A DNA stretch of 24,000 nucleotides, taken from Bacillus sp. CGMCC 1.16607 (lineage in GTDB: Bacteria; Bacillota; Bacilli; Bacillales; Cytobacillaceae). A model generated the notes under the pieces. The model was not told where the DNA came from. It saw nothing but the letters and a program-made list of their open reading frames with translations, and ran no database searches. Location of the stretch: the NCBI RefSeq assembly GCF_042683745.1, contig NZ_JBHUJX010000019.1:203978-227977 (forward strand), given 5' to 3'. How positions within the stretch are numbered: position 1 is the stretch's first letter; each line of letters opens with the position of its first letter. Positions 1 through 24,000 of the stretch are shown here, piece after piece. Made by a program: the position numbers and the translations under genes.

Positions 1-23
1 TTTACGATTGATTTCCATTCTCA

Positions 24-52
24 ATTATAATGAGTTTGAAAATCATTATCAA
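24..52 (-). promoter_or_regulatory. SigmaA-type promoter with overlapping Fur-box-like operator, firing leftward out of the window
   Basis: Minus strand reads TTGATA (47-52), 17 nt, TATAAT (24-29). The 15-mer TGATAATGATTTTCA (37-51, minus) matches the Fur 7-1-7 consensus TGATAATnATTATCA at 13 of 14 specified positions. The target gene lies beyond position 1. Confidence 0.5.
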
Positions 53-73
53 TAGATTATTTGTGAATATATT

Positions 74-108
74 AAGAAAAGACACCTAGCAAATACTCTA
101 GGTGCCTT
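74..108 (-). terminator. Rho-independent terminator after the ABM-domain gene
   Basis: Minus-strand hairpin AGGCACCTAG / CTAGGTGTCT (one G-U pair on this strand) followed by TTTTCTT, just downstream of the stop at 122. Confidence 0.6.
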
Positions 109-121
109 TTAAAGTGACTTA

Positions 122-415
122 TTAATTTTTTCCAGTTACATCATAACGCACTAAACGTGGCGGTTCGACCAGCATTCCTTCGGTAGCTATCTTGAATGCT
201 TGGTAATGTTCTGTCTTAAAATGATATTCAAGTGCAGCAGTATCCTTCCACTCCTCCACCATCACAAATGTATTTGGTTCAATTGTATCTTCATAAAGAT
301 GATAACTGTTGCAACCAGCCTCCGCTTTAGAACCCTTCATTACTTCCTTAGCATGCTGTAGATACTCTTCTCGTCTAGCAGGATCCACTTTAATATACGC
401 ATGTAGTACGAGCAT
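122..415 (-). CDS. Antibiotic-biosynthesis-monooxygenase (ABM/YgiN-like) domain protein
   Basis: About 97 aa of single-domain ferredoxin-like sequence (MLVLHAYIKV...EEWKDTAALEYHFKTEHYQAF), typical of ABM proteins. Start moved to the internal ATG at 415 because AAGGAGG sits 8 nt upstream; the track ORF 122-442 starts inside that RBS. Confidence 0.75.
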   Translation of the reverse strand: MLVLHAYIKVDPARREEYLQHAKEVMKGSKAEAGCNSYHLYEDTIEPNTFVMVEEWKDTAALEYHFKTEHYQAFKIATEGMLVEPPRLVRYDVTGKN

Positions 416-492
416 GTTGATTTCCTCCTTTTGCTTGTCCATATTCCATCAAACCTATCATACGTCTTTTTATGACCTTTTCCAAATAATTG

Positions 493-1074
493 TTATGAAT
501 AAACCCGAATCGATTTGATAGAGGTCATGATCGATGCAATGACACCTACGATCGTTACGATAATTAACGAATAGAGCATTTTTTCATCTTTTAATATTAA
601 AACCGCCGTTAAAATGATTAGTGCATCTATACATAAAATCACAATACCTACATTGATGGATAGCCATTTCGATATTATGAGAGCAAGCAAATCTACTCCA
701 CCTGGACTCGCGTGTATTCGAAGCATCATTCCAACGCCTGTACCAATAAATAGCCCTCCAAGAACAACATTTGCTAATAAAGGTAGATGATTAAACCCGC
801 TAATCGGGAATAGCAAATTAATTCCAATTGCCGAAATCAATGTCCCTACTAACCCTTTAAAAAAATAATTTAAATCGTATTTGATTGCAATGAAATAAAT
901 TGGTAAGTTAAGACAGACAAAGGTGATTGCCAGTTGGAAACCGAACGTATAATTAGCCAGTAAACTAATTCCCCATATTCCCCCGTTAACTAAACGAGAA
1001 GGTAATACAAAACCATTGACACCTAACCCAATGAGAAAACTCGCGACAATAATTGTTAATAAAGTTCTTAGCAA
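493..1074 (-). CDS. YitT/YczE-family integral membrane protein (short form, no C-terminal DUF2179)
   Basis: Five to six predicted TM helices. Has the GVNGFVLPSRLVNGGIWGISLL and LNLPIYF motifs characteristic of YitT-family proteins. TTG start preceded by AAAGGGG at 7 nt. Confidence 0.65.
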   Translation of the reverse strand: MLRTLLTIIVASFLIGLGVNGFVLPSRLVNGGIWGISLLANYTFGFQLAITFVCLNLPIYFIAIKYDLNYFFKGLVGTLISAIGINLLFPISGFNHLPLLANVVLGGLFIGTGVGMMLRIHASPGGVDLLALIISKWLSINVGIVILCIDALIILTAVLILKDEKMLYSLIIVTIVGVIASIMTSIKSIRVYS

Positions 1075-1137
1075 TTGAATACCCCTTTAAAAAGTATTTT
1101 ACTATTATCTATATGATAGAAAAGAGGCTTAATTCAC

Positions 1138-1425
1138 AGAAAAAGCGCAAGCTCCTTGATCAGCCCCGATAAAGAAGACTGGTCGATTGGCGAGGTAACG
1201 AAGCCAGAGACCTAGTCGCACTTATGCAAACCGTTCTTTGGTTTGCCAAGCAAATGCTTCGCAGGCCGGAAAGTCGTTCTTTGACTTTTTGGCTGGCGAA
1301 CATTTGACCTCGAGGTCGACAAGGGCTCGGGCGTCCTGTCGCATTGTCGACACTAGTACATCCTGAACGTCGGGGCTAGGACGCTTGCGCTGGACAATTT
1401 TCTAAGTCCGAAAATGTTATACTTT
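1138..1425 (+). repeat. Family-A structured intergenic element, copy 1 (full length, about 288 bp)
   Basis: Left end GAAAAAGCGCAAGCTCCTTGATCAGCCCCGATAA, right end CGTCGGGGCTAGGACGCTTGCGCTGGACAATTTTC plus tail GTCCGAAAATGTTATACTTT. About 90 percent identical by eye to 14973-15254. Shares its ends with four other copies. GC-rich against AT-rich flanks. Confidence 0.9.
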
Positions 1426-1440
1426 CTTATTTTTTAAGAA

Positions 1441-1477
1441 GAAAAAAAGCAATTGGCCAATTAAAACCAACTGCTTT
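1441..1477 (-). terminator. Rho-independent terminator after the MerR/TipA gene
   Basis: Minus-strand hairpin AAGCAGTTGG / CCAATTGCTT followed by TTTTTTT, 16 nt after the stop at 1493. Confidence 0.7.
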
Positions 1478-1492
1478 TGATTGTTTACTAAA

Positions 1493-2257
1493 TTATGCTT
1501 TCATCCCAGTGTAAATTAAAATCGCGTCTCTTAAAAAGAGAGCCGTTCCTGGCTGATTTTTATCGTAATATGCTGTAAATCTTTCATCATCCACATACAT
1601 TTGTCCAAGACCTGCATGCGCTTCTTTACTATATTCACTCCAGTAGTAGCATAACCATTGCTTGTGTAAATCAGCTGCTTTTTGTGCTAATTCCCCTGCA
1701 GGGTCTCCAGTAGCAAAAGCCTGCGCCAACGTAACTTGCACCTGCTCCGCTAATTTTGTCACTTCATCATGTTCTTCTTGGCCCATGTTCATGACTTTAG
1801 CATTTGATTTATCAATCGTATCATCACCATATTTTTCGCGAATTTCTTTCCCATATTTTTTCTCATTATCCTCAATCATTTTTTTCTTAAATCCTTCAAA
1901 CTTTTCTTTATTTGACATATGAATTCTCCCTTCCGTTAAGGCGATCGTTTTATCTACATTTCTTATTAACAAATCTAATTGCTCTCTTTTTTCAAGGAGT
2001 TTCTCACGATGTTCTTTCAGCGCTGAAGCTCCATCAAAGGAAGGGGCAGTGACGATATCCTTTATACTATCTAAGCTAACTCCTAATTCTCGATAGAAAA
2101 GGATTTGCTGTAGGCGATCCACTTCCGCTTGCCCATAGATTCGATAACCAGACGAATTAATTCTTGCCGGCTTAAGAATTCCAATCTCGTCATAGTATCG
2201 TAATGTCCTTGTGCTTACTCCCGCTATACTTCCAAGCTTTTGCACTGTATATTCCAT
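1493..2257 (-). CDS. MerR-family transcriptional activator with TipAS antibiotic-recognition domain (Mta/TipA-like)
   Basis: N-terminal MerR HTH (YTVQKLGSIAGVSTRTLRYYDEIGILKP), a coiled-coil, and a C-terminal TipAS-like region (HKQWLCYYW...YVDDERFTAYYD). GAGGAG RBS 8 nt upstream. Confidence 0.85.
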   Translation of the reverse strand: MEYTVQKLGSIAGVSTRTLRYYDEIGILKPARINSSGYRIYGQAEVDRLQQILFYRELGVSLDSIKDIVTAPSFDGASALKEHREKLLEKREQLDLLIRNVDKTIALTEGRIHMSNKEKFEGFKKKMIEDNEKKYGKEIREKYGDDTIDKSNAKVMNMGQEEHDEVTKLAEQVQVTLAQAFATGDPAGELAQKAADLHKQWLCYYWSEYSKEAHAGLGQMYVDDERFTAYYDKNQPGTALFLRDAILIYTGMKA

Positions 2258-2279
2258 GTGATCATCTCCTCATAAAGCA

Positions 2280-2310
2280 ACGATACACCTTTACGCAACG
2301 TCAATGTCAA
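2280..2310 (-). promoter_or_regulatory. MerR-type promoter with 19-nt spacer and internal dyad
   Basis: Minus strand reads TTGACA (2305-2310), 19 nt, TATCGT (2280-2285). The over-long spacer carries the imperfect dyad TTGACG-TTG-CGTAAA. This is the hallmark architecture of MerR-activated promoters. Confidence 0.6.
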
Positions 2311-2324
2311 CAAATATTTAAAAA

Positions 2325-4070
2325 TTATATTTTAAATCCAGCAGTAAGTTCTTTTAATTTTTTTGCCATATCCGATAACTGCTCTGTCGTACTTTCGATT
2401 CCTGTCATTGTTTTAAGCTGTTTATCAATGCTCTCGCTAATATTTTCTGTGCCTGCCGCCATTTCATTTGAAGTTAATGCAAGATTCGAAATAGCGAATT
2501 CGATATTTTTTGTAGACAATGCCTGCTTTTTGTTAGCCGTATCGATTTGTTCAATTTCACGTACAATGTGTAATATATGTTCATTTATATTCTGGATATT
2601 AGCAGTTACCTCTGAAGATTTATGTACCCCATTAGAAACTTTTTCTTCTACTAATTGAACTGATTTTACAGCAGAAATAGATTTTAACTGATTTTCCTTC
2701 ACAAGTTCTGATATTTCAAGTGCCGCTCGGTTACTTTCATCCGCAAGCTTTCTAATTTCATCCGCTACCACACTGAAACCTTTTCCAGACTCACCTGCAC
2801 GAGCAGCTTCAATGGCCGCATTTAATGCCAACAGATTGGTTTGTGCTGATATTCCCGTTATTATCTTGATGATATCTACAATTTTGTTGGATGACTGATT
2901 GAGTTCATTCATGAGATTTGAAACGTCTTTTGAAGAATAAGCAATCTCTGTTATGAATGAAACCACTTCAGAAATTTTGTCAGCACCCTCCATTGCTGCT
3001 TCCTGAACCTTTTTAGTATTTTCCGTTGTTTGCCTTGTTGCCATTGAGGTTTCATCTGAAAAGAGTGCTGCTTCCCCTAGGATTGATGTTGTTTCCTCTG
3101 TTACAGTTGCTCCCTGTGAAGTACCGAAGGCTATTTCCGCCACCATTTTCGATATTCCTTCAAGTGATTTAGTTGTAATAATTGTTGCTTCATTCAATTG
3201 TACACTTGAAGTTGAAATGGTTTCCGACGAACTAGCTACTTCCTTTATGATGGATTGGAGCTTGTCTACAAATAAGTCAAAACATTGACTCAGCTCCCCA
3301 ATCTCATCCTTACTATCATAACCAATCCGTTTTGTCAGATCGCCATTACTTTCAGATATTTCCTTTAATTTAGTAGAGACCTTTTTCGTTGGTATAACGA
3401 TGGATCTTGAAATAATAATAGACAAAATAAAAGTACTTATCGCCCCTATTATTAAAAGAGAGATGATCACGATCATTGTTATGCGATATGCAGCTTTACT
3501 GTCTTGATATGTATTCTTTGCGTCATTAATATGTTTATCAATAATTTTATCTAAAGCAGAGATAGCCCCTTTTCTCGTTTTATCTAAATTAACCAAACCC
3601 TCAGGAGGACCACTGGGAACCATGCTGCCGCCAACCTCTTGATCATTTGCAGGCATTCCTTGAATTTTGCCTGTCCCATTTTTCTCAATAAAAGTATCAA
3701 AGGCAGTGAAAAATTCCTTAAGACTCACTTGAAAATTTTCATAATCCTGATTGCCCTTATATTCTAATATCTGATTATTTACTGAAGATATATGGGTATT
3801 GATATCCTCTTGTATCGTTTTTTTCAGCTCATCATCATTACCAGCATCCATTATGGAATTCGCCTGGGACCGAATATACTCAATTTCGGATTTTATTGAC
3901 TCAAGTTTGACAATTGGAACAAGCATTCTATCATTTAAATTTTGGATACTCGCATTAATATTTGATAGTTGATTTATCGAGGTCACACCAATGATAACCA
4001 GAAAGAGGAAAAAGCAAATGGTCAATATACTTATTTTTTGACCAAATTTTAGATTTCGAAATATACTCAT
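2325..4070 (-). CDS. Methyl-accepting chemotaxis protein (two TM, periplasmic sensor, HAMP, MA domain)
   Basis: Conserved signalling hairpin [33 protein letters not shown]. Two TM segments flank a sensor of about 170 aa. HAMP region after TM2. Start set to the ATG at 4070 (GGAAGGA upstream); the track start at 4088 lies in the RBS. Confidence 0.9.
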
Positions 4071-4212
4071 TTGTAAACATCCTTCCAATTAAATTTATAT
4101 AGCATTACATTATTTCAAGGATATGTAAAAATCTCACTCTACAGCCAATAATTATAAGTGTAAATTGTTTCTAAAAAGAGACAAAAAAATGAATAAAGTA
4201 TGAATAAAGTCC

Positions 4213-4269
4213 TAAAAAAAAATGCCAGATTATTCAAAAAGACTTTAGTCCTTATGAATAACCTGACAT
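4213..4269 (-). terminator. Strong Rho-independent terminator after the GAF-GGDEF gene
   Basis: Minus-strand 15-bp stem ATGTCAGGTTATTCA / TGAATAATCTGGCAT (two G-U pairs) followed by a run of nine T. Confidence 0.8.
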
Positions 4270-4275
4270 TCTATA

Positions 4276-5514
4276 TTAAATAAAAAACATCTCATCATTA
4301 AATAGATATAAAAAATTCTTCGTTTTCTCAGCTCTAATAAATCGATTTCTTCCTTGCTTTTTTGCTACGTATAAAGCATCATCAACTGCTTTTTTTAATG
4401 AATCTACTGTTTTTCCGTGATTTGGGAAAACAGCAACACCAGAACTGACTGATACGATGATTGAGTGTTCTAATATGATAAGTGGATTTTGTTTGTAATA
4501 CTCCATCAAATTATCATAAAGATTCTCCATCTCGTTTTCTAATGGAGATTTCATGATAATCATAAACTCATCTCCCGCGTAGCGGTAACCCTCAATGTTC
4601 TCCCCACAAACACTCTTGATTCCATCTGCCAATATCTTTAAATATCTATCGCCGATATCATGACCGAAATTATCATTTACCTTTTTTAAATGATCTGAAT
4701 CTATCATGATAAGGGTGATTTCTTGATTATTATCATTAATCATTTTTGATAAATCATCATGGAAAGCTCGGTGATTTTTTAACCCCGTTAATTCATCTGT
4801 TTGAGACATGACAAAGATCCTTCTGTATAGTCTGGCCGTTTCGATTGAATTGATCACCTGAGTCCCAATGATTTGCAGTAATTCTTCATGCTCTTTTCGA
4901 TAGGCAAAATCCGAATAGCTTTGAGCAGAAATCACTCCTCTGACATGATCATCAATAATGACAGGTACAAACAGACATGATCTAGTGATACCATCTGATC
5001 CATATAGAGCATTATATTCTTCTGATTGAGCTAACTGTTTCTGATGGACAATTTCCCTTGATAAAATCGCCTGGGTGGTATAATTATCACCTAATTCACG
5101 TATAATTGGTGGATAGTATTCCCCTTTATCCATAACAAACGTGAAATCTATCAATGACTCAGCTTCATTATAAAAAGCAATAAAAAAAGATTCCGTGTTC
5201 ATAACTTGAGAGACCATTTCATACGCTTTTTCAAGAAGTATATCCTCGTCCAATGTTTTACTACAAATTTGAGCAAAATCATGTAAAATTTTATAATGCT
5301 TATTCAACCAGCTCATATTTTCCATCTGATCATTTATTAATTCTAATTGAAGTAAGACGGAATCTACTATTTCTTTTTCTTCCCTATCTCCAATATGTTT
5401 TTCAAATTCTTCAAGAGTTTCTTTTGAAAGAATATTTTTTTGAACTCCAATATTTTTAAGCAAATGATTAATTAACGATAAAATCTCCTTATTTCCCATA
5501 TTTAACACTTCCAT
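4276..5514 (-). CDS. GAF-domain diguanylate cyclase (GGDEF domain with AGDEF active-site variant, no RxxD I-site)
   Basis: C-terminal GGDEF domain (ELTGLKNHRAF...IDSDHLKKVNDNFGHDIGDRYL...YRYAGDEFMII...ALYVAKKQGRNRF). Central GAF-like region. Start ambiguous between ATG 5514 and ATG 5499 (weak GGAAG RBS). Confidence 0.85.
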   Translation of the reverse strand: MEVLNMGNKEILSLINHLLKNIGVQKNILSKETLEEFEKHIGDREEKEIVDSVLLQLELINDQMENMSWLNKHYKILHDFAQICSKTLDEDILLEKAYEMVSQVMNTESFFIAFYNEAESLIDFTFVMDKGEYYPPIIRELGDNYTTQAILSREIVHQKQLAQSEEYNALYGSDGITRSCLFVPVIIDDHVRGVISAQSYSDFAYRKEHEELLQIIGTQVINSIETARLYRRIFVMSQTDELTGLKNHRAFHDDLSKMINDNNQEITLIMIDSDHLKKVNDNFGHDIGDRYLKILADGIKSVCGENIEGYRYAGDEFMIIMKSPLENEMENLYDNLMEYYKQNPLIILEHSIIVSVSSGVAVFPNHGKTVDSLKKAVDDALYVAKKQGRNRFIRAEKTKNFLYLFNDEMFFI

Positions 5515-5565
5515 AAAGGTATTTACACAAACTACAGACTTACTATATTAAAAAACAAATACAAA

Positions 5566-5618
5566 TGACAAGAAAAAAATAAAAAAAAATAGATAAGTCG
5601 TTAACCGATTCATCTATT
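5566..5618 (-). terminator. Intrinsic terminator forming the expression platform of the c-di-GMP riboswitch
   Basis: Minus-strand stem AAUAGAUGAAUCG / CGACUUAUCUAUU (13 bp, one mismatch, loop GUUAA) followed by U9AU7. It lies between the aptamer and the GGDEF start codon. Confidence 0.75.
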
Positions 5619-5631
5619 ACCAAAAAGCAGG

Positions 5632-5720
5632 AATTTTCGGTAACTGGCTGGCATTATCATTCGACTTAGCCCCTTTAGTTTTGCGTCCTCATTTTTCAAT
5701 GAGTTTGCCTTTTCTAAACG
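5632..5720 (-). ncRNA. c-di-GMP-I (GEMM-I) riboswitch aptamer
   Basis: Minus strand reads AAAAGGCAAAC-UCAUU-GAAA-AAUGA-GGACGCAAAAC...GGGGC...GCCAGCCAGUUACCG. It carries the conserved GGCAAAC, a GNRA-capped hairpin, GACGCAAA(G/A)C, CAGCC and GUUACC elements in the same order as Vc2-type GEMM-I RNAs. Confidence 0.75.
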
Positions 5721-5767
5721 TACGCTATTTAATTATTCAGCATAATCCATAAATATCCACTACCTTA

Positions 5768-5796
5768 AATATATAGTGCTTACTAACCATAGTCAA
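5768..5796 (-). promoter_or_regulatory. SigmaA-type promoter for the riboswitch-GGDEF transcript
   Basis: Minus strand reads TTGACT (5791-5796), 17 nt, TATATT (5768-5773), about 50 nt upstream of the aptamer. The -35 box is enclosed by the inverted repeat CTAACCAT-N12-ATGGTTAG (5783-5810). Confidence 0.55.
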
Positions 5797-5920
5797 TGGC
5801 TAATGGTTAGGCAATCTTCGACAAAATATGGAAATAATTAGGCGCAATAATATAGACAAACTACATGAATTTAGTATGAAAGTTTGTCCACTCTTGAACA
5901 TATAGTTTAACAAAGGGGGA

Positions 5921-6292
5921 ATGGATTTGAATACATCTCTGTCAACTTATAAATTAATTCGATATACAGTAGCTTATGTTTTTATCATTTCGGGCTTGAT
6001 GAAGCTAATTAGCGTTGAATTAGGAAACTACTTTATCAATTTAGGCCTGCCTTTTCCACTTTATCTGAAGTATGGGGTAGCTACGGTAGAAATGATTTGC
6101 GGTTTATTCCTAATAGTGAACAAACACGTTAAACAGACGACGATTCCGTTAATAGCAATTATGATAGCAGCGATTATATTAACAAAAGTTCCAATACTAC
6201 ATACTGGCTTTATGGCATTTGCTTTTAATGCTAGATTAGACATTATTATGTTAGTTCTACTATTCATTCTTTACACACGTAATCATCATTAA
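5921..6292 (+). CDS. DoxX-family small membrane protein
   Basis: 123 aa with four TM helices. Sequence pattern (FIISGLMKLIS...LGLPFPLYLKYGVATVEMICGLFLI) is typical of DoxX/DoxD-like proteins. GGGGGA RBS; the true start may be the in-frame TTG at 5927. Confidence 0.6.
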   Translation: MDLNTSLSTYKLIRYTVAYVFIISGLMKLISVELGNYFINLGLPFPLYLKYGVATVEMICGLFLIVNKHVKQTTIPLIAIMIAAIILTKVPILHTGFMAFAFNARLDIIMLVLLFILYTRNHH

Positions 6293-6301
6293 TAATGAAC
6301 T

Positions 6302-6341
6302 AAAAGGTAGGCACTACTTAATTGAAGTTGCCTACCTTTTT
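6302..6341. terminator. Bidirectional terminator between convergent DoxX and VanW genes
   Basis: Hairpin AAAAGGTAGGCA / TGCCTACCTTTT with A-run and T-run flanks on both strands. Confidence 0.75.
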
Positions 6342-6348
6342 CACTAAT

Positions 6349-7371
6349 TTATCTATTTACGATAAGGCTTTGATTTGCTTTCGATGTTCTTACTTCTATA
6401 GTAAGTGCTCCTTTATTAATAACTGCTTTTAATAAGAAAGGCGCCCCTGTCGTATTCTGAAATCGAAAATCAAGTCCTCCATAGGATACAGTGGCATCTC
6501 TTCCTTTTGGCACATACCCGACATTCACTGAGTGGTGATGTTTTTCTACATAAGCTACACCGAGTTTATCTACAGCATTAAATAATGTAGAGGATGTTTG
6601 GCAAATTCCACCACCAATCCCTTCGACCAATTTCCCATTCACCGCTTCCATTGCTTTTTGATACCCATGTGCCTCATCACTAGGACCAACTGTCGTATTG
6701 AAGGAAAAAATGTCGCCAACTCCAACAATGACATTATTGATCGCATGTGCTGATAACTCGATATTTTTCGTTCTTCCCGCTACACTACTATTAAAATACG
6801 TCGTAAACGAGGCGATTGCCACTTCTCCCAAATTAGAAACCTCTTCGGGCTTATATCCACTTTCAGTAACATAAAGAGGTAATTCAACCGTTCCACCTTT
6901 TAAAGACGCATTTATCACCTTTTCCACTAACTCCGATTCCTCAAGTATGATACGTGGACTTCCTTTTATCACCTGACCATTTTCATCTAATTTGTCTGGA
7001 ATCATTCTTTGGTCATAGCCGTTGATTGTTTCTGTTCCTCTTGCAATCGTTTTGACCCAACCTTCAATTTCCTTTTTATAATTTTCGTTATCCGTTCCAA
7101 ATCCTAACTCTAACGGATTAATAGTTTTGATAACTTGTTTCGTGTTAGGATCTACCACTTCAACTAAAATGACCTCTTCTTCGTTTTTTTCCTCCAATGG
7201 CTTTTCCTTATCTTTATCCAACGCTTCTTTCTTCTCTAATTCAATTTGTTTCTGTAATTCAACTATTTTTTTCTCTAATTCCTTTTCCCTCGTTGTTTTT
7301 TCTGAACATCCAGCTAATCCTATCAAACTAGCAGTCAAAATCATCGATGTTACCCATGTAATCTTCCCCAT
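6349..7371 (-). CDS. VanW-domain lipoprotein
   Basis: Lipobox signal peptide (LTASLIGLAGC|SEK), a coiled Lys/Glu-rich linker, and a C-terminal VanW-like domain (GGGICQTSSTLFNAV...YVPKGRDATVSYGGLDFRFQN). Confidence 0.8.
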   Translation of the reverse strand: MGKITWVTSMILTASLIGLAGCSEKTTREKELEKKIVELQKQIELEKKEALDKDKEKPLEEKNEEEVILVEVVDPNTKQVIKTINPLELGFGTDNENYKKEIEGWVKTIARGTETINGYDQRMIPDKLDENGQVIKGSPRIILEESELVEKVINASLKGGTVELPLYVTESGYKPEEVSNLGEVAIASFTTYFNSSVAGRTKNIELSAHAINNVIVGVGDIFSFNTTVGPSDEAHGYQKAMEAVNGKLVEGIGGGICQTSSTLFNAVDKLGVAYVEKHHHSVNVGYVPKGRDATVSYGGLDFRFQNTTGAPFLLKAVINKGALTIEVRTSKANQSLIVNR

Positions 7372-7478
7372 TGATCTCCCAACTTTTCCTTTTTTTGTCC
7401 TAAGTCATAGGCTGTCAGTCACATTCCCCATTGTATTCACACCTCTATGTCCATATTCCTTAAGACAAACTCATTTGG

Positions 7479-7660
7479 AAAAAAATTCAGAAGCGCCTTG
7501 ATCAGCCCCGACAAGCAAATGCCGACCCAAAGAGGAGGTTTGCTCTTTAACTTCATCTTTGGGGCGCCATTTGATCTCGAGGTCGACAATAGCACGACGT
7601 CCTGTCGCATTGTCGACACTTGTACATCCTATACTTCGGGGCTAGGCGCTGGAGCTAGAT
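7479..7660 (+). repeat. Family-A structured intergenic element, copy 2 (medium form)
   Basis: AGAAGCGCCTTGATCAGCCCCGACAAGCAAATGCC ... CTCGAGGTCGACAAT...ATTGTCGAC ... CTTCGGGGCTAGGCGCTGGAGCT. It lacks the roughly 75-bp module that full-length copies carry between CCCCGA and CAAGCAAATG. Confidence 0.85.
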
Positions 7661-7842
7661 TACGAAAAACTCCTTCAGAGTTAACCACAACTTATAAACT
7701 ATATTTCTAAGCTCACCACAAATTAAACATTTGCCATATGGAAATCTGATTTTATAATAATGTTAGAATTAAACTCCGAGATTCCTAGTTTTTAAATAAG
7801 GCACTTTTCATAAATTTTGTTTTTCTTGAACAAGTAGAATGG

Positions 7843-7970
7843 TTGATTTCCACTGCAGGTTGCTCGCTTTCCGCGGGGCGGGCGGTGAGCCTCCTCGGAG
7901 TGTACGCTCCTGCGGGGTCTCACCTGTCCCGCTGCTCCCGCAGGAGTCTCGCACCTTCCGTTCCAATCAA
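7843..7970. repeat. Family-B GC-rich palindromic element (single copy in this window)
   Basis: Termini TTGATTTCCACTGCAGG and CCTTCCGTTCCAATCAA are imperfect inverted repeats. The core is very GC-rich. It has a perfect 10-bp stem CTCCTGCGGG (7907-7916) / CCCGCAGGAG (7937-7946) and a competing GGTGAG/CTCACC pairing. The ORFs drawn through it (7792-7998, 7843-8154) lack any start context. Confidence 0.7.
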
Positions 7971-8062
7971 TCTCTATATCAACAGTTTGCGTTTCCAAAG
8001 TTTTAAAACAACAATCTTTGCGAAAAGAGACTTAAATAAAATTAGGTTAGGAAGGAATAGAT

Positions 8063-9160
8063 ATGATTTTACAAGAAAAGGTGCAGACTCTCCCTTCATC
8101 CCCTGGTGTTTATTTAATGAAAGATTCCGTCGGCGGAGTTATTTATGTAGGTAAGGCAAAAAATCTTAAAAGACGAGTTCAATCATATTTTCGAGACTCA
8201 AAGGGGCATTCTCCAAAAATAAAAAAGCTAGTAAAACATTTGAAGGATTTTGATTACATTCTGACCGATACAGAATTTGAAGCTTTTTTGCTGGAATGTC
8301 ACTTAATAAAAGAAATCAAACCAATCTACAATCGAAAAATGAAAAATCCTGGGTCATTTGTCTATATTAAGATTCACCAGACAAAAAGGAGCCCCAAGAT
8401 TGAAATAACCAATTGGTTCATGGAGGATGACGATCATTTTTATTTCGGTCCCTATACAAGTAGAAGTACTGTGGAAAAAGCAATCCAAGGTATTAAAGAA
8501 TGTTTTCAATTACTTTGCTCGAATCCCGCAAACAGCGGGTCTGCCTGTTTAAACTATTCCTTAGGATTGTGCAATGGAATTTGCCTTGGTGGTTCTGCGG
8601 TAGAAGAATATAACCGCATCATTGAAAAAGTCATTTCCTTACTTAATGGTACCGACATGGGCCTTATTAATGAAATGCAGCAAAAGATGCATAATGCTTC
8701 GCTTCATTTTGATTTTGAATCAGCAGCCAAGTATAGAGATCATATAGATGCAGTAGCCTTCTTACTAAAAAAAGAAAAAGTGATTGAATTCACAGAGCAG
8801 AACAAAAATATAGCCATCATCGAATCATTGACTCCATCAACTATCAAGCTTTTTCTTATTAAGAGGACAGAAATTCTTTTTACTGAAAAGTATGTTCTTA
8901 ATGACTTTCAATTAGGGGATTTAAGATCAATAATAAAGGAAAAAATATTGATGTATTTTAAAATGAAGGATAGAACATTTGTTGAAGTGGACAGAAATGA
9001 AATCGATGAAGCTCAGATTATATATAGTTATCTAACTAGCAAGCATTGCAACTATTTTGTTATCCAAGATAACTGTTTAGAAAATGAGAACAATGCCAAA
9101 CTAGGTGAAGAAATAACCCAGTTACTTGAAATTCAATACACAAAAAAACACTCAGGTTGA
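8063..9160 (+). CDS. UvrC N-terminal-half homologue (GIY-YIG nuclease, Cys-rich region and UVR domain; Cho-like)
   Basis: GIY-YIG motifs GVYLMKD...VIYVGKAKNLKRRVQSYF...EAFLLECHLIKEIKPIYN. UvrC-like Cys cluster CFQLLC...CLNYSLGLCNGIC. UVR motif FESAAKYRDHIDAV. It ends at 365 aa, before the position of the UvrC C-terminal RNase H-like endonuclease and HhH domains. GGAAGGA RBS. Confidence 0.8.
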   Translation: MILQEKVQTLPSSPGVYLMKDSVGGVIYVGKAKNLKRRVQSYFRDSKGHSPKIKKLVKHLKDFDYILTDTEFEAFLLECHLIKEIKPIYNRKMKNPGSFVYIKIHQTKRSPKIEITNWFMEDDDHFYFGPYTSRSTVEKAIQGIKECFQLLCSNPANSGSACLNYSLGLCNGICLGGSAVEEYNRIIEKVISLLNGTDMGLINEMQQKMHNASLHFDFESAAKYRDHIDAVAFLLKKEKVIEFTEQNKNIAIIESLTPSTIKLFLIKRTEILFTEKYVLNDFQLGDLRSIIKEKILMYFKMKDRTFVEVDRNEIDEAQIIYSYLTSKHCNYFVIQDNCLENENNAKLGEEITQLLEIQYTKKHSG

Positions 9161-9170
9161 GTGTTCTTTT
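9146..9170. terminator. Bidirectional terminator shared by the GIY-YIG gene and the PspA gene
   Basis: Hairpin AACACTC / GAGTGTT overlaps the stop codon at 9158-9160. T-run on plus (CTTTT) and a longer one on minus (TTTTTTT). Confidence 0.65.
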
Positions 9171-9183
9171 GTGTTACATATGA

Positions 9184-9825
9184 TTACGAGATCGATTTGT
9201 TTTCTCCCATCTCTTTCTCTAATTGAGCAACTCTTGCATCAATCGTACTGCGGTAATAAGAATGATTTACTTGGTGTTCTAAACGATCCAGATAACCTTC
9301 AATTTCTTGGAAACGAGAAATTGATGAATCGGAATAAGTATTGGATTTCAAAACTTGGTCCATACGGTGGTTCGCTCTTGTTACATTTTCACGTCCCATT
9401 AATTCTAACCGACGTATATTCATATCTTTCAGTTTGTGTTTCATTTTTTCATATTTTCTTTCTAATTCCCCGAGCTGCCCGATTACTTGTTTTAGGGACT
9501 CATTTAAGCGTTCGGCACGTCCAGCATATTGCTCTAACTCAGCTACTGCAAATTGATAAAGCTCCGTTTCCCCTGCCTTGGCTGCAATTTCAGCTTGATG
9601 TTTTCTTTTCTCCACCATTTCCTCGGCTTCTTTCACTTCCCTAATAAATCCTTCTTTTAATGCGTGTTGACGCTCCACTAGCTTACCTACTTTTTCTGTT
9701 TCTTGCTCGCATTGGCGAAGATATTGATTAAGTAGAAGTATCGGATTTTTGCTTTCTGTTTTATCAAGTGCCCCATTTAAATCTGCAGCTATAGTATCCT
9801 TTAATCTTATAAATAAGTTTGTCAT
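9184..9825 (-). CDS. PspA/IM30-family protein (LiaH/PspA-like)
   Basis: Fully coiled-coil protein of 213 aa. The PspA-type N-terminus (LFIRLKDTIAADLNGALDKTE..NPILLLNQYLRQCEQE) is collinear with B. subtilis LiaH/PspA as I recall them. AGGAGAG RBS. Confidence 0.8.
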   Translation of the reverse strand: MTNLFIRLKDTIAADLNGALDKTESKNPILLLNQYLRQCEQETEKVGKLVERQHALKEGFIREVKEAEEMVEKRKHQAEIAAKAGETELYQFAVAELEQYAGRAERLNESLKQVIGQLGELERKYEKMKHKLKDMNIRRLELMGRENVTRANHRMDQVLKSNTYSDSSISRFQEIEGYLDRLEHQVNHSYYRSTIDARVAQLEKEMGENKSIS

Positions 9826-9845
9826 GTCATTTCTCTCCTTTAATT

Positions 9846-10193
9846 TTAATAATTTTTCAAGTCATTCCATTGTTTTTCAAAATTAACAAATGGATCTGTT
9901 TCTTCTTTTACTACTGCATATTTCTTCCCATTCCATTTTTTATATACTAGGTAGAGTATATAAGCAGCTACTAAGCCGATGATTGCAGGAACATTATGAA
10001 TGCTTGCCATAAGAACGAAGAAACCGATGATTCCTATGCCAATTTTTCCACCTGTTGATTCTGCCTTTAAAAATTGTTTATAAATAAAGTATAGAAGTAC
10101 TAAGCTAACTAGTAGCCCAATCATCGGACCAATCGTAGAAAGTAATACAATTGCTGCAACTCCACCTGCTAAAAGTAAACCAAATTTTTTCAT
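9846..10193 (-). CDS. Small membrane protein upstream of PspA (LiaI-like anchor candidate)
   Basis: About 115 aa from MKKFGLLL, with three to four TM helices and an acidic C-terminal tail. It ends 20 nt before pspA, the same gene order as liaI-liaH. Start moved to ATG 10193 (AAAGGGTG RBS). Confidence 0.5.
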   Translation of the reverse strand: MKKFGLLLAGGVAAIVLLSTIGPMIGLLVSLVLLYFIYKQFLKAESTGGKIGIGIIGFFVLMASIHNVPAIIGLVAAYILYLVYKKWNGKKYAVVKEETDPFVNFEKQWNDLKNY

Positions 10194-10310
10194 TTTGTTT
10201 TCACCCTTTCTTGATCTTGATATCATCTTACCTCCATTCCAACTTTCTCATAACGAGCTTGAGCTTTATTTTGGAATAGGTCTTAAGGTGTAGAGAGGGT
10301 CAGTCTATTT

Positions 10311-10361
10311 ATAAAAAAAGTGCCAGGAACCACGAAGAAATTCGTGGTCCCTGGCACTTTT
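10311..10361 (-). terminator. Rho-independent terminator after PTS EIICB
   Basis: Long hairpin AGTGCCAGGGACCACGAA / TTCGTGGTTCCTGGCACT (minus-strand reading) followed by TTTTTTT. Confidence 0.85.
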
Positions 10362-10370
10362 GTATGCATT

Positions 10371-11810
10371 TTAATTGCGAATTTTTTCAATTTCATCTGC
10401 AACGAATTGTACAGATGTTCCTACAATCACTTGGATGCTCTGTGGTCCGACAATATTTATTCCCGGAACACCTGTAGATTTAATTTTACTTTGGTCTACC
10501 GCGTTCATATCTTTCACTTCGACTCTTAACCGAGTGATACAATTGTCAACCGATACTACATTCGCATCTCCACCAAGCCCTTCATAAATTTTTGCAGCCA
10601 TTGCTGCAAAGTTTCCTTTAGAAATAGGCTCCATACCTGTATCATCATCCGTATCATCTTCTCTACCTAATGTGATTAAGTTGAATTTTGTAATTAGGAA
10701 GCGGAATAATACATAGTAAATGACGGCAAAAACAAGTCCTTGTACTAATAACATATAGGGTTGGTTGGCAATTGGATTTCGCAAACTTAGGAAAAAGTCG
10801 ATAAATCCAGCGCTAAAGGCAAATCCTGCTGTCCAGTGAAAAAGGGAAGCAATCACTAAAGAAATACCTGTTAATGCGGCATGGACTAAATAAAGAACTG
10901 GCGCAACAAACATAAACGCAAATTCAAGTGGTTCTGTAACCCCTGTAAAGAAGGAAGCAAAGCCTGCGGCAACCATCAATGAAGCGACTTGTTTTTTCTT
11001 TTTTGTTTTTGCTGTATGGTACATCGCTAATGCTGCAGCTGGGAGACCAAACATCATAATTGGGAAGAATCCAGCTTGGTACATTCCTGTTACACCTTTT
11101 TCGCCCTTACCAGACAAGAAGTTACCTATATCATTGATTCCAGCTACATCGAACCAGAAAACAGAATTTAACGCATGGTGTAATCCAGTAGGAATTAATA
11201 ATCGATTGAAGAAACCATATAAACCTGCACCAACAGCACCTAAATCACTAATCCCTTTTCCAAAGGAAACTAATGCCGAAAAAATGACTGGCCACGCAAA
11301 GAATAAAATTAAAGAAACGAATAGCATCGAAACCGCTGTCATAATTGGCACCAATCTTTTTCCACTAAAGAAAGCCAAAGCATCTGGCAATTGAACATGA
11401 CTGAATCGATTGTACATGATAGAGGCAATGATCCCTGAAAGAATCCCTACAAAAGCATTTCCTATTTTTACAAATGCAGGGTCTACATTTGCCGGATCTA
11501 TTTCTTTTAGTAGAGCAACTGAATTCGTTGAAAGTAAGGTCGTAACAACTAAAAATGCTACCAGTCCACTTAAAGCCGAGGAGCCATCCTTGTCTTTTGA
11601 CATCCCTAAGGCTACCCCTACCGCGAATAAAACCGGAATATTATCAATTACGGAAGCACCCGCTTTAATTAAGAAAGCTGCTATGGGACTGCCTGCTCCC
11701 CAGCCTGTAGGATCGATCCAATATCCAATCCCCATTAAAATAGCAGCAGCTGGTAACACAGCAACAGGCAGCATCAATGATCGGCCAAGCCTTTGAAGAT
11801 ATTTCTTCAT
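10371..11810 (-). CDS. PTS glucose-family EIICB component (PtsG/NagE-like)
   Basis: EIIC motifs (LQRLGRSLMLPVAVLPAAAIL, FFPIMMFGLPAAALAMY, GVTEPLEFAFMFVAPVLY). C-terminal EIIB with the phospho-Cys motif VDNCITRLRV. Start set to ATG 11810 (AAGGAGGAAGG RBS); the track start is an upstream TTG. Confidence 0.9.
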   Translation of the reverse strand: MKKYLQRLGRSLMLPVAVLPAAAILMGIGYWIDPTGWGAGSPIAAFLIKAGASVIDNIPVLFAVGVALGMSKDKDGSSALSGLVAFLVVTTLLSTNSVALLKEIDPANVDPAFVKIGNAFVGILSGIIASIMYNRFSHVQLPDALAFFSGKRLVPIMTAVSMLFVSLILFFAWPVIFSALVSFGKGISDLGAVGAGLYGFFNRLLIPTGLHHALNSVFWFDVAGINDIGNFLSGKGEKGVTGMYQAGFFPIMMFGLPAAALAMYHTAKTKKKKQVASLMVAAGFASFFTGVTEPLEFAFMFVAPVLYLVHAALTGISLVIASLFHWTAGFAFSAGFIDFFLSLRNPIANQPYMLLVQGLVFAVIYYVLFRFLITKFNLITLGREDDTDDDTGMEPISKGNFAAMAAKIYEGLGGDANVVSVDNCITRLRVEVKDMNAVDQSKIKSTGVPGINIVGPQSIQVIVGTSVQFVADEIEKIRN

Positions 11811-12008
11811 TCGAACCTTCCTCCTTGTCAATATAACCTTTTAACGTCTGTTACTAATAAGAATGAATAATTTCAAATATGTGATGTGATTTTAAGTTAA
11901 GTAAATTTAGCTCTCACCTTCTTTCCTTTAATATCTTTGAAGACGTGGAGATCTCATTTTATATGAATATTCGGTAAATTAGGAGCATACCGCTACTCAC
12001 CATACTAA

Positions 12009-12497
12009 TCATTTTGCATTTACTGTCATAATCACGGTTTCACCTTGAATACCTTCCTTTTCTTCCGTAATGGTATACACTTTATCTCCTCCATGACTAT
12101 TTGTAATGACGATCGGTGTGATGATGCTTTTTGCATGAGTACGGATATATTCCCAATCAACTTTAACCAGCAACTGGCCAACAGATACCGTTTCACCCAA
12201 ACTGACATCTACTTTAAAACCTTCTCCCTTTAAAGAAACCGTTTCCAAACCTATATGAATGAGAATTTCTGAACCATCCTTCGCAAGAATGCCGATAGCA
12301 TGCTTCGTAGGGGCAATTTGAATAATCTTCCCCTCTACTGGAGCACAAATATTCCCCCCAACTGGAATAACAGCTATCCCCTGCCCCATCATCTTTTGAC
12401 TGAAAACGGGATCAGGAACCTTCTCAATGGGGACTATCTCACCATTGACTGGCATAACTATTTGTAATTTTTCTTTTTTAAAAAGATTAAATAGCAT
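12009..12497 (-). CDS. PTS EIIA(Glc)-type component
   Basis: EIIA-Glc fold motifs, including both catalytic-region His residues (APTKHAIGI, EILIHIGLETV). Start set to ATG 12497 (GAAGGAGAAGG RBS). Confidence 0.85.
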   Translation of the reverse strand: MLFNLFKKEKLQIVMPVNGEIVPIEKVPDPVFSQKMMGQGIAVIPVGGNICAPVEGKIIQIAPTKHAIGILAKDGSEILIHIGLETVSLKGEGFKVDVSLGETVSVGQLLVKVDWEYIRTHAKSIITPIVITNSHGGDKVYTITEEKEGIQGETVIMTVNAK

Positions 12498-12584
12498 TTC
12501 TTCCTTCTCCTTCACTAAGACTTTAGATGATGATTACTATATTTTTATTACTTGTATTAGAGAATAAGTACTACAGGTTCCTCC

Positions 12585-12646
12585 TAAAAAAATAAAAAGT
12601 GTCAAATACGCCCAAAAACAACAGTTTTTTTGGTGTATTTGACACT
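12585..12646 (-). terminator. Rho-independent terminator after desR
   Basis: Minus-strand hairpin AGTGTCAAATAC / GTATTTGACACT followed by TTTTTATTTTTTT, immediately after the stop at 12651. Confidence 0.8.
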
Positions 12647-12650
12647 AATA

Positions 12651-13250
12651 TTATTTAAACCAGCCCTTTTCTTTCGACTGGGTTATGGCTTCGATTCGAT
12701 TTTTTACTTCAAGTTTGTCCAAGATGGTAGATATATAATTCCTTACGGTTCCCGTCTTTATACTAAGTTCATTAGCTATTTCATTGGTGTTCTTTCCATT
12801 AGCTACAAGTTCTAATACTTCCTTTTCACGGTCCGTAAGCGGATTTTCCTCACCATAAACATCTTCAATTAGTTCTGGTGCATATATTCGTTTTCCATCC
12901 ATGACGCTTCGAATCGAGCTTGCCAACTCTTCACTCGGACTATCCTTCAGTAAATATCCGCATACTCCCGCTTTTAATGCACGTTGAAAATAACCGGTTC
13001 TTGCGAAAGTCGTTAAGATAATCACCTTACAGTTTAGACCTTTAAGTTCTTCCGCTGCTTCGAGCCCGCTTTTACCTGGCATTTCAATATCCATTATGCA
13101 AACATCTGGTTGGAGTTTCTTTACAAGAGCTATTGCTTCTTCCCCGTTAGAAGCCTTGCCCACTACTTCCATATCATCCTCTAAATTAAGCAATGAACCA
13201 AAAGCTCCTAACAGCATTTGCTGGTCTTCAGCAATAACGATTGTAATCAT
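12651..13250 (-). CDS. desR: NarL/LuxR-family response regulator DesR
   Basis: Collinear and highly similar over its full length to B. subtilis DesR as I recall it (IAEDQQMLLGA.GSLLNLEDDMEVVGK...DVCIMDIEMPGK.GLEAAEELK...KNRIEAIT.SKEKGWFK). Its start overlaps the desK stop by 4 nt. Confidence 0.85.
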   Translation of the reverse strand: MITIVIAEDQQMLLGAFGSLLNLEDDMEVVGKASNGEEAIALVKKLQPDVCIMDIEMPGKSGLEAAEELKGLNCKVIILTTFARTGYFQRALKAGVCGYLLKDSPSEELASSIRSVMDGKRIYAPELIEDVYGEENPLTDREKEVLELVANGKNTNEIANELSIKTGTVRNYISTILDKLEVKNRIEAITQSKEKGWFK

Positions 13251-14383
13251 TTCATTTCCTCCCTATCTGCCTGCTTAACATCATTTGGTACCTTCATGAT
13301 TAAGGTTGTGCCTTCTTTTGTCAATAAATCAAGACTACCGTTTACAAATTCTAAACGTTCTCTCATACCGATTAGTCCGTGACCTTTCACTTCCGTATCC
13401 TCAGAAATCTTAAAAGTTCCATTATCTTGTATAGTAATCATAATTTCCTTCCATGATTGTTCAATATAAACTGAACAAATAGTAGCTCCACTATGTTTAA
13501 CTACATTGGTTACAGCCTCTTTCAAGCACATACTTAAAATATTTTCAGTAAGCAATGAAACATTCTTCAATGCAAAATCCTCGTCCCCAAGAAAGGTAAT
13601 TTGAGCAGCATCCAATATTTGTTTAATTCGTACCATTTCATCCTTCAAGCGAATTCCACGCATCGAAGAAACCATCTTCCTCACTTCATTTAAGGCAGTT
13701 CTTGCGGTCTGCTGAACATCCCTCAGTTCATTACGTGCCTGTTCAGGATTTTTTTGAATTAATCGTCTTGCCAGATCACTCTTTAAACCGATTAGAGAAA
13801 GCTTTTGCCCCAATGTATCATGGAGATCACGGGCAATTCGCTGACGTTCTTCTATTTTAATTAGCTCAGAAATCTTCTTATTTGCATCTTCAAGTTTTTC
13901 TTCCAACTGACCCATTTCTTTTTTATTTCGAATATTGAAAGGGAGAAGGATTACACTAATCCAAATGATAAAGACAATTGGCAATTGCTTAATGAATAAA
14001 CCTTCCTTCAGAACGATGCTAAGGTTGATTGAAACAGATGTACTAATTAAATGCACAAAATACAAGGTGAAAAAAGCAACACGATTTTTTACATTGCCAA
14101 TCAAATACGCTAAGAAGAAGGCAAAATAAACATAACTGAAAAGATTTGTTGCCGTTACTGATATTCCAATCAATATGAAGGTCCAAAGATAAATAGTCCA
14201 ACCTTTAGATAAAAACGCAATGCGATAAATAATAAAGAATAAGACAGTAAGCGAAACCCCCACAACAATTTGAATCGTTGAAGAAGATTGAAAAATAAAA
14301 TAAAACGGTAATATCGCAAGAATCGTCCAGATATAAGGAGATATCCCGTTAATCTTCTGGAATGTCAAATACCTTTTAAACAT
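13247..14383 (-). CDS. desK: Membrane thermosensor histidine kinase DesK (HisKA_3 family)
   Basis: Five N-terminal TM helices. Long stretches match B. subtilis DesK from memory (FQK.NGI.PYIWTI..ILPFYFI, ERQRIARDLHDTLGQKLSLIGLKSDLAR, LSMCLKEAVTNVVKHS, GHGL.GMRERLEF.NGSL). AAGAGGT RBS. Confidence 0.85.
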   Translation of the reverse strand: MFKRYLTFQKINGISPYIWTILAILPFYFIFQSSSTIQIVVGVSLTVLFFIIYRIAFLSKGWTIYLWTFILIGISVTATNLFSYVYFAFFLAYLIGNVKNRVAFFTLYFVHLISTSVSINLSIVLKEGLFIKQLPIVFIIWISVILLPFNIRNKKEMGQLEEKLEDANKKISELIKIEERQRIARDLHDTLGQKLSLIGLKSDLARRLIQKNPEQARNELRDVQQTARTALNEVRKMVSSMRGIRLKDEMVRIKQILDAAQITFLGDEDFALKNVSLLTENILSMCLKEAVTNVVKHSGATICSVYIEQSWKEIMITIQDNGTFKISEDTEVKGHGLIGMRERLEFVNGSLDLLTKEGTTLIMKVPNDVKQADREEMK

Positions 14384-14585
14384 ACAAGATACCTCTTTTT
14401 AATTTTTTTCAAATATATACCTTACTTCTCTCCATATCTTACCACTTCGTCTATGGTATGAGGGAGAAATTTGTATTCAAAGGAGTACGAGCACATATTT
14501 TTTTACGAAAAATCCAAACTAAAAACTGCTGCTATTACTTCAAAGGGAGTTGGTTTGTTTGAAATGGCAAAAGAGGATATTATCC

Positions 14586-14969
14586 ATGATCCAGGACCGT
14601 CAAGATAAAAAAATAGCACTTGCTGTTGACACCTCAAGTGTCGAAGTACGCTCTATTTTAATAAACAATATTGTGAAATTGTTTGAAACCGTGAAACCTG
14701 AAACCATCCTTGTCCAAGCAGATTTCAAAATCCGAAGTATCACTCCCGTAAAAGCGGATACCATCAAATATTATTCGCACGGAAAATCGTCCTATACGTT
14801 AGTATTAGAATGGGCAAAAAATGAAAATATCGATACATTATTCTACATTACCGATGTTACAGGTTATATTTATGAAGAAATAACAAGCGTGGATTACGAA
14901 TTATTTTGGTTAGTTCCGGATGAATTCCTTCCAAAAGTGCCTTTCGGAAAAGCGATAAAGGTTGCCTAA
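14586..14969 (+). CDS. Small hypothetical protein with degenerate VWA-like (DUF2201-type) domain
   Basis: KKIALAVDTSSVEV resembles a MIDAS DxSxS strand. ILVQADFKI and TLFYITDVTGY...ELFWLV follow the beta-strand pattern of the VWA-like C-terminal domain of DUF2201 proteins, but the metal-binding residues are degenerate. Start uncertain: ATG 14586 with AAGAGGA RBS is preferred over TTG 14550/14559. Confidence 0.4.
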   Translation: MIQDRQDKKIALAVDTSSVEVRSILINNIVKLFETVKPETILVQADFKIRSITPVKADTIKYYSHGKSSYTLVLEWAKNENIDTLFYITDVTGYIYEEITSVDYELFWLVPDEFLPKVPFGKAIKVA

Positions 14970-14972
14970 ATT

Positions 14973-15254
14973 AGAAAAGCGTAAGCGCACTTGTAAGCTC
15001 CGATAAAGAAGACTGGTTGATTGGCGAGTGTAGCGAAGCCAGAGACCTAGTCGCACTTAGCAAAACGTTCTTTGGTTTGCCAAGCAAATGCTTCGAAACC
15101 CAGAAAGTCGTTCTTTGACTTTTTGGGTTTCGAACATTTGACCTCGAGATCGACAATAACGCGACCTCCTGTCGCTTTGTCGACACTAGTACGTAGTACG
15201 TCCTGTACGTCGGGGCTAGGCGCTGGAGCTGGACAATTTTCGCAGTCCAAAAAT
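14973..15254 (+). repeat. Family-A structured intergenic element, copy 3 (full length)
   Basis: Collinear with 1138-1425 across all modules. Starts 3 nt after the stop at 14969 and ends about 5 nt before the convergent stop at 15260. Confidence 0.9.
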
Positions 15255-15259
15255 TTCCT

Positions 15260-16834
15260 TCAATTCACTAACACATCAATTAATGTTAATTCTGATGGAT
15301 TGCTTAAGGCTGTCGTCAACATTTGTTCGAAATCAGCTAAATCTTTAGGTCTTACTCCTTTTATTCCAAAGCTCTTCGCTAATTGAACATAGTCAGGGTT
15401 TCCGAATGGTGTCCCGAAAGTACTATTAAATTTTTTTAACATCATTTGTTCTTCCAATTTCAATTTTCCATCGTTTAAAATAATGATAATCAATGAAGTG
15501 CCTAGGCGTTTTGCCGTCTCGATTTCAGCAAAATTCATCAAGGCTCCGCCATCGCCAGTAATACAAATAACATGTTCATCTGGGCATGCTAGTTTAGCCC
15601 CTATCGCACCAGGTATCGCGATTCCCATTGATGCTAAACCATTTGAAATAATCAGACCGTTCGCCTTCTTTGGTTGATAAGTGCGAGCAATGGATACTTT
15701 ATGAGCACCTACATCCGAGATGACAATCGATTTATCGGACGACAGTTTTTCTATTACGCTTATTACATTTTCTATTGATAGTAAAGGGTTCACTTCATTC
15801 GTATCGATTTGATAAGATTGTTTGATCTGTTCTTTCAGATTCCCACTTGGAACCCATGGTTTAGGTGAGGGCTCAAGCTTATGTAAAAATTGTTTTACTT
15901 CTCCCACCAATTCTAATTGCACAGGATAATATTCATCCATTTCTGCTGGTAGTGCATCAATATGTAATATAGGGAGTTTCTTTTTATTCCAATCCTTTGG
16001 TAGTCTTTCAACTAAATCAAATCCTATAACAATCAGTAAGTCTGATTCATCTATCACACGAGTAGCTTCATCCTTCTCTTTAAACCCAAACGTAAAGTAA
16101 TTGAGTGGGTGATTTTTAGAGAGTATACCTTTAGCCGTAAAACTATGAATAGCGGGTGACTGAAGTTTTTCAATAAAGGCTTGTACTTCCCCTATAGCGT
16201 TTTGCCTAATCACTCCATTTCCAATAATAATAAGTGGTTTCTTAGATTGTTGAATGAGTGAATAGGCATCTTTTATTGACTGTTCCACTGGACTAGTTGA
16301 AGGAATAGGTATAACTGGTAACGGAATAGTTGAAATCATTTGCGCTGCTAAATTCTCTGGTAATTCTATTAATACAGCTCCTGGCTTTTCCATTTTTGCT
16401 AATCGAAATGCCTTTCTAATGATCTCAGCCGTCGTTTCGGAATTTTTTATTTGGACACTCCACTTTGTTGAAGGTTCAAAAATTTTAACTAAATCCAAAT
16501 ATTGATGAGATTCTTTATGTTGCCTTTCAAAACCTGCCTGTCCTGTAATTGCTACAACCGGTGAATAGTCTAAATTTGCACTTGCAATTCCTGTTAATAA
16601 GTTGATAGCTCCAGGTCCTAATGTGGCTAAACATACTCCAACCTTATTTGATAATCGACCGTAGACATCTGCCATGAAAGCAGCACTCTGCTCATGCCGA
16701 ACAGTGATATACTGAATGTTTTGTGATTTTGACAAAGAATCAATTAGGTCGACTGTTTCTGAGCCCATGATTCCAAATATATACTCGACCCCTTCATTTT
16801 CTAAACATTGAACCATTAAATCTGTAACCTTCAT
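15260..16834 (-). CDS. Thiamine-pyrophosphate-dependent enzyme (acetolactate-synthase-like)
   Basis: N-terminal TPP-pyrimidine domain (LENEGVEYIFG..G...DLIDSL...RHEQSAAFMADVYGR, GPGAINLLTGIA). C-terminal TPP-binding motif (GDGGALMNFAEIETA...IIILNDG). Start set to ATG 16834; the substrate cannot be assigned. Confidence 0.8.
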   Translation of the reverse strand: MKVTDLMVQCLENEGVEYIFGIMGSETVDLIDSLSKSQNIQYITVRHEQSAAFMADVYGRLSNKVGVCLATLGPGAINLLTGIASANLDYSPVVAITGQAGFERQHKESHQYLDLVKIFEPSTKWSVQIKNSETTAEIIRKAFRLAKMEKPGAVLIELPENLAAQMISTIPLPVIPIPSTSPVEQSIKDAYSLIQQSKKPLIIIGNGVIRQNAIGEVQAFIEKLQSPAIHSFTAKGILSKNHPLNYFTFGFKEKDEATRVIDESDLLIVIGFDLVERLPKDWNKKKLPILHIDALPAEMDEYYPVQLELVGEVKQFLHKLEPSPKPWVPSGNLKEQIKQSYQIDTNEVNPLLSIENVISVIEKLSSDKSIVISDVGAHKVSIARTYQPKKANGLIISNGLASMGIAIPGAIGAKLACPDEHVICITGDGGALMNFAEIETAKRLGTSLIIIILNDGKLKLEEQMMLKKFNSTFGTPFGNPDYVQLAKSFGIKGVRPKDLADFEQMLTTALSNPSELTLIDVLVN

Positions 16835-16910
16835 CGTCCTCTTCCCTTCCAAAAATAGGTCAATAAAACTGTTTGAAATTAGTTTTATCCAATATTTTCT
16901 TTTTCATGTT

Positions 16911-16953
16911 AAGAAAAGCGGAAGCGCCTTTATTAGCCCCAATAAAGAAGACT
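16911..16953 (+). repeat. Family-A element, copy 4 (left-end fragment only)
   Basis: AGAAAAGCGGAAGCGCCTTTATTAGCCCCAATAAAGAAGACT matches the first roughly 43 bp of full-length copies, then diverges. Confidence 0.7.
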
Positions 16954-17027
16954 AAAAAAAGTTTGTATAATTCACTGGCTAGTCAAGTATGATTAAGTTA
17001 GAAATTCATTTTTATGGGGTGGAAATC

Positions 17028-17591
17028 GTGTATTTGTTTTCTACTATTACTCATGAAACCCGATCCATTGTACAGTCTTTTAGTAAAATTTCTAAAACAA
17101 AGCGAATGATTATCGGTTCCATATTTAGTTGTTTGGCCGCAGTATTCCAAATGGCGGGTGGTCTTCTGCCGGTTGTAGGATACTTTATTAGCCCTTTAGC
17201 AACTGCACCTATTCTGATTTGTTCCATTTTTTCTAAGTCATTCGGATTATCTTCCTACCTACTAACCATATTATTACTACTAGTTCTGGAACCAAGTGAA
17301 TTGATCATTTTTCCTTTTACAACGGGGTTACTAGGATTAGGAATCGGATTTGCCTTTCACTATTTCGAAAAAAGGTTAAGTATTATTTTGAGTGGCGCTA
17401 TCTCATTAACATCTGGAATCACCATATTATTATTCGGCATGCAATTTCCCGTTTTAGGACCAAGTGTTTCTCATGATTTTGATCTATTAATGATCGGATC
17501 CATTTTTTTATGTTCCATTTTTTATAGTTGGCTATGGGTTGGCTTCGCCTTCAAGAATATTAAAAAATTTCATAAAAGTTTATGGACATAA
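17028..17591 (+). CDS. Polytopic membrane protein of unknown function
   Basis: Five to six TM helices, no motif I can name. Start probably GTG 17028 (GGGGTGGA RBS) rather than track ATG 16989, which sits about 12-19 nt after a TGTATAAT extended -10 (16963-16970). Confidence 0.45.
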   Translation: MYLFSTITHETRSIVQSFSKISKTKRMIIGSIFSCLAAVFQMAGGLLPVVGYFISPLATAPILICSIFSKSFGLSSYLLTILLLLVLEPSELIIFPFTTGLLGLGIGFAFHYFEKRLSIILSGAISLTSGITILLFGMQFPVLGPSVSHDFDLLMIGSIFLCSIFYSWLWVGFAFKNIKKFHKSLWT

Positions 17592-17592
17592 A

Positions 17593-17625
17593 GAAGCAGG
17601 GACCTTCACTGGCCCCTGCTTCTTT
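17593..17625. terminator. Bidirectional terminator between the membrane-protein gene and ctaB
   Basis: Hairpin GAAGCAGGGACC / GGCCCCTGCTTC with T-rich flanks on both strands. Confidence 0.75.
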
Positions 17626-17644
17626 ATTATTCATTAAAAAAGTA

Positions 17645-18586
17645 TTAAGAAAATATTGGAAGTGTGACAATAACAGCCATTAGGAATATGATCGTTATAT
17701 AATTCACTGAATAAATGAAATTCACGCGCGCCCATTTTAGATCATCTTTTGTGAAAAAACCACTAATACACACAACTAACCAGCCAATATTTAGTGCGGT
17801 CGCAATGACAATAAAGGCTGTACCAAGTGACCCTAAATAAAATGGTAGTGGCAGTAAGCCCACAGTATAAATAGCCATTTGCCGCTTTGTCATTTCGAAA
17901 CCGTGGACAACTGGAAGCATCGCTACTTTTGCTGCTTTGTATTCTTCATATTTTCTTATGGCAATTGCAAAAGTATGTGGCATTTGCCAAATAAACAGGA
18001 TCAGAAACAACATAATCGGAACGACATGAAAACCTGGTGCAATGGCTGTCCAGCCTATTAATGGTGTAACTGCACCTGAAATACTTCCAATAACTGTATT
18101 AAGTGTATATCTTCGTTTAGACCACATCGTATACAAAATAACATACGTAAACCAACCAACGAATGCGTAAATAACTGATTCAAAGGTCGTAAATAATAAT
18201 AGAATAAAGCCAATAATAGTTAGGGCAATTCCTAATGCTAAAACCACTTTAAGAGAAATATTGCCTGTTACAGTTGGACGGTTTTTCGTTCTTTCCATGA
18301 TTGTATCAATGTCGACATCGTACCAATTATTAAGAATAAGTGCTCCAGCCATAACTAAAGTACTTCCGATTAATGTTAACCAAAATAAATCCAAGTGATC
18401 AGCTAATGATGCATCGGTAAAATAGAGCGCTAACCAAAAACCAGTAAATACTGGTAAGACATTTGCAATTAAAACAATTCCTTTAAATAATGACTTTAGA
18501 TCAGAAAGCAAACTAAAAAAACTTCGACCATTCGATAAAGCCGTTCCCCCAACCTTCTGTTGAGAAGGTATCTCATATTTGCTCAT
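17645..18586 (-). CDS. ctaB: Protoheme IX farnesyltransferase (heme O synthase)
   Basis: UbiA-family prenyltransferase with the CtaB/CyoE motifs LNNWYDVDIDTIMERTKNRP and YTLNTVIGSISGAVTPLIGW. Nine TM helices. GAGGAGG RBS. Confidence 0.9.
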   Translation of the reverse strand: MSKYEIPSQQKVGGTALSNGRSFFSLLSDLKSLFKGIVLIANVLPVFTGFWLALYFTDASLADHLDLFWLTLIGSTLVMAGALILNNWYDVDIDTIMERTKNRPTVTGNISLKVVLALGIALTIIGFILLLFTTFESVIYAFVGWFTYVILYTMWSKRRYTLNTVIGSISGAVTPLIGWTAIAPGFHVVPIMLFLILFIWQMPHTFAIAIRKYEEYKAAKVAMLPVVHGFEMTKRQMAIYTVGLLPLPFYLGSLGTAFIVIATALNIGWLVVCISGFFTKDDLKWARVNFIYSVNYITIIFLMAVIVTLPIFS

Positions 18587-18703
18587 TTAATATCCTCCTC
18601 TAAGAAGAAATCATACATTTGCAATGATACTGTATTTTGGACAGATTGTCATTTCAATTACATATATTTAGAAAAGAATATGATGGAAATTTAATTAGTT
18701 GAT

Positions 18704-18823
18704 AGAAAAGCGGAAGCGCACTTGTAAGCCCCGATAAAGTAGACTGGTCGATTGGCTAGAGTTACGTCGGGGCTGAGACGCTTGCGCTGGACAATTTTCG
18801 TAGTCCGGAAATGTTATACTTTT
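18704..18823 (+). repeat. Family-A element, copy 5 (left and right ends joined, internal modules absent)
   Basis: AGAAAAGCGGAAGCGCACTTGTAAGCCCCGATAAAGTAGACTGGTCGATTGGC joined directly to ACGTCGGGGCTGAGACGCTTGCGCTGGACAATTTTCGTAGTCCGGAAATGTTATACTTT. Confidence 0.85.
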
Positions 18824-18827
18824 TACT

Positions 18828-18858
18828 GAAAAAAGACACTCCAAATCGAGTGCCTTTT
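18828..18858 (-). terminator. Rho-independent terminator after the orf1-like membrane gene
   Basis: Minus-strand hairpin AGGCACTC / GAGTGTCT followed by TTTTTT, 18 nt after the stop at 18876. Confidence 0.7.
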
Positions 18859-18875
18859 CATTTATATTTATTATT

Positions 18876-19451
18876 TTAGGCATCCTCTTCTACCATTTCA
18901 TATTCAGAAGGGTCAATGAAAAAGGTATAACCTAAATAGATAACCATCCCTATAGCTGTTGTTAAAAATCCCCAGCCTAGAATAATTTGGTCAATCACCA
19001 AATAGTTATTACATAATTGGTCTTGGGATTGAATGTACAACCATCCTAATCCTAAAAATAGGATAGTAAAAAAAATAATGATGATATTTTTCCCTCTTGC
19101 CCCAAGCTTTTTCCAACTATCCCGTAACGGAATTCCCGCTAAAAAAGGTAGACTTATAAATTTAAACATTTCTACACCTTGTACCGTTAACGCCTCATCC
19201 ATTGTCCGCGGAAGCATCCAATACACCATAACAATTGAAAAGAGGATCATTCCGGGGACTCCATCACTATTCCATTTTTCAAAAAATCCTTTAAATCGTA
19301 CTTGGAAAAAACGTGCCATTAATAATCCGGCAATAACGAACATAGGCATTTGCATATGCATATGCATGATCATGACCGATTCCATAAACTTTGCTACAGG
19401 AGGAATAATTAAAAAGATAAATAACAATAACCCATAGAAAGATTGGTTCAT
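18876..19451 (-). CDS. Met/His-rich polytopic membrane protein, candidate metallation/assembly factor (orf1 of a norSY-senC-orf1-type cluster)
   Basis: 191 aa with about six TM helices. Motif MESVMIMHMHMQMPM at the start of TM2. Start ATG lies 3 nt after the SCO stop, with the AAAGGGGGA RBS inside the SCO gene end (translational coupling). Confidence 0.6.
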   Translation of the reverse strand: MNQSFYGLLLFIFLIIPPVAKFMESVMIMHMHMQMPMFVIAGLLMARFFQVRFKGFFEKWNSDGVPGMILFSIVMVYWMLPRTMDEALTVQGVEMFKFISLPFLAGIPLRDSWKKLGARGKNIIIIFFTILFLGLGWLYIQSQDQLCNNYLVIDQIILGWGFLTTAIGMVIYLGYTFFIDPSEYEMVEEDA

Positions 19452-19454
19452 CGT

Positions 19455-20087
19455 TTATTCCCCCTTTCCTTCATTAAGGATATTGATAATCGTTTTAGCT
19501 GCTTCATCAGGCTTCGTATAATCCATCACATTAACTAGGTTACCTTTTTTATCGACTAAATAAAAAGCCGAATTATGCGCAAAATTTCCATTTCCATCTG
19601 GAATAACTGTTACTCCGAACCTTTTTAATAAAGAATCTAATTCGGTTTGGTTCGGAATTCTTGCCATTCGCCAGGTTTCCCCATCACTATTAAAGATTTC
19701 TTTATATTGATCAAGTCTTGCTGGATCATCTCTGGTTGGGTCGAAGCTAATACTTAGAAATACAATCTCTTTTCCTATATTTTCACTGGGTAACAAATCG
19801 TACACTTGACCCATGTTTTTTTCCAATTGAGGGCATACCGTTCCACACGAAGTATACATAAATGTGATCAACACATATTTATCTTTGAACTCAGAAATAA
19901 AATATTCCCGTTCCTTGCTATCCTCCAACGTTACTTGAGGAAAGCTAGGCTTATCATCAATGAGTCGATTGACTCTCGCCGTTTCAGCTGTATAGGCTGT
20001 AAAACCATCTGTTCCAATATAAAATAAAACAATTCCAAAAAAGAAAACGAATAAATATGAAATGACAGTTTGCCGATTTTTAATCAT
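19455..20087 (-). CDS. SCO1/SenC-family copper chaperone (thioredoxin fold, membrane anchored)
   Basis: CxxxC motif (TSCGTVCPQ) and the distal His (FAHNSAFYLVDKKG) are both present, with an N-terminal TM anchor. Start set to ATG 20087 (GGGAAGTGG RBS), because the first 20 codons of the track ORF run through an upstream hairpin. Confidence 0.85.
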   Translation of the reverse strand: MIKNRQTVISYLFVFFFGIVLFYIGTDGFTAYTAETARVNRLIDDKPSFPQVTLEDSKEREYFISEFKDKYVLITFMYTSCGTVCPQLEKNMGQVYDLLPSENIGKEIVFLSISFDPTRDDPARLDQYKEIFNSDGETWRMARIPNQTELDSLLKRFGVTVIPDGNGNFAHNSAFYLVDKKGNLVNVMDYTKPDEAAKTIINILNEGKGE

Positions 20088-20127
20088 ATCGACCACTTCC
20101 CAAGTTAAAATTTCCAAATAAGTGTAT

Positions 20128-20164
20128 AAAGAGATAGCCCTAGACACCGAGCTATCTCTTTTTT
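20128..20164. other. Stem-loop between subunit I and SCO genes (possible intra-operon attenuator or processing site)
   Basis: AAAGAGATAGC (20128-20138) pairs with GCTATCTCTTT (20151-20161). The T-run is better on the plus strand (TTTTTT) than on the operon (minus) strand (TTTAT). Confidence 0.45.
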
Positions 20165-20187
20165 AAAAGATCATTTTTTCTTTTCTA

Positions 20188-20311
20188 ACTGTCCAGCTCC
20201 AGCGGCTAGCCCCTCGAGGTCAAAACCCAATCCGTCATGAAGGTTAAAGAACAACCTTCAAGCCGGCTCGTCTTTTGCTTGTCGGGGCTGATCAAGCCGC
20301 TTCCGCTTTTC
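20188..20311 (-). repeat. Family-A element, copy 6 (medium form, inverted orientation, inside the operon)
   Basis: Minus strand reads CGAAAAGCGGAAGCGGCTTGATCAGCCCCGACAAGCAAAAG...TTGAAGGTTGTTCTTTAACCTTCA...GACCTCGAGGGGCTAGCCGCTGGAGCTGGACAG. It begins 4 nt after the subunit I stop codon. Confidence 0.85.
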
Positions 20312-20314
20312 GTT

Positions 20315-22012
20315 TTACCAAGTCTTAAAAGGTGGTGAACCTGGAGGTGCATTTACAATCATATCTACTACTGGAATTACATAGGCCATTGCGACAACGA
20401 TGATCATAAGTACAACCCATAGTCCCCATCTTTCTGTCCAATATGGAGTTTTCGGTGCATTCTCTTCTTCTTCTGCAACTGGGAACTCTGTTACTCCTTT
20501 TGGTGCAAAGAACATCATATTAAATACGGCAAACACCTGAATCAGAACAGCAACCGTTAACACGGTTCCACCAATAGCTAACATCATCATATATGGATCC
20601 CAGCCTAATGTTGTTGCAAAGTCACCATATGTTGTATAGGAAGTTCTGCGTGGTGCACCAAACAATCCAACTGTGTGTTGAGCGCCTGACATTAATACCA
20701 TACCAATTGTCCAAAGAATCGTTTGGATAATACCTAGTTTATTTATTTGAGGTGTTAGTACACGTCCTGAAACATAAGGAACTAACCAATAAGAAACTCC
20801 AAAGAATGTTACGGCAACTGTTATACCTAATGTTAAGTGAAAATGGCCAACAACCCAGAGAGTGTTATGAACAACTTGGTCTAATTGGTTTGTGCTTTGA
20901 ACAATACCACCTGCACCAGCTGGAGCAAACGCTGCCATACCGATAAATGGAGCTAAGAAGCGAACATCACCCCATGGTAATTTCTTAAACCAACCAAAAG
21001 CACCTTTTCCACCTTTTGCTCTGCCTGTTTTTTCAAATACTCTAAACATCGCGTAAGCTGTCATCAATGATGGGAAACCGATTGCTAAACTCATAAATAC
21101 GTGCATAAATTTGATTTCTGGTGAAATCGCAGGGTCTACGATTTGATGGTGGAATCCACCAGTAATATTCATGATTACTAATGGAACGATAACCATACGA
21201 GTTAGTAGGTCACTCCAGCGATTACCACCGATTATTTTCGGCACGATGACGTACCATACAGATACAGCTGTTAAATACCAAATATTAACGGCTGTGTGTC
21301 CAAATGCCCAAAATAATGTACGTGCAAGCATTACATTAATTCCATCAACCCAACCATGAACCCATGGAATGATCATGAATAGTACTTCTGCTGCAACAAA
21401 TAATGTAGATCCTACTAAAAGAACATGAACGCCTGTAGCAAAGTAAGCTAAAATTGGTAGGTGTTGGCCTTTATGGGCTTTTCTCCAATTTGCTACTTGA
21501 ATAAAGATACTGATTGAATTCGTCCAAATACCTAGTACGATCAGAACTAATCCATAATAGAAAACTGGATGTGCTGCCAATGGTGGATAGAAGGTAAACA
21601 TAACAGAAGCTTCACCTAGTATAATCATGGTAGCAACCATTGCAACACCAAGAACTTCTAATGCAAAGCCAATCCAAGCCATTTTTCTAACGACCGGCAA
21701 TAGACCGCCTAATGTATGGGAAACACCTGCATAGAAGTATCCAATAGTAAAAGTGGCGCAAAAGACTAAAAGTAACAAAATTCCATGTGCGCTTAATACT
21801 TGATAATAATTAAGCCATGATGGCAACTCTAGCAGACCAGCACGGTTCAAACCTTGAACTAATCCTAATAGACCACCAAGAAGTAATGCGATAAAAGTGA
21901 CAGATAAATATGATTTCGTTATAATTGCATCTTGCAGGTTTGCACCTAGAACCTTATTTGTTTTTTCTTTAAAGACAGATTTCGTTTTTCCTGTTTGTAA
22001 GACTGATTCCAC
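20315..22012 (-). CDS. Heme-copper oxidoreductase subunit I, B-family (ba3)-like but lacking the cross-linked Tyr (sNOR/NorS-like candidate)
   Basis: Collinear with Thermus ba3 subunit I as I recall it. All six metal-ligand His are present (H76; H239; H288-H289 in GGFHHQ; H390 and H392 in GHFHL). The HPxVY motif reads H239-T-A-V-N243. GTG start with AAGGAGGG RBS. Confidence 0.9.
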   Translation of the reverse strand: MESVLQTGKTKSVFKEKTNKVLGANLQDAIITKSYLSVTFIALLLGGLLGLVQGLNRAGLLELPSWLNYYQVLSAHGILLLLVFCATFTIGYFYAGVSHTLGGLLPVVRKMAWIGFALEVLGVAMVATMIILGEASVMFTFYPPLAAHPVFYYGLVLIVLGIWTNSISIFIQVANWRKAHKGQHLPILAYFATGVHVLLVGSTLFVAAEVLFMIIPWVHGWVDGINVMLARTLFWAFGHTAVNIWYLTAVSVWYVIVPKIIGGNRWSDLLTRMVIVPLVIMNITGGFHHQIVDPAISPEIKFMHVFMSLAIGFPSLMTAYAMFRVFEKTGRAKGGKGAFGWFKKLPWGDVRFLAPFIGMAAFAPAGAGGIVQSTNQLDQVVHNTLWVVGHFHLTLGITVAVTFFGVSYWLVPYVSGRVLTPQINKLGIIQTILWTIGMVLMSGAQHTVGLFGAPRRTSYTTYGDFATTLGWDPYMMMLAIGGTVLTVAVLIQVFAVFNMMFFAPKGVTEFPVAEEEENAPKTPYWTERWGLWVVLMIIVVAMAYVIPVVDMIVNAPPGSPPFKTW

Positions 22013-22026
22013 GGTTCTTCCCTCCT

Positions 22027-22488
22027 TTATTTAACTGTTATCGTTGTACTCATTACTTGGTGGCCGGCACCGCAATATTCATTACATAACACAAGATACT
22101 TACCAGGCTTATCAAATTTTTGTGTGATTTTTTGAATATGTCCTGGCATAACCATTGCGTTGATATTCGTGTTAGCCACTTGGAATCCATGTACAACATC
22201 CTTTGATGTTAAGGTGAAATGTACAGTCGATCCTGCCGGTACTTCAATATTCCCTGGGTTAAAGCTAAAAATCTGAAGCGTCATAACGACTTCATATTCA
22301 TTTTCACCAATCTTTTTAACACCTGGTTGATCGAATGGGGCTGTTTGATCTACTTTTTGTGGATCAATCGTTTCTTTATGACTTGGTGGTTCCATTCCTA
22401 AGGCAAATCCTTGGTAACCTGTAATAATCATAAAGATCATGATCATACCGAAACTTAAAGCAAGCCATATTTTTTCATCTTTATGCAT
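22027..22488 (-). CDS. Heme-copper oxidoreductase subunit II with intact CuA site (ba3 CbaB-like / NorY-like)
   Basis: Single N-terminal TM helix, cupredoxin domain, and complete CuA ligands: H in DVVHGF plus C-N-E-Y-C-G-A-G-H-Q-V-M. Confidence 0.9.
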   Translation of the reverse strand: MHKDEKIWLALSFGMIMIFMIITGYQGFALGMEPPSHKETIDPQKVDQTAPFDQPGVKKIGENEYEVVMTLQIFSFNPGNIEVPAGSTVHFTLTSKDVVHGFQVANTNINAMVMPGHIQKITQKFDKPGKYLVLCNEYCGAGHQVMSTTITVK

Positions 22489-22500
22489 TTTCTTTCCCCC

Positions 22501-22647
22501 CTATACTCTAGCCATAAATAGACCGAATAGTACAAAATACGTAATAAGAATGACTCCTCCAACTATTCCTACAGAAATCCACGTCCCTACTTTCGAATCG
22601 TGGTCTTTATCTAACTTTTCTTCACGGTTAACTTTTGTAGTTGCCAC
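22501..22647 (-). CDS. Unannotated 48-aa single-TM protein, subunit IIa (CbaD)-like
   Basis: GTG start 10 nt after AAGGAGG. Translation: MATTKVNREEKLDKDHDSKVGTWISVGIVGGVILITYFVLFGLFMARV. The stop is 12 nt before the subunit II ATG. One TM helix ends in F-x-A-R, like the Thermus ba3 subunit IIa C-terminus (..VFFARG). It is below the size cut-off of the ORF track. Confidence 0.6.
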   Translation of the reverse strand: MATTKVNREEKLDKDHDSKVGTWISVGIVGGVILITYFVLFGLFMARV

Positions 22648-22681
22648 TGAAAATCAACCTCCTTATATTGTTCATACTCAT

Positions 22682-22746
22682 ATTTTAAATGCGAATCATT
22701 ATCAGCGTAGTGAACTGAATCACATGCAACTGTGATTTTACTAACA
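22682..22746 (-). promoter_or_regulatory. Fnr/Crp-type activated promoter: two TGTGA-N6-TCAC(A/T) boxes plus TAAAAT -10
   Basis: Minus strand reads TGTTA-GTAAAA-TCACA (22731-22746), 6 nt, TGTGA-TTCAGT-TCACT (22709-22724), 21 nt, TAAAAT (22682-22687). The proximal box centre is about 41-42 nt upstream of the predicted start site, and box centres are 22 bp apart. Confidence 0.6.
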
Positions 22747-22750
22747 CTCC

Positions 22751-22797
22751 AAATAAAAAAGCAGCGAACAACCTCTTCAAAGGTTTTATCGCTGCTT
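22751..22797 (-). terminator. Rho-independent terminator upstream of the Fnr boxes
   Basis: Minus-strand hairpin AAGCAGCGA ... TCGCTGCTT (with an inner AACCT/AGGTT stem) followed by TTTTTTATTT. Confidence 0.75.
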
Positions 22798-22860
22798 GTT
22801 CTTGAACACTAGATTCACATGTATCATTTGAGATAAACTTTCACTCCTACTTCCCACCTC

Positions 22861-22946
22861 ATTCAAATCAATATTTGAATATCAATATAGTCAGTTCATG
22901 CAGAATTTACTAATTTGCCAAAAAATATTCAAATATTTGTTTGAAT
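22861..22946 (-). promoter_or_regulatory. Twin 7-6-7 palindromic operators flanking an orphan sigmaA-type promoter
   Basis: ATTCAAA-TCAATA-TTTGAAT (22861-22880) and ATTCAAA-TATTTG-TTTGAAT (22927-22946). Read with their 2-nt flanks (AT at 22881-22882; AT as the complement of 22925-22926), the two 22-mers on opposite strands differ at two positions. Minus-strand promoter TTGAAT (22927-22932), 17 nt, TAAATT (22904-22909). Confidence 0.45.
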
Positions 22947-22973
22947 GATTTCATACACATTTTTCATGCAAAT

Positions 22974-23026
22974 AGGCAGCAATATTACTCTTCTACCAAA
23001 AGAAGGTGACATCCGCTGCCTTTTTC
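22974..23026. terminator. Hairpin after the EAL gene (T-run on plus strand only)
   Basis: AGGCAGC (22974-22980) pairs with GCTGCCT (23015-23021) and there is an inner CTTCT/AGAAG stem. It is followed by TTTTT on plus, but only by ATTTG on the minus strand, where the EAL gene ends. Confidence 0.4.
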
Positions 23027-23055
23027 CTATTTACTATTTATACTAAATAATCTCT

Positions 23056-24000
23056 CTACACATTAGCCGAAAAATAGTGGCTTCCTTGTGTTTGGAAAAA
23101 CCAATTAGCAAAATCTAATTGAGCCAATGGCTGACTAATGTAATAGCCTTGAACTTGATTGCACTTAATTTCATGTAAAAAGTCTATCTGACTTATTGTT
23201 TCTACACCTTCGGCTATTACTGTCAGTTGTAAATTGTGCCCCATTTCAACTATGCTTTTTACAATGGCCTTTGCTTTTTCATTTTCAGCTAGTTCTAAAT
23301 CCCGAATAAAGGTCCTGTCCACCTTTAAAGTATCAATAGGTAAATCTTTTAAATAACTAAGGGAGGAGTATCCCGTTCCAAAGTCATCGATTGAAATTTT
23401 TATACCCAAATCTCTTAGATCATAGAGCAGTTGAATAGCATGATCAGACTGCTGCATGATACTTTCTGTAATTTCCAATTCTAAATTTTCCGGTCTAAGT
23501 TTTGTTTGGGCTAATGTAGTGCGAACGATTTCGACTAGGTTGGGTTGGTGGAGCTGTTTAACAGATAGATTCACAGACATTAATATATCGATTCCATTAT
23601 CCTTCCAAGCATTCAATTGCCTACATGCTTCGGCGATTACCCACTCTCCAATTGAATCGATTAACCCTGACTCTTCTGCTATTGGAACAAATTCTAGTGG
23701 GGATATAATACCAAGCTCAGGATGCTTCCATCGTAACAACGCTTCCGCACCAACCACTTCTCCATTGGTAATACAACATTTTGGTTGGTATAGAAGATAA
23801 AGTTCTTTGTTTTTAATTGCCTTTCTTAGTCCTTTTTCAAGCTCGATTCTTCTTGCATACATTTCTTTCATATCTGAATTGTAAAATTGAATACGATTAT
23901 GATCCTTTTCTTTTGCAAGATAAAGGGCTGCATGTGAATTTTTTTTCAATGCTTCCAACTCAGTTCCATCCTCTGGGTATAAAGAAATTCCTATTCTTGG
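23056..24000 (-). CDS. GGDEF-EAL protein, partial (N-terminus beyond window end); EAL domain appears catalytically competent
   Basis: EAL motifs are intact (QPK...GAEALLRW, EITES, DDFGTGYSSLSYL, AEGVET, QGY). The frame stays open upstream of the track start to position 24000, reading ...RIGISLYPEDGTELEALKKNSHAALYLAKEKDHNRIQFY, which is the C-terminal end of a GGDEF domain. Confidence 0.85.
   Translation of the reverse strand, partial: PRIGISLYPEDGTELEALKKNSHAALYLAKEKDHNRIQFYNSDMKEMYARRIELEKGLRKAIKNKELYLLYQPKCCITNGEVVGAEALLRWKHPELGIISPLEFVPIAEESGLIDSIGEWVIAEACRQLNAWKDNGIDILMSVNLSVKQLHQPNLVEIVRTTLAQTKLRPENLELEITESIMQQSDHAIQLLYDLRDLGIKISIDDFGTGYSSLSYLKDLPIDTLKVDRTFIRDLELAENEKAKAIVKSIVEMGHNLQLTVIAEGVETISQIDFLHEIKCNQVQGYYISQPLAQLDFANWFFQTQGSHYFSANV

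Follow-up and report, generated by a model that had tools for sequence, protein, structure and literature searches.

What is the GC-rich, hairpin-dense sequence that occurs six times between the genes of the 24,000-nt stretch analysed here (the window), and how did it come to be there? The window is an ordinary Bacillaceae chromosome segment, whose genes encode chemotaxis and c-di-GMP proteins, a PTS system, a two-component system, acetolactate synthase, heme O synthase and cytochrome oxidase. The answer we propose, in which we place about as much belief as doubt, is that the copies are members of an extensive family of dispersed Bacillaceae repeats, which are non-coding and non-autonomous, form hairpins and resemble REPIN/BIME elements, and which are probably mobilised as single-stranded DNA and inserted after transcription terminators. 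The single-strand mobilisation step is held less firmly than the mobile-repeat statement as a whole.

All six copies lie, to within a few bases, where a sequence-only reading of this DNA had placed them. The degenerate left-end pattern matches five of the six with 0 mismatches, the expectation from shuffled sequence being 0.00; the copy that it misses, c2 at 7482, has diverged over its first 8 nt. When searched with a covariance model trained on 77 relatives from other genomes, the window yields the same six loci and no other convincing match. The GC-richness attributed to the copies was borne out, since they have 42-55% G+C as compared with 31-35% in their 150-nt flanks and 35.8% in the remaining window, and their intergenic position holds for every copy in the window. 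The only open reading frames that overlap copies (7447-7710 and 15072-15386, coding for 87 and 104 aa) match no family and may be called as spurious genes. As had been noticed from the sequence, none of the ORFs annotated in the window has a match to a family of transposases, integrases or reverse transcriptases.

Copy c1 (1138..1429, plus strand) is a full form. It begins with the head AGAAAAAGCG and a left arm at 1141-1172, continues through four inner hairpin modules to a right arm at about 1367-1403, of the variant GACGCTTGCGCTGGACA, which is complementary to the head throughout, and finishes with a type A tail (...GTTATACTTTCTTA) that extends up to 1429. The end-to-end stem described earlier is recovered in its fold, in which the two ends close around the four hairpins with an energy of -122.8 kcal/mol (z = -7.25); the fold of the opposite strand is slightly weaker. 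The right end given in that description was, on the other hand, too short: complete copies run about 25-50 nt further, into a conserved tail, and with this tail included the right limits are 1429 for c1, about 7711 for c2 and 18826 for c5. The intrinsic terminator of the minus-strand gene 1493-2257 lies 15 nt past the c1 tail (1445..1478, minus strand) and is an instance of the A-run, hairpin and T-run that follow the tail in this family.

The other full form, c3 (14972..15262, plus strand), is 89.6% identical to c1 over 280 aligned columns. It is situated between the convergent genes 14550-14969 (plus) and 15260-16852 (minus), and its type A tail is cut short or degenerate where it meets the downstream gene's stop codon. 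In the medium form c2 (7482..7711, plus strand) a diverged head precedes the left arm, two inner modules follow, and the right arm reaches about 7659, after which a degenerate type B tail, GAGTTAACCACAACTTATAAACTATATTTCTAAG, runs to about 7711. Copy c4 (16911..16953, plus strand) is a truncated remnant in which the head and the left arm are followed by no more than the first bases of module H1. Copy c5 (18703..18826, plus strand), 92.6% identical to c1, is an internally deleted form of the c1 type, with head, left arm, the start of H1, right arm and type A tail, and it is followed by a terminator-like hairpin at 18837-18852. Finally, c6 (20187..20312, minus strand), which shares 89.5% identity with c2, is a canonical single-hairpin unit of about 122 nt lying between the stop codon of gene 20315-22012 (minus) and a hairpin at about 20130-20170. 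This single-hairpin form is the commonest in other genera, c1 and c3 being four-module forms.

Is the element particular to this window? The sequence-only reading had allowed for that outcome, and the left-end pattern has at least 116 matches elsewhere, in species-representative genomes of at least 11 Bacillaceae genera (Mesobacillus, Neobacillus, Metabacillus, Cytobacillus, Lederbergia, Virgibacillus, Heyndrickxia, Siminovitchia, Fredinandcohnia, Rossellomorea and Pseudoneobacillus; many records are labelled just 'Bacillus sp.'). In the 0.94 Mb of loci surrounding these matches, in which arms were located with nhmmer profiles, 126 elements possess both arms and another 45 arms stand alone. 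The majority of elements are about 118-123 nt long, and further length classes occur at 150, 170-181, about 240, 296 and 353 nt. Within one genome, unrelated loci may carry near-identical copies: Bacillus sp. V3-13 has three of them and Virgibacillus necropolis five. Many Bacillaceae of soil and sea probably have about a hundred copies per genome or more. In the case of the source genome, three contigs of one Logan short-read sample, the sole public one with the proteins of the window, end at c2, c3, c5 and c6, which is independent evidence for many copies of the repeat in that genome. In the plasmid and phage collections the family is nearly absent: full copies found no blastn match there, the 288-bp copy being unmatched in 72,556 plasmids, and the sole match of a 50-nt left-end query in these collections is a truncated left arm on the megaplasmid of Bacillus sp. 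CMF21.

The basic unit of the family, of about 120 nt, is an inverted doublet in which a conserved left arm, GCGCCTTGGTCAGCCCCGAC, and a conserved right arm complementary to it, CTCGAGGGGCTAGGCGC, enclose one variable inner hairpin. In forward order it consists of GAAAAGCG and the left arm CAAGCGCCTTGGTCAGCCCCGACAAGC, an inner hairpin with a variable stem and the conserved loop GTTCTTTG, the right arm, and then TGGAGCTGGACA. One or more exchangeable hairpin modules separate the arms, and the longer copies arise by extra modules in steps of about 55-60 nt, by tandem arrays or by nesting. Arrays with a period of about 122 nt are found at loci L008, L043, L051, L055 and L099, and nesting often takes the form of a diverged paralogous unit set in between the inner hairpin and the right arm, as at L037 and L018 and in the forms of 239-353 nt. 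The added modules are of several unrelated kinds. One kind, a mini-hairpin whose stems covary and whose loop, RTCCT, is conserved, was counted 25 times in 18.5 kb of elements and is present in the window at 7595, 15162 and 15196. The proposal that copies differ by the presence or absence of whole modules accounts for part of this variation, whole-module loss being one of its sources; other short copies are internal deletions between short direct repeats such as GCGCTGGAG (relatives L059 and L089), and c4 and c5 are truncated or internally deleted forms of the same sort.

The consensus structure obtained from 77 distinct units has 34 pairs, of which 26 show changes on both sides. In the alignment, 94.1% of the cells are paired as compared with 76.7% after shuffling, the observed values are reached by none of 500 shuffles, and pairing falls to 32-46% in a control that slides the partners. 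Whole-arm compensatory variants (for example AGGGGC/GCCCCT, AGCTCC/GGAGCT and GCCGC/GCGGC) also occur, mainly in tandem or nested copies. Across genera the sequence of the arms is conserved to about 95%, a level that would equally fit a host function. As for wobble pairs, the forward strand has 109 G-U cells versus 31 A-C cells, a count dominated by a few columns; the conflict between this excess and a single-stranded DNA model that exposes the opposite strand is weak but real.

Could the family then be an RNA? It would be a structured non-coding or cis-acting RNA of the forward strand, transcribed from upstream and ending at the adjacent bidirectional terminator, and its interaction sites would be the CU-rich tail (ACUUUCUUA / UUUCCU) or the conserved hairpin loops (GUUCUUUG, RUCCU). 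The very strong covariation, which extends even to the variable inner hairpins with conserved loops, agrees with such an RNA, but hairpins formed by DNA yield an identical signal. The excess of G-U pairs on the forward strand also speaks for it, as does the score of c6 against the family covariance model (131.6 bits on its own strand as compared with 11.7 bits on the other), and a forward copy followed by its A-run, hairpin and T-run resembles the body of an sRNA with its own terminator. However, inspection of the head and the tail revealed no conserved promoter geometry and a consensus scan flags nothing at the copies; no Rfam family corresponds to the element; and selfish repeats typically show what is seen here, namely a copy number estimated in the hundreds per genome, truncated, nested and arrayed forms, and bursts of identical copies that are specific to a species. 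We consider the RNA explanation unlikely, and the orientation of the copies, considered below, weighs against it as well.

The nature of the ends bears on the way in which the element may move. Complete elements reach past the arms and have two types of head and tail. Type A combines the head (G)ATAAGAAAAGCG with the tail ...TTTTATACTTTCTTAT, and type B the head (T)AGGAACAAAAGCG with the tail ...TTATCCACA N9-11 TTTTATAATTTCCTA. A head is usually combined with a tail of its own type (21 A-A, 13 B-B, 5 A-B and 2 B-A; Fisher p = 4e-5), and within each type the head is complementary to the tail over 7-10 nt, which provides a short outer inverted repeat (ATAAGAAAG/CTTTCTTAT or TAGGAA/TTCCTA). This repeat lies outside the ends recognised from the sequence at first, the long complementary arms being subterminal, and the boundaries are fixed by the near-identical copies that Bacillus sp. 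V3-13 and V. necropolis have at unrelated loci. The tail contains TATACT or TATAAT, which was considered as a promoter and rejected as unsupported, the spacing to -35-like hexamers being wrong or variable.

A short, non-coding sequence in many copies, with inverted termini and internally deleted forms, might be a classical MITE. Such an element derives by deletion from a DDE insertion sequence, moves by cut-and-paste through its terminal inverted repeats and leaves target-site duplications. Yet in 22 complete copies no duplication of 3-8 bp was detected at any boundary offset, the flanks performing no better than permuted ones. Furthermore, the outer inverted repeat measures merely 7-10 nt, against about 15-30 bp for MITEs, none of the 163 copies in the 0.94 Mb of loci exceeds 357 nt or has an ORF, and the strong replication-strand bias of the family would be unexpected for a double-strand cut-and-paste process. 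The classical MITE is very unlikely and is the weakest of the three alternatives that we weigh, because a defining feature, the target-site duplication, was not detected. The class assigned by the sequence-only reading, a non-autonomous REP/MITE-like or multi-copy structured element, stands once the classical MITE is taken out of it.

Where do the copies lie? An A-run is found within about 2-15 nt after the tail in 23 of 26 cases, as against 41 of 435 random intergenic windows (p = 7e-19), and the sequence after the tail also contains a strong hairpin that is specific to each locus (median -15.6 versus -8.5 kcal/mol, p = 1e-8). This A-run and hairpin are the intrinsic terminator of a neighbouring gene, and in the window the arrangement is seen beside c1, c5 and c6. 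The distance from the T-run to the end of the element varies from 0 to 12 nt, with no fixed target tetranucleotide evident. Among 100 cluster contexts, 48 are antisense to both neighbours, 22 lie between convergent genes, 18 are co-directional with both neighbours and 12 lie between divergent genes; the tail side is turned towards the 3' end of a gene in 70 of them. The forward strand of the element is on the strand of negative GC skew in 78 of 89 clusters (p = 1e-13), the leading strand being inferred here from GC skew in 8-kb pieces and confounded with gene orientation. Clusters flanked by lagging-strand genes follow the skew rule in 7 of 7 cases, in some of which the skew is weak. The replication strand predicts the orientation of the element better than the neighbouring genes do, and the window conforms, its plus strand having a negative skew and five of the six copies being forward on that strand. 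A forward-strand RNA is poorly reconciled with this orientation, which tracks the replication strand and not neighbouring transcription, and with the antisense position of 48 in 100 contexts.

Read along the leading strand, the order is hairpin, T-run and then the element in reverse orientation, whose own end is a GC helix followed by UUUUCUUAU. Could the host retain the copies as elements of gene 3' ends? The reverse-orientation GC hairpin with UUUUCUUAU would then provide a back-up terminator or insulator behind leaky terminators or, within the 3' UTR, a barrier to RNases, by analogy with what has been proposed for REP and SPRITE. On the reverse strand of c1, the closing helix ends in ...GCUUGCGC and UUUUUCU comes directly after it, which is canonical terminator geometry. 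The turning of the tail side towards gene 3' ends, the location of complete copies 2-15 nt from a terminator and the occupation of orthologous sites in related species (L021/L067, L061/L076, L018/L066 and L057/L114) also agree with retention by the host. In the common arm variant, however, a 3x3 internal loop and just 2 further pairs separate the 7-bp GC helix from the U-tract, a poor geometry for a terminator; a second terminator directly behind a good one offers no obvious gain; 18 of 100 copies are inside transcription units in the non-terminating orientation; and the nested copies, the arrays and the head/tail inverted repeat are left unexplained. We regard a host-retained 3'-end element as decidedly unlikely.

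The mobile repeat is the reading that we prefer. The bursts of identical copies and the nested, arrayed and decayed forms, together with conserved ends, free-running interiors and the lack of coding capacity, point to a proliferating non-autonomous DNA repeat and not to a set of independent genes. The missing duplication, the hairpin-dominated structure, the hairpin and T-run target and the strand bias suggest a mobility that is single-stranded and coupled to replication. Indeed, IS200/IS605 and REP/RAYT systems have hairpin ends and insert without duplication, in a strand-specific and replication-coupled manner, next to a short target. In the model that we propose, the family would multiply within genomes as DNA and would be mobilised in trans, probably through a folded single-stranded intermediate at the replication fork. 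The landing site would be located immediately 3' of the hairpin and T-run of an intrinsic terminator, on the lagging-strand template, and the insertion would occur without target-site duplication. The inserted element, if transcribed, would act as an extra terminator or insulator, with its long GC-rich hairpin followed by UUUUCUUAU.

Which enzyme would drive these events? All-against-all clustering of the ORFs in the 0.94 Mb of loci yielded ordinary gene families only, no Y1 transposase or RAYT-like gene was found in these loci, and the genes that stand between inverted copies proved on a Pfam check to be housekeeping genes, with no mobiliser among them. The reachable orthologous loci are too divergent to offer a clean pair of filled and empty sites. 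The nagP-ptsIIA spacer is filled in Bacillus sp. B15-48 and apparently empty in the window, the two being too divergent to set boundaries, and the rplS-lepB spacer, fetched via a protein search, has a different sequence and no clean empty site. A tentative extension of our model, to which we would give rather little credence, is that the family constitutes an undescribed REPIN-like system of the Firmicutes, in which a modular single-stranded DNA element would home, on the lagging-strand template, to the side of intrinsic terminators where the T-run lies, driven by a probably domesticated host enzyme. Two sequence features are of interest with regard to the host: the tail of one subfamily contains a perfect DnaA box, TTATCCACA, and the RTCCT-loop mini-hairpins read CAGGAYG on the other strand, which is similar to a CsrA site. 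To judge from these motifs, the host could have co-opted the repeat for the titration of DnaA or of an RNA-binding protein.

The element had not been assigned to any named family, and this agrees with our searches. No copy overlaps any of the 4227 Rfam families at the gathering threshold or at E<=5, and the arm sequences were not found in the literature searched, where the papers on MITE, bcr, REP and Bacillus tandem repeats concern other elements. The repeat family is absent from Rfam, from the plasmid and phage collections (bar the one truncated arm) and from that literature, and it belongs to the structured non-autonomous intergenic repeats. In practice it breaks short-read assemblies, and a family model would improve annotation straight away. 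To our knowledge, REP/RAYT-type systems are known almost solely from Proteobacteria, and a structurally analogous family in the Firmicutes would be a new system for studying the spread of hairpin repeats. An insertion that is adjacent to terminators and oriented by replication is well suited to such a study, the main interest being the way in which terminators are targeted, and the family could help to show how repeats choose their targets and whether hosts domesticate them.

How does the family compare with known systems? Chi (AGCGG), integron attC sites, CRISPR-like arrays, retrons and tRNA-like elements were considered and rejected, the motif not being conserved or the defining context being absent. 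In the Bacillus literature, tandem repeats have units of 52 or 20-21 nt (PMC8161180), and bcr1-bcr18 are interspersed repeats of 100-400 bp, some with conserved structures and compensatory changes (PMC3184786), described as restricted to the B. cereus group and as having TTTAT motifs or 5-bp direct repeats (PMC6542083, PMC3184786). Our family resembles the bcr repeats as a set of interspersed structured repeats of a Bacillaceae lineage. By their descriptions it seems to differ from them, several bcr types being carried on plasmids, whereas the 288-bp copy has no match in the 72,556 plasmids, and no genome of the B. cereus group appears among the matches listed (at least 116).

Two further systems resemble our family in the manner of insertion. 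The likeness to the PATEs derived from IS200/IS605 concerns insertion logic only, with no duplication, folded single-strand ends and an orientation tied to the replication strand; in our family no tnpA or tnpB gene is present, and its ends pair together instead of forming separate left-end and right-end hairpins. Group IIC introns of Bacillaceae are said to insert just after intrinsic terminators, a finding attributed to Robart et al. 2007. In contrast to these introns, the repeat has no ribozyme features and no Rfam group II match, and its termini differ from 5' GUGYG.

Architecturally, the closest families are REPIN/BIME, BOX and SPRITE. With SPRITE, the Bacillaceae family has in common a terminator-like repeat of about 105-120 nt that is biased to gene 3' ends and that clusters with and inserts into other repeats. 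The sequence and the host family differ, the Bacillaceae arms are much longer, the element is modular, and it stands beside a separate, locus-specific terminator and is not merely a terminator mimic. BOX of Streptococcus pneumoniae (boxA-boxB(n)-boxC) is likewise built of modules: its conserved end modules pair, the internal ones vary in number, and stable hairpins are formed between the genes of a Gram-positive host. There is no sequence similarity between the two, the internal modules are of several unrelated kinds instead of one repeated boxB, and terminator adjacency and replication-strand bias are not reported for BOX.

REPIN/BIME elements are doublets of REP sequences in Pseudomonas and Enterobacteriaceae and are mobilised by RAYT, an IS200-like Y1 transposase. 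Unlike theirs, the Bacillaceae arms GCGCCTTGGTCAGCCCCGAC and CTCGAGGGGCTAGGCGC are not self-complementary palindromes, as judged by inspection of the alignment, and have no GTAG/CGTC tag; the spacer is a hairpin module of at least 55 nt, open to multiplication and nesting; head and tail form a pair that brackets the element; no RAYT gene was found in the 0.94 Mb of loci; and the host belongs to the Bacillaceae and not to the Proteobacteria. What the two families share is an architecture in which two conserved inverted arms form one long hairpin, an intergenic location, a high copy number, tandem clusters and a mosaic of arms and linker motifs, compensatory changes, and the absence of a target-site duplication.

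At orthologous intergenic sites of related species, the hairpin repeat can be present on both sides of the comparison, as at locus L061 (4486-4680) versus L076 (3365-3620) and at L057 (5200) versus L114 (5808), and the filled sites then differ either in the number of units or in the stems of their inner hairpins, which have diverged by multiple compensatory changes. These differences suggest a turnover at the same site, which would proceed by re-insertion or by gene conversion.

The sole public assembly with the window's exact proteins (Logan SRR35762316) breaks at four of the window copies, c2, c3, c5 and c6, its contigs L001, L123 and L122 corresponding to window positions ~7900-14970, ~15210-18733 and ~18800-20220, respectively; at the 43-nt remnant c4 there is no break and the contig runs across. 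In L072 (6764-7179), two multi-module copies placed head to head form a near-perfect palindrome of ~400 nt, which sits at the terminus of a 7.2-kb MAG contig and reflects either a genuine duplication in inverted orientation or an artefact of assembly. The Bacillaceae repeat also has typical copies in L002 and L032, from a record named 'Chryseobacterium sp. ISL-80', and in L054, from 'Bacillus subtilis strain DE0224'; these records are probably mislabelled or come from mixed assemblies. In four loci (L066 5646-6353, L070 3920, L019 7094 and L103 3864), the right arm is interrupted by a non-hairpin module of ~70 nt that includes GAGGAGG followed by the mini-ORF ATGAAAACTGGCTAG, the stop codon of which lies within the arm.

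Another GC-rich repeat, unrelated to the hairpin family, is found at window 7836-7974 (+), 5' of a UvrC-like gene (8063-9160). It contains ...CGCGGGGCGGGCGGTGAGCCTCCTCGG...CTGCGGGGTCTCACCTGTCCCGC..., has a folding energy of -61.2 kcal/mol (z = -3.55) and has relatives in 10 Bacillaceae loci, the best being L062 7730-7862 (E = 6e-17); Rfam gave no match for it. The window also holds a c-di-GMP-I riboswitch at 5636-5719 (-) (74.3 bits, E = 3.7e-13), located 5' of a GGDEF-domain gene (4276-5514, -), and an EAL-domain gene at 23056-23958 (-).

The tails of type-B copies, one of the two matched head/tail pairs, keep a perfect DnaA-box 9-mer, TTATCCACA (for example L013 5139-5200, L023 2179-2240 and L107 4675-4735), a degenerate form of which, TTAACCACA, occurs at window 7681-7689. 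Over all 0.94 Mb of loci, half of the exact 9-mers (12/24) follow a right arm on its 3' side at a distance of 10-25 nt and in the same orientation. The box is noteworthy because the orientation of the element tracks replication.

Finally, mini-hairpins of the form NNNN-RTCCT-NNNN combine a conserved loop with covarying stems (CCAC/GTGG, GCAC/GTGC, CGAC/GTCG, GTAC/GTAC and others). They lie at 7595-7607, 15162-15174 and 15196-15208 in the window and recur in many of the longer copies among the loci (L020, L028 and L066, for example), with a count of 25 within 18.5 kb of elements. Read on the complementary strand, the loop becomes CAGGAYG, which is the repeated motif of the CsrB-type sponges of CsrA.

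Follow-up and report, generated by a model that had tools for sequence, protein, structure and literature searches.

What sets the same seven-base loop, GTTCTTT, on stems of differing sequence at several places in a stretch of the Bacillus sp. CGMCC 1.16607 genome, and what might read it? The stretch analysed, 24 kb in all, is referred to here as the window. The initial annotation had listed five hairpins with this loop, and all five were located where it had placed them. The hairpin at 1226-1246 (+) has the stem GCAAACC/GGTTTGC that had been described; at 15060-15080 the arms GCAAAAC/GGTTTGC and the loop GTTCTTT stand as first read, and the stem also holds one A.G mismatch that had been passed over. 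The stem of the hairpin at 1260-1298 is 16 bp long and contains three G.T pairs and one A.G mismatch; the hairpin at 15094-15132 has 16 bp including one G.T pair, and that at 20238-20260 on the minus strand has the arms TGAAGGTT/AACCTTCA. The sixth hairpin, read at 7521-7568 as having another stem, is there as well, with 14 of 15 positions paired and the loop TGCTCTTT. The paired changes reported between the long stems of the first and third copies were likewise recovered: C-G becomes A-T at position 3, G-C becomes C-G at position 6, and A-T replaces the A.G mismatch at position 4 as well as two G.T pairs.

None of these hairpins stands alone: each forms the tip of one module of a larger intergenic repeat of 120 to 290 nt, present in six copies in the window, all of them between protein-coding genes and none in an rRNA operon leader or spacer. 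The four long hairpins reach beyond the limits first given to them, down to a conserved base CAAATG/CATTTG, and the exact loop GTTCTTT is one variant only of a consensus, YGYUCUUURAC. Within the window, GTTCTTT occurs 15 times (6.25 expected; none of 100 shuffles reached 15) and hairpin loops account for five of these occurrences; the longer GYTCTTTRA occurs four times, every time as the tip of a long hairpin on the element sense strand. Whole elements folded as RNA gave z-scores of -3.8 to -7.5, and the hairpins alone, under DNA parameters, -4.6 to -9.3. The tips resemble BoxA, the site in rRNA-operon leaders and spacers at which NusB and S10 (NusE) bind and the Nus antitermination complex assembles, and which normally works as a linear, unpaired sequence. 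The copies and their parts are as follows.

1138..1430, plus strand: repeat copy A, long form (RNA MFE -122.8 kcal/mol, z -7.5; model R1 44.1 bits)
1226..1246, plus strand: small hairpin of copy A, GCAAACC-GTTCTTT-GGTTTGC, the first BoxA-like loop of that copy (folding, loop counts)
1251..1306, plus strand: long hairpin of copy A, base CAAATG/CATTTG, BoxA-like tip CGTTCTTTGAC at 1275-1285
1315..1375, plus strand: module of copy A with two hairpins, loops GTCCT and ATCCT, Bacillaceae-1-like, sub-threshold (RF01690, 14.6 bits)
7482..7660, plus strand: repeat copy B, variant 5' end, without small hairpin and without 3' tail (z -6.3; 51 bits)
7516..7573, plus strand: long hairpin of copy B, tip TGCTCTTTAAC at 7541-7551 (fold; BoxA comparison)
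14972..15260, plus strand: repeat copy C, long form (z -6.9; 54.1 bits)
15060..15080, plus strand: small hairpin of copy C, GCAAAAC-GTTCTTT-GGTTTGC, one A.G mismatch
15085..15140, plus strand: long hairpin of copy C, tip CGTTCTTTGAC at 15109-15119 (DNA-parameter z -9.3)
16911..16955, plus strand: copy D, fragment, 5' terminal module only
18703..18826, plus strand: copy E, short form, 5' and 3' terminal modules and tail, without BoxA-like hairpin (32.3 bits)
20190..20311, minus strand: copy F, canonical 122-nt short form (122.6 bits)
20221..20277, minus strand: long hairpin of copy F, tip TGTTCTTTAAC at 20243-20253

Copy A opens with a 5' terminal module and an additional module; the small and the long hairpin come next, then an RTCCT-loop module and a 3' terminal module, whose last bases are GCTGGACA at 1396, and finally a 3' tail that finishes with TATACTTTCTTA at ~1429. 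Copies B and C have the same GTCCT and ATCCT loops in their RTCCT modules, and both long forms, A and C, combine two identical GTTCTTT loops 43 nt apart with two RTCCT loops. In copy E, 65 central model positions are unmatched and 31 nt of sequence stand in their place. Model score and fold both favour the sense strand: the model gives 44 to 123 bits in sense versus 10 to 20 in antisense, and the long hairpin of copy A has a DNA MFE of -17.8 on the sense strand versus -14.8 on the antisense strand. Surroundings differ from copy to copy. Copy C begins 3 nt past the stop codon of the ORF at 14550-14969 (+), and copy F lies between the stop codon of a COX1-like gene (20315-22012, minus strand) and a terminator-like hairpin, a position in which its transcription would be in sense. 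Copies A and E, each located past a terminator, run antisense to the genes on both sides; for copy E the terminator is that of the minus-strand gene 18876-19451, downstream of which it lies. Logan contigs of Bacillus sp. CGMCC 1.16607 break at the repeats.

Beyond the window, the model matched 99 times in 339 kb of sequence from Psychrobacillus, Heyndrickxia, Evansella, Paenibacillus, Bacillus MAGs and metagenomes. This sample was gathered by a genome scan with a strict pattern (8 loci) and a metagenome scan with a three-part pattern (62 loci), anchored on AAGCAAA and TTGACCTCGAG, and a further 7 kb of the source genome (locus L187) was added. The 122-nt core opens with (TA)AGAAAAGCG-N-AAG and then helices P1 and P2, continues with a conserved CGACAAGCAAATG and a long variable hairpin, and closes with ATTTGACCTCGAG, the 3' strands of P2 and P1 and the end CTG-N-AGCTRGACA. 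It folds on one strand as a long irregular hairpin in which the helices covary and the internal and apical loops are conserved. The P0/P1 ends of the element are inverted repeats, the 46 short forms have a mean column identity of 77%, and the 3' tail TATACTTTCTTA is present at only ~10 of 91 ends.

Most copies are preceded by TAAG or TAG, and no fewer than 12 sense copies lie 0 to 6 nt past the stop codon of the upstream ORF. The elements are often in 3' UTR positions, and those between co-directional genes are 20 in sense versus 16 in antisense. Copies have been inserted into T-box leaders in both orientations (L005, L006) and, in Geobacillus, after the 16S 3' end; nested and tandem copies are present, and inverted head-to-head pairs as well. 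No target-site duplication was recognisable in the flanks of the copies, and no transposase is encoded in the window or in the contig annotations examined. Promoter and terminator scans found neither inside the elements; an outward promoter TAGACA ... TATACT was rejected on its spacing of 19 to 21 nt. Copy A had no match in plasmid sequences, and a 14-mer search of viral contigs returned 114 stretches, with no element among those screened. At gathering and at permissive thresholds, no Rfam 15 family covers the repeat core, and the literature on Bacillaceae repeats, MITEs, the 190-bp element and BoxA in repeats yielded no description of the family. The only gathering-threshold Rfam match in the window is a c-di-GMP-I riboswitch, away from the repeats.

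The proposal that these hairpins are a recognised structure rather than a decaying repeat is supported, also well outside the window, by stems that covary around a loop that is kept. Among 92 distinct copies from several genera and metagenomes, which are related by descent and were aligned by a model that fits them to the structure, 36 of 39 pairs changed on both sides, and paired cells amounted to 91.4% versus 74% in shuffles and 30 to 53% with the partners slid. The helix P2 flips wholly, from CCCC/GGGG to GGGG/CCCC or to ATCGG/CCGAT. Selection on one specific strand, suggested from the first hairpins, also holds in the larger sample: the sense fold is the more stable in 61 of 68 hairpins, and G.T and T.G pairs together number 133 versus 42 for A.C and C.A, the conserved GTT/GTT internal loop, which pairs on the sense strand only, being left out of the count. 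The loop region keeps CTTT in 56 of 68 hairpins and GYTCTTT in 31 of 68, and GYUCUUUR appears in 29 of 68 on the sense strand versus none on the antisense strand. Stems with almost no common sequence across genera still share the loop consensus. The unpaired internal-loop sequences CGACAAG and GACCTCGAG are highly conserved too, in part by construction because the scans were anchored on AAGCAAA and TTGACCTCGAG. The non-complementary GTT/GTT loop and the G.A/A.G positions are retained in most copies; at four loci (L141, L146, L151 and L165) a three-base change from GTT to AAC makes the internal loop perfectly complementary. The hairpins fold well under RNA and DNA parameters alike, better on the sense strand, and energy does not separate RNA from ssDNA. 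By inspection, the geometry of the G.A/A.G positions is unlike a standard K-turn, which was rejected, and pairing of the CTTT loop with AAAG of the 5' end showed no obvious covariation.

The loop with its closing bases gives the consensus YGYUCUUURAC in a position matrix of 57 copies, in which the order is Y, G (52/57), Y, T, CTTT, R, A (43/57) and C (47/57). We take the Firmicute BoxA to be UGUUCUUUGAAAA, and GUUCUUUGAAAAC is presumably a Firmicute BoxA likewise. The consensus closely resembles the BoxA of the Bacillus 16S-23S spacer, and 10 contiguous bases of the B. amyloliquefaciens spacer BoxA region, GTTGTTCTTT, are identical in the tip of copy F. In E. coli, rrn BoxA reads UGCUCUUUA, extended to ugcucuuuaacaauuua (PMC2724277). 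Its first 11 bases, UGCUCUUUAAC, all agree with the repeat consensus, and the tip of copy B starts with TGCTCTTTA, identical to the E. coli UGCUCUUUA. Each of the four long-hairpin tips in the window (7541-7551, 1275-1285, 15109-15119 and, on the minus strand, 20243-20253) matches the BoxA consensus. The repeat departs from rrn BoxA in that the motif tops a long hairpin and has base-paired ends. The five bases at its centre are ~100% unpaired, and positions 1-2 and 8-9 pair partly or for the most part; the unpaired centre measures only 5 to 7 nt, with the R-A-C end inside an A-U-rich apical stem. The repeat departs also in being multi-copy and dispersed among protein-coding genes in both orientations; family members outside the window also occur in rRNA spacers, always in sense. 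Some lineages (L002, L005, L152, L154 and L186) have tips without a BoxA-like sequence. Taken together, the loop is probably homologous to rrn BoxA.

A second link to rRNA operons comes from the neighbouring RTCCT module. Bacillaceae-1 (RF01690) often adjoins rRNA operons, and a homodimeric protein was proposed for its RUCCU loops (Weinberg et al. 2010 and its supplement). Like the hairpin studied here, it is multi-copy, with a pair of hairpins, conserved pyrimidine loops (RUCCU) and covarying stems; its Rfam model covers the two RUCCU hairpins only and omits the GYTCTTT hairpin and the element ends. In the window, the module at 1315-1375, next to the GTTCTTT hairpin, has two hairpins with RUCCU-type terminal loops, and RF01690 aligns at 1305-1369 with 14.6 bits (E = 3.5), under its gathering score of 35. 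Related loci reach 37 to 82 bits, and in nine of them (51 to 82 bits) Bacillaceae-1 lies 8 to 9 nt upstream of the repeat core on the same strand. The native 16S-23S spacer of B. amyloliquefaciens has Bacillaceae-1 followed by GUUGUUCUUUGAAAACUAGAUAAC, i.e., Bacillaceae-1 then BoxA, the same order as Bacillaceae-1 then hairpin in the repeat. In Weinberg's alignment, Bacillaceae-1 is flanked in sense five times by the 16S 3' end and five times by the 23S 5' end, and in antisense by neither; further occurrences of the motif are in the B. clausii rrn leader and the O. iheyensis 23S-5S spacer. Hence, with Bacillaceae-1 immediately upstream of the hairpin in many copies and the same order in the native spacer, the repeat looks like a mobilised rRNA-spacer antiterminator region. 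The hairpin is very probably a module of a mobile repeat family that also carries Bacillaceae-1; the mode by which the element moves is one that we infer.

From the sequence evidence, and with just under even confidence, we propose that the GTTCTTT hairpin may be the apical stem-loop of a mobile Bacillaceae repeat whose rRNA-antiterminator-like module works as RNA. Sense transcription would arise where a copy sits just past a stop codon, between the genes of an operon or within an rRNA spacer. Once transcribed in sense, the stem would display the BoxA-like loop to a factor acting in trans, NusB-S10 being the likeliest, and the copy would become a portable nut-like site or a decoy for that factor, its stems being free to vary provided that pairing persists. 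Transcription of the window copies, their binding by NusB-S10 and any effect on termination are all presumed in this model. Action through NusB-S10 itself is possible, though less likely than not. In its widest form, the proposal would have mobile copies of the rRNA-spacer antiterminator, Bacillaceae-1 plus BoxA, planting Nus-recruitment sites or decoys behind stop codons, in operons, in T-box leaders and in rRNA spacers, with Bacillaceae-1 supplying the hairpins of the Bacillus rrn nut-like site and the GYUCUUU hairpin as a structured BoxA whose accessibility is set by its covarying stem; put so broadly, we consider it unlikely.

Several other explanations must be weighed against this one. 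The repeat may be selfish or neutral, its loop kept through a recent master copy and its palindromic stems corrected by template switching or hairpin-directed repair. Quasi-palindrome template switching could indeed yield "compensatory" changes without selection, e.g., GTT to AAC, and the one-step perfect arm of L141, L146, L151 and L165 is what it predicts; many copies are close kin, as the 46 short forms illustrate, and both orientations are occupied. We nevertheless judge it improbable, as the loop consensus outlasts stem divergence across genera, the unpaired CGACAAG and GACCTCGAG are also conserved (partly through the scan anchors), and in most copies the GTT/GTT loop and the G.A/A.G positions have escaped "repair". 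Moreover, mutation bias from replication or transcription cannot give the one-strand G.T excess, because the copies lie in both orientations. The fold could also be selected in ssDNA, the hairpins and loops being sites for a strand-specific HUH-type transposase (IS200/IS605 or REP/RAYT-like) that mobilises the repeat; stems would then need only to pair, and the enzyme would target or cleave at the conserved 5' flank TAAG/TAG. The evident mobility of the element (T-box leader and rRNA-spacer insertions, nested and tandem copies), the flanks free of recognisable target-site duplication, the TAAG or TAG ahead of most copies and the REPIN-like inverted head-to-head pairs are in keeping with such a transposase, as are G.T pairs, tolerated in DNA, and hairpins stable under DNA parameters, the sense strand again the better. 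Its probability seems low to us: no transposase appeared in the window or contig annotations, the 20 to 16 count gives no clear orientation bias (gene direction serving as a replication proxy), rRNA-operon copies are all in sense, and both the BoxA match of the loop and the adjacency of Bacillaceae-1 and BoxA in native spacers are left unexplained.

If the hairpin does act as RNA, its reader may be other than NusB-S10, either a homodimeric protein as proposed for RUCCU or purine-rich targets such as Shine-Dalgarno sequences that pair with the loop, and the copies would be a sponge, or sites that stabilise or process mRNA like other MITE RNAs. The paired GTTCTTT loops and two RTCCT loops of copies A and C would suit a dimeric binder, covariation and strand asymmetry are both present, and 3' UTR placement is frequent; with no known candidate protein, and with agreement at 11 BoxA positions and a spacer context that indicate a specific known partner, we think such a reader has only a small chance of being the right one. 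The T-rich loop might, lastly, be a NusG-dependent pause signal with the hairpin incidental, the pause motif of NusG in B. subtilis being TTNTTT on the non-template DNA strand. TTCTTT is indeed contained in GTTCTTT, but at the first position of the motif 32 of 57 copies have C and 17 have T, a Y that BoxA allows and TTNTTT does not, and the conserved flanking G, R, A and C would be unaccounted for, all of which makes a pause signal highly improbable. A CsrA site has been raised for the reverse strand of Bacillaceae-1 (PMC4333381). For the hairpin, such a site on the antisense strand was rejected, the antisense loop AAAGARC having no GGA.

Structured Bacillus repeats have, to our knowledge, stood unexplained since the B. 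subtilis genome paper. The analysis brings Bacillaceae-1 and the GYUCUUU hairpin together with the rRNA-spacer BoxA as parts of one modular element, and it offers a testable function for the repeat and for the orphan motif Bacillaceae-1, the one module through which the family is represented in Rfam 15. If NusB-S10 acts on it, a mobile element would be spreading a transcription-elongation signal genome-wide, and we know of no previous description of small repeats rewiring operon read-through in such a manner. Even if NusB-S10 is not involved, the family is a large and clean case of covarying helices around conserved loops.

Compared with known repeat systems, the family has strand-specific hairpins and a conserved short 5' flank in common with REP/BIME-REPIN elements and IS200/IS605-derived PATEs, and, like REP elements, it has inverted doublets; the IS200/IS605 type makes no target-site duplication, and none was recognisable here. 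It differs from both in that no RAYT/TnpA gene was seen, in having neither a GTAG/CGTC tag nor a clear orientation bias, and in being much longer and multi-helical. MITE-like repeats are short, non-coding, multi-copy and intergenic, with terminal inverted repeats, and form long hairpins that are co-transcribed with adjacent genes, BOX being modular (PMC3733652). The repeat has the terminal inverted repeats, the non-coding character and the multiple copies at variable locations of a MITE (six in 24 kb, 99 matches elsewhere), without a recognisable target-site duplication in its flanks or a transposase in the window. It has these general features in common with bcr1 of the B. cereus group, BOX of S. 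pneumoniae, Correia/NEMIS, ERIC and RUP, with no detectable sequence relation to any of them; in contrast to families of the bcr1, BOX and Correia type, its helices covary around loops and internal loops that are conserved, and it has an apparent rRNA-spacer ancestry. Similar in design is the repeated ~190-bp element found in B. subtilis and B. licheniformis, reportedly described by Kunst et al. in 1997. This too is a structured intergenic Bacillus repeat with Bacillaceae-1 as an internal module and terminal inverted repeats, and it adjoins terminators, as judged from the flanks in Weinberg's alignment. It has other ends, CAGCGTGTCGACAAACCC ... CACGCTGA, and lacks the GACCTCGAG core and the BoxA-like hairpin; the ends of the window family, GAAAAGCG...CTRGACA, do not match those of the 190-bp repeat, CAGCGTGTCGAC...CACGCTGA. 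By sequence comparison, the ~190-bp element is a sister chassis, a separate family built around the same Bacillaceae-1 module.

The GTTCTTT hairpins are built into an intergenic repeat that occurs six times in the window (copies A to F) and is a structured, modular, and mobile bacterial element related to Bacillaceae-1 (Rfam RF01690, two hairpins with RUCCU loops). All the hairpins listed by the initial annotation were found where it had placed them, together with an A.G mismatch that it had overlooked in the small hairpin at 15060-15080.

Repeat copies in the window and their hairpin loops
1138-1430, forward: copy A, long form; GTTCTTT loops at 1233-1239 (small hairpin, forward) and 1276-1282 (long hairpin, forward)
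7482-7660, forward: copy B, without small hairpin and 3' tail; variant loop TGCTCTTT at ~7541 (forward)
14972-15260, forward: copy C, long form; GTTCTTT loops at 15067-15073 (small hairpin, forward) and 15110-15116 (long hairpin, forward)
16911-16955, forward: copy D, 5' fragment only
18703-18826, forward: copy E, both ends present, without hairpin
20190-20311, reverse: copy F, canonical 122-nt short form; GTTCTTT loop at 20246-20252 (reverse)

GTTCTTT occurs 15 times in the window against 6.25 expected, a count reached by 0 of 100 shuffles; the four occurrences of GYTCTTTRA are all long-hairpin tips on one element strand. The long stems at 1260-1298 and 15094-15132 differ as initially described: two pairs are replaced with full compensation (C-G by A-T, G-C by C-G), an A.G mismatch is repaired once to A-T, and G.T gives way twice to A-T. 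The long hairpins extend to a conserved base, CAAATG/CATTTG. The repeat ends are inverted repeats closing a multi-branched fold, and RNA folding of the window elements gave z-scores of -3.8 to -7.5. From 5' to 3', the short form comprises (TA)AGAAAAGCG-N-AAG, the 5' strand of helix P1, a 5-nt bulge, the 5' strand of helix P2, CGACAAGCAAATG, the long hairpin, ATTTGACCTCGAG, the 3' strands of P2 and P1, and the end CTG-N-AGCTRGACA. An optional 3' tail runs ~33 nt beyond ...GACA and ends in TATACTTTCTTA, which repeats the 5' ATAAGAAAAG in inverted form; present at only ~10 of 91 repeat ends (e.g., window 1397-1430 and 18794-18826, and related loci L004, L007, L173, L174, and L176), it directly adjoins a convergent gene's terminator in most cases. 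Conserved G.A/A.G oppositions at the P0/P1 and P2/P3 junctions (AGC-GNA-AG / CT-GNA-GCT and CCCC-GA / GA-GGGG, e.g., window 20190-20311, reverse) persist across genera rather than becoming complementary and resemble tandem sheared G.A motifs; they did not match a standard K-turn. Open reading frames of 87 and 104 codons crossing copies B (7447-7710, forward) and C (15072-15386, forward) are almost certainly spurious, with a risk of being misannotated as genes.

The 122-nt core was matched by genome scan in Psychrobacillus, Heyndrickxia, Evansella, one Paenibacillus, and one Bacillus metagenome-assembled genome, and a metagenome scan gave 62 loci, for 65 distinct copies overall. Trained on 46 short forms, a covariance model recovered all window copies, at 44 to 123 bits in sense (the strand folding with the GYTCTTT loop) versus 10 to 20 in antisense, as well as relatives elsewhere, with 99 matches in 339 kb of DNA from related loci. 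Among 92 distinct matches, which share descent and were aligned by fitting to the model, standard pairs fill 91.4% of cells versus 74.3% after shuffling and 30 to 53% with partners slid, and both-sided changes affect 36 of 39 pairs (485 cells). P2 alone appears as CCCC/GGGG, GGGG/CCCC, ATCGG/CCGAT, and CTGC/GCAG.

The two strands are not equivalent. In a symmetric DNA-level comparison of hairpin arms, G.T/T.G oppositions outnumber A.C/C.A by 123 to 9, with ~100 of the 123 coming from a conserved GTT/GTT internal loop whose sense-strand oppositions are G.U, U.U, and U.G and which does not pair on the other strand; excluding this loop, the model alignment gives 133 versus 42. Of 68 hairpins, 61 fold more stably on the sense strand (means of -23.7 versus -19.3 kcal/mol), as do 21 of the 28 without the GTT/GTT loop. 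Relative to genes, the copies point both ways, so a mutation bias linked to replication or transcription cannot account for the G.T excess on the element strand. The internal loop is symmetric and sits at the long-hairpin base (ATGTTCTG / CAGGTTAT, e.g., L136 2581-2701); its 5' arm, AAATGTTCT, is itself BoxA-like and reads AAAUGUUCUUCG in Geobacillus. Altogether, covariation, strand asymmetry, and loop conservation support the initial proposal of a recognized, strand-selected structure rather than neutral decay.

The element interrupts T-box leaders in Heyndrickxia (L006, leader 4375-4752, reverse; element 4456-4577, forward, antisense), where it falls between specifier domain and antiterminator in the alignment, and in Psychrobacillus vulpis (L005, leader 4383-4733, reverse; element 4505-4625, reverse, sense); both T-boxes still exceed the Rfam threshold. 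Nested or inverted arrangements occur in L129, L143, L148, L153, and L172 (6360-6770), where an outer element encloses both a complete inner element and an inverted segment resembling Bacillaceae-1 (AGGA loops). Head-to-head pairs recall REPIN doublets. Tandem arrays of two to three units (three in L176 1054-1422; also L149 2100-2347, L165 1453-1710, and L179 1-226) are joined by 0- to 8-nt linkers (...CTAGACA + ATAAG + AAAAGCG...). Copies between co-directional genes are sense in 20 cases and antisense in 16, and the upstream gene is co-directional with the copy in 46 cases versus 29. In at least 12 sense copies, the upstream stop codon lies 0 to 6 nt from the element (e.g., window 20311-20317, reverse, and 14967-14975, forward), and in L002, L130, L133, and L169 it abuts or overlaps the modeled start, being the TAA/TAG commonly present just before the core. 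These positions hint at stop codons as a preferred target or at selection for such placement. No target-site duplication was recognizable in the repeat flanks and ends inspected. In the Logan assembly SRR35762316 of the same strain (L009, L010, and L187), short-read contigs appear to end at or near repeat copies, and the family thus probably fragments assemblies of the CGMCC 1.16607 genome.

Elsewhere in the window, a c-di-GMP-I riboswitch (74.3 bits, 5636-5719, reverse) lies upstream of a GAF-GGDEF diguanylate cyclase gene (4276-5514, reverse), so a synthase of c-di-GMP appears to be governed by a sensor of the same molecule. The window also encodes an EAL-domain protein (23056-23958, reverse), an MCP (2325-4088, reverse), and a protein 100% identical to the acetolactate synthase large subunit of CGMCC 1.16607, whose next relatives share ~74% identity.

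The loops of 68 hairpins fall into GYTCTTT (31, of which 12 are exact GTTCTTT), other CTTT loops (25), TTTT (3), and different tips (9). A CTTT-anchored matrix has Y (C24/T25), G (52/57), Y (C32/T17), and T (36/57) on its 5' side and R (G34/A9), A (43/57), and C (47/57) on its 3' side, for a consensus of YGYUCUUURAC; GYUCUUUR is found on the sense strand of 29 of 68 hairpins and on the antisense strand of none. The Firmicute form of BoxA, the rRNA-operon signal, is UGUUCUUUGAAAAC. A conserved spacer primer for detecting mycoplasma, GTTCTTTGAAAACTGAAT (PMC3019172), is consistent with it. In Escherichia coli, rrn BoxA is 5'-UGCUCUUUA-3', extended ugcucuuuaacaauuua (PMC2724277), and binds NusB and NusE (PMC2724277; PMC4807359). 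It agrees with the repeat consensus at 11 of 11 positions, and its TGCTCTTTA is present exactly in copy B.

Bacillaceae-1 was found in related loci at 37 to 82 bits, and in nine of them (L125, L129, L137, L146, L153, L166, L172, L181, and L008; 51 to 82 bits) it precedes the core by 8 to 9 nt, on the same strand. Its rRNA contexts, read from the flanks kept in Weinberg's original alignment (NC_006582, NC_004193, and NC_009725 among the entries), show the 3' end of 16S and the 5' end of 23S five times each on the strand of the motif and not once on its complement. By species, it occupies three rRNA-operon positions, always in sense: the rrn leader before 16S in B. clausii, the 23S-5S spacer immediately before 5S rRNA in O. 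iheyensis, and the 16S-23S spacer before BoxA, which in B. amyloliquefaciens reads [Bacillaceae-1]GUUGUUCUUUGAAAACUAGAUAAC, then 23S. In Geobacillus kaustophilus, whole elements with the ends of the repeat family are inserted immediately downstream of the 16S 3' end or of the native spacer BoxA. The copies of Bacillus sp. NRRL B-14911 (NZ_AAOX…) carry a GGC-GUUCUUU-GCC tip, GACCUCGAG, GCUAGACA, and the tail AUAUACUUUCUUAUC.

We propose, as the best-supported reading of these sequence comparisons, that the hairpin presents a BoxA-like RNA signal at the end of a covarying stem, that its module would belong to a mobilized copy of the rRNA-spacer antiterminator region, and that it would act upon sense transcription, most likely via NusB-S10. 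Several points count against this reading: BoxA is normally linear, and the repeat hairpin leaves only the central 5 to 7 nt of the motif unpaired; copy orientation is mixed; window copies A and E are antisense to their neighbors; and the tips of some lineages are unrelated. An RNA-binding partner other than NusB-S10 is a rival. A NusG pause motif at the loop is contradicted by the matrix: the T that such a motif demands is a C in 32 of 57 copies.

Two further rivals concern DNA. The hairpin could act as ssDNA used by a strand-specific transposase; both strands also fold well under DNA parameters, which leaves RNA and ssDNA indistinguishable by energy, and no transposase is encoded in the window. 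The repeat could also be a neutral palindrome whose complementarity is maintained by template switching. One-step changes are suggestive here: in L141, L146, L151, and L165, three adjacent bases changed from GTT to AAC in one arm, which made the arms perfectly complementary and resembles a templated event.

Weinberg et al. (2010) described Bacillaceae-1 as a motif that "likely functions in trans," lies beside rRNA operons in some cases, and might be the target of a homodimeric protein. No description of a Bacillaceae-1/BoxA connection or of the composite element was found in the literature searched, whose coverage was limited. As far as we can tell, a BoxA-like loop with a module order mirroring the native rRNA spacer is undescribed. 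The Bacillaceae-1 copies of B. subtilis and B. licheniformis differ in having another chassis, presumably the 190-bp repeat reported with the B. subtilis genome, with other ends and without the BoxA-like hairpin; BSGatlas lists eight Bacillaceae-1 in B. subtilis.

Follow-up and report, generated by a model that had tools for sequence, protein, structure and literature searches.

A Bacillus gene cluster orthologous to the purified copper-A nitric oxide reductase bNOR

The window, a stretch of 24,000 nt (24 kb) from Bacillus sp. CGMCC 1.16607, carries a minus-strand gene cluster that we read, with a probability of about 0.9, as encoding bNOR (formerly qCuANOR or CuANOR), the copper-A nitric oxide (NO) reductase of Bacillales, together with its maturation genes. 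The cluster comprises genes for a CuA subunit II, a ba3-like subunit I, a SenC/SCO1 protein, a membrane protein and a 48 aa peptide, and is an ordinary ortholog of the purified, characterised Bacillus NO reductase, not the sNOR that the original prediction had proposed. The broader part of that prediction, a heme-copper enzyme derived from the B family, without the cross-link Tyr and best read as an NO reductase, is supported by alignment to ba3 and by orthology, and its open reading frames lie where it had placed them, all on the minus strand.

Gene content and orthology of the cluster

The features of the region, all on the minus strand, are as follows.

22709..22724 (-): putative Crp/Fnr-type box TGTGATTCAGTTCACT, 9/10 to TGTGA-N6-TCACA (sequence read)
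22690..22704 (-): Fur-box-like 7-1-7 element TGATAATGATTCGCA, 12/14 to TGATAATNATTATCA, between the Crp/Fnr box and the -10
22682..22687 (-): -10-like hexamer TAAAAT (sequence read)
22501..22647 (-): cbaC, 48 aa single-helix peptide, small third subunit, with a good ribosome-binding site (homology to the 46 aa B. azotoformans peptide)
22027..22488 (-): cbaB, subunit II, 153 aa, one transmembrane helix, complete CuA site (Pfam/NCBIfam, alignment)
20315..22012 (-): cbaA, catalytic subunit I, 565 aa (HMMER alignment; bNOR clade with B. azotoformans)
20187..20311 (-): copy of a modular intergenic repeat, between cbaA and senC (repeat comparison, RNA folding)
19455..20087 (-): senC, SCO1/SenC copper chaperone with membrane anchor (Pfam PF02630)
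18876..19451 (-): cbaD, 191 aa helical membrane protein (ortholog alignment, AF2 model)
18829..18854 (-): terminator-like hairpin GGCACTC-gatttg-GAGTGTC followed by TTTTTT, end of the operon after cbaD (sequence read)
17645..18586 (-): ctaB, heme o synthase, separately transcribed neighbour (TIGR01473, 268 bits)

Pfam and NCBIfam assign subunit II to COX2, subunit I to COX1, senC to SCO1-SenC and ctaB to heme o synthase. The gene order cbaC-cbaB-cbaA-senC-cbaD, as well as the gene sizes, equals that of BAZO_06394-06409 of Bacillus (Schinkia) azotoformans, which Heylen and Keltjens (2012) tied to purified qCuANOR through N-terminal peptides (PMC3475470), and which Murali et al. (2024) renamed bNOR (PMC11214002). 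In this reference locus (L027), taken from the contig and coordinates given in PMC3475470, the N-termini of CbaB and CbaC are identical to the peptide sequences obtained from the purified enzyme. Identity to the window proteins is 72-73% for CbaA (leaving about 27% of positions different from the characterised enzyme), 82% for CbaB, 66% for SenC, 68% for CbaD and 52% for CbaC; the helix VI motif AFGHTAVNIWYLTAVS is identical, and the K-channel residues, CuA site and small peptide subunit are the same. Beyond the different host organism, the two loci are distinguished by ctaB, which is directly downstream in the window but missing from the B. azotoformans locus, by the repeat inserted between cbaA and senC in the window, and by their Crp/Fnr boxes, which score 9/10 in both yet are unlike in sequence. 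We find the cluster conserved across 48 Bacillales loci, with neighbours that vary from genome to genome. Sequence features, orthology, conservation and, as described below, phylogenetic placement are direct observations on the window cluster.

The CuA site that had been predicted for subunit II is all there (H100, C135, E137, C139, H143 and M146). CbaB aligns with Thermus ba3 subunit II (E 7e-35), placing E5 opposite E15 at the K-channel entrance, and 17 of its residues 1-20 agree with the N-terminal peptide published for purified qCuANOR. Upstream of it, the 48 aa open reading frame at 22501-22647 had gone unmentioned in the original prediction, although it falls inside the coordinates given there. 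Its product shares MATTK..GT.I.VGIVG.VIL.TY with the 46 aa B. azotoformans peptide, the N-terminus of which was sequenced from the purified enzyme (PMC3475470), and tblastn detects cbaC in 39 of the 48 loci.

The active site and proton path of subunit I

CbaA starts with GTG at 22012, and the codons of H239-T-A-V-N243 then fall exactly at 21284-21298. An HMMER alignment with Thermus thermophilus ba3 (B family; PDB 1EHK, 3S8F) is collinear over residues 32-557 (E 1e-86), with identity of about 34%; the two enzymes share 13 collinear subunit I helices, six His ligands, a CuA subunit II and a small single-helix subunit, whilst the window operon differs in having SenC and CbaD genes attached. As predicted, all six His are kept, with H76 and H392 assigned to heme b, H390 to the high-spin heme, and H239, H288 and H289 to the non-heme metal; the His-to-Asp change of gNOR is absent.

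The same alignment matches Thermus H233-P-I-V-Y237 to H239-T-A-V-N243, and together with the coordinates bears out the earlier claim that this motif replaces HPxVY. The profile alignment puts Asn, not Tyr, at the cross-link position, and the Glu found at His+4 in cNOR is likewise absent. With N243 standing in for the cross-link Tyr (Y237 in Thermus), no His-Tyr cofactor can form in the window enzyme. Two further substitutions, both anticipated, affect the K channel: P-A-Y244 is matched to T-A-V250, and PSLMTAFT to PSLMTAYA, in which S309 and T312 are retained and T315 becomes Ala. Both are invariant traits across the 48 orthologs, and the Thermus K-channel residues E15(II), S261, Y248, T312 and S309 are otherwise kept. 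These motif features are not due to chance, since the window protein and 47 full-length orthologs carry H-T-x-V-N, Y254, S315, T318 and A321 without variation.

An enzyme of this build might primarily be a high-affinity O2 reductase, or reduce both O2 and NO, working without a Tyr cofactor, as proposed for Nitrosomonas europaea sNOR and raised for Asn-type enzymes in the sNOR literature (PMC6967387). It does retain the three His of a CuB-type site, the CuA centre and most of the K channel, and outside the family it is most closely related to O2-reducing B-family oxidases. We nonetheless consider this very improbable, as a redox-active Tyr is held necessary for heme-copper O2 reduction (PMC11214002) and Asn is invariant here, and as the purified ortholog, at 72-73% identity, is an NO reductase that turns over NO at a very high rate (PMC3475470; PMC5826923); the predicted Crp/Fnr class II promoter, furthermore, points to anoxic expression.

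Placement among nitric oxide reductases

In a neighbour-joining tree, 13 HxxxN sequences, including those of the window and of B. azotoformans, are monophyletic (200/200 bootstraps), and this clade is sister to Tyr-bearing Bacillales B-family oxidases (200/200), which are the nearest relatives outside bNOR, at 42-48% identity to CbaA. Phylogenetic placement, a check named in the original prediction, puts subunit I with bNOR. Of the sequences fetched from among the best 150 representatives, all those that span the motif with HxxxN are bNOR fragments. The eNOR enzymes (Rhodothermus marinus type; examples are L049 and L050, carried on a Thermus and a Defluviimonas plasmid, respectively) are also B-family-related NO reductases with a subunit II, and L050 is linked to a heme o synthase and an SCO protein, as in the window; their helix VI, however, reads GHxxQQ, with Gln at His+4, against GHTAVN in the window, identity is only 24-25%, and they form a separate clade.

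An assignment to sNOR, the proposed NO reductase of the norSY-senC-orf1 type that is known in ammonia oxidisers from genomes only, has some features in its favour. Asn replaces the cross-link Tyr, sNOR shares the active-site residues of bNOR (PMC11214002), and its cluster looks alike in content (a CuA subunit II, subunit I, SenC and a membrane ORF); Heylen and Keltjens (2012) moreover equated the type I cluster with sNOR (PMC3475470). The likeness of the accessory genes, pointed out in the original prediction, is real, but it fails as a pointer to sNOR because the bNOR cluster carries the same genes, and gene content is therefore non-discriminating. Murali et al. (2024) have since separated bNOR and sNOR as unrelated clades, whose shared active site arose through convergence only (PMC11214002). 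In their account bNOR occurs only in Bacillales, derives from within the B-family oxidases, is electrogenic and has preserved the K channel of the B type together with S309, whilst sNOR lacks S309 and has a Glu elsewhere (PMC11214002); CuA, a conserved K channel and electrogenicity are described for bNOR, the B. azotoformans qCuANOR (PMC11214002; PMC5826923). The window protein retains the Ser equivalent to S309 and groups with purified B. azotoformans bNOR in all 200 bootstraps, and it is by this clade membership and these published family traits, rather than by a joint tree, that sNOR is set apart. Size and topology argue in the same direction: CbaA has 565 aa, collinear with the 13-helix ba3, and subunit II a single helix. 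In the type II Asn cluster of B. azotoformans, by contrast, subunit I is about 493 aa long with 12 helices and subunit II has two; by elimination, this cluster would be what Murali et al. call sNOR. We thus regard sNOR as an extremely remote prospect, and the accompanying statement that the family was predicted from genomes but not biochemically characterised does not apply, given the ortholog purified as qCuANOR (PMC3475470).

Proposed working, regulation and accessory genes

The activity, electron donor, metal identity, electrogenicity and regulation of the window bNOR are those that we infer. By orthology to the B. azotoformans enzyme, membrane-bound cytochrome c551, the electron donor of bNOR (PMC8139620), would deliver electrons to the CuA centre of CbaB. 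The low-spin heme b of CbaA (H76, H392) would receive them next and hand them on to the binuclear site, in which the high-spin heme (H390) is paired with the non-heme metal on H239, H288 and H289. There, 2 NO would be converted to N2O and water; as this is a two-electron reaction, a redox-active His-Tyr cofactor would be unneeded, and Asn243 would occupy the place of its Tyr. Protons would be drawn from the cytoplasm via the retained K-channel analogue (CbaB E5; CbaA S267, Y254, T318 and S315), which would make the reaction electrogenic, although the Y244 to Val and T315 to Ala changes mean that ba3 and the window enzyme do not share exactly the same path. CbaC would be the small third subunit, SenC would load CuA, and CbaD, an obligatory companion, may have a role in metal handling or assembly.

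With regard to transcription, 29.5 nt separate the centre of the Crp/Fnr-type box from the first base of the downstream -10 hexamer, which corresponds to class II (-41.5) geometry; at 17 nt from TAAAAT, the sequence read shows nothing resembling a -35 hexamer. All 46 upstream regions examined have a box with at least 8/10 matches between -66 and -99 relative to the cbaC start (at least 9/10 in 36/46), a TAnnAT hexamer follows it by 21-22 nt in most orthologous loci, and the 24 kb window contains only two instances of the stricter pattern TGTGA-N6-TCAC, where 0.11 would be expected. Transcription of the cba operon probably starts at this predicted class II Crp/Fnr-dependent promoter, which would bring about induction under anoxia. 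The Fur-box-like element keeps one offset, 4 nt past the Crp/Fnr box, in most loci; it scores at least 11/14 in 16/46 loci, compared with 0.35% of background windows, and is a perfect TGATAATCATTATCA in L017, L022 and L031. The identity of the protein that would bind it is suggested by this likeness. The conserved box at class II distance, the Fur-box-like element between it and the -10, and the invariant H-M-H-M-Q motif of CbaD are, as far as we infer, what the present analysis newly adds.

Whether bNOR here is a step of a denitrification pathway bears on its physiological role. Denitrification genes are usually scattered in Bacillota. A search for nar, nir and nos genes, another check proposed at the outset, found none within the 24 kb window. 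This, the varying neighbours of the cluster and a Bacillota survey in which bNOR is common (123/433 genomes) and 73 genomes are classed as NO reducers only would suit NO detoxification or stand-alone NO respiration instead; the window covers only part of a genome whose denitrification genes may lie elsewhere, however, and the Crp/Fnr box suits either role, leaving this a tentative suggestion.

Of the accessory genes, senC and cbaD are found in 48/48 loci, whilst senC is absent from, and cbaD does not adjoin, the Tyr-bearing sister oxidases at the two loci checked. The senC open reading frame spans 19455-20147 (230 aa), but orthologs begin at MIKNR and the true start is probably the ATG at 20087; in the numbering of the 230 aa frame its motifs are C101-G-T-V-C105 and H191. 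CbaD, which matches a protein of Bacillus sp. CGMCC 1.16607, a Bacillaceae strain, at 100% identity, has invariant residues H30-M-H32-M-Q34 and, for example, P81, M84, D85, S112, W113 and C147. Its AF2 model is all-helical (pLDDT 88) with no fold match in the PDB, and Pfam and NCBIfam assign no family; a weak relationship to DUF1404 is seen (9/43 members match, best E 8e-6).

The operon-end hairpin was also returned by a terminator scan, on the plus strand. Together with the promoter-like site (18652-18624) and the terminator hairpin (about 17624-17588) that ctaB has of its own, it supports the earlier view that ctaB adjoins the cluster as a separate transcription unit. A ctaB gene lies within 6 kb of the cluster in 17/48 loci, and the one in the window possibly supplies heme o; given its position next to the window cluster, the heme type may differ from that of the B. 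azotoformans enzyme. Finally, the repeat at 20187-20311 folds strongly as RNA (MFE -53.6 kcal/mol, z -4.1), is probably a passenger element outside the enzyme system, and has a partial copy at the same place in L002.

Operon layout and orthology to the purified Bacillus enzyme

The nitric oxide reductase operon lies on the minus strand of the window, and its genes, together with the neighbouring ctaB, are arranged as follows.

Genes of the operon and the adjacent ctaB
22647-22501, minus: cbaC, small ORF, 48 aa, with AGGAGG just 5′
22488-22027, minus: cbaB, subunit II, 153 aa
22012-20315, minus: cbaA, subunit I, 565 aa
20147-19455, minus: SCO1/senC, 230 aa as an ORF from 20147, with the probable start at ATG 20087
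19451-18876, minus: cbaD, membrane protein, 191 aa
18586-17645, minus: ctaB, heme o synthase, 313 aa, 3′ of a terminator-like hairpin

By Pfam and NCBIfam these products include COX2, COX1, SCO1-SenC and heme o synthase, whilst the 191-aa CbaD falls into no family at the default threshold; Rfam detects no RNA family within the cluster. CbaA, subunit I, aligns with few gaps to Thermus thermophilus ba3 subunit I over residues 32-557 (HMMER, E 1e-86), bearing out the predicted collinearity, and produces only marginal hits to A-family and other oxidases. All six predicted His ligands are present (H76, H239, H288, H289, H390 and H392), with H239, H288 and H289 serving as ligands of the non-heme metal; the gNOR-type replacement of His by Asp is, as had been stated, absent. 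In helix VI, GHPIVY237 of Thermus corresponds to GHTAVN243 of CbaA, such that H233-P-I-V-Y237 becomes H239-T-A-V-N243. The codons for these five residues occupy 21298-21284, exactly in register with a translation start at 22012, and the profile alignment confirms that N243 stands opposite Y237, the tyrosine of the His-Tyr cross-link. Two predicted changes to the K-channel analogue are likewise real in the HMMER alignment, with LLPAY244 of Thermus reading YLTAV250 (Y244 to V250) and PSLMTAFT315 reading PSLMTAYA321 (T315 to A321). Other channel residues are kept, namely S315 (Thermus S309), T318, Y254 and S267 in CbaA, along with E5 of CbaB, whose aligned Thermus counterpart, E15, marks the entrance to the ba3 K channel. 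Subunit II itself matches its Thermus counterpart (E 7e-35), retains the complete CuA site that had been predicted (H100, C135, E137, C139, H143 and M146) and possesses one hydrophobic segment, in keeping with the single transmembrane helix of bNOR subunit II. Every checkable detail of the original observation was correct.

Heylen and Keltjens sequenced B. azotoformans LMG 9581 in 2012, describing a cluster of cbaC1 (138 bp), cbaB1 (462 bp), cbaA1 (1707 bp), senC1 (636 bp) and cbaD1 (570 bp), in which CbaB1 and the small peptide CbaC1 begin with the sequences that Suharti and co-workers obtained from purified qCuANOR, and in which subunit I (BAZO_06399) carries Asn at the position of the cross-link Tyr (PMC3475470). 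Murali et al. (2024) renamed this enzyme bNOR, reporting that it occurs solely in Bacillales and is electrogenic, with CuA and a conserved K-type channel (PMC11214002). Because of these two studies the identity of the enzyme is settled: the operon is an ortholog of a purified and characterised enzyme family. The functional idea of a nitric oxide reductase therefore stands, whilst the statement that the family is predicted from genomes only, and not biochemically characterised, does not.

Orthology was surveyed using one genome per species, yielding 48 loci; all 48, as well as all named homologs, belong to Bacillales. The B. azotoformans cluster is amongst them, on contig42 of Schinkia azotoformans LMG 9581 with the coordinates of the 2012 paper, and the window shares with it 72-73 % identity for CbaA, 82 % for CbaB, 66 % for SenC, 68 % for CbaD and 52 % for CbaC. 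Over residues 1-20 of CbaB, the published peptide is matched at 17/20 positions by the window and at 20/20 by the B. azotoformans sequence. The order cbaB-cbaA-senC-cbaD is the same throughout, except for one locus that ends at a contig edge, and the small cbaC is recovered by tblastn from 39 of the 48; its peptide is 46-48 aa, the B. azotoformans version co-purified with the enzyme, and the full arrangement cbaC-cbaB-cbaA-senC-cbaD is matched in the window. For the window and 47 full-length orthologs, H-T-x-V-N, Y254, S315, T318 and A321 of CbaA never vary, and residue 250 is aliphatic or Thr in each case; N243, along with H239, H288 and H289, is constant in 48/48 sequences. The Thermus positions Y244 and T315 are thus replaced throughout the bNOR family, and since the characterised enzyme shares these changes they are family traits, so that the original prediction was right about their presence and wrong to treat them as peculiar to this gene. 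Family members are usually mislabelled, being annotated "cbb3-type cytochrome c oxidase subunit I", and recognising bNOR here changes the nitrogen-oxide metabolism to be predicted for this strain. The CbaD of the window is 100 % identical to ACFSO7_13470, a protein annotated in Bacillus sp. CGMCC 1.16607.

Placement amongst nitric oxide reductase families

Of 1.84 billion representatives searched exhaustively with HMMER, the nearest full-length relatives of CbaA outside bNOR are Tyr-bearing B-family oxidases of ~44 % identity; amongst those of the best 150 that were fetched, HxxxN is confined to bNOR fragments. Phylogenetic placement, as proposed in the original prediction, was performed with a neighbour-joining tree of 37 sequences, none of them sNOR (547 columns, Kimura distances, 200 bootstraps). 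In 200/200 bootstraps the 13 HxxxN sequences, amongst them those of the window and B. azotoformans, form a single clade, and this bNOR clade joins the Tyr-bearing Bacillales oxidases Brevibacillus L051, P0121 and P0122, again in 200/200; the topology is that given by Murali et al., with bNOR nested within the B-family oxidases. Three eNOR-type sequences bearing GHxxQQ (L049, L050 and P0182) form a separate clade elsewhere, at 24-25 % identity.

The remaining families differ from the window in discrete features. Whilst ba3-type B-family O2 reductases possess the His-Tyr cofactor (HPxVY), the window has Asn243 at the Tyr position; cNOR, qNOR and nNOR carry Glu at His+4 as a fourth FeB ligand, whereas this residue is Asn here, and cNOR and qNOR are without the CuA subunit that is present in this operon. 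The eNOR-type enzymes have Gln at His+4 (GHxxQQ), in contrast to GHTAVN, and gNOR replaces one CuB His by Asp and has a subunit II lacking CuA ligands (PMC11214002), whilst the window retains three His and a full CuA site.

The original prediction had read the cluster as a candidate sNOR, on the grounds of the Asn, subunits II and I, SenC and a membrane ORF. These traits are all present, but do not discriminate, as bNOR shares both the Asn and the gene content; the active sites of the two families are alike by convergence, and the families are not closely related (PMC11214002). sNOR has no Ser equivalent to S309 and a conserved Glu at another location (PMC11214002), in contrast to the window, where S315 (within PSLMTAYA) is invariant in 48/48. 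B. azotoformans also has a second Asn-type cluster, whose subunit I has 12 helices and ~493 aa and whose subunit II has two helices (PMC3475470); by elimination, we infer this cluster to be the sNOR listed for B. azotoformans by Murali et al. The sNOR label is consequently dropped, an exclusion that, at the level of sequence, rests on membership of the clade containing the purified bNOR, on the retained S309 equivalent and on the contrast with this second cluster, with sNOR being set apart through its published traits and not in a joint tree.

By orthology, electrons would pass from cytochrome c551 to CuA, low-spin heme b and then the binuclear site, where two NO would be converted to N2O; cytoplasmic protons would arrive via the K-channel analogue, so that turnover would generate membrane potential, and SenC would load CuA. 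As purified by Suharti et al. in 2001, the enzyme reportedly contains two hemes b, one non-heme iron and two coppers. Asn at the Tyr position would be explained by the two-electron reaction needing no Tyr radical. Nitric oxide reductase activity, the cytochrome c551 donor and electrogenic turnover are known from the B. azotoformans enzyme only (PMC11214002, PMC5826923, PMC8139620), as is the active site of heme b and a non-heme metal (PMC11214002, PMC5826923). The enzyme itself offers nothing new; the conserved promoter architecture and a motif in CbaD provide two small leads on the regulation and assembly of an electrogenic nitric oxide reductase.

A number of related clusters were also observed. 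Amongst the tblastn hits on plasmids that were inspected, no sNOR could be recognised, the genes being of B-family and eNOR type. One of the latter, on plasmid pTF27b of Thermus thermophilus TF27 (L049 3121-5978), comprises a small ORF, cbaB_2 and a subunit 1 annotated as ba3 oxidase with GHGAQQ in helix VI; it lies between nirS and an Rrf2-family regulator gene, is found on ten Thermus plasmids and is probably an eNOR-type nitric oxide reductase mislabelled as an oxidase. Four full-length or nearly full-length B-family subunit I relatives (P0129, P0142, P0145 and P0148) lack one or more CuB His, for example with FGNGLEY and GLVRQ in place of GH...HH, and may be other proposed families or degenerate enzymes. 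Weak cupredoxin/CuA-like matches to CbaB adjoin some bNOR clusters (L017 4985-5206, L022 4962-5204, L026 10818-11138 and L043 9267-9488), in L017 and L022 directly upstream of cbaC.

Probable promoter architecture of the operon

Consensus scans for promoters and terminators performed overall no better than on shuffled sequence, and the sites cited here were confirmed by reading the sequence. Two elements lie upstream of cbaC, with a third between them.

Elements of the probable cbaC promoter
22724-22709, minus: Crp/Fnr-type box TGTGATTCAGTTCACT, upstream of cbaC
22704-22690, minus: Fur-like element TGATAATGATTCGCA, between box and -10
22687-22682, minus: TAAAAT, -10-like, 21 nt downstream of the box

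No -35-like hexamer was read at this promoter, and the box centre would fall at approximately -41.5, resembling class II Crp/Fnr-activated promoters. A box with at least 8/10 consensus bases, at a near-constant distance from cbaC, occurs in 46/46 upstream regions, against a chance estimate of ~1.5 loci, and 36/46 have at least 9/10. The stricter pattern TGTGA-N6-TCAC occurs twice in the 24-kb window versus 0.11 expected; the other exact match (8780-8794, minus), inside a GIY-YIG/UVR-domain ORF (8063-9160), is probably chance. For the same box a Rex operator (TTGTGAA-N4-TTCACAA) is a less likely candidate, as the conserved sixth base is T and not A, and the -41.5 geometry without a -35 element better suits an activator. 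Consistent with a Crp/Fnr site, a regulator gene of that family lies directly 3′ of cbaD on the opposite strand in 7/48 loci, as represented by Oceanobacillus (L026 9726-10469, minus).

The Fur-like element matches 12/14 positions of the Bacillus Fur 7-1-7 consensus, and a perfect TGATAATCATTATCA stands at the same offset in three loci. Scores of at least 11 are found in 16/46 loci versus 0.35 % of control windows, although the loci are related and the counts not independent. As an NsrR site the spacer element is disfavoured, showing no clear match to NsrR motifs. Regulators are not discussed by Heylen and Keltjens (PMC3475470).

An extra TCACA half-site is situated 6 nt upstream of the box, creating three half-sites in a row, ATCACA-N6-TGTGAT-N4-TTCACT (22718-22735, minus), and recurs only in the Virgibacillus loci L041 and L042. 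By itself ATCACA-N6-TGTGAT (22735-22718) forms an everted palindrome, unlike an Fnr site; the element conserved across loci is the adjacent TGTGA-N6-TCAC(T/A), with the TGTGA half common to both. Just upstream of the promoter is a terminator-like hairpin (22755-22796, minus; AGCAGCGA ... TCGCTGCT followed by TTTTTT), ~260 nt downstream of the stop of an EAL phosphodiesterase gene, with no ORF of note between.

CbaD, ctaB and other elements of the window

CbaD is encoded in every locus, with an invariant H30-M-H32-M-Q34 and other invariant polar residues; it is weakly related to DUF1404, and its AF2 model is all-helical (pLDDT 88), with no fold match in the PDB. Both SenC and CbaD are absent beside the two Tyr-bearing sister oxidases inspected (L051 and L053), and CuANOR clusters are without NorQD metal chaperones (PMC12067857). 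Because of this linkage, motif, absence and missing NorQD, a role for CbaD in metal delivery or assembly is a reasonable hypothesis, and in nitric oxide reductases lacking NorQD it might supply the missing step of inserting the non-heme metal.

In the window ctaB forms, as predicted, a separate transcription unit, and it is found within 6 kb of the cluster in 17/48 loci (about a third). For B. bataviensis, Heylen and Keltjens noted that ctaB could mean a heme o3 active site (PMC3475470); by the same adjacency, some bNORs could have heme o in the active site. Jointly, we would give roughly a one-in-four chance that Bacillaceae bNOR operons possess an undescribed composite promoter (a class II Crp/Fnr site with a Fur-family operator over the -35/spacer), that CbaD is an insertion factor and that some bNORs use heme o. 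Such a promoter would require anoxia for expression and would be sensitive as well to NO, which would nitrosylate the iron of Fur, or to the supply of iron.

The 24-kb window is devoid of nar, nir and nos genes. Other genes encode the EAL phosphodiesterase (23056-23958, just upstream of the operon), a thiamine-pyrophosphate enzyme, a DesK-type two-component pair, PTS components, PspA, a GGDEF-GAF protein and a chemoreceptor. A c-di-GMP-I riboswitch (5636-5719, minus; Rfam RF01051, 74 bits) lies upstream of the GAF-GGDEF diguanylate cyclase gene (4276-5514, minus). Finally, a modular intergenic repeat, with a full form of ~290 nt and a short form of ~120 nt, has conserved ends GAAAAGCGGAAGCG..CAGCCCCGA and TCGGGGCT..GCTGGACAATTTTC and six copies in 24 kb.

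Copies of the intergenic repeat
1138-1425
7482-7659
14972-15264
16911-16970
18703-18822
20187-20311

The last of these, between cbaA and senC, displays strong RNA folding (z -4.1), and a partial repeat occupies the corresponding site in Pseudoneobacillus rhizosphaerae (L002 7722-7758).
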